DNA of 39,530 nt, taken from positions 1 through 39,530 of the IMG/VR virus record IMGVR_UViG_3300037634_001012. One strand, given 5' to 3'. The notes below the pieces were generated by a model. The model ran no database searches. It was not told the origin of the DNA and saw only the letters and a program-made list of their open reading frames with translations. The stretch is from a virus (taxonomy: Duplodnaviria; Caudoviricetes). Shown here in pieces: positions 1 to 39,530 of the stretch (position 1 is its first letter; each line of letters begins with the position of its first letter). A program made the position numbers and the translations under genes.

Positions 1-1
1 A

Positions 2-1144
2 AATGGCCAAACGAAGTCTGGTTTATATTCTTTGTTTATCCCAATGGAGTGGAACTACGAAGGATTTATTGATGAGTATGGAATTCCAGTTTTTGATACA
101 CCAGACGTCGATGTGCTCGGCCCAGATGGTGAATTAATAGATATAGGTATTGTAGAACATTGGCAAAATGAAGCTGATGGTTTAAAAGGAGATCATGACG
201 CATTAAATGAATTCTATAGACAATTCCCTAAGACAACAGAACACGCGTTTAGAGATGAGGCAAAAGGTAGTATCTTTAATCTAGTTAAGATATATGAACA
301 GATAGATTATAATGAAGAAATGTCTAGAACCCTTGGAATCACTAAAGGTAATTTCCAATGGGTAAATGGAATAAAAGATTCACAAGTTATATTCTATCCA
401 GATCAGAACGGTAGATTTAAAGTCAGTTGGGTTCCAAAAACTGGATTACAAAATAGAGTGGTACTTAAAAATGGTATTAAATATCCTGGTAATGAACATA
501 TGGGAGCATTTGGTTGTGACTCCTATGACATATCAGGGACCGTAGATGGAGAAGGATCTAAAGGAGCATTACATGGTCTTACTAGATTCAGCATGGAGGA
601 TGCCCCGGCTAATAGCTTTTTTTTAGAATACTTATCAAGACCACCTACGGCTGAAATATTCTTTGAAGACGTTTTAATGGCTTTAGTATTTTATGGTATG
701 CCAATATTAGCAGAGAATAACAAACCTAGATTACTATATTATCTTAGAAGAAGAGGTTATAGAGGGTTTAGTATGAACAGGCCAGACAAAATATGGAACA
801 AATTGTCTGTAGCAGAAAAAGAAGTTGGAGGAATCCCTAACTCTAGCGAAGACATAAAACAAGCGCATGCCGCGGCTATTGAAATGTATATTCAAGATCA
901 TGTAGGTATAAAACAAGATGGGGCGTTTGGAGATTTATATTTTAATACTTTACTAAACGATTGGACTAGATTTGATATAAATAAGCGTACAAAGTTTGAT
1001 GCAACAATAAGTTCAGGTTTAGCAATCATGGCAAACAATAGACATCTATATGCTCCAAATGCAAAAATAGAAAAACCAAAATTAAACATACAAGTCTCTA
1101 AGTACGAGAATAAAGGTAGTATGTCTAAAATAATTAAAAAATAA
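2..1144 (+). CDS. terL: Terminase large subunit, C-terminal nuclease portion (5' truncated by window edge)
   Basis: Frame is open from position 2 (NGQTKSGLYSLFIPMEW...), so the ORF-track start at 32 is not the real start. Contains EFYRQFP, RNase H-like nuclease motifs (FGCDSYD, ILAENNKP, KFDATISSGLA), and lies directly upstream of the portal gene. Confidence 0.9.
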   Translation, partial: NGQTKSGLYSLFIPMEWNYEGFIDEYGIPVFDTPDVDVLGPDGELIDIGIVEHWQNEADGLKGDHDALNEFYRQFPKTTEHAFRDEAKGSIFNLVKIYEQIDYNEEMSRTLGITKGNFQWVNGIKDSQVIFYPDQNGRFKVSWVPKTGLQNRVVLKNGIKYPGNEHMGAFGCDSYDISGTVDGEGSKGALHGLTRFSMEDAPANSFFLEYLSRPPTAEIFFEDVLMALVFYGMPILAENNKPRLLYYLRRRGYRGFSMNRPDKIWNKLSVAEKEVGGIPNSSEDIKQAHAAAIEMYIQDHVGIKQDGAFGDLYFNTLLNDWTRFDINKRTKFDATISSGLAIMANNRHLYAPNAKIEKPKLNIQVSKYENKGSMSKIIKK

Positions 1145-1146
1145 AT

Positions 1147-3567
1147 ATGGCAGAGTCTGGCATTAAAAGTTATTTTCCTAGTCAAACTGTAAGTGACGCT
1201 GAGAAGTTAAGTTACGACTATGGTTTAAAGGTAGCAAAAGCTATCGAAACAGAATGGTTTAATAATGAAAGGAGTTCTAGTAGATATAGAACTAGTTATA
1301 ATAATTTTCATAGATTAAGATTGTATGCTAGAGGCGAGCAATCAATTCAAAAATATAAGGATGAGTTATCGATAAATGGTGATTTGTCCTATTTAAATTT
1401 AGATTGGACACCAGTTCCAATTGTATCTAAATTTGTAGATATAGTGGTTAATGGTATTGCTGAAAGAATGTACGACATAAAAGCCTTTTCTCAATCACCT
1501 AATGGTGTTCAAAAGCGGACCGAATACATGGAGCGTATTTTAAGCGACATGAGAATGGAAGAATTTAATAAAGATGTTGAGCAAAGATTTGGTTTAAATA
1601 TGAAAGAAAGTGAATTGAATGAATTACCGCAATCAGAAGAAGAATTAGGTATTCATATGCAACTCACTTATAAGCAATCAGTAGAATTAGCCGAAGAGCA
1701 AGCTTTAAATGTTTTGTTTGAAGGTAATAAGTATGAACTAACAAAGAAAAGATTTTATTATGATCTAACTGTGTTAGGCATAGGCGCTGTAAAAACCTCT
1801 TTTAACACCTCTGAAGGAGTTGTTATAGATTATGTTGATCCTGCTAATCTTGTTTACTCTCACACCGATTCCCCTTATTTTGATGATATATACTATGTTG
1901 GTGAAGTTAAATCCATTCCAGTAAATGAATTAGCTAAGCAATTTCCTGAATTAACAGAGAGCGATCTTGAGGATATTATGAAAAACAAGTCGTTTAATAG
2001 AAATAATAATACCACAAGATATTCTTCAGATCAAGAAGATAACAATACAATCCAAGTTTTGTATTTTAACTATAAAACTTATATGAATGAGGTTTATAAA
2101 TTAAAAGAAACTGGGACTGGAGCCGATAAGATTTTAGCAAAAGATGATGCGTTTAATCCACCGAAAGATAAAGAAGGTGGATATTCAAAATTATTACGAT
2201 CTATAGAGTGTTTATATGATGGAGCAATAATTCTTGGTACTGATAAATTGCTCAAATGGGAGATGGCTAAAAATATGATGCGTCCTAAAAGTGATTTTAC
2301 TAAAGTTAAAATGAACTATGCTATTGTTGCACCTAGAATGTATAATGGTAAAATTGATTCTTTAGTAAAACGTATAACGGGGTTTGCTGATATGATACAG
2401 TTAACTCATCTTAAACTTCAGCAAGTATTATCTAGAATGGTTCCAGATGGGGTTTATTTAGACGCTGATGGTTTAGCAGAGGTTGATTTAGGTAATGGAA
2501 CAAATTATAATCCACAAGAAGCTTTAAACATGTTCTTCCAAACTGGTAGTGTGATTGGTAGGAGTTTTACAAGTGAAGGAGATTTAAATCCTGGTAAAGT
2601 ACCTATTCAAGAAATAACAAGTGGCAGTGGAGGAAACAAAATGCAAGCTCTTATAGGTAATTATAATTACTACTTACAAATGATTAGAGATTGTACAGGG
2701 TTAAACGAAGCTAGAGACGGTAGTTTACCAGATAAAAACGCTTTAGTAGGTGTTCAAAAATTAGCTGCCGCAAATTCTAATACAGCAACTAGACACATAT
2801 TACAAGGTGGATTATTTTTAACAGCTGAAGTGGCAGAATGTTTATCACTTAGAATATCTGACATATTAGAATATTCTCCGACTGCTGACGCTTTTGTTCA
2901 AGCTATTGGGTCTCATAATGTGGCTACACTAGACGAAATGTCTGAACTGCATCTTTATGATTTTGGTATATTTATAGAATTACAACCAGATGAAGAAGAA
3001 AAAACTATACTTGAAAATAACATCCAAATGGCATTACAACAGAAAAGTATAGAGTTAGAAGACGCTATTGATCTTAGGGAAATCAAAAATATAAAACTTG
3101 CTAATCAGTTGTTGAAAATAAGGAGAATTAAAAAACAAGAAAGAGACAGGCAACTTCAATTAGAAAATATTAGAGCTCAAACCCAATCTAACACTCAAGC
3201 TGCCCAAGCTGCAGCACAAGTAGAGGTTCAAAAAAACCAAGCGTTAACACAGGGTAAATTACAAATAGAACAAACAAAAGCACAGATCGACGCTCAAAAA
3301 ATGCAACAAGAGGTTGCACACAAAAAAGAATTAATGGCATTAGAATTCCAATACAATATGCAACTTAAAGGTATTGAAACGGATGGGGTAAAGGAAAGGG
3401 AACGTCAAAAAGAAGATCGTAAAGATGAAAGAACAAAAATACAAGCAACACAACAATCAGAGATGATTGAACAAAGAAATAGTGGCAAGCCACCTAAAAA
3501 TTTTGAATCCGCAGGTAATGATATACTAGGTGGCGGATTTGATTTAGGTGCATTTGACCCTAAATAA
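1147..3567 (+). CDS. Portal protein
   Basis: 806 aa, follows terL. LNLDWTPVPIVSKFVDIVVNG and TGLNEARDG motifs resemble portals of Bacteroidota phages. Long Gln-rich coiled-coil C-terminus (barrel-like, as in P22-type portals). Confidence 0.88.
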   Translation: MAESGIKSYFPSQTVSDAEKLSYDYGLKVAKAIETEWFNNERSSSRYRTSYNNFHRLRLYARGEQSIQKYKDELSINGDLSYLNLDWTPVPIVSKFVDIVVNGIAERMYDIKAFSQSPNGVQKRTEYMERILSDMRMEEFNKDVEQRFGLNMKESELNELPQSEEELGIHMQLTYKQSVELAEEQALNVLFEGNKYELTKKRFYYDLTVLGIGAVKTSFNTSEGVVIDYVDPANLVYSHTDSPYFDDIYYVGEVKSIPVNELAKQFPELTESDLEDIMKNKSFNRNNNTTRYSSDQEDNNTIQVLYFNYKTYMNEVYKLKETGTGADKILAKDDAFNPPKDKEGGYSKLLRSIECLYDGAIILGTDKLLKWEMAKNMMRPKSDFTKVKMNYAIVAPRMYNGKIDSLVKRITGFADMIQLTHLKLQQVLSRMVPDGVYLDADGLAEVDLGNGTNYNPQEALNMFFQTGSVIGRSFTSEGDLNPGKVPIQEITSGSGGNKMQALIGNYNYYLQMIRDCTGLNEARDGSLPDKNALVGVQKLAAANSNTATRHILQGGLFLTAEVAECLSLRISDILEYSPTADAFVQAIGSHNVATLDEMSELHLYDFGIFIELQPDEEEKTILENNIQMALQQKSIELEDAIDLREIKNIKLANQLLKIRRIKKQERDRQLQLENIRAQTQSNTQAAQAAAQVEVQKNQALTQGKLQIEQTKAQIDAQKMQQEVAHKKELMALEFQYNMQLKGIETDGVKERERQKEDRKDERTKIQATQQSEMIEQRNSGKPPKNFESAGNDILGGGFDLGAFDPK

Positions 3568-3597
3568 ACTTTTTATTAATTATTATTATATTATATT

Positions 3598-4758
3598 ATG
3601 GAAGAAAAAGATGAACAAGTAGTTGAAGAAACTACACAAGAATCAACTGAACAAGTTGATGAAAACAAATTTGAAAGCGCTGGAGATGATAGCGTAACTA
3701 AAGTAGATTTAAGTAAACCACCAAAAGAAAAAGAAGATGAACAACCAGTTGATAACACAAAAACCGAGGATGTTCAAGAAGAGGTTATTGAAGAAACGAC
3801 TAGTAAAGAAGAGGTTGTTGACGAATCTACAGAAGATACTGAAACACCTGTTTTAGAAGAAATTACAGAAGAAGAAACAGCTGAAGAATTAGAAGAGCAA
3901 GTTGAAGAAGCTGTTGCTGAAGCCACTGGAAAACCAATCCCTGAAAATATCCAAAAACTAATGGATTTCATGGAGGATACCGGTGGTGATTTAAATGATT
4001 ATGTTAAACTTAATCAAGATTACAGTAAGTTAGAAGATAACGATTTATTATATGAATATTATAAACAAACAAAACCTCATTTAAATACAGAAGAAATTAA
4101 CTTCCTTATGGAAGACACGTTCTCTTACGACGAAGATATGGATGAAGAAAGAGATATACGTAGAAAGAAATTAGCGTTAAAAGAGCAAGTTGCCGACGCT
4201 AAAGCCCACCTGGACGGGCAAAAGTCCAAATACTATGAAGATATCAAAGCTGGGTCAAAGTTGACCCAAGAACAACAAAAAGCAGTTGATTTCTTTAATA
4301 GATACAACAAGGAATCAGAGGTAACTAAAAAAGCAGCAAAAACTAATTCTGATATTTTTACACAAAAAACTGATAAAGTTTTTAACGACAAGTTCAAAGG
4401 TTTTGAATATAACGTCGGTGATAAAAGATACAGGTTTAATGTAAATAATGCTGAAGAGGTTAAAAACACCCAAAGTGATTTAAACAATTTTACCAAAAAG
4501 TTTTTGGATAAAAAAATGGGTTTAAAGGATGCTAAGGGTTATCATAAATCTCTATTTACAGCAATGAACGCAGACGCTGTTGCTAATCACTTTTATGAAC
4601 AAGGAAAAGCAGATGCTATGAAAGGTAGTGTTGCTAAAGCCAAAAACGTGAATATGAATCCAAGACAAGCTCATGGAACTATTGAAGCGGGTGGTGTTAA
4701 AGTAAGAGTGTTAGGTGAAGATTCCACTGATTTTAAGTTTAAAATTAAACAAAAATAA
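3598..4758 (+). CDS. Capsid scaffolding protein (putative)
   Basis: Between portal and MCP. Very acidic, low-complexity N-terminal ~110 aa, helical middle, basic C-terminal tail (FKFKIKQK). Confidence 0.7.
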   Translation: MEEKDEQVVEETTQESTEQVDENKFESAGDDSVTKVDLSKPPKEKEDEQPVDNTKTEDVQEEVIEETTSKEEVVDESTEDTETPVLEEITEEETAEELEEQVEEAVAEATGKPIPENIQKLMDFMEDTGGDLNDYVKLNQDYSKLEDNDLLYEYYKQTKPHLNTEEINFLMEDTFSYDEDMDEERDIRRKKLALKEQVADAKAHLDGQKSKYYEDIKAGSKLTQEQQKAVDFFNRYNKESEVTKKAAKTNSDIFTQKTDKVFNDKFKGFEYNVGDKRYRFNVNNAEEVKNTQSDLNNFTKKFLDKKMGLKDAKGYHKSLFTAMNADAVANHFYEQGKADAMKGSVAKAKNVNMNPRQAHGTIEAGGVKVRVLGEDSTDFKFKIKQK

Positions 4759-4778
4759 CAATTTAAAATTACAAAATT

Positions 4779-6287
4779 ATGGCAATTTCAAATCCGGGAC
4801 CTGGTCATTCGGGAACCACTGGTAGTTTGAATAGCGTACCTGCTTCGAAAAAAGCAACACTATCTTCAAATTACTTAGATTTCGCGGACGGTGCGTCTAA
4901 CAACGACTGGTCCCAACAATACCTGCCTGACTTAATGGAAAAAGAAGCTGAAGTGTTCGGTACTAGAACTATCGCAGGTTTTTTGGCTCAAGTTGGTGCA
5001 GAAGAGGCTATGTCCTCAGACCAAGTAGTTTGGTCGGAACAAGGTAGATTACATCTATCTTATGTAGGTTCGATGGTTATTAATAGTGGAGTATTTACAT
5101 TTTCAACTGATATAGACGGTAATACTATTAGTTCTGGCGAACACGGTGTTCGTCTCAATGATATGTGCATTTTAGCTACGAATGAGGGTGCTATTAAATG
5201 TCAGGTTGGTGTGGTAGACGCTACAACCTGCACGCTTTACCCTTATGAAGATGAGGATATTGAAGATACGTCTGCTTTTACAGCTGGTGTTACAACTACG
5301 GCTACATTATTAGTTATTGGCTCTGAATGGGGTAAAGGTGTAGCTGATCAAGGTGGAACCGCATCTTCAACAGCGGGTTATGGTAATACTCAACCTACAC
5401 ACACTTCATTTTCTAACAAACCAATCATAATTAAAGATTACTATGAGATCTCTGGATCTGACGCTTCTGCAATTGGCTGGGTTGAAATAACTGGGGAAGA
5501 TGGACAAAGTGGATATCTTTGGTATTTAAAAGCTGAAGGTGATACTAGATCTCGTTTTTCTGATTACTTAGAAATGACAATGCTAGAAGCCGTTAAAGGT
5601 GTAGCTGCTGGAAGTACTGACGCTGATCATGGTGTTGGTGGTTTAACTGCTGGTAACACTATTGGTACTGAAGGTTTATTCGCTGCAGTTGAAACTCGTG
5701 GTAACATTACTACTGGTGTAACTGGTGTTAATGCTGCTACTGATTTAGCTGAATTTGACGCTATCTTAGCTGAGTTTGACTCTCAAGGCGCTATTGAAGA
5801 AAACATGATGTTTGTTAATAGATCAACATCTTTAGCAATTGATGACATGTTAGCTTCAATGAATTCTTACGGGGCTGGTGGTACTTCTTACGGAGTATTC
5901 AACAACTCAGAAGACATGGCACTTAATTTAGGTTTCTCTGGTTTCAGACGTGGATCTTACGATTTCTACAAATCTGATTTCAGATACTTAAATGACAAAG
6001 CAACAAGAGGTAGTATTAATGCTAGAGATACTGTAGCTCCACTTAGAGGAGTTATTATCCCAGCTGGTACATCCACTGTTTACGATCAATCATTAGGAAA
6101 AAACCTTAAACGCCCTTTCTTACATGTTAGATACAGAGCTTCTCAAACAGAAAGTAGAAAATACAAAACTTGGGTTACAGGTTCTGTAGGCGCTACTACA
6201 TCTGATATTGATGCGATGGAAGTACATTATCTATCAGAAAGATGTTTGATTACACAAGGTGCTAACAATTTCATGTTAATGAAATAA
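4779..6287 (+). CDS. Major capsid protein
   Basis: 502 aa after the scaffold and followed by a strong terminator. Motifs QQYLPDL, WSEQGRLH, GYLWYLK, LNLGFSGFRRGSYDFYK, YLSERCL...GANNF resemble MCPs of this phage type. Confidence 0.88.
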   Translation: MAISNPGPGHSGTTGSLNSVPASKKATLSSNYLDFADGASNNDWSQQYLPDLMEKEAEVFGTRTIAGFLAQVGAEEAMSSDQVVWSEQGRLHLSYVGSMVINSGVFTFSTDIDGNTISSGEHGVRLNDMCILATNEGAIKCQVGVVDATTCTLYPYEDEDIEDTSAFTAGVTTTATLLVIGSEWGKGVADQGGTASSTAGYGNTQPTHTSFSNKPIIIKDYYEISGSDASAIGWVEITGEDGQSGYLWYLKAEGDTRSRFSDYLEMTMLEAVKGVAAGSTDADHGVGGLTAGNTIGTEGLFAAVETRGNITTGVTGVNAATDLAEFDAILAEFDSQGAIEENMMFVNRSTSLAIDDMLASMNSYGAGGTSYGVFNNSEDMALNLGFSGFRRGSYDFYKSDFRYLNDKATRGSINARDTVAPLRGVIIPAGTSTVYDQSLGKNLKRPFLHVRYRASQTESRKYKTWVTGSVGATTSDIDAMEVHYLSERCLITQGANNFMLMK

Positions 6288-6300
6288 GCATTTATACTTT

Positions 6301-6338
6301 AAAAGAACCGAGGTTTCGGCCTCGGTCCTTTTATTTTT
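6301..6338 (+). terminator. Rho-independent terminator after MCP
   Basis: Stem ACCGAGGT / loop TTCG / GCCTCGGT (6307-6326) followed by CCTTTTATTTTT. Confidence 0.85.
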
Positions 6339-6362
6339 ATTAATTTTATTATATATTATATT

Positions 6363-7190
6363 ATGGCAAAGAAAACAAAAAAAACAGAGACGGTAGAAAC
6401 ACCGAAGGTTGTAAAACAACCAAAAGTTGAAACACCGGTTATGGAAATTCCAAAACCAAAAAAAGATAAATGGGAAATTAAAGATAGAACATATTTTTTA
6501 AAGGGAGGTAAAAAACCTTTATCTTACATTATAAAATCAGCTAATGTATATTGGTTTGATGAAGAAAAAGGTTACGAGAGAGAATTAAAATATTGCGAAA
6601 ACCAAAAAACTTGTTTTGTAGACGAAATGAAAGGTGATCAAAGATTATCTCACATTATTTTTAAGTCTGGCGTACTTTTAGTTCCAAGAACAAAAACAGT
6701 TTTACAAAAATTACTTTCTCTATATCATCCACATAGAGGTAAATTATATAGAGAGTTTCAACCAGAGATTAAAGCGGCTACTGAAATTGATGTACTAGAA
6801 ATGGAGATAGAAGCACTAAATGCAGCCCAAAATCTAGACATTGATATGGCAGAAGCTGTTATGCGTGTAGAAGTTGGTTCTGGTGTATCTAGTATGAGTT
6901 CTAAGGAGATTAAACGTGATTTATTATTATATGCTAAGAAAAATCCTAAGTTGTTCTTAGAACTAGTAAACGACGAAAACGTTGTACTTAGAAACTTTGG
7001 TATTAAGGCAACAGAAATGGGGATATTAAAATTATCCTCTGATCAAAGAACGTTCAGTTGGGGTAGTAATGACAGGAAGTTGATGAACGTCCCGTTTGAT
7101 GAACACCCTTATTCAGCTTTAGCCGCTTGGTTTAAAACTGATGAAGGAATGGAGATTTACTCCAATATAGAAAAACGATTAAATTCGTAA
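6363..7190 (+). CDS. Conserved phage protein downstream of MCP (head-associated or assembly role, unknown)
   Basis: 275-aa ORF with Lys/Glu/Pro-rich N-terminus and a globular/helical remainder; position between MCP and tail ring genes. Confidence 0.6.
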   Translation: MAKKTKKTETVETPKVVKQPKVETPVMEIPKPKKDKWEIKDRTYFLKGGKKPLSYIIKSANVYWFDEEKGYERELKYCENQKTCFVDEMKGDQRLSHIIFKSGVLLVPRTKTVLQKLLSLYHPHRGKLYREFQPEIKAATEIDVLEMEIEALNAAQNLDIDMAEAVMRVEVGSGVSSMSSKEIKRDLLLYAKKNPKLFLELVNDENVVLRNFGIKATEMGILKLSSDQRTFSWGSNDRKLMNVPFDEHPYSALAAWFKTDEGMEIYSNIEKRLNS

Positions 7191-7196
7191 CAACCT

Positions 7197-7237
7197 TAGT
7201 AGAGCAACCACTCTATAAAAGGGTGGTTGCGTTACTA
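7197..7237 (+). other. Intergenic stem-loop (processing/stabilising hairpin or weak terminator)
   Basis: GCAACCACTC / TATAAAA / GGGTGGTTGC (7204-7230), extendable by TAGTA/TACTA; no downstream T-tract. Confidence 0.6.
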
Positions 7238-7254
7238 TAAATTAAAAAAAAATT

Positions 7255-7989
7255 ATGGCAGTAAGCGTAGATACAGTATATCAAAAAGTTTTAGCGTTAG
7301 CTAATAAAGAACAAAGAGGATATATAACACCTCAAGAATTCAACTTGTTTGCTGACCAAGCTCAAATGGAAATATTTGAACAATATTTCTATGATTTAAA
7401 TCAATTTAAAAGAAGACCAGGTAATGATACTGAATATACTGATCCAGTTGAAATAATTAATAAGAAATTATATTTATTTAAAAGAATATTCTCAGGACTA
7501 GCAAATGGATATGATTTAAGTGGTGTCTCTGATTTTTATATGTTATCAGACGTATATGACAATACTGGAACTTCTACTGTTGTTGGGGGTTATGAAGATT
7601 CAAAAGTAGTAGAAGAAGTAGATCACTTTAATCTTATTAAAACTCAAAATTCTCCACTAACTAGAGCCACTGTTGATAGACCTATTTATTATATAAGAGA
7701 TAATATAATATATTTTATTCCAAATAATCCCGTAGGTAATTATGGCGGATATTATATTCGTAAACCCGCTAAACCAAATTGGACATATTTAATAGATTCT
7801 ACTAATCAAACTGCTTTGTTTAATCCAGACATAAACGCGGGTTGGCAAGATTTCGAATTACACCCATCTGAAGAACCTAAATTAGTTATTAAAATATTAC
7901 AATTAGCAGGTGTTTCCATAAAAGATTTTAATTTAGCACAATTGGCAGGACAAAAAGAAGCTAGTGTAATACAACAAGAAAAACAATAA
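7255..7989 (+). CDS. Tail ring/adaptor (tail tubular A-like) protein 1
   Basis: NKEQRGYITPQEFNLFA N-terminal motif, YIRKP..PNW and FELHPSEE...LAGV C-terminal motifs resemble crAss-like ring proteins. Confidence 0.7.
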   Translation: MAVSVDTVYQKVLALANKEQRGYITPQEFNLFADQAQMEIFEQYFYDLNQFKRRPGNDTEYTDPVEIINKKLYLFKRIFSGLANGYDLSGVSDFYMLSDVYDNTGTSTVVGGYEDSKVVEEVDHFNLIKTQNSPLTRATVDRPIYYIRDNIIYFIPNNPVGNYGGYYIRKPAKPNWTYLIDSTNQTALFNPDINAGWQDFELHPSEEPKLVIKILQLAGVSIKDFNLAQLAGQKEASVIQQEKQ

Positions 7990-7993
7990 ATAA

Positions 7994-9352
7994 ATGGGAT
8001 TATTAGATAGCACTACACAACAACAATATTACCAAGGAAGTGATTATGGTAATTATCAATTTACTTCTTTAGAAAATATAATTAACCAATTTATGGTTAC
8101 GCATGTCGGAGACCAAAAAATTATAAATAAAGTCAGTAGAATAGATGTTGCTTTTCATGCACAACGAGCTATGCAAGAGTTATCGTTTGATACTTTTAAA
8201 TCTATAAAAGCCCAAGAAATAACAGTGCCAGCAACACTACAGATGATACTCCCACAAGATTATGTAAATTATACAAAAATATCTTGGGTAGATTCTGCTG
8301 GTATAAAACACTCTTTATATCCTACAAGTAAAACTTCTAATCCTCAAAAACATCAAGTTGATTCAAATGGTGAATTTTTATTTGATACAAGTGGGGATAA
8401 AATACCTTCTGGTGAATTAATTACAAATGGAAATTTTCATGGAGGTTATACGAATTGGAATATAAATGTTGATGAAACAGTGCCTGGAACTATTGATTCG
8501 TTTACTACAACTCCATCTACTGCAACCGCTACAGCTGGTGATCCAGATATAGGTTGGTTTTACGGATGGAATGGCAATGCTATTGCTGCTTATAGCGTTC
8601 CGCAATGGAGTGGTATAAATCAGTTAAACGTACCTATAATAAGCGGTGAAGATTATAAGATAACATATACCTTAAGTGGTTATTCTTCTGGAGAATGGAG
8701 CGTTGTAATTATTGATGAAAACGGAGATTATACCGACTCAGGAACTGTAACTTCAAATGGAACTCACACAGCAACAATTACGGCTGGAGGAACTGCTAGC
8801 TCATATACTTCAAATCAAATTTTTATTAGAAATAAATCAGCAACAGCTGGAACTGTTGTTATAGATGATATTTCTGTTGTAAGAGTTGGTGACGGTGAAA
8901 CATCTACTACTTGGTCAAGTTATAAATCTACAACTCCATCTGAAAATAATACTGATGATTATACAGATGATACATATTGGCCAGCTAATGGAGAAAGATA
9001 TGGATTAGATCCTCAACATGCTCAAGCTAATGGTTCGTTTTATATAGATCAACAGTCAGGAAAAATTCATTTTAGTTCTAACATTTCTGGAAAAACTGTT
9101 ATATTAGATTATATAAGCGATGGTTTAGGTACCGACGAGGAAATGCAAGTTCATAAATTTGCAGAAGACGCAATGTATAAATGGATAACCCATGCTATTT
9201 TATCTACATCTTCCTATGGACAAGCTTTAATTCCTAGATTAACAAAAGAAAAGTTTGCAGCTGTAAGAAAAGCAAAATTAAGATTATCAAATATTAAATT
9301 AGAAGAACTTACTCAGATTTTAAGAGGTAAATCTAAACAAATAAAACACTAG
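7994..9352 (+). CDS. Tail ring/adaptor protein 2 with inserted beta-sandwich (CBM-like) domain
   Basis: RAMQELSFD, LPQDYVNY, LDYISDG, VHKFAEDA, KAKLRLSN motifs; Thr/Ser/Gly-rich insert at ~8410-8890. Confidence 0.7.
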   Translation: MGLLDSTTQQQYYQGSDYGNYQFTSLENIINQFMVTHVGDQKIINKVSRIDVAFHAQRAMQELSFDTFKSIKAQEITVPATLQMILPQDYVNYTKISWVDSAGIKHSLYPTSKTSNPQKHQVDSNGEFLFDTSGDKIPSGELITNGNFHGGYTNWNINVDETVPGTIDSFTTTPSTATATAGDPDIGWFYGWNGNAIAAYSVPQWSGINQLNVPIISGEDYKITYTLSGYSSGEWSVVIIDENGDYTDSGTVTSNGTHTATITAGGTASSYTSNQIFIRNKSATAGTVVIDDISVVRVGDGETSTTWSSYKSTTPSENNTDDYTDDTYWPANGERYGLDPQHAQANGSFYIDQQSGKIHFSSNISGKTVILDYISDGLGTDEEMQVHKFAEDAMYKWITHAILSTSSYGQALIPRLTKEKFAAVRKAKLRLSNIKLEELTQILRGKSKQIKH

Positions 9353-9355
9353 TAC

Positions 9356-12300
9356 ATGCCAGAGATTAAAAATAATTTTCTTCAAGGCAAAATGAACAAG
9401 GACTTTGATGAGAGATTAATACCTAATGGACAATATAGAAACGCTGAAAATGTGGAAGTATCAACTGCAGAGGACTCTAGTGTTGGTACTGTAAAAAATA
9501 TATTAGGTAATAAAGAGATAGGAAATTTTGTTGCTAATGGTAAATGTGTTGGAAGTATTGCTAATGAAAAAACAAATAAAATATATTGGTTTGTTTCAAC
9601 TTATGAGAAAGATGTTATTATAGAATATGACGTTGAACATGATGTAGTAGTACCCGTACTTGTAGATTTAAACGCTGGCGAACATAATGCTGTTTTAAAA
9701 TTCTATGGAAATATAATAACTGGTATAAATATAATTGACGATCTATTATTTTGGACGGATAATAATAGTGATCCAAAAAGTATAAATATTAAAGAGTGTA
9801 TAAGAGGCACAGTTGATTTTGATACCCACACGCAATTACTATTTGAACACGGTAGTTTTGATGGGATGACAGTAAAAATCGTGATGGCTGGTTACCCAAA
9901 CAGCACATTTGGCGCAAGCTATTGGCCACCTACAACTCCTGTTGATGAGATGGTAAAAAAAGGACATTACTTTTATTATCAACGAAGACCAATGACAAAA
10001 CTTTTAGGTTTAGATTTTAACGAAGCAACAGATGATGATGGATATATGCGAAATGGATGGTACCATACTAATGGTGGAACCGGTAATCCTTATGGCAATG
10101 AAAGTAATCATCCAGGCAATCATAACATACATTACATTAGGCATTATAGAAATGGTGAATTTTTAGGTTTACAACAAATTAGACTTTTTGACCAATATAA
10201 TGGCACTCATGGTAGATTAGATAGTGCTACTAATGGGCCAATATCTGGTACTTGGGCAGGGACTTCCCCAACAGATTTTCAAAAGGGAGACGTTATTTTT
10301 GGCAATAATATTAGATTAGATATAGAAGAACGTCATATTACAGTTATAAAACCAAAACCATTAAATACTTTTTCAGTAAAAATAAACCACACTCAAAACT
10401 TAGAAGGTACAAGTAATATTCCTAATTTATTTGAGACTAAGTTCCCAAGATTTTCTTATAGATATAAATATAGAGATGGAGAATTTTCTCCTTTTGCTCC
10501 TTTCACAAATCCTGTATTTAATCCTAGATACACAAAAGATATTAATAACTCTAGCGATGTAAATGTATATCACAATAAAGATACAAGTTATGATATAAAA
10601 GAACCACACAATAAAGCTATGGTAAACTCTATACATTCAGTAGAGCTTACTGACTTTGTAACAGCTCAAACTCCAGAAAATGTTGTTGAGATAGATATAT
10701 TATATAAGCAAGAAGATTCTCCTGTTATATATTCTATAGGTACAATAAAACATCTAGACCCCGAATGGCATGCTTGGGGTAATAATGAGGGTACAAATAT
10801 AGGTTTTGGAAAACAAATTAGAACCACTGGTTTAGCAAGCAGCTTGAATTATAGTGCAACTCAAATAGAGCACACATATGCAGCAGAAGGTGGTTATAAT
10901 AAAGGAAAATATATTGTAACAACAGAAAATATTTATGCTGCTTTACCAGCTAATCAATTACTTAGACCTTGGGATAATGTTCCAAGAAAAGCTTTAGCAC
11001 AAGAAGTGACAGGTAATAGAATTGTATATGGTAATTATTTACAAAATTATGATTTAGGCGTAGTAAAACCTAAGGTTAAAGTTAATTATAGTGATAGAAG
11101 CAATCAAATAGGTAGTTTCGAAACTCAAGGATTACCATCTCTAAAATCTTTAAGAAACTATCAATTAGGAGTTGTCTATAGTGATAAATATGGTAGAGAA
11201 ACCCCTGTGTTTACTTCTGATGAAGGGGCGACAAATATTCCTTGGCAAGAAAGTGATGGAATAAAAAATGCTAGTAAAAGTCTTCAATTAAACACAAGCG
11301 TAGTATCAAATTTTCCAGCGTGGGTTGATTCATTAAAGTTTTTTGTAAAAGAAACATCTAATGAATATTATAACTTAACAATGGATAGGGCTTGGGTTAC
11401 AAAGAAAACTTATGAATTAGATGATTCAGAAGGTCATCTTTGGATATCGTTTCCATCATCTGATAGAAATAAAATATCAGAGGAAGATTATATAGTCTTA
11501 AAAAAGAAAATAGGTACTGGCGAAGAACAAATTAACTTTGAAAACAAGTTTAAGGTTATTGATATTAAAAACGAAGCTCCAGATGCTATTAAGTATGAGT
11601 TGGTTAATATAGGTTCCGAGGTAAACGGTTCTAATTTCTTAACAGACACCACAAGTGGATTAGGAATGAGTATTAGTAATGCAACTGGAACAAAGGGTAG
11701 AATAGATAGAGAAGGTGCTACTAATTTTCAGTTTGATTATAGTAATTGGAAATGGGGATCTGGAGGGGAAGTTGGTAATATACCTTTAGAAGAAGACGTA
11801 GGTTCGGATAATGAAACTACATATACCCTCGGTACTAAAGATTTATATGTATCTTGGAGAAGACTTAGCGGTGGAGTAGGGGTTTCCTCAAAAAAATATA
11901 AAATAACTGGCGGTAGAAAAGGTGGTACGCATTATTTTTTAAAACTATCTACCCCAATATCTAAAATTGACGCAGATATAGCCCATATAAATGGTGATTC
12001 GTCTGATATAACCCAAGCTCTCTTACATCCAAATTTACTTTTTCAAATAGAAAAAAGAATACTTAAAGATTCAGAAGATTTCTCTGGAAAGTTCTTTGTA
12101 AAAATATCAAAAAATCAAATTACAAATTTAATTGAAAGTGGTGAACCTGTTAGTATATTAGATAAATATCAAGTATCAGCAAAAGCACCTACTTGGTATT
12201 GGCAAGAAGACACTTGGACGAGTTTTAGCATCGTAATTAATCAAGATGGTTCACCAACTAGTAATTATGGTCTTACGAATTGGGATGGTTATGATCAAAA

Positions 12301-15300
12301 CCCAGATTATACAAATAATAGTATTCAAATAGCTGCTAACAACGCTCATGGTAATGATACTGCTGATGGCAAGACTTTAAGGGTTACAGATTGGTATCAC
12401 CCGTGGGATGGGATATTAACTAAACATAATAGTATCGGACAATTTTTCGTAGACGCTATGCATGTAGCCTCTGGACAAAGTGATGCTAGTAATTATGCTA
12501 AATATAATTACATACCTTGGGCTGGATGTACTAAAGGTGAAAGTGCAACTAAAGAAGATTCTGCTTGGAGTTATCCACCTTTAAAAACATGGTTAACTGA
12601 TTTTGAAGATAAGACAGAGTTATTGGAAAGTTTAGAAGATAACGATAACACAAATTGGTACAATGGAAATTTAATATCTACTTCTCTAAGTTCACAAATT
12701 ACTAGTGAAAATCCTGACTGGAATGATTTAAGGGTTGATGGTTGGATTGGTAGTTTACAAAATGTTAGTAGAGATCATCCAACAACTCAAAATATACCTA
12801 ACCAAATAAATGGTTTAGAAGGATTTGTAACTACTAATAGCAATCATACTATTGGGCCTAGAAGATGGTTTAGCGGAATAACAGGTAATTCAACTGAGCA
12901 CGGGGTTGGAGTTGATACTAAAACATATTCAGATGACGGTGAGGTGGGTAGGCATTTCATGCACTTATCGTTTTTTGCTCCAGGGAAAAATCTGCATGAT
13001 GGTGATTTTGCTGGTTTAGATTCGGATGATGCGTTATATGGTGATAAATCTTGGGCCGCTAATTTACAAGGAATATGGGGTGGAGGTCATTTTACCGGAG
13101 AGGAACCCGGTGATATGTTTGGTACAGGCGCTACAGGATTCCAACACTTATGCATGGAAAGTAACAATGATAGTAGTGGAAGATTTTTAGAAGCAACACC
13201 TGCCCCCGGCGTGGGATATGGTTATGATATACGTTATAAAGAGCTACATGAAAGACAGTGGGACCCAACATTTGGTGGTAATGGAGATCCTGATAATAAA
13301 ATACGTGACTTTATAAGAAATTTATATCCAGGTTCGCAATTTAAGTTTCACATAGATTCAGGTGAAGAAGTTTATACTATTAAAAAAGTAGTTGTAAAAA
13401 AATTATATAACCATACATCTTGGAGAAAACCCTATAATAGGTACATTGCAGGTAGTGGAATTCTCGGTGTCGATTATGGATATATACACGGTTCTAATAT
13501 AGCGACTGAAAACCCAGCATATCGTAGTGTTGAGCAATGTGGTTTAGAATGGTTGGATCAAGTAGATGATGCTGGAGATTACACGGGAACTACTAATCCT
13601 ACACAAAGAGTTAATTTTGAAAATCAAATTGAAAATTTTGGTAAAGCAAGTAATAGGAGAGTTTGTTATATAATTGAATTAGATAAAAATCCAGCTGATA
13701 CATCAACGCAGGAAGGAAGTGGATTTAACCCAATAGCGGATGATGATCATATGAGCGCGGATATTGTAGGTGGAGATTTTGCGAATATTGAATTTTTAGA
13801 ACCAGTACAATCAGTTTTACTTTCTGATTTAAGTAAATTCCCAGCTATATGGGAAATTGATCCTAAAAAGAAAGAAGTGGATTTAGATATATATTACGAA
13901 GCTAGTAATAGTATACCTATAAAAATAAACAGTAATACAAACGAATTATTTGCGCCTATAGGATGTAAAGTTGAAGTAATAGATTCTGCAATTACCGGTA
14001 CTGCTAGATTAGAATCTTGGGATGGTACAATAGCGACATTTGACCCTGGTTTTGCTGATTTTGACGGTTCGGATGAAATAGATTATACAGGATTATCATT
14101 TAAATTTACTAGGGAAGATGGTGGTTTTACTATAGCCGAAGCTGGTGAACAAGAGTTAACAGGAGTAACAGCACTTGGGTATAAAACAGATTTTGTATTT
14201 AGAGAAGATATTGGAGATACGATACGCGCTGGTTTATCTTGGTACAATTGTTTTTCTTTTGGCAATGGTTTAGAATCTAACAGAATTAGAGATGATTTTA
14301 ACGAAATGTTTATTACAAACGGTGTTAAAGCTTCAACAACAACACAAGAAACATATGAAGAAGAACGTAGGGCACAAGGTTTAATATATTCAGGTTTATA
14401 CAACTCTAATTCTGGAGTAAATGATTTAAATCAGTTTATCATGGCTGAGAAAATCACTAAAGATGTAAACCCTACTTATGGTAGTATTCAAAAGTTATTT
14501 CAAAGAAGAATAAGTTTAGTAGCTTTTTGCGAAGATAGAGTTTTAAGTATAACATCAAATAAAGATGCTATTTATAATGCTGATGGTAATCCACAATTGA
14601 TATCTACAGATAATGTTTTAGGTGATGTAAATCCTTTTGTTGGTGATTTTGGGATATCAAAAAATCCAGAATCATTTGCGTCTGAATCATATAGAGCTTA
14701 TTTTACAGATAAACAAAGAGGGGCAGTGTTAAGACTATCTAAAGATGGTTTAACACCTATATCAAAAGCTGGTATGCACGATTGGTTTAGGGATAATTTA
14801 TCTAATTATACATCGTTAATAGGTACGTATGATAGTTACAAAGAAGATTATAATTTAACTTTAGCAAATACTTTTGGTGAAAATATTCTTTTTGGTTCTT
14901 CTTTTGATGTCGGCACAGAATTAGTTCCTATCTCTAGTGGAGTTAGAAATTTAGTTACAAATCCAGGTGTTTATGATGGTGTTTCTTTTCAATATCCCTG
15001 GGAACAATATGACGTTCTTCCAGAAAAGTACAATGCAAGTGGTACTCTTATAAACCCTACTTTTGGTTGGGGTACAGTAAACCAAGATTTAACAAGCAAC
15101 GCGGATATAACAAATCACCCGGCAATACCAGAGGGAAGTTTACAACCTTATGTAGCGCCCGTATCATATATAGCGCCTGTAGCTGCTGTAGCTGCTATAG
15201 CAGCGTATTGGACTATTTTTGACGATCAAAATGTTTCTACAGGTATTACTTTTGCAACAGAATCAGCAGCACTCGCATTCATAGCAGCTCATCCAGGTTA

Positions 15301-18300
15301 TGGTGCATCACCATATCAAAACGCAACTTATAGTACTACCTTACCAACTAGTGGAACTAATGTTGCGGGTCATCTTTATAGTGCTAATTTTACATCTAGT
15401 GCATATACTAACTGGGGTACTAGTCAAACCCCACCACCACCTGCTCAATCAGGATTTCTATTATATAGTGACACTAGAAGATATATAGACACCGCAAATC
15501 ATAGTTCAAACTACGGTGTTAATGGTTGGATTAATGAGAGTAGCCCTTATGCCTCATGGTCATCTGGCGTATTGCATACCTGGGGTTCTGGGACGACTAT
15601 TGGTGCAAATGGTAGTGTTGAGAGAAGCATTACCAGCTATCCTACTTCTAGTTGGTCAATTGCAGTAACTAAAGGTGCGATATCAGGAGTAATTACACAT
15701 AATAGTGGTAGTAATGGCGGTATTCTTTTTGATAGAGTTGGGAGTTGGGGTACTAATATAGATAATTGGGTTGAATTTAGAAATATTGGAATTGCACAAA
15801 GCGGTGGTACTTTCAGTTATGCAACAGGAACGTTAAACGACGCGTATTCCACTGCTTCAGGTAATGCTTCAGAACATACTTCTATATACAACGGGGATGA
15901 GATACATGTTTGGGTTAAGATAAAGTGTTATATGGACGCAGAGGTTCCCGCAAACACAAATTCTTCGACATGGCGCAAATATGGGTACAATCAAATTGCA
16001 CCTAAAATAACACTTGTTGAAGGTGATACGGGTAATCCAATTAATTCTAACATACTTCAAAATGTAAGTGTATTAAATCCCCCTATCACTGCTACATCTT
16101 ACAACTGGATTGGTAGTGTTGGTCATACTAGCGGTACTCTTAATTTGAGTTCAATTGGGCTTGAAGATGTATACCCAACATCTGGAGGTAATTATACTGG
16201 TAATATGAATGGATTTTCATCTGTTAATGCTCAATTTGGAACAAATAGTTCGTATCAATTTCCATCTACTCATAATTCCGGGCAAGGCGGTTCTCTTCAA
16301 GATCTTTTTAATTCCTACGCGCCTGGTTTTTATGAACTCGTTTTACAAGTTAGTTTTAAATTTAGAGATCCAGCCCAACAAAATCAATGGGGTGCACTTC
16401 ATGCGGCTTCTTACAATCAATATATTGAGCCAACAAAACTTGTAAATGATCTTAGAGTACGTATAAATCAAACTCACGATGGGCCCGCTAATGCCCACTC
16501 GGTAATGCAGAGTTACCCTTGGATGTGTCAACAACTTTGGGAAATACAAAAAGTAAAAATAATAAAAGGTTACGGTGTGACAGCTCCACCTCAAGCCGCA
16601 GTAGTCGGAACTCCTCCAACATCCGTCCAAACCCCTGCTGTAGCTGCTATAGCTGGTGTGACTCAAGTAGATGGTATTGCAGAAGTTGACCCTGTGCCAC
16701 CACACGATATACCAGCGTGGACCGAGGTTAATCATAATAATTCAAGTTGGTTTGATGATTGGGAAGTTACTAATACAGGTGGTGGAAACGTGGCATATCT
16801 TCATGCTCACACTGGTAATAACACTACAGGTGCATACCCATTAAAAGGACTTGGATACAATTATTCTGCAGTTACACAAAGTGGACTAGGACAAGATCCA
16901 AATGATTTAATTGATGTTACCCAACAATTATCTCCAAACCAACCTATTTCTTATGTTGTTCCTCAAGATTGGGGTTACGGTACTACTATAAATACGAGTG
17001 GTGGAGGCCAAACGTTAACAAATACTAGTTTTGTTGACACTAGTGGTTCGGGACCTACAAACGGTACCCCGTTTTTTCATACCGATAATCATACTACTGG
17101 AATTGTTTACCCTGGAATTATTGATAAGATACCTACTACCAAGGATTTTGAAAATGATTTCATGAGTATAATTACTGACACAATGGGAACGTATATAGAA
17201 ATAAGTCAAGATATTAGTAGTTCACCATGGGAAATTGGTGAGTGGTACTTAGTTGATGTAGAGTACGATGCAACTTTTAACGTTGATACTGGTGCTGGTT
17301 ATAGTAATGCTAATGGTTCTTTCTTTTTATATGGCATGGGTAGTATTAGTGAATTTGGTACGCAAGGTTGGGGTAATCCAGTTTCGCATGATGGAGTTGG
17401 TATATATCGTGGCTCCTCTCCCTACCACATCCAGTTGGTACAAGTGGATAGAACGGAGTATGGTAATTCACAAAGAGTTTTAAGAGCAATATTTAAAGTC
17501 CCTGCCGCGAATGATAGTTGGGTAACTAATACGAGTAACACTGGAAGATTAGATTCGTTTAAACTACATGTTTATGCATGCACTAACGAAGTGAGGATTA
17601 CAAAAATAATTTCTAAAAAGTTAGATACAGTAACAACTACTGGTACAGCTACAGATTGGACAAGTACATATAATGGCAGTTCAATAGCTCAACTTCACTC
17701 TTTTGATAGCAAAGAAGTGTATTATGCAGGTAATAAATTATGTTTTGAAGTACGAGACGATCAAGTAGATAAAACATATAAATGGGTACAGGATTTATCT
17801 GCTGTAACAGGATCTTTAATAAGTACTCCTTTAGGGTGGACGCTAAGCTTTTCGGTTGATACTATTCCAGTTACTAATAACTTTGTTGGTGAACTCCGTG
17901 CTTGGGTTGCGCCAGGAAGTGCGAATGATACATTATATATTGAAGGTGTTGATACTGTAGGAAATTATGAAATTGATTTTGATATAGATGCTTCATCTGT
18001 TAGTGGTTGGGCGATAAATGGACCTTCAGGTCATGGTGCAACTATATCTGCTGGAGGTACACACACGGGTAGTGTTACTAATGAAATAGGTTTTGCATCT
18101 GATGTTGATACGGTACCATCACCTACTGGTGTCCCTGCTTTAGAAGCGGGTATTAATAATATAATACTTACAGATAATACTCAAGTGTTACAAGGAGGAT
18201 CTGCTGGCTCATGGAGTTTTAGTGGATTTAATACTTCTGTAGATAGCTATATGTATTGGGACCACACACCTGGTGATGAAAAATTGAGATTTGAAAATTG

Positions 18301-19309
18301 TCCCCCTACCGATCCATTAGTTACAACGTCACCTAGACAACTTATAAACGCAAACCAATGGATTGACAAACCTATAAAAAGATATGAGCAATATAGAATA
18401 ATATTTGATTATGAAATTACAGATGCAGATATAGTTATATATTACTTTAATAGTCGAGGGTATGGGTTTAGAATAACAAGTATTGGAGCAAATCAACCAA
18501 TAAACACTACTGGTACATCTACTATAACTGGTACTTATAATGAAATACACACTATTGGTGATGCAGTTTGGGACTCTGAACATCCCACAACTAGTGGTGA
18601 GTATGTATCGCAATTAAAAAATACTTTTGTTATAAGGAAAAGTCATGGTCCTAATCTACTTAATGGTCACTTAGATAATATATCTATGACTAGAGTCTAT
18701 GATTTAAGTTCTCAACCAGAAAAAACAGTAAGTTTTAGTGAGGACGTAAATGGTTGGACTAGTTTTAAAAGTTTTGTTCCAGAAAGTGGTACTAGTATAT
18801 CTAAAAAATATTTTACTATGATGAATGGTGGTTTATGGCAACATTATACACCTTTAAAATGGGATAATATTAATAGTCAATGGGTAGACTCTAGCATAGA
18901 TGAAGCCGAAAATTATAACAGGTTTTACGGTATCCCTAATAATTCTAGTATAACAGCAGTTTTAAACGGTGATCCTTCTACGGTAAAAACGTTTAACACA
19001 TTGAATTATGAAGGTAGCCAAGCGCAAGTAATAAAACCTTTATCTGCCGTTCCAACATCTACATCTGGAGGTATTACTGTAGATAATGCACAAGCTTGGG
19101 CTCAAGGAAGTAATATTGATGGTTGGAATTGTACAGAGATAAAAACAGATATAGATACTGGTAATATTGTTGAATTTATAAAAAAAGAAGGTAAGTGGTT
19201 TAATTATATAAAAGGTAAACCAACATCGCTATCTGATATTGGAGATACTAGTCGATTTAGTGTTCAAGGCATTGGAGAAGCGAGCGCTGTTACAGAAGTT
19301 ACTTACTAA
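9356..19309 (+). CDS. Giant tail nozzle / 'stabilization' (muzzle, tail tubular B-like) protein with large adhesin-like insertions
   Basis: 3317 aa. Recognisable core blocks: NFLQGKMNKDFDERLIPNGQYR, LFWTDN, FPRFSYRYKY, YQLGVVYSDKYGRETPV, LDIYYE, WYNCFSFGNGLESNRIRDDFN, FGISKNPESFA, DKQRGAVLRLS, GWTSFKSF, KTFNTLNYEG, KKEGKWF. Confidence 0.8.
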   Translation: MPEIKNNFLQGKMNKDFDERLIPNGQYRNAENVEVSTAEDSSVGTVKNILGNKEIGNFVANGKCVGSIANEKTNKIYWFVSTYEKDVIIEYDVEHDVVVPVLVDLNAGEHNAVLKFYGNIITGINIIDDLLFWTDNNSDPKSINIKECIRGTVDFDTHTQLLFEHGSFDGMTVKIVMAGYPNSTFGASYWPPTTPVDEMVKKGHYFYYQRRPMTKLLGLDFNEATDDDGYMRNGWYHTNGGTGNPYGNESNHPGNHNIHYIRHYRNGEFLGLQQIRLFDQYNGTHGRLDSATNGPISGTWAGTSPTDFQKGDVIFGNNIRLDIEERHITVIKPKPLNTFSVKINHTQNLEGTSNIPNLFETKFPRFSYRYKYRDGEFSPFAPFTNPVFNPRYTKDINNSSDVNVYHNKDTSYDIKEPHNKAMVNSIHSVELTDFVTAQTPENVVEIDILYKQEDSPVIYSIGTIKHLDPEWHAWGNNEGTNIGFGKQIRTTGLASSLNYSATQIEHTYAAEGGYNKGKYIVTTENIYAALPANQLLRPWDNVPRKALAQEVTGNRIVYGNYLQNYDLGVVKPKVKVNYSDRSNQIGSFETQGLPSLKSLRNYQLGVVYSDKYGRETPVFTSDEGATNIPWQESDGIKNASKSLQLNTSVVSNFPAWVDSLKFFVKETSNEYYNLTMDRAWVTKKTYELDDSEGHLWISFPSSDRNKISEEDYIVLKKKIGTGEEQINFENKFKVIDIKNEAPDAIKYELVNIGSEVNGSNFLTDTTSGLGMSISNATGTKGRIDREGATNFQFDYSNWKWGSGGEVGNIPLEEDVGSDNETTYTLGTKDLYVSWRRLSGGVGVSSKKYKITGGRKGGTHYFLKLSTPISKIDADIAHINGDSSDITQALLHPNLLFQIEKRILKDSEDFSGKFFVKISKNQITNLIESGEPVSILDKYQVSAKAPTWYWQEDTWTSFSIVINQDGSPTSNYGLTNWDGYDQNPDYTNNSIQIAANNAHGNDTADGKTLRVTDWYHPWDGILTKHNSIGQFFVDAMHVASGQSDASNYAKYNYIPWAGCTKGESATKEDSAWSYPPLKTWLTDFEDKTELLESLEDNDNTNWYNGNLISTSLSSQITSENPDWNDLRVDGWIGSLQNVSRDHPTTQNIPNQINGLEGFVTTNSNHTIGPRRWFSGITGNSTEHGVGVDTKTYSDDGEVGRHFMHLSFFAPGKNLHDGDFAGLDSDDALYGDKSWAANLQGIWGGGHFTGEEPGDMFGTGATGFQHLCMESNNDSSGRFLEATPAPGVGYGYDIRYKELHERQWDPTFGGNGDPDNKIRDFIRNLYPGSQFKFHIDSGEEVYTIKKVVVKKLYNHTSWRKPYNRYIAGSGILGVDYGYIHGSNIATENPAYRSVEQCGLEWLDQVDDAGDYTGTTNPTQRVNFENQIENFGKASNRRVCYIIELDKNPADTSTQEGSGFNPIADDDHMSADIVGGDFANIEFLEPVQSVLLSDLSKFPAIWEIDPKKKEVDLDIYYEASNSIPIKINSNTNELFAPIGCKVEVIDSAITGTARLESWDGTIATFDPGFADFDGSDEIDYTGLSFKFTREDGGFTIAEAGEQELTGVTALGYKTDFVFREDIGDTIRAGLSWYNCFSFGNGLESNRIRDDFNEMFITNGVKASTTTQETYEEERRAQGLIYSGLYNSNSGVNDLNQFIMAEKITKDVNPTYGSIQKLFQRRISLVAFCEDRVLSITSNKDAIYNADGNPQLISTDNVLGDVNPFVGDFGISKNPESFASESYRAYFTDKQRGAVLRLSKDGLTPISKAGMHDWFRDNLSNYTSLIGTYDSYKEDYNLTLANTFGENILFGSSFDVGTELVPISSGVRNLVTNPGVYDGVSFQYPWEQYDVLPEKYNASGTLINPTFGWGTVNQDLTSNADITNHPAIPEGSLQPYVAPVSYIAPVAAVAAIAAYWTIFDDQNVSTGITFATESAALAFIAAHPGYGASPYQNATYSTTLPTSGTNVAGHLYSANFTSSAYTNWGTSQTPPPPAQSGFLLYSDTRRYIDTANHSSNYGVNGWINESSPYASWSSGVLHTWGSGTTIGANGSVERSITSYPTSSWSIAVTKGAISGVITHNSGSNGGILFDRVGSWGTNIDNWVEFRNIGIAQSGGTFSYATGTLNDAYSTASGNASEHTSIYNGDEIHVWVKIKCYMDAEVPANTNSSTWRKYGYNQIAPKITLVEGDTGNPINSNILQNVSVLNPPITATSYNWIGSVGHTSGTLNLSSIGLEDVYPTSGGNYTGNMNGFSSVNAQFGTNSSYQFPSTHNSGQGGSLQDLFNSYAPGFYELVLQVSFKFRDPAQQNQWGALHAASYNQYIEPTKLVNDLRVRINQTHDGPANAHSVMQSYPWMCQQLWEIQKVKIIKGYGVTAPPQAAVVGTPPTSVQTPAVAAIAGVTQVDGIAEVDPVPPHDIPAWTEVNHNNSSWFDDWEVTNTGGGNVAYLHAHTGNNTTGAYPLKGLGYNYSAVTQSGLGQDPNDLIDVTQQLSPNQPISYVVPQDWGYGTTINTSGGGQTLTNTSFVDTSGSGPTNGTPFFHTDNHTTGIVYPGIIDKIPTTKDFENDFMSIITDTMGTYIEISQDISSSPWEIGEWYLVDVEYDATFNVDTGAGYSNANGSFFLYGMGSISEFGTQGWGNPVSHDGVGIYRGSSPYHIQLVQVDRTEYGNSQRVLRAIFKVPAANDSWVTNTSNTGRLDSFKLHVYACTNEVRITKIISKKLDTVTTTGTATDWTSTYNGSSIAQLHSFDSKEVYYAGNKLCFEVRDDQVDKTYKWVQDLSAVTGSLISTPLGWTLSFSVDTIPVTNNFVGELRAWVAPGSANDTLYIEGVDTVGNYEIDFDIDASSVSGWAINGPSGHGATISAGGTHTGSVTNEIGFASDVDTVPSPTGVPALEAGINNIILTDNTQVLQGGSAGSWSFSGFNTSVDSYMYWDHTPGDEKLRFENCPPTDPLVTTSPRQLINANQWIDKPIKRYEQYRIIFDYEITDADIVIYYFNSRGYGFRITSIGANQPINTTGTSTITGTYNEIHTIGDAVWDSEHPTTSGEYVSQLKNTFVIRKSHGPNLLNGHLDNISMTRVYDLSSQPEKTVSFSEDVNGWTSFKSFVPESGTSISKKYFTMMNGGLWQHYTPLKWDNINSQWVDSSIDEAENYNRFYGIPNNSSITAVLNGDPSTVKTFNTLNYEGSQAQVIKPLSAVPTSTSGGITVDNAQAWAQGSNIDGWNCTEIKTDIDTGNIVEFIKKEGKWFNYIKGKPTSLSDIGDTSRFSVQGIGEASAVTEVTY
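15183..16653 (+). repeat. Exact 19-bp direct repeat pair CTGCTGTAGCTGCTATAGC (15183-15201 and 16635-16653)
   Basis: Read directly from the sequence; spacing 1452 bp (in frame); both copies encode AVAAIA. Confidence 0.85.
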
Positions 19310-19319
19310 AAATATATTG

Positions 19320-20516
19320 ATGAAAAAAATATACAACTTACAAATAGATACTTCATATATGCCTGCAGAGCAATCTACTAGAGGATTCATTGTTAGTGGA
19401 GAAAGTGGTGCTGAGTTTATTTTATATGCGTTAGAAAACGGTACTCTTAAGTATTACAATTTTGTTGATAAAGTTTTTGAATTAGGTAATAGTATTAACA
19501 CTAACTTAAAAATAACACTTACAGGTGGTAATTATAATAATCAAATTGTATTTCCATCTGGTGGAGGTACCTATACTATCAAGTTATTAGCTCTTCCAGG
19601 AACTGAAGTACAATCCTCAAATAAAATTGCGATTACCAAAAGCATGTCCAAAGCAAGTAGTAATGCTATAGTAACGTTTACAGCAGCTACAGCTAATACT
19701 AGTAATTACGCTACTTTTCCAACATCAACAGTAACTGGTGCCCTTACATATAAAGAAACATTTAATTTTGATTGGGATATAGTAAACGCATCTACAGACG
19801 GTGGTGGGTTTGGGTTAAGATTAGCAAGTGCACCTGTTACAGTTAAAGAAACCGATTGGTATTTTACAACAACGGATACAGTTGATGGGGCTATTTCTCC
19901 AACAGATGCTAATGGAGGATTAAAAGTTGTTGTTGATGACCTTACAGATATTGGTGTTGGAACTATTATATCAGGGGTGAGTGGTGGTAGTTTAAGTGGA
20001 ACACCTAGTGTTATAGCAATAGATACTACAAATAAACTTTTAACTTTAAACGCTGCTCAAACATTTGCAGATGGGATAACATTAACTTTTAAAGCTATAG
20101 GAACCACGGCAATAAAAAACGCTACTGGAATGCTTATAAAATTTACACCAGGTACAGTAGTTTCTGCAGAAAATATTACTAAAACAGTTAGAACTGACGC
20201 TACTGGCACAACAATAAATTTAAACGGAACATATGGTCTTACTGGTGGTGATCACGCATCTATGTTGGGTTATAATGTAACTCAAGCTGCGTCAGACCCG
20301 GTAACTGTATCATCAGTAAGTGCTTCCGAAGGCGCTGGATCTATAACTGTTAGCGTTTCACAAACAGCTATACCCCAAAGCACAAAACTTGAATTTATAG
20401 ATGTTTACCAAACAATAAACTTTTTAGGTACCATTACTATTGAACAACTCCCAACTACAAATAAAACTATATATTTAGATATAGATAATATTATAACAGT
20501 AGGCACAGTGTCTTAA
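19320..20516 (+). CDS. Tail-associated structural protein (beta-rich, Thr/Gly-rich)
   Basis: ORF track starts at a TTG at 19239 that overlaps the upstream gene; the in-frame ATG at 19320 (MKKIYNLQ) after the upstream stop is the more likely start. Thr/Gly/Ser-rich beta-strand composition. Confidence 0.6.
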   Translation: MKKIYNLQIDTSYMPAEQSTRGFIVSGESGAEFILYALENGTLKYYNFVDKVFELGNSINTNLKITLTGGNYNNQIVFPSGGGTYTIKLLALPGTEVQSSNKIAITKSMSKASSNAIVTFTAATANTSNYATFPTSTVTGALTYKETFNFDWDIVNASTDGGGFGLRLASAPVTVKETDWYFTTTDTVDGAISPTDANGGLKVVVDDLTDIGVGTIISGVSGGSLSGTPSVIAIDTTNKLLTLNAAQTFADGITLTFKAIGTTAIKNATGMLIKFTPGTVVSAENITKTVRTDATGTTINLNGTYGLTGGDHASMLGYNVTQAASDPVTVSSVSASEGAGSITVSVSQTAIPQSTKLEFIDVYQTINFLGTITIEQLPTTNKTIYLDIDNIITVGTVS

Positions 20517-20528
20517 ACAAATAAAAAC

Positions 20529-20870
20529 ATGCCAGTAACATTCACAAAAATAGTATTTGACAGTCCAGTAAACCCTTCTTTACAAGTAGGGGATATGGTA
20601 TATGTTTCTAGTGTAAGTAATGGAATAATTGGTACTCCAACGATAACAGCGAAAGTTGTTACGATTGCGTCCCATCATATATTAATAGATCAAGATAACA
20701 CAAGTGGTACAATAATAAATAACGGAGATTATATATTATTTGCGAAAAATATTCAAGTAAACGAATCAAGTTTAAAAGGATATTATGCTGATGTGACTTT
20801 TGAAAATTCTTCAAATAAAAAAGCTGAATTGTTTGCGGTTAGCTCAGAGGTTGTACTTAGTAGTAAATAA
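20529..20870 (+). CDS. Small tail-region protein
   Basis: 113 aa; NPSLQVGD N-terminal and SSLKGYYA...ELFAVSSEV..SS C-terminal motifs, of the type seen after nozzle genes in this phage type. Confidence 0.6.
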   Translation: MPVTFTKIVFDSPVNPSLQVGDMVYVSSVSNGIIGTPTITAKVVTIASHHILIDQDNTSGTIINNGDYILFAKNIQVNESSLKGYYADVTFENSSNKKAELFAVSSEVVLSSK

Positions 20871-20876
20871 TATGTA

Positions 20877-20893
20877 AAAAGTGTAACTATATA
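20877..20893 (+). promoter_or_regulatory. Candidate phage late promoter motif (AAAAGTGTAACTATATA)
   Basis: Intergenic, upstream of the GNAT/ejection module; similar GT(A/G)A(C/T)(T/A)ATA cores at ~36213 and ~37202. Confidence 0.35.
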
Positions 20894-20914
20894 AGTACAC
20901 TTAAATTAAATTAA

Positions 20915-21361
20915 ATGAAAATAAAAGGAAAAGAAAATCTTGATATTGATATTCGCCCTATTAGATTAGATGACTATCTAGAACTAGAAAAATGGTGGAA
21001 ATTATATGAAAAACATGGTGAGGTTATGCCAAAAAAAAGCTTATTACCAGACGATGGGGGATACGTCGTAGTAAAAGAAGGTAGATTAGTTGCTTCTTGT
21101 TTTTTGTATTTAACAAATTCTGCTATAGGATATATTGATTACTTAATAGCAGATCCAACATATAGAGAAAAAGACAGACTTGAGTTATTACTTGATTTAG
21201 CCGCTCGCGTAACCGCTGTTGCTATTGATAATGGTTGTGAAAGTATTTGGGCTATGACAAAAAATAAAGGGGTAATAGAATATGCCGCGGGAGATGGACG
21301 TGCCTTTGGGTTAGTACCTGGTGATTATAAAATGGTACGCACTTATGGGAGTGGATATTAA
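20915..21361 (+). CDS. GNAT-fold acetyltransferase-like protein
   Basis: IRPIRLDDY start, G-rich beta strands (GYVVVKEGRLVASCFL), motif-A-like IDYLIADPTYREKD, then helix and GCESIWAMT. Position between nozzle and ejection genes is like T7 gp13. Confidence 0.7.
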   Translation: MKIKGKENLDIDIRPIRLDDYLELEKWWKLYEKHGEVMPKKSLLPDDGGYVVVKEGRLVASCFLYLTNSAIGYIDYLIADPTYREKDRLELLLDLAARVTAVAIDNGCESIWAMTKNKGVIEYAAGDGRAFGLVPGDYKMVRTYGSGY

Positions 21362-21409
21362 AATAGCAGATGAAAGAAAAAATGTTAAATAATTTAAAAA
21401 TTTATAAAT

Positions 21410-22744
21410 ATGAGTAGTGGTGGAGGCGGTGGGCATTCGAGAGCAATGACCGAATTAGCAAAAGAACAGTTTGAGTATTATAAAGAACAACAGATAAAAG
21501 CTCAGGAAAGAGTAGACATTCAAAGAGAGGACTATGAAGCTTTTGAATTTACAAATCCTTTTGCTGATGCTCAAAATCCGTTCGCGAATATACAAACTGA
21601 TTTTTCAAATATATATGGTGGAGCTAAAAACGTGTTCGCTGGTGCACAAAATAAATTTGCTGGATTAGAGAACAGATACGAAGGCATGGAAAATCGTTTT
21701 GAAGATATGACTGTTGATATGCGTGCCGCAGATTTTCAAACTCAACAGATGCAACAACAACAAGCAAATATAATGCAAGGATTAAGGGGTGCTGCTGGCA
21801 CTAGCGGTGTTGCTGGTCTAGCTCAAGCCATGGCAAGCCAAGGCGCTATACAATCTCAACAAATAGCTGCGGGAATTAGTCAGCAAGAAAGACAAAACCA
21901 AATGTTATCAGCACAAGAAGGGGCTAGAATAGATCAATTACAGAGAGGTGCTGGTATGCAATTAGATCAATTGTCAGCGCAAGGAGCTATGAAAACCCAA
22001 CAAATGCAAATGGCTGGAGCTTCTGAACAACAACAAATGATATTAGGTGGAGCGGCCCAAGCTCAAGCATTAGGTGTGTCGCAACAAAATGTACAGGCCC
22101 AAGGGCAATGGATGGCAGATATGGCAATTATGCAAGGTGAAGCTGGTGTTCAAGGTGCTGAATGGGGAAGAGAATCAACCTTACTTGGTATGGAATACGG
22201 TTTGTTAGGAGGAGCAAATGAAGGTTTATCAGCGGCTATGGGAAACCAAATGAATGCTATGGGGATGAACGCACAAATGGCAAATTCACGGAATCAAGCT
22301 AACAATCAAATGCTAGGTACGTTCACTATGAAGTTAATATTTATGTGTGTACCAAAAGGTGTAAGTATTGATTGTGTTAATAATACTAAACTTATAGAAG
22401 ATATTAAACCTGGAGATACAGTTATAGGTTATAACGGTAATCCAGTAAAAGTATTACAAAAACATGAATATTTAGAGAATCCTACAGCAGAAAGATTTTA
22501 TAAAGTTAAATTTAAAGGTGAAAATGATAGGGTTCATGAAGTAAATGTTTGTGACATGCACAGAATTAAAGGTGAAAGATCTAAGAGTATAACAGAAAAT
22601 GTTATAAGTAAAGAAATTTATAACGGCGTTGAGTTTAGTTATGATTTATTAACAGAGGACGAAGGATATAGAATAGATGGTATTCCTGTTAATAGTATGA
22701 TTGGAGAATTAGCTGAACACGCTGTAAAATTAAAAAATAAATAA
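21410..22744 (+). CDS. Putative ejection/pilot protein with C-terminal Hint (intein-like) domain
   Basis: Gln/Ala/Gly/Met-rich helical body with 7-aa N-x-F/Y repeats. C-terminus M|CVPKG...IEDIKPGDTVIG...CDMHRI...YDLLTEDEGYRIDGIPVN|S matches Hint blocks A, B, F, G. Confidence 0.75.
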   Translation: MSSGGGGGHSRAMTELAKEQFEYYKEQQIKAQERVDIQREDYEAFEFTNPFADAQNPFANIQTDFSNIYGGAKNVFAGAQNKFAGLENRYEGMENRFEDMTVDMRAADFQTQQMQQQQANIMQGLRGAAGTSGVAGLAQAMASQGAIQSQQIAAGISQQERQNQMLSAQEGARIDQLQRGAGMQLDQLSAQGAMKTQQMQMAGASEQQQMILGGAAQAQALGVSQQNVQAQGQWMADMAIMQGEAGVQGAEWGRESTLLGMEYGLLGGANEGLSAAMGNQMNAMGMNAQMANSRNQANNQMLGTFTMKLIFMCVPKGVSIDCVNNTKLIEDIKPGDTVIGYNGNPVKVLQKHEYLENPTAERFYKVKFKGENDRVHEVNVCDMHRIKGERSKSITENVISKEIYNGVEFSYDLLTEDEGYRIDGIPVNSMIGELAEHAVKLKNK

Positions 22745-22745
22745 T

Positions 22746-24788
22746 ATGCCAGTAACAACGAGTTTTGGAGGAGCAGACGCTACCTTAGTAACAGCAGCAA
22801 CGAGAGCTGGTTTTGCCAGCGCTCCAAAAGATTATAGTAAAGCATTCCAAGGTGTTGCAGATAGTTATCACAAAATGGCAATATCTAATGCTGAGGTATG
22901 GGGCAAAGTAATGATGGCTGCTGGTGCTAAGTTAAAAGAAGCAAAGGATAGGTTTGATAATGACCCAGCGCAATCAACTGATGAAAAAGATGCGATTAAA
23001 GGAAAAGCTGGTGAACAACTTACAAGTTATATGAAATTGCTTAAAGAAAGATGGGACGCGACTTTTTCGGGTCGTGATATGGAAGAGTATATTCCTAACG
23101 ATAAATATGATCCAGATAAAGCAGCGGCAGATAGTAATTATAATGTACCAAAAGAAATTAAAAACCCAAATTATAAAAAAAGAAAACTCCTTGGTTTTTT
23201 AAATGCTAATTCTGAAGAAAACAAAAAAATTAGAAATGAGATTTTAAAAGAAAAGAATGATGCTTATGCTAGTTTTGAACAGCAAGTAGATGCTTTTAAA
23301 GGAGTTGAAAAGCTAATAAGTCTTGGTGATAAGCCAGGTGGAATTTGGGCAGCTGCTAGCGGGAATTATGCTACGGAAGGTGTTAACGCTTTAAGCGCTA
23401 CTTTTCGTGACGAAGTGACAGGAATTGGTAATTATTTGGTTTATGAAAAGGATGATAAAAATAAATGGAAGTTCACCATGTACAACGACGCTACTAGGGC
23501 AGAAAGTTATGATCCTGCAACTAATAGTATTGCAGATCCGAATAATAAAGGTGAAAGAATCAATTTGTCAACTGAAGGAGATGATTATCACAATAAACCA
23601 ACACCAGTTTTGCGAAATGGGGAAAAAATAAGACACACTGCTAAAGAGTACTTAAATATGTTAACACTCAAACCACAAGTAGATGGTGCTGGAAATAGTT
23701 TATTACAAAAAGCTATGGAAAAAGATTTTACAGGTGTTCAAGCGTTGGGTTATAATTCATTAACTGGACAAATGGATGCTATTCAAAAAGCCAAAGCATA
23801 CAGTATTTCTAAAAAATATTCTGACAATCCTGCGGCTTGGCACACAAAAACTTTTGTGGGTGGTATAGCGGAAGAAGAAGGTGGTAAATCATTTTATGAT
23901 GAAGCAGTTAACGCAGGTGGTTTGAACGCAATTTTATTTAACGCAGCAAATCAACATATGGACTGGAAGGAAATTGCAAGTGGGATGACAAATGTTGAGG
24001 GAACATCCCCTGGAATTGATGAAGCTGATTTTGCAGGTGGTGGTGAGGTTGCAAGGCGGAATTTATTAGGATTACAAGCCGCTTTATTTAATCCTAGTCA
24101 TGCAAATTACAGTAAAGAAGGAACTGGAAAAGTTTTTGAAAATTGGCTTAATAAAAAAATGGATAAACTTTTTGATCTCTCTTTCGAAAGCAAGGGTGGT
24201 GGAAATGGTAACGGTGATGGCGATGATGGTAAAATACCCGATATAGGAAGCGTAAAAAATTCAGTAGTTTTTGAGGGTGGAAATAACGCATATCTAGATC
24301 AGGAAGATCGCTCTAAATTCAACACACTGGCGAATAACATAAATAAAAGAGCAAGCATGGGTAAAGATGGTATTATTTATTGGGATAAAGATAAAAAATC
24401 TTATTTCCATAAAACTAAGGGTGTAATACCCAATAAAGCCACTATGTTTAAGTCCCTTTTTAAGAAAGAAATAGCAGACAATCTTAAAAACCCGACGGTT
24501 GAAACCCCAGCAACCAAGTTTTGGAAGAATATCAAAGATTGGGATGGAACAGAGTATATGGAAGGAAATGGAAATGGAAATGGGAATGGGAATGGAAAAA
24601 CCAAAAAAATAATAACTCTTGAAGATGATGACGTTGAAAGGATGTGGATGGGTGGTGTTACTTGGAGGGATATTAAAAAAATAAATGGAACGTGGCACAT
24701 AAAAACGGGTTATAGTTTTGGAGAAAACGAAGGGTACACAAAAGCAACAGCTGAGCAAATTAAAAAAATAAGTAAAAAATACAAATAG
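22746..24788 (+). CDS. Putative ejection (internal virion) protein 2
   Basis: 680 aa, helical and charged, between pilot and giant ejection genes; GN-repeat linkers separate C-terminal modules. Confidence 0.55.
   Translation: MPVTTSFGGADATLVTAATRAGFASAPKDYSKAFQGVADSYHKMAISNAEVWGKVMMAAGAKLKEAKDRFDNDPAQSTDEKDAIKGKAGEQLTSYMKLLKERWDATFSGRDMEEYIPNDKYDPDKAAADSNYNVPKEIKNPNYKKRKLLGFLNANSEENKKIRNEILKEKNDAYASFEQQVDAFKGVEKLISLGDKPGGIWAAASGNYATEGVNALSATFRDEVTGIGNYLVYEKDDKNKWKFTMYNDATRAESYDPATNSIADPNNKGERINLSTEGDDYHNKPTPVLRNGEKIRHTAKEYLNMLTLKPQVDGAGNSLLQKAMEKDFTGVQALGYNSLTGQMDAIQKAKAYSISKKYSDNPAAWHTKTFVGGIAEEEGGKSFYDEAVNAGGLNAILFNAANQHMDWKEIASGMTNVEGTSPGIDEADFAGGGEVARRNLLGLQAALFNPSHANYSKEGTGKVFENWLNKKMDKLFDLSFESKGGGNGNGDGDDGKIPDIGSVKNSVVFEGGNNAYLDQEDRSKFNTLANNINKRASMGKDGIIYWDKDKKSYFHKTKGVIPNKATMFKSLFKKEIADNLKNPTVETPATKFWKNIKDWDGTEYMEGNGNGNGNGNGKTKKIITLEDDDVERMWMGGVTWRDIKKINGTWHIKTGYSFGENEGYTKATAEQIKKISKKYK
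24564..24593 (+). repeat. Hexanucleotide microsatellite (GGRAAT)x5 encoding (GN)5
   Basis: GGAAAT x3 + GGGAAT x2 seen directly. Confidence 0.85.
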
Positions 24789-24789
24789 T

Positions 24790-27700
24790 ATGCCAGATAA
24801 GAATAGTATTTTTCCAGATTTTTTTAAAGATATAAATCTTGACGAAGAACAAGAGGAGCAGGATAGTCTATTTCCAGATTGGTTTGCAGATATAGATCTT
24901 GACGAAGAAGATGAAGAATCAGACGATGGTTCTTTGGGTTTACCATCGTTTGAATTTAATCCGGCGACACAAGATAAAACAACTTTCAATAGACCTGTGT
25001 TTTCTTTAGAAAGAGATGGTGATAAGAATAATGTTTACCCGTTCCCTTCTGGAGATTTTTACGATATTATAAGTGGAGATGATGATAAGGAAGAGACACC
25101 AAAATTAGTGAAAGACATCCAAAAAAAGGAAGGTACTTTTGTTCCAGAACCCAAAGTAACAACGGATTTTCGTTTACTAACAGAAGAAGAGGAGGAGAAA
25201 CTTTACCCACAAACGGTACAAGAAGCGGAATTTGGTCAGCATAAAGTTACGCTTAAGGGCGTTGAAGAAGGGGAGGATATTGTACAGGAACTACCTACGA
25301 GTCAGTTGCGTTACGACAGAACAAAAATATTCAAAATAAGTGAACATACAGAGGGTTATGAAAACGATAGAGAAAAACTAGAAGCATACTTAAATCTTGA
25401 ATACTTTACAAAATCTCAACATTTAAAAAATATTATAGGTACAGATAATTTAACAGCTTACCAAATTAAAGATCCTGATTTGAAACGTCTTAAAGAAGAT
25501 TTTAAATCTAATTTAGGGGAACTTGGTATTAGTAGAACTGCCTATCCAAATTTAGAAGACTATCATCTAGACGAGATATTAACCGATGTTTTTACTGCTC
25601 AAGTTGCAAAAGAAAAATTAGATATAGCGGTAGGAGATCAGTATACAACAATAAACGATATTTTAATTAAGAAAGAAAAAGATACAAGTGATGCTGATGC
25701 TATTAAAGAAGGTGTTGATAGACTAGATAATGGAAAAATAAACGGTCGTGCGAATAAAAACGAAATTGAATACGCTAGAATTACAAAACTTTTAAGAGGA
25801 GAGCTAGATGATGATACTAGAAAGAAATATGAAGACAGATTAAATGTAAATATACCAGGTTCTTTAGGAGATATTTTATTTATGAAAGATGAGGTAAAAA
25901 TGGTGGGTTTTAATCAGTATGAAAAAACTGGTAAAAGAATCCCTAAAGATAAGAAGTTTGAATTGTTTCACGATCCAGTTTCTGGTATAAATTACAAAGC
26001 TGGAGAACGAAAAGTGGCTGAAACGAAAGGTGGAGCTGTTATTAATATAACTGATGCTTATCAAATTTACTTAAACAAGTTTGAAAATACTTCTTTAGAT
26101 GATTTAACTAAATTTAACCATCAACTTTTATTGGAAGAAGCTGGATATAAAATAGAAGGTAAAGAATTGGGGAATTACTATGTTGGTGATCAAGTTATAC
26201 GTGGCATGCTAATAGACAAGGGTTACGAAATGGATAAGGATGGTATATTTAAAGATGTACCGCTCGGTGTGTTAACAGAATTATCAAACATTCCTGGCAC
26301 AAGCGATTTCTGGGGACGCGATGTTTTTATGGCTAAAGGTGAGATAATTCCTCAAGACTATAAAAACAAACCATACGAAACTGAAGAAGAGTTTTTAGAT
26401 TTCTTAAGGGTTAGAAGACAACAAGGTCATGATATAGCTGCCAAGAATGAAGCTATGTTCCAGACGTATTATTTAAATAGAGATATTAGCTCTATAAATA
26501 AAAGTAGAAAAGGACAATTTTTTGGAAATTTTGCTGGAACATTATTTGGGAAACGCACAACACAAGAGCAATTTGGATTTACCAATCAAGATGTAGTCGA
26601 TGTTTTTGCTAGTGAGATTCTAGATCCGTCTGGAGTAGACACTACACCAGGGCAACAAGAAGTGTTTGAAAGAACTGTTGCTGATAGATTTACCGAAGGA
26701 GGTGGGGCACTACTTGGTATGGTAACTTTATTGGGTGGTACTGTAAATCCAGCAATGAAAGCACTTGGTGTTAATAAAATGATAGCTGGTATAACAGCGC
26801 CTAGATATTTAGCAACTAGACTCACTTGGAATGGAACAAAAGCTGGTGGGGTAATAAAACAATCTAAAGTAATTAGAGATGCTGCTTCTGTCGGGAAGTC
26901 TGTCTCTCAATATGCGGATGATATAGGATTAAAAATATTACCTGTAACTAGTACACAGAAAGGAGTAGGGTTAGTTGCTGGAGCTCTTTTAGAAGAGTGG
27001 AAAATGGGACCGGTTCTTGGGGCAATGACCGACGATAGGGTAAGGTTTGAACCAGGTGTTGGAGCGGGTTTCTATTTAATGCCTAAATTAATTCCATTTG
27101 GATTTGGAAGATTTGCTCAAGGTAAACCTTTAGGTATGACTTTCAAAAATAACCAAATGAATACCTTTATGCAATCGACATTTGTTAATGGTCCTTCTTT
27201 TGCTTTAGCTGTTGAAGGTGGTGATTTTTTGAATGCACTTGGTGACGACATGATGGGTAGAGAAGAGATTTATGGTTGGGCTAAACATCATTGGGGCGAT
27301 CGTAAAGAAAATATGATTCGTGTTGGTTTAAATATAGTTAACGGTAAGGTTTTAGGTATGATGCATTTCAATCCTCTTGATTATAAAACTACTAGTATGA
27401 TTGGAGATTTTAAAAGAGAATCTATGGGATTATACGCTAAAGATTATAAGAAAATAAAAGAACTAGCAAAAAAAGAAAAGTTAACGCCTGAAGAGTTCAT
27501 GTTGTGGAATCCAAAACATAAGGATGTACAAAACGCACAAAAACATCATACTGACTGGATGTTATCTGATCAACGTTTGGACTTGATTAACGAAACAGCA
27601 GATTGGACAGGTGATGGTGCAAATACAAAAAAAGTTTATGAAGATCATTACAAACCACTTGTGGAGTTATTTGAAAATAAGGGTAAAAAAATACAAATAG

Positions 27701-30700
27701 AAGTTGGTAACAAACCTATTTATCAATCTATGGGCTTTAAAAATGGTAGAGAGGTTTTTGATGAGGTAGATGCGTTATATACAAGAATGAGTGATAGTAA
27801 AGATGGTATTGCTAGAATACAGATCAATACAAGAAAATCAAAAGGAAAGGCAACAGCGAGTCACGAAGGCTTACATGCTTATTTGGATTTACTGTTTGAT
27901 GGTAATATAAAAGTAGAGAAAGCTTTTATGGAATCACTTAAAACTGCTTTAAAAAGTATGAAAACAGAAGGTGGTAGCAATGTCTACCAAGATATATTAA
28001 ACACTAAAGATATAAAAGACATTAATAAGTTAGAGGAATTAATGGCTTATGGAGCTGAATATTTAGGTAAGGTAGAAAACTATAATGCTTTAGTTAGTAA
28101 TCAAGGTTTTACTAAAATGAAAAAGTTTTGGAATAACTTTGCTGGAAGCGCTTTCCCAGGATTAAAAGCAGATTTAACTTTAAAACAAGATATAATAGAT
28201 CTTTTAGGTACTTATGGTAGAACTGGTGATATAAGAAAATTAGATAAATTTGCTGAGAATATAGAATACGATCCTACTGGTGAAGCTAGAAAAGGTCAGG
28301 TTGCTACAAGAGGAGAGAGTATAAATAAAGAAATAGCAGAGATTAAAAAAGAGAAAAAGGGAGTTCTTAAAAATCTTAACGATATAAATATAACCAAACC
28401 CAAAGGATATAAAACAGTTGCTGAAGAAAAAAGAGAAGAATGGAAAAAATTAGATGCTCGTCAGAAAGAATTAGAAAATCAAGTTGAAATAGAAGATGTA
28501 AAAGAAGAGGTAAAAGAAACAGGTTGGGATCAACAGATTGATAAAAATTATACTATTGGTAAGTATAAAGATAAAACTGTAAATGGTAAAAAAATAACAG
28601 CTAAAGAAGATTTTCAAAATAAGCAAAGATTTGCTGGGGATAAGGCGGTGGCTGAAGATATAAGAAACAGTACTGGTTTAGAAAATAAAATTAGACAGAA
28701 TGCAACTTTAATGAGAGTTCCAAAAGAAGCTCAAAAGCAATTCGTTCAAGATGTTAAAGAAAGAATAATAGAGAAATTTCTTAAAGAATATGATCCGGGT
28801 AAAATAAACAAAGAATTTGGTAGAGAGTTAACTCCTTTTGGGTGGATGACACATCGCACTAAACATAAACCAAGCATGATATATAGAGCCGCTGGCGATG
28901 TTGCTGCTAAATATAAGAAAGAAATTCCAACAATAAAAGCTGACGCATATGAAGGTGGTATTGAAGCTTTTGAAGGTTACTCAGAGCAAACTGGTCACAT
29001 GAACACTGCTAAAACATTTGATTCCAAAGTTGAAAGAGATGGTATAGAATTATCTGAACAACCAGGAATGAAAAAGAAAGTTGGCGATAAAACTTTGGGT
29101 GAGGTAATAGATCAAAAAAGTGGAGCTGATGCTAAGAACTTAGACTTTGGGGCTAAGGGTGCGAAAAAAATTGTTAGTTATAAAAACATACAACCTAATG
29201 CGGAAAAAACCATTGGTAAAGAAGTAACTGTTGATTATTATAAAGTTACGCCTGAGATGTATAAGAAAATGCAAAAGCGTGTTGATCAACAACTTAACAA
29301 TGATGATATAACAAATGTTTTAAAAGTTATAAAAGATAATATTGGTATAGAATTAGGTATGATACCAAGATGGAAACAATCAATAATTGACAAGCACACG
29401 GGTCAAGAAGTTGCTTTTATGATTGTTGGTGGTAAATTTCCATCCGAACCAAAAGCTACTGGTACTACAACTAAAATACTTAAATTAGGACAAGAAGGGG
29501 GATTAAAGAATGGAAAAATAAAGGGACTATTGTATAATGAAATACCACAAACGGGTACTAAAGGTTCTAAATACGAATATTCTAAAAGATATGAAGAATA
29601 TCTTAAAACACTAGATAAAGCTTTCAAAACAGAATTTGAGCAAGATGTTATTGAAGCGTTATCTAAAGGAGATAGGGCGGATAAAAGTGGAAAGCTCAAA
29701 GGTTGGATGATACAAAGGAAGAAGGCTATGTATGTTCAAGGTGTCGATAAAGCTTTACCTAATACACCTGAATTAACCGCTAGACATACTTTGGCAGAGA
29801 TGTCCAATCAAGTAAAGGCTGGTTTAAATCCAGGGTTAGCCGCAAAAGATGTAAACGCGGTTATAAAAATGCTACAAAAAGATAGAATAGATATTTACGA
29901 TATATATGAAGCAATGCCTAATTCTCCTAAAGCTAGAGCGCCTATAGAAAAGTTAATACTTGAAAGGGACGCTTTAAGCAAGGATACTGATGTTATTAAA
30001 GCTAACATGAAATATCAATCAGAACTTGAGGTTAAAACTGAAGCTGAATTAGATGCTGTTTATTTAGAATCTGTTAATAGATCAAGACAAATTGCTAAAG
30101 ATAATAATCTAGTTGAAAATCTTGCAGATCCAAACTGGATTGCCAACAATCCAAATAAAGTTATTGGCACTAAAATTGTAAAAGGTAAAAAAGTAGAAAT
30201 TACCGCGGAACAGTGGAGGAAGGATTTAGATTTTCAAGTTCTAGAAGAAATGGGTGTTGATCTTAAAGAATTAGAAGCTTTACAAACAAAAAAAGGACAA
30301 ACATATCATCACGCTTTAGAATCTATATTAGTTGAACTTGGTTTTAATAGTAAAAGTAGAAGACAAAAATTACCTAATGGAGATTTTGTTTATTTAAACA
30401 AAGGTAAAAAAGGTAGTGCTGATGCTATTTATAGTTTTTTAGGTAAAACAGTTTCAACTAAAAAAGGTAAGTCAGCAAAAAAATACGAAAAAGTATACCG
30501 CCCTGATTGGAGCACAGAAAAGAAAAACTTACAAAAGCTGGAAGATGAGATGGTTGCTAATAATGAACCTATAGAAGCTATAAAAGACGCTAAGATTGAA
30601 ATGTATAGAAAAAATGCTTCTTATAGTGGTAAGTCAAAAGATTATGAAGCTACAGAAAAAGCTAATCGCGATTTTTTTGAAGATTATTTTACAGCTATGG

Positions 30701-33700
30701 CAAAGGTTGCTTATAAAAATAAAAACAACAATGGTATAGAGTATTTTCTACAATCAAGAGCCATGCAGACAAATCATGCTAAAGGTATAACTAAGTCTTT
30801 AGGTTATAAAATGACTTCGCTACCAGCTATAGGAAGTGGCCCAGGTAAATTTAAAATAACTAATGCTAAAGGTAAGGTTGTTGAAAAAGATAATAAAGGT
30901 ATAGGTAGCCATTGGGAACATGCTTTACAATTATTGAATCAAACAAATAGGTTTGTAGATCTTATGCGCAAACACAAAGGTGTTACACCAGCGTTTAAAA
31001 AAGGACTTAAAAATATTCTTGATGTATCAGATCAGCATTTAATACCTAAAAATGGTCAGTTATTTAACGATGCTAAAGGTCCTACTACGTTTACAAAGGT
31101 TTATACAGAGATGCTGAAAATGGGAATTGATAATCCATTACTAAATGTTTTCGCAAACAAACATGTTAAGTTGGAAAATAATTTTATAGTAAGTGGTCTA
31201 AATAAAGGTAAGAGTCTTTTAGACGTACAATTAGAAAGTATCAATATAGCGATTGCTAAAAAAATATTATCAAAACTATCTAAAAGCGAATGGCAATTAT
31301 TTGAACACCAACTTAATCATAAGTTAAAAAATAAAAATGCTGAAATTAAAAACAAAAAATCATTAGAAAAAGTTGTAGGTAAAAAAGCCGTTAAAGACTT
31401 AACCTCAAAAGATATAAACAAAACTATAAAAGTAATAGATAAAGCCATTGCTGAAGGTAGGAAAAGAAAAAAGAAATCAAGAAGTATGAGTACGTGGGAT
31501 TTAGATGATACCTTAATATATAGTAAATCTGGCGTAAGATATACTTTACCAAATCCAAGTGGTAAACCTGCCCCTGGAAGGAAAGTTATATTTCTAGCTG
31601 GAGGTGCTGGATCTGGAAAATCTAATGTGGTTAAAAAATTAGGTTTACAAGAGCAAGGATTTAAAATAGTTAATCAAGACATATCTTTAGAATGGTTAAT
31701 GAAAAATCATGGTCTACCAACAAGCATGAGCGAATTTACTGCAAAACAAAGAAGTCAATTTAGTAAACTTAGTCATGAAGCTAGACAAATAGCTTTGCGA
31801 AAAAGAATGAAATTCCAAGGTAAAGGAGATGGTGTTATTGTAGATGGTACTGGGGCTAGTCTAAAAGTCATGGAAAAGAACATTCAAGAATTTAAAGATA
31901 AAGGTTATGATGTTCAAATGATATTTGTTGAAACTTCTAAAGATATTTCTATAGCTAGAAACAAAGCTAGACCAGAAAGATCACTCAAAACAAAAATCGT
32001 AGAAACTACATGGGAAAGTGTTCAAGGAAATAAGGAAGCATACAAAAAACTATTTGGAGAAAGATTTGCAGAAGTAAATACAGATAATTTAAAAATGGGG
32101 GACGCTGTGCCTCCAGAATTAATCAGGAAATTAGATGCTTTTACTAAAGGATATATTAAAGCTAGATTAAACGCTGGAGAATTTGCTGACAAAGGAGCTG
32201 AACTAAAGGAACAAGGTGCTGAATTTGATTTTGCAGAATTTGATGTTATTAAACAAGGTGAACCAGGTCCATTTTTCCAAAAAGCTTTAGATAGAGCTAA
32301 AAAATATGGAACTGAAAATCAATTTATATTAACAGCTAGACCACCTGAGGCAGCTCCACATATACAAGAGTTTTTAAAATCTTTAGGATTAAATATACCT
32401 TTGGAGAATATAACCGGTCTAGGTAATAGCACCGCTGAAGCAAAGGCAATGTGGATGCTTAAAAAGTTTTCAGAAGGATATAATGATATGTACTTTGCTG
32501 ATGACGCAGTTCAAAATGTTAAAGAGGTTAAACATGTTTTAGATCAATTGGATATTAAATCTAAGGTTGTTCAAGTAAATAAAGTTAAAGATGTAAACAA
32601 GTTAGATTCTCCTGGTACCTACGAAGGAATATTAGCATCTAAAAACCTTAGATCAGAATACGAAAAAACTATAGCTAAGCATAGGCCTGATTTAGTTAAA
32701 GAAGGTTTGGTTTCTAGAACAGTCGACGATATGTTCGATTTTATAGACACTTTAAATGTCCCAGCAAATAAGAAGAAAAAGTACGAGCAAATAATTACTA
32801 AATGGTTAGCTACAAGTAATATAAAATTAAAAGAGGATGCTTATAAACTAGAGCAAGCAGTGGAAATAGCTGAGAAATATAAAGAAGATATATTTTCTTA
32901 CAGAAATCCTAATGAACTTATAGAAAAGTATGCTGGTAAAATTAAAAAGAAACCTCTTAACCCAAATAAAACAAAGGAATTTACTTTTTCAGGAGAACAC
33001 AAAAAAAGAGGTATCACTGTTTACGAGGTTCAAAACACAAAAGAAGGTCAACAAGCTGTTAGAGATATAATAGATACTCATTGGGGTAAAGATTCTAACC
33101 CATGGTGTATTACACAAACGAGTAAACTTGATACTGGTTTTGGCGAGTTCAAAACACGTCAAAAAGCAGAATCATTTGCTCAGAAGAAACGAAAAGAAGG
33201 CGCTGTTGTTACTATAAAAAAGCGTAAAGAACCTGGTAAAGAAGGTTTTTATTATGAGGTTAATTATGAAAATAGATCAAAAGAAGGTAAACTAACGGAT
33301 GATGCTTGGCATAATTGGACGGCTTATGAGAAAGGACCAAAAAGAATAATTTTTCATAACGGTAGATTATCATCGTTTTACGCAAACAGACAGTACTGGG
33401 ATAGAATGGACAACGCTACAGACGGACCTACTATAACAATCAAAAAGGGTAGAGTTACTAATAAAGTAGAACTTGTTCCTGACGGTACAGGGCGAATTGA
33501 GGAGTTTATTAGAGAAACTAGAACAGTTAGCAAAGACAAGAAAACCGTTACAACAGAAATTTTCGCAGATTCGCAAGATGGTTATACTGAAGGCACTAAG
33601 ATTGTAGAAAATAGAGTTAATGGTAAAACAGTTAAGTCTACAAGATATAATCCTAAAGGTGGAATTGTTGAAATTAAGGATTTTAATAAAAACGGAAAAG

Positions 33701-36183
33701 CCACAGCTTCATATAATTTCTTTCCAGATGGTAAAATGAGCGCTGTTAATACTTATGGTCAACCTTTTGGAGATATGACTACTAATGACGTAGTTAGGCA
33801 AAAAGGAGACATATTATCACATCAACACGCTGAAGGTGGCATTGCTTATATGTATGGAAGAATTAAATTAAACGATAAAGCAACAGAAATAGGGTGGAAA
33901 GTAGCAGAAAAGAATTCTGACCTAAAGAATGTTATAAAAACAGTTGACGGTAAAGTAAGGTTAGATCTTAAAAAGGTTTTAGAAATAGATGCTGACGCTA
34001 GGACTACGCTTCCAGGTAAAACTCCGGTTAAATTAAGTGAGGCTCTTAAGCCACAAGTTAGAGAGGGAATACAAAGTCTTGAACCTGTTAAAAAAGTATT
34101 AGACCAATTAGATGTCAAATCCGATGTGCAACAAGCATTGGCTTCAAAAAATCTTAATAAGGCTGTTAACAATATAATGGAGCACTCTTTAGGTATAGAG
34201 TCAAAAAAGAGATTCTCTACAGCCGAAGGAAAAGTGAGGGGTAAAGATAAGAAGAGAAGAGCTTTTTTTATACCAGATTCTGCCGCTGATTTAGAATTAT
34301 TAATAGAACCGTTGTTAGGTAAAGGTAAAAAAGGTATAGAAAATAGAAAGTGGTTTAACGAGAACTTTCACAAACCGTTTGAGAGAGGTATTAACGACTT
34401 GAATACAGCTAGACAAACTATACTTAATGACTATATGGCGTTACGTAAGCAAAATAAAGACATAGTTAAATCTTTAGATAAACCAGTTGAAGGAACTAAT
34501 TTTACAGTTGATCAAGCTGCTAGAGTTTATATATGGAATAAAGCAGGGTTTGAAGCACCTGGACTAACAAAAACATCGAAAGCTAAACTACTTGAACATG
34601 TTGCTAACAATCCTAAGTTGCAAGCTTTTGCTGATAATGTTGCTAAACTTACTAAAATTGAAACTGGGCTAAAAAAACCTAGTGAATATTGGTGGGGAGA
34701 AACTTTAGCTACTGAAGTTAGTGAAACTGGTAGAACTATTGGTAGAGATAAATATATTGCAGATTGGATAGAAGCTAAAAACGAAATATTCTCTAAAGAA
34801 AATTTAGCTAAAATGGAATCTGAGCTTGGTCCTAGATGGAGAGAAGCTATGGATGGTATGCTTTATAGAATGGAGACTGGTAGAATGAGGGCAGAAAATT
34901 TAGATAGACTTAGTAACGAAGTGATGGATTATTTAAACGGAGCTACTGGTGCTATCATGCATTTGAATACTAGATCGGCTGCTTTACAGTTAATATCTAC
35001 AGTTAACTTTATTAATCATGGTGAGAATAATCCTTTTGCCGCGGCTAAAGCGTTTGCTAATTTACCACAATACACTAAGGATTTTATGTTTATTATGAAT
35101 TCTCCTATGTTAAAACAAAGAAGGGCTGGTTTACAAATAAACGTATCAGAAGCTGAATTGGCGGCAGCAGCAAGTTCAGGTAAAAAAGGAGGCTATCAAA
35201 CCGCTAAAAGAATGTTAGCCACTATTTTAAAACATGGTTATTTACCGACAAAAATTGCGGATAGTTTTGCAATAGCTTCAGGTGGAGCTACATACTATCG
35301 TAATAGAATTAAGATGTATGAAAAGCAAGGTTTAAAAACTAAAGAGGCAGAAAGAAAAGCTTGGATAGATTTTCAAGCTATAGCAGAAAAAACTCAACAG
35401 TCCTCTAGACCTGATTTATTATCACAACAACAAGTATCAGTGGCGGGTAGGGTAATATTACCTTTCGGTAATACTCCGATGCAAATGAATAGGATTGCTA
35501 TGAAGGAGCAGTTAGATGTGGCTAAAGGTAGGTATGACGGATATTTTGGAGAAAATTCTTTAACTCATAAGCTGAGTAAGATATCTTATTATTACGCAAT
35601 ACAATCAGCTATATTTGCTGGGTTACAATCAGCTGCATTTGCGCTTTGGACTATGAGTGATGATGAACCATTGATAGCGCAAAAGAAATCAAGAGCAGCT
35701 AATACTATGGCTGATTCGTTCTTAAGAGGTATGGGTATATCTGGGGCTGTAGCTGCTGGTTTTAAAAATGCTATTATTAAATTTTTAGAGCAAAACAAAA
35801 AAGGATTTAATGCTGATTACAGTGAAGTTGGTGAGGCTTTATTAAATATATCACCTACTATAGGGTCTAAGTTTAGCGGAATGGACGCCACTGGCAACAC
35901 TTTTAAATATAATAAAAAAGAAATACTAGAAAAAGGATTTAGTTTAGATAACACAAAAGGTATAGAAGCTGCTGCTCAAACTATACAAGCTATAACAAAC
36001 GCCCCGACGTATAATTATATTAAAAAGAATAAAAACATCCAATCCGCTTTAGATAAACAAAATGCTGCGTGGCAAAGAATACATAATATTTGGGGATATA
36101 GTGCTTGGGATGTTGGTGTTGAAGATAAAAAGAAGAAGAAAAAGAAAAAGAAAGCGTTTGAGATATTGTATGATCTTGATTAA
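24790..36183 (+). CDS. Giant polyvalent ejection protein (HExxH metallopeptidase, HAD phosphatase with nested P-loop kinase, other modules)
   Basis: 3797 aa. HEGLH...EELMAY (27862-28050); WDLDDT, ILTAR, FADD HAD motifs (31495-32505); Walker A GGAGSGKS (31600-31623) and VIVDGT; hydrophobic Gly-rich segments at ~26500-27360; helical C-terminal domain. Confidence 0.8.
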   Translation: MPDKNSIFPDFFKDINLDEEQEEQDSLFPDWFADIDLDEEDEESDDGSLGLPSFEFNPATQDKTTFNRPVFSLERDGDKNNVYPFPSGDFYDIISGDDDKEETPKLVKDIQKKEGTFVPEPKVTTDFRLLTEEEEEKLYPQTVQEAEFGQHKVTLKGVEEGEDIVQELPTSQLRYDRTKIFKISEHTEGYENDREKLEAYLNLEYFTKSQHLKNIIGTDNLTAYQIKDPDLKRLKEDFKSNLGELGISRTAYPNLEDYHLDEILTDVFTAQVAKEKLDIAVGDQYTTINDILIKKEKDTSDADAIKEGVDRLDNGKINGRANKNEIEYARITKLLRGELDDDTRKKYEDRLNVNIPGSLGDILFMKDEVKMVGFNQYEKTGKRIPKDKKFELFHDPVSGINYKAGERKVAETKGGAVINITDAYQIYLNKFENTSLDDLTKFNHQLLLEEAGYKIEGKELGNYYVGDQVIRGMLIDKGYEMDKDGIFKDVPLGVLTELSNIPGTSDFWGRDVFMAKGEIIPQDYKNKPYETEEEFLDFLRVRRQQGHDIAAKNEAMFQTYYLNRDISSINKSRKGQFFGNFAGTLFGKRTTQEQFGFTNQDVVDVFASEILDPSGVDTTPGQQEVFERTVADRFTEGGGALLGMVTLLGGTVNPAMKALGVNKMIAGITAPRYLATRLTWNGTKAGGVIKQSKVIRDAASVGKSVSQYADDIGLKILPVTSTQKGVGLVAGALLEEWKMGPVLGAMTDDRVRFEPGVGAGFYLMPKLIPFGFGRFAQGKPLGMTFKNNQMNTFMQSTFVNGPSFALAVEGGDFLNALGDDMMGREEIYGWAKHHWGDRKENMIRVGLNIVNGKVLGMMHFNPLDYKTTSMIGDFKRESMGLYAKDYKKIKELAKKEKLTPEEFMLWNPKHKDVQNAQKHHTDWMLSDQRLDLINETADWTGDGANTKKVYEDHYKPLVELFENKGKKIQIEVGNKPIYQSMGFKNGREVFDEVDALYTRMSDSKDGIARIQINTRKSKGKATASHEGLHAYLDLLFDGNIKVEKAFMESLKTALKSMKTEGGSNVYQDILNTKDIKDINKLEELMAYGAEYLGKVENYNALVSNQGFTKMKKFWNNFAGSAFPGLKADLTLKQDIIDLLGTYGRTGDIRKLDKFAENIEYDPTGEARKGQVATRGESINKEIAEIKKEKKGVLKNLNDINITKPKGYKTVAEEKREEWKKLDARQKELENQVEIEDVKEEVKETGWDQQIDKNYTIGKYKDKTVNGKKITAKEDFQNKQRFAGDKAVAEDIRNSTGLENKIRQNATLMRVPKEAQKQFVQDVKERIIEKFLKEYDPGKINKEFGRELTPFGWMTHRTKHKPSMIYRAAGDVAAKYKKEIPTIKADAYEGGIEAFEGYSEQTGHMNTAKTFDSKVERDGIELSEQPGMKKKVGDKTLGEVIDQKSGADAKNLDFGAKGAKKIVSYKNIQPNAEKTIGKEVTVDYYKVTPEMYKKMQKRVDQQLNNDDITNVLKVIKDNIGIELGMIPRWKQSIIDKHTGQEVAFMIVGGKFPSEPKATGTTTKILKLGQEGGLKNGKIKGLLYNEIPQTGTKGSKYEYSKRYEEYLKTLDKAFKTEFEQDVIEALSKGDRADKSGKLKGWMIQRKKAMYVQGVDKALPNTPELTARHTLAEMSNQVKAGLNPGLAAKDVNAVIKMLQKDRIDIYDIYEAMPNSPKARAPIEKLILERDALSKDTDVIKANMKYQSELEVKTEAELDAVYLESVNRSRQIAKDNNLVENLADPNWIANNPNKVIGTKIVKGKKVEITAEQWRKDLDFQVLEEMGVDLKELEALQTKKGQTYHHALESILVELGFNSKSRRQKLPNGDFVYLNKGKKGSADAIYSFLGKTVSTKKGKSAKKYEKVYRPDWSTEKKNLQKLEDEMVANNEPIEAIKDAKIEMYRKNASYSGKSKDYEATEKANRDFFEDYFTAMAKVAYKNKNNNGIEYFLQSRAMQTNHAKGITKSLGYKMTSLPAIGSGPGKFKITNAKGKVVEKDNKGIGSHWEHALQLLNQTNRFVDLMRKHKGVTPAFKKGLKNILDVSDQHLIPKNGQLFNDAKGPTTFTKVYTEMLKMGIDNPLLNVFANKHVKLENNFIVSGLNKGKSLLDVQLESINIAIAKKILSKLSKSEWQLFEHQLNHKLKNKNAEIKNKKSLEKVVGKKAVKDLTSKDINKTIKVIDKAIAEGRKRKKKSRSMSTWDLDDTLIYSKSGVRYTLPNPSGKPAPGRKVIFLAGGAGSGKSNVVKKLGLQEQGFKIVNQDISLEWLMKNHGLPTSMSEFTAKQRSQFSKLSHEARQIALRKRMKFQGKGDGVIVDGTGASLKVMEKNIQEFKDKGYDVQMIFVETSKDISIARNKARPERSLKTKIVETTWESVQGNKEAYKKLFGERFAEVNTDNLKMGDAVPPELIRKLDAFTKGYIKARLNAGEFADKGAELKEQGAEFDFAEFDVIKQGEPGPFFQKALDRAKKYGTENQFILTARPPEAAPHIQEFLKSLGLNIPLENITGLGNSTAEAKAMWMLKKFSEGYNDMYFADDAVQNVKEVKHVLDQLDIKSKVVQVNKVKDVNKLDSPGTYEGILASKNLRSEYEKTIAKHRPDLVKEGLVSRTVDDMFDFIDTLNVPANKKKKYEQIITKWLATSNIKLKEDAYKLEQAVEIAEKYKEDIFSYRNPNELIEKYAGKIKKKPLNPNKTKEFTFSGEHKKRGITVYEVQNTKEGQQAVRDIIDTHWGKDSNPWCITQTSKLDTGFGEFKTRQKAESFAQKKRKEGAVVTIKKRKEPGKEGFYYEVNYENRSKEGKLTDDAWHNWTAYEKGPKRIIFHNGRLSSFYANRQYWDRMDNATDGPTITIKKGRVTNKVELVPDGTGRIEEFIRETRTVSKDKKTVTTEIFADSQDGYTEGTKIVENRVNGKTVKSTRYNPKGGIVEIKDFNKNGKATASYNFFPDGKMSAVNTYGQPFGDMTTNDVVRQKGDILSHQHAEGGIAYMYGRIKLNDKATEIGWKVAEKNSDLKNVIKTVDGKVRLDLKKVLEIDADARTTLPGKTPVKLSEALKPQVREGIQSLEPVKKVLDQLDVKSDVQQALASKNLNKAVNNIMEHSLGIESKKRFSTAEGKVRGKDKKRRAFFIPDSAADLELLIEPLLGKGKKGIENRKWFNENFHKPFERGINDLNTARQTILNDYMALRKQNKDIVKSLDKPVEGTNFTVDQAARVYIWNKAGFEAPGLTKTSKAKLLEHVANNPKLQAFADNVAKLTKIETGLKKPSEYWWGETLATEVSETGRTIGRDKYIADWIEAKNEIFSKENLAKMESELGPRWREAMDGMLYRMETGRMRAENLDRLSNEVMDYLNGATGAIMHLNTRSAALQLISTVNFINHGENNPFAAAKAFANLPQYTKDFMFIMNSPMLKQRRAGLQINVSEAELAAAASSGKKGGYQTAKRMLATILKHGYLPTKIADSFAIASGGATYYRNRIKMYEKQGLKTKEAERKAWIDFQAIAEKTQQSSRPDLLSQQQVSVAGRVILPFGNTPMQMNRIAMKEQLDVAKGRYDGYFGENSLTHKLSKISYYYAIQSAIFAGLQSAAFALWTMSDDEPLIAQKKSRAANTMADSFLRGMGISGAVAAGFKNAIIKFLEQNKKGFNADYSEVGEALLNISPTIGSKFSGMDATGNTFKYNKKEILEKGFSLDNTKGIEAAAQTIQAITNAPTYNYIKKNKNIQSALDKQNAAWQRIHNIWGYSAWDVGVEDKKKKKKKKKAFEILYDLD

Positions 36184-36212
36184 TACCGCTCGTTAAATTT
36201 ACAAATTAAAAT

Positions 36213-36229
36213 AAATAAGTGATTATAAA
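36213..36229 (+). promoter_or_regulatory. Candidate phage late promoter motif (AAATAAGTGATTATAAA)
   Basis: Intergenic, at the start of the membrane-protein cluster; resembles motifs at 20877 and 37202. Confidence 0.3.
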
Positions 36230-36562
36230 ATGACAATAGCAAAGTACCCAGAGTGCAAACTCTGTAACCAAGAAATAGCACTAATGCAAAAAGATATAGA
36301 AATGCTAAGAGAAGATATTAAAGAGTTAAACGAGAAGATTGATAAGTTAATGATTAAACTGCTTGATCCAGATTCTGGTCTAGTGGTTAGAGTTAACAAA
36401 AACACAGAAAGATTAGACGAAAGAGATAAGGCTTTACCTGGTTGGATGAAAGATCTACAGGCGTTTCGTCAAATGAAAAGTTGGAAAAATAATGTTACGA
36501 AAGCATTGTGGGTTTTATACGCGGCTGTAATTGGATGGATAGCTAAAAATTTATTTTGGTAA
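36230..36562 (+). CDS. Coiled-coil protein with C-terminal transmembrane helix (possible holin/lysis accessory)
   Basis: Heptad coiled coil, then ALWVLYAAVIGWIAKNLFW; N-terminal CxxC. Confidence 0.5.
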   Translation: MTIAKYPECKLCNQEIALMQKDIEMLREDIKELNEKIDKLMIKLLDPDSGLVVRVNKNTERLDERDKALPGWMKDLQAFRQMKSWKNNVTKALWVLYAAVIGWIAKNLFW

Positions 36563-36563
36563 G

Positions 36564-36770
36564 ATGAAAGAAATACTGCAACTTATAGAAGGTTATGGAT
36601 TACCATTAATATTATTACTAGGAGCTTTATATGCACTATATAGGTTTTTAGTATTTAGTTTGTATGAAGTAAAGAATCAATTCTCTCGCCACCACGAAAG
36701 GGCAGCAGAAAATTTTGAGGAAATGAAAAAGAAAATAGATATAATTTTAGAATATATAAGAAAACAATAG
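36564..36770 (+). CDS. Small single-TM membrane protein, holin-like
   Basis: N-terminal hydrophobic helix YGLPLILLLGALYALYRFLVFSL plus a short coiled coil. Confidence 0.5.
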   Translation: MKEILQLIEGYGLPLILLLGALYALYRFLVFSLYEVKNQFSRHHERAAENFEEMKKKIDIILEYIRKQ

Positions 36771-36771
36771 C

Positions 36772-37032
36772 GTGAAGAATTTTACTTTAAATATTAAAGA
36801 TCTTGTTTGGGTTGTTACTTTAGTAGTATCAATTGCTGGTATGTATTATACGTTAAATTATAAAACACAACGTTTAGAAGAAAAAGTAGAATACTTAGAA
36901 AATAGACACGAAACTACAAATATAGATGTATTAAAAAATGATATAGATTATGTTAAAAAAGACATTGGAGAAATTAAAGTCTCTATTAGGGATCAGTTTG
37001 ATCTTGTTAATTCTATTCTTTTGGAAGATTAG
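36772..37032 (+). CDS. N-terminal TM + coiled-coil protein (possible lysis accessory / i-spanin-like)
   Basis: GTG start 1 nt after the upstream stop; TM LVWVVTLVVSIAGMYY followed by a coiled coil. Confidence 0.5.
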   Translation: MKNFTLNIKDLVWVVTLVVSIAGMYYTLNYKTQRLEEKVEYLENRHETTNIDVLKNDIDYVKKDIGEIKVSIRDQFDLVNSILLED

Positions 37033-37192
37033 TATTGCGCAGACAGATACAACCACTACTGTAGATACTACAATAGTACAGATACAACAAATTCAAACTG
37101 ATTTAGACGAGATAAAAGAAATGTTCAAAGAACAAAAAAGAATATTAGAAGAAAAATTGGAAGAAAAAAACAAACCAAAAACAACACTGTAA
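36950..37192 (+). CDS. Small signal-peptide-bearing coiled-coil protein overlapping the upstream gene
   Basis: Basic n-region, hydrophobic h-region, SIA|Q cleavage-like site; fills the otherwise empty 37033-37192 gap. Confidence 0.5.
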   Translation: MLKKTLEKLKSLLGISLILLILFFWKISIAQTDTTTTVDTTIVQIQQIQTDLDEIKEMFKEQKRILEEKLEEKNKPKTTL

Positions 37193-37201
37193 AATAAATA
37201 G

Positions 37202-37220
37202 ATAGTGTGTAATAATAAAA
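37202..37220 (+). promoter_or_regulatory. Candidate phage late promoter motif (ATAGTGTGTAATAATAAAA)
   Basis: Intergenic, upstream of the MATT paralog cluster. Confidence 0.3.
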
Positions 37221-37252
37221 TAGTGAATAAACAATTATAAAAAAATAACAAT

Positions 37253-37672
37253 ATGGCAACAACAACAGCAACCCTAGCATTGAGTAGTGTAGATTTACTA
37301 TCTGATGAATTAGCGCTGTCTACTACATGCACGCTTACAAAGACAACAACGGCAACAGGTGTAGAAGATACAACAGGTTTAAATAGAAAAAAGATAACCT
37401 CAACAGCAAAAGGAACCGCTAGTGGACAAGTGACATTATATACGGCAGATGATTTTGCTGCTATCCCATATTTATATATTAAAAACCTAGCAACTACAGC
37501 GGGGCATAGAATATATGTATATGATGATACTACAACTGGGGATCCTATTCAGTTTCAACTAGACGCGGGCGATTGGGGCTTTATACCCATGCATGGTGAT
37601 AAGACATACAGTGCTTATGCGTCAAACAATCCTACTTCTATAGAGTTTATGGTAATAGGGCAAGATCAATAA
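37253..37672 (+). CDS. Small structural protein, paralog 1 (MATT family)
   Basis: MATTTATL start; LYIKN and GDWGFIP motifs shared with the next two genes. Confidence 0.6.
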   Translation: MATTTATLALSSVDLLSDELALSTTCTLTKTTTATGVEDTTGLNRKKITSTAKGTASGQVTLYTADDFAAIPYLYIKNLATTAGHRIYVYDDTTTGDPIQFQLDAGDWGFIPMHGDKTYSAYASNNPTSIEFMVIGQDQ

Positions 37673-37701
37673 TAACAAAACAACAACTAAATAAATAAAT
37701 T

Positions 37702-38151
37702 ATGGCAACAACAACAGCAGCGGTAACGCTAACTAGTGATCTACTGTCAGACAATATGTCCGTAAGCGCGTCTACAACGTGTATGAAAGCGGGTACTACT
37801 GCTGATGGTTTAGATATGATGGAATATGGATATATAGATATAGTAACTGGGGATCAATTTGACCTTTTAGGTTCTGATGATTCGACGGGGTCACTTGGAA
37901 ACCCTGTGAGTGGGGTAATGGCTAATAAAGCTAACAAAGTTTATATAAAAAACCACTCTACAGACGAAACTTATTATGTGAGTATTATGCTAGATGCTCA
38001 AGCTATAGGTAAATTATATGGTGGTGATTGGATGTTTATACCTTGGAGCGCCACTGATGACGATAAAGATATAGAAATTACAGCGTCCGGTGGAACAAAC
38101 AAAATATGTTATGCTCTTTTTCACCAAGGAAAAACTTTAGTAGCATCTTAA
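37702..38151 (+). CDS. Small structural protein, paralog 2 (MATT family)
   Basis: MATTTAAV start; VYIKN and IGKLYGGDWMFIP motifs. Confidence 0.6.
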   Translation: MATTTAAVTLTSDLLSDNMSVSASTTCMKAGTTADGLDMMEYGYIDIVTGDQFDLLGSDDSTGSLGNPVSGVMANKANKVYIKNHSTDETYYVSIMLDAQAIGKLYGGDWMFIPWSATDDDKDIEITASGGTNKICYALFHQGKTLVAS

Positions 38152-38174
38152 TAACTTTAAATAAATAAATAAAT

Positions 38175-38597
38175 ATGGCAACAACAGCAACAATAAGTAT
38201 ATCTTCAGATATAGCCCCAGGTTTTGGTGGAATTAGCGAGTCAATGACGTTAACACAAGCTGGAACACTTACAGATATAGATAGCACAACGGGGTTTCAA
38301 ATAAGAAAATTATCAGCAACAGGCGCGGTAGATTTAGTGACAATGGCTAGTGAGCTAGTAGAACCAAAAGACAGTGTAGCGGCAAAAATATACATTAGAA
38401 ACATTGGATACAAAGGTGATATTGATAAATCAACTGGGGTTACAATTGGTGTAAAAGCAGAATCTATTGGTATGCTTTATGGTGGTGATTGGATGATGAT
38501 GCCTCTTACTTGTATAGACGCGGATGACATTACGGTAAATCCAGAAAATGATAATACTGTAGTTATAGAATACGTGTTATTCTACGAAGAAGCATAA
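38175..38597 (+). CDS. Small structural protein, paralog 3 (MATT family)
   Basis: MATTATIS start; IYIRN and IGMLYGGDWMMMP motifs. Confidence 0.6.
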   Translation: MATTATISISSDIAPGFGGISESMTLTQAGTLTDIDSTTGFQIRKLSATGAVDLVTMASELVEPKDSVAAKIYIRNIGYKGDIDKSTGVTIGVKAESIGMLYGGDWMMMPLTCIDADDITVNPENDNTVVIEYVLFYEEA

Positions 38598-38603
38598 TAA
38601 ATC

Positions 38604-38927
38604 ATGCCTAAGTTCTACAATATAAAGGGAGCTTCCGTGACTGGTGGGCAATTAACAACAGAACTAATAAAACCTTCAGAAGAGTTTAACGTGAAATCCG
38701 TATCGCTAGCTAACGTTCACGCCACGATTAGCGCTGCGATATCATTATTTATTCAAGATAACCCAACGTCTGGAACCACTAATACATATAAAATTCTTAG
38801 TACAGTAGCTGTGCCGCCAAGTGCCACTTTGTTTTTAGACAATCCCTCTATGTTCAAATTTGGCGAGGAGTTTGGGTTATATATTACAGTTGGTGATGAT
38901 GACATAGTAGATATAATAATAAGTTAA
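38604..38927 (+). CDS. Small beta-rich putative virion protein
   Basis: 107 aa, beta-strand pattern (VKSVSLANV...VAVPPSATL); adjacent to the paralog cluster. Confidence 0.5.
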   Translation: MPKFYNIKGASVTGGQLTTELIKPSEEFNVKSVSLANVHATISAAISLFIQDNPTSGTTNTYKILSTVAVPPSATLFLDNPSMFKFGEEFGLYITVGDDDIVDIIIS

Positions 38928-38937
38928 ATAAAATAAT

Positions 38938-39393
38938 ATGATAAGTAAACACATTTCATATAAGGAAGGTGTGTATAGCACAACGGCAACGCGCCGAGGA
39001 ATAGACAACAATCCAAACGACGAACAATTAGCTAACATGGAATTAATAGCTGAAAAAGTATTTGAACCCCTTAGGGAATGGGTTGATGGACCTATAAAAG
39101 TAAATAGTTTTTTTAGATCTGTAGATCTTAATAAAGCAATTGGAGGAAGTAGTAAATCCCAACATTGTCATGGTCAAGCAATTGATATAGACGACACATT
39201 CGGAGTTGTTGCCAATAGTGATATGTATAACTATATCAAAAACAATTTAGACTTTGATCAAATGATTTGGGAGTTTGGAGATGATGACAATCCTAATTGG
39301 GTGCATGTTAGTTATGTTTCTGAGGAAGATAATAGAAGAAGGTGTTTAAGGGCTAAAAGAAAAGATGGTAAAACTACTTATAGTATTATATAA
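38938..39393 (+). CDS. Endolysin, peptidase M15 family (Zn D-Ala-D-Ala carboxypeptidase-like)
   Basis: SFFRS..LNKAIGGS..SQHCHGQAIDI...WVHVSY: the SxH-x6-D...H zinc ligand pattern of M15A/M15_3. Confidence 0.9.
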   Translation: MISKHISYKEGVYSTTATRRGIDNNPNDEQLANMELIAEKVFEPLREWVDGPIKVNSFFRSVDLNKAIGGSSKSQHCHGQAIDIDDTFGVVANSDMYNYIKNNLDFDQMIWEFGDDDNPNWVHVSYVSEEDNRRRCLRAKRKDGKTTYSII

Positions 39394-39530
39394 TGAAATG
39401 GATAGGTTTTCGCCCACTTACATCGACGTATGTTCACACTCAAAGTAGTATATCTCACACTTGGGTTATTACTCATAATTTAGACAAACATCCATCGGTA
39501 ACAGTTGTAGATACAGGAGATACAGTGGTA
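39393..39530 (+). CDS. Partial ORF (3' truncated), small tail/fibre-associated protein
   Basis: ATG overlaps the endolysin stop (TAATG); MKWIGFRPLTSTYVHTQSSISHTWVITHNLDKHPSVTVVDTGDTVV, with a W-x-I-x-HNL...PSVTVVD motif seen in phage tail proteins. Not in the ORF track. Confidence 0.6.
   Translation, partial: MKWIGFRPLTSTYVHTQSSISHTWVITHNLDKHPSVTVVDTGDTVV

What the first reader, a model, noticed from the sequence alone, without database searches (positions are those of the whole stretch)
22346..22744. Ultra-compact Hint / mini-intein at the C-terminus of a putative ejection protein
Seen: Cys313 (M|CVPKG, codon 22346), IEDIKPGDTVIG (typical Hint beta strands), CDMHRI (block B TxxH-like His), YDLLT..EGYRIDGIPVN (blocks F/G) ending at Asn428 and followed by Ser429. 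That is ~116 aa with no homing endonuclease, Val instead of the penultimate His, and a 16-aa tail (SMIGELAEHAVKLKNK). Established: C1/Asn/Ser+1 is the canonical splicing set, and inteins mostly sit in replication enzymes and terminases. Inference: this is a domesticated BIL/Hedgehog-like autoprocessor rather than a selfish intein. It could splice on a basic tail, expose the hydrophobic end (TFTMKLIFM), or ligate the pilot protein to another molecule through the thioester. It is shorter than typical natural mini-inteins, so it may be useful for protein engineering.
Basis: partly seen in the sequence, partly recalled or inferred. Interest (0 to 1): 0.8.

Follow-up and report, generated by a model that had tools for sequence, protein, structure and literature searches.

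The report
Lysine-paired self-cutting cap on phage injector
A marine phage protein that likely helps inject DNA ends in a small intein-like domain that is predicted to cut itself off rather than splice, and a lysine kept five residues before the cut in nearly all relatives suggests it may seal the new end into a ring without any other enzyme.

Summary
The Hint domain is real: C313-S429 (117 aa) of a 444-aa crAss-like cargo protein (ORF 21410-22744); AlphaFold pLDDT 87.9, Z up to 15.5 to inteins and Hedgehog. Among 121 orthologues the end is this Hint (32), peptidase S74 (26), another Hint (1) or nothing (62), all at about the same point, so it is an optional, swappable cap; no empty-site allele was found (0 of 89). 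The same Lys-Hint module follows a short lipopeptide in Verrucomicrobia. Best reading (0.45): Hedgehog-type cleavage resolved by Lys308 into an isopeptide, probably a five-residue lactam; plain cleavage 0.27; shifted-register splicing 0.13. No chemistry is tested. This scan noted the family earlier on other DNA, from the Verrucomicrobia side (e1-8462193, e1-8462190); I found no paper on it in 10 searches.

The parts
21410..22744 (+). 444-aa precursor: putative first cargo/ejection protein plus Hint cap
   Evidence: ORF; lies after muzzle and GNAT genes and before 680-aa and 3797-aa ORFs; role inferred from position and make-up
21410..22345 (+). Predicted mature part, residues 1-312: Q/A/G/M-rich, all-helical model
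   Evidence: AF2 mean pLDDT 66.5, helices only; no PDB, PHROG or Foldseek match; 801 homologues of residues 36-180
22307..22345 (+). Hydrophobic end segment, residues 300-312, exposed by cleavage
   Evidence: among the highest hydropathy windows of the protein; 4% charged residues at -20..-6 across 274 homologues
22331..22333 (+). Lys308, five residues before Cys1; proposed amine nucleophile
   Evidence: K at -5 in 245 of 274, R in 0; 0 of 26 S74 forms; only Lys between residues 196 and 312
22346..22696 (+). Hint domain C313-S429, 117 aa
   Evidence: family length 110-128 aa
22346..22348 (+). Cys313 = Cys1 nucleophile
   Evidence: 274 of 274; aligns with residue 1 of inteins and 258 of Hedgehog 1at0
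22457..22477 (+). Family-specific QKHEYLE motif (350-356), His352; candidate base near the active site (inferred)
   Evidence: Q 238, H 235, Y 254, E 248 of 274; per-residue match to Hedgehog D46 not tested
22550..22561 (+). Block B CDMH, His384 = His B10
   Evidence: His 274 of 274; aligns with the block-B His of gp41-1
22643..22645 (+). Asp412, block F position 4
   Evidence: 274 of 274; block F alignment
22691..22693 (+). Asn428, in the penultimate-His (G6) slot
   Evidence: N 240, D 23, Q 4, A 4, E 2, K 1 of 274; register
22694..22696 (+). Ser429, in the terminal-Asn (G7) slot, likely Hedgehog's C143 slot
   Evidence: S 256, T 17, C 1 of 274; register
22697..22741 (+). 15-aa amphipathic tail helix, Met430 invariant
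   Evidence: M 274 of 274, tail 8-37 aa; helix in model
20915..21361 (+). Upstream GNAT acetyltransferase-like gene (context)
   Evidence: PF00583 E 3.5e-4, above cut-off
9356..19309 (+). crAss-type muzzle protein gene (context)
   Evidence: PF25729 crAss_MUZ_C E 1.4e-8; phrog_14478

Best explanation
The 444-aa protein is a likely ejection-protein precursor ending in a 117-residue Hedgehog-type Hint domain that is predicted to cut itself off at Met312|Cys313 without splicing, and Lys308 would close the reaction by attacking the activated carbonyl to give an isopeptide bond, most likely a five-residue lactam ring (K-L-I-F-M) at the new hydrophobic end. Steps: (1) N-to-S shift at Cys313 helped by His384 and Asp412 (residues shown conserved; chemistry inferred from intein/Hedgehog work); (2) possible relay of the acyl group to Ser429, as Hedgehog does to C143 (inferred); (3) attack by the epsilon-amine of Lys308, in cis (lactam) or from a neighbouring subunit (cross-link), releasing the 15-kDa Hint plus tail (inferred from conservation only). 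The ring would remove two charges (Lys amine, C-terminal carboxylate) from a hydrophobic end that likely enters the host envelope. The cap is optional: most orthologues end at the same point with no cap, or use peptidase S74.
For: Hint fold and register. Cys1, His B10, Asp F4, S/T/C429 and Met430 each 274 of 274. Lys at -5 in 245 of 274, 163 of 177 at <80% and 61 of 69 at <60% identity; Arg never; background Lys 1.7%. 26 of the 29 exceptions keep a Lys at -6 to -16, mostly behind small-residue linkers, in several separate branches of the Hint tree. S74-capped orthologues: 0 of 26 have Lys at -5 or anywhere in -16..-5. From a conserved anchor the pre-Cys part is 56-66 aa (20 rows), the pre-S74 part 55-68 (24 rows), cap-less ends median 62 (62 rows), so cleavage at Cys1 gives the orthologous mature end (14 of 120 rows had no anchor). 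The Lys is kept in unrelated hosts: other podovirus ejection genes (14 of 14 viral loci) and Verrucomicrobia lipoproteins. Precedents: Tetrahymena BIL2 forms a Lys isopeptide (PMC8616854, passages); Hedgehog C143 forms a branched intermediate (PMC12054796, abstract and passages).
Against: No biochemical test. The model around Lys308 is only moderately confident (residues 305-314 mean pLDDT 62) and no distance to the scissile bond could be measured. 62 of 121 orthologues have no cap at all and three cap-less ones end with the Lys at -5 from the stop codon (P0136, P0140, P0145), so any ring is dispensable in those lineages. Three Hints have no Lys at -5..-16 (P0073, P0228, P0255). Position 428 is N/D/Q/E, the residues able to cyclise, in 269 of 274, which fits splicing. 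A conserved Lys can also serve as a catalyst of the acyl shift (K58 of the TkoCDC21-1 intein, PMC5874633 passage). Ejection role itself rests on gene position and composition; no structural match.
Confidence: 0.45

Rival explanations
1. Plain self-removing cap: the thioester is hydrolysed (or thiolysed), leaving a linear end like that left by S74; Lys308 only positions the junction or acts as a catalytic base.
For: Interchangeable with S74 and with no cap, 26 label changes on the tree of 121 orthologues, least possible 3; same mature length; type B BILs catalyse cleavage uncoupled from splicing (PMC4031507 passage).
Against: Block-B His and F4 Asp are intact in 274 of 274, so no stand-in catalyst is needed; Arg never replaces Lys (0 of 274); the Lys can move from -5 to -16, easier for a tethered nucleophile than for a fixed salt bridge.
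Confidence: 0.27
2. Splicing in a register one residue shorter than in inteins: Ser429 takes the acyl group, Asn428 cyclises, and the S-M-I-x-E helix is joined to residue 312.
For: [quoted passage not shown]
Against: Register; no His in the G6 slot, and His in the F13 slot in 1 of 274; Ala or Lys at 428 in 5 members from more than one branch; 0 of 89 Hint-less or S74 orthologues carry the tail; does not explain Lys-5.
Confidence: 0.13
3. Hedgehog-like attachment of an outside molecule (lipid head-group amine, sterol-like or small molecule, or another virion protein), with the tail helix as adduct-recognition region and Lys308 as helper.
For: Hedgehog is among the best structural matches (Z 15.1); amphipathic helix after the Hint; both hosts are membrane-directed.
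Against: Tail shrinks to 8 residues in many lipoproteins, far shorter than a sterol recognition region; no conserved partner gene near 46 bacterial copies.
Confidence: 0.1
4. Non-catalytic folding or masking domain that stays attached.
For: No activity has been measured; the cap is absent from most orthologues.
Against: All catalytic residues invariant; purifying selection; a folded 13-kDa beta domain on a protein that is expected to thread through the tail is unlikely (inference from PMC10136315 passages).
Confidence: 0.05

Closest known systems
Hedgehog C-terminal autoprocessing domain (Hint + sterol recognition region; PDB 1at0)
   Same: Hint fold (Z 15.1, rmsd 1.8, 112 aligned), Cys1, block-B His, no terminal Asn, a nucleophilic residue in the last slot (Ser429 vs C143), C-terminal position in the precursor, helix after the Hint.
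   Different: 28 residues shorter than the 145-aa 1at0 chain; Ser/Thr instead of Cys; Asp at F4; tail 8-37 aa, not a sterol-binding region; conserved Lys at -5 in the substrate; phage and bacterial hosts.
Type B bacterial intein-like domains (Pfam Hint_2, PF13403)
   Same: No intein block G His-Asn; cleavage rather than splicing expected (PMC4031507 passage); 12 of 14 members match PF13403 weakly, some bacterial members pass the cut-off.
   Different: Matches cover only the N-terminal 40-75 profile positions; the window's own domain has no PF13403 hit; hosts, Lys-5, QKHEYLE and S-M-I-x-E motifs are family-specific.
Tetrahymena BIL2 of BUBL1 (PDB 6y75)
   Same: Hint fold (Z 14.4); reported to join the N-flank to a lysine epsilon-amine (PMC8616854 passages).
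   Different: BIL2 has a terminal Asn (N143 in the entry title) and its acceptor Lys is on another ubiquitin-like domain or protein; here the candidate Lys is five residues upstream in the same chain.
Class 1 mini-inteins (gp41-1, MchDnaB-1, Mtu RecA)
   Same: Fold, Cys1, His B10, Asp F4, no endonuclease.
   Different: No His G6, Asn G7 or +1 nucleophile in register; no empty-site alleles; sits at a variable protein end, not inside a conserved enzyme.
Peptidase S74 intramolecular chaperone (PF13884)
   Same: Occupies the same site in 26 of 121 orthologues; self-removing C-terminal cap (established knowledge, recalled).
   Different: Unrelated fold and Ser-Lys chemistry (recalled); no upstream Lys in those orthologues (0 of 26).

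Membership tests
Hint superfamily | Hint fold with Cys/Ser1 and block-B His | tested here: met
Class 1 intein | Cys/Ser at position 1; His B10; F4 Asp | tested here: met
   274 of 274 each
Class 1 intein | Terminal Asn (G7) followed by Cys/Ser/Thr +1 | tested here: not met
   Ser429 in G7, Met430 in +1; 27 of 50 VIA rows end at model residue 135 = S429
Class 1 intein | His G6 and/or His F13 assisting Asn cyclisation | tested here: not met
   G6 slot never His; F13 slot His in 1 of 274
Class 1 intein | Intein-free alleles with the two exteins contiguous | tested here: not met
   0 of 89 orthologues carry the tail without the Hint
Class 1 intein | Splicing activity | not testable with these tools
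   needs expression and MS
Hedgehog Hog domain | Hint with C143-type nucleophile in the last slot | tested here: inconclusive
   1at0 end points put S429 on residue 400 (C143); 6tyy end points would be one off; residue is Ser/Thr, Cys in 1 of 274
Hedgehog Hog domain | D46 general base | not tested
   no per-residue structural alignment available; His352 is only a candidate
Hedgehog Hog domain | Sterol/adduct recognition region after the Hint | tested here: not met
   tail 8-37 aa, one helix; PF01079 hits cover only profile 10-96 of 213
Type A BIL | C-terminal His-Asn | tested here: not met
Type B BIL (PF13403) | No similarity to intein block G His-Asn | tested here: met
   definition from PMC4031507 passage
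Type B BIL (PF13403) | Full-length match to the family profile above cut-off | tested here: inconclusive
   window domain: no hit; 3 bacterial members above cut-off over the N-terminal part only
Type C BIL of predatory bacteria (recalled, not read) | Conserved upstream segment and PPS-1 host domain | not tested
   primary paper not in the searches; no profile on hand
crAss-like cargo protein C1 / T7 gp14-type ejection protein | First cargo gene after tail genes; helical, membrane-entering end | tested here: inconclusive
   position and all-helical model fit; no sequence or fold match

The most novel reading that the evidence does not exclude
A portable, single-gene self-cyclase: a 110-128-residue Hint plus K-x-x-F-x junction that phages bolt onto the first ejection protein, and Verrucomicrobia onto 14-40-residue lipopeptides, to close the new C-terminus onto Lys-5 as a macrolactam (or to chain neighbouring subunits into a covalent ring) before it enters a membrane. 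It would be a new Hint reaction type, a new virion-protein modification and an enzyme-free route to lariat lipopeptides.
Probability: 0.4. Interest if true: 0.88.

Novelty: new variant of a known kind. Interest (0 to 1): 0.7.

Why it matters
Hint domains are known to splice (inteins), cleave (BILs), attach cholesterol (Hedgehog) or join ubiquitin-like domains to lysine (BIL2). A family whose substrate carries its own conserved lysine would add a self-contained ring-closing or cross-linking reaction, in a domain smaller than solved natural inteins, useful as a genetically encoded lactam tag. For phage biology it shows that the end of an ejection protein is a swap site for three unrelated self-removing caps, and makes a direct test possible: does capping or cyclising the membrane-entering end matter for DNA delivery? 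The bacterial copies predict an unreported class of short lipopeptides in Verrucomicrobia. One fusion protein and a mass spectrometer separate all readings.

Tried and rejected
Pfam and PHROGs on the full protein: no family; isolated domain only Hom_end_hint E 0.031, below cut-off. phmmer of the domain against PDB: nothing significant. NCBIfam on 59 members: only weak intein N-terminal hits. No match among 50,697 GenBank phage records, so no cultured model phage was found. N-terminal part: no PDB sequence match, no informative PHROG, no fold match. A stand-alone Hint gene near cap-less orthologues: none in 44 loci, only the 4 fused forms. Lys308 as target of the neighbouring GNAT: rejected as the reason for its conservation, since S74 and cap-less orthologues lack the Lys and bacterial copies have no conserved neighbour. 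Mapping His352 on Hedgehog D46: profile searches never displayed a Hedgehog alignment, left open. Origin of the bacterial copies: lipoprotein rows cluster (3 changes, 36 of 125 rows) but the tree has few columns and no root, so direction of transfer is not claimed. No RNA holder listed. The wide VIA search was not run; no complex prediction was sent because no binding claim is made. Literature: 10 searches listed no paper on a Hint domain at the end of ejection proteins or on Verrucomicrobia lipopeptide-Hint genes; the library lacks most subscription papers, and no supplements were read.

Full report
Context. The window is a whole 39,530-base linear virus record, about 72% complete, found in marine metagenomes. 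It holds a crAss-like structural block: terminase, portal and virion proteins, a 3317-aa muzzle protein with the crAss_MUZ_C domain, a GNAT gene, then ORFs of 444, 680 and 3797 aa. The finding is the end of the 444-aa ORF (21410-22744). Its first 312 residues model as long helices only (mean pLDDT 66.5) and match nothing solved. Calling it the first cargo/ejection protein is an inference from position and make-up; crAss001 cargo C1 is described as ejected and bearing a transmembrane helix like T7 gp14 (PMC10136315, passages).

Observation. An AlphaFold model of residues 295-444 built on 98 sequences has pLDDT 87.9. Foldseek gives 17 PDB matches at E<=0.001 and every listed row is a Hint-fold entry; VIA-align gives Z 15.5 (MchDnaB-1), 15.1 (Hedgehog 1at0), 14.4 (BIL2). 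The domain is under purifying selection against 6 phage loci (dN 0.20-0.29, dS 0.95-1.28), and other runs hold identical DNA over the junction and domain.

Register. Model residue 19 (C313) pairs with intein residue 1, and 27 of the 50 rows end at model residue 135 (S429), paired with the last intein residue, e.g. MchDnaB-1 145, which the entry title names as N145; BIL2 extrapolates to its N143. Two titles (9hth N159A, 6zgq N146A) do not extrapolate to the same slot, but ranges give end points only and these run past the domain. Sixteen His/Ser-Asn-ended Hint segments from proteins align without gaps over the last six columns with H on N428 and N on S429. So the canonical set (Asn G7, Cys/Ser/Thr +1, His G6, His F13; PMC4031507 passages) is absent: +1 is Met (274 of 274), G6 is never His, F13 is His once. 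In 1at0 (C1 = 258) the end points place S429 on 400 = C143; 6tyy would be one off. C143 carries a branched thioester in Hedgehog and is called equivalent to the +1 nucleophile (PMC12054796, abstract and passages). S/T/C at this slot in 274 of 274 suggests the same relay role.

Family. The C-terminal search gave 143 proteins of 207 candidates; a 14-sequence profile gave 601 of 1.84 billion representatives at E<=0.001, 89 at 1e-30. Of 323 aligned domains, 277 span the Hint and 274 have 12 or more residues before Cys1; these 274 were counted. Length 110-128 aa; tail 8-37 aa. Hosts: crAss-like cargo proteins, the first post-tail gene of unrelated podovirus-like contigs (L007-L014), and 47 loci in GTDB genomes, 44 titled Verrucomicrobia, one unnamed, two Proteobacteria. 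In 40 of 46 complete genomic copies a lipobox-like Cys precedes the Hint by 14, 15, 18, 22, 26, 33 or 40 residues (four more by eye, two are long phage-type proteins); these lengths fit a 3.6-3.7 period (0.80-0.83, others <=0.43; no formal null). The bacterial genes stand alone among housekeeping genes, no neighbour family shared by more than 8 of 46 loci.

The cap is swappable. Of the window protein and the best 120 of 801 hits to its N-terminal region, 62 end with no cap, 32 with this Hint, 26 with an S74-type motif (called by pattern; Pfam S74 hit of one example E 0.013, below cut-off) and 1 with a different Hint. On a tree of the cap-free parts the labels need 26 changes (least possible 3, shuffled mean 50.8); the Hint label needs 13, at least 9 forced by starred branches. 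From a conserved anchor, the cut at Cys1 gives 56-66 residues, S74 55-68, cap-less median 62 (14 rows without anchor left out). None of 89 such proteins carries the S-M-I-x-E tail without the Hint, as intein-free alleles would.

The lysine. Position -5 is Lys in 245 of 274 (163 of 177 below 80% identity, 61 of 69 below 60%), Arg in none, against 1.7% Lys further upstream; neighbours at -12 to -1 vary freely apart from Phe at -2 (146 of 274). Of 29 exceptions 26 have a Lys at -6 to -16; three have none. S74 forms: 0 of 26. The Lys therefore travels with the Hint, across unrelated hosts, and needs to be a primary amine. A Hint that joins its N-flank to a lysine side chain is reported for Tetrahymena BIL2 (PMC8616854, passages).

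Mechanism. Shown: fold, register, conservation, cap exchange, Lys-Hint coupling. Inferred: N-to-S shift at C313, optional transfer to S429, attack by K308, release of 313-444 (14,968 Da). I put isopeptide formation at 0.45 (cis lactam more likely than inter-subunit link, since spacing is fixed at five in most), plain cleavage at 0.27, shifted-register splicing at 0.13, an outside adduct at 0.10, inactivity at 0.05. Against the lead reading: half the orthologues do without any cap, three cap-less ones end five residues after the Lys, the model is weak around K308 (pLDDT 62), a Lys can be catalytic in an intein (PMC5874633, passage), and position 428 is N/D/Q/E in 269 of 274, which keeps splicing alive.

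Comparison and novelty. It works like a Hedgehog/type B BIL N-terminal autoprocessor; it is not a class 1 intein, type A BIL or Hog domain by the features tested. Yutin et al. mention only Hint-Hop inteins in terminase (PMC7886860, passages); the ejection-protein review has no occurrence of intein or Hint (PMC8954989, word count and passages). Also seen as passages: PMC2362128, PMC10386132. The primary BIL papers (Amitai 2003, Dassa 2004, Dori-Bachash 2009) are recalled, not read; no supplements were read, and tables there could list this family. Ten searches found no description of it. Two earlier notes of this scan reached the same lysine idea from a Verrucomicrobia gene; I saw them after my own counts, and they are not independent evidence. 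Verdict: real, new variant of the Hint kind, interest 0.7.

Noticed in passing
window 24790-36183: 3797-aa putative large cargo protein with an internal P-loop domain at residues about 2265-2410 (AAA_33 E 2.8e-10, Zeta_toxin E 1.2e-9) and no RNA-polymerase family hit.
   Followed up: no
window 20915-21361: GNAT gene directly before the ejection gene; tblastn finds relatives just upstream in 5 of 58 loci; many others have a 138-154-aa ORF there that was not tested.
   Followed up: partly
P0318, P0321, P0327, P0337, P0342, P0345, P0347: Proteins with tandem arrays of 2-7 Hint domains ending in His-Asn; the +1 residue is mostly Lys and the next Hint's Cys often follows within 1-5 residues.
   Followed up: no
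P0160: Orthologue with an unrelated Vint-like Hint at the same site, no Lys at -5, and a C-terminal six-residue end identical to that of S74 forms, suggesting one cap replaced another.
   Followed up: partly
P0136, P0140, P0145: Cap-less orthologues that stop exactly five residues after a Lys, as if the Hint had been lost by a stop at Cys1.
   Followed up: partly
P0110, P0073: P0110 lacks blocks F and G (83-aa remnant); P0073 lacks the Lys-bearing helix. Natural deletions or assembly errors.
   Followed up: no
window 22312-22394: Close relatives in three of four runs replace 81 bases over the junction by 87 other letters and rejoin inside the Hint: the junction is the most variable part.
   Followed up: no
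L059-L101, L105: Stand-alone Verrucomicrobia lipoprotein genes: signal peptide, Cys, 14-40-aa amphipathic peptide with Lys-5, same Hint; lengths step by helical turns.
   Followed up: yes
window 38938-39393: Peptidase M15 endolysin-like gene at the record's end.
   Followed up: no
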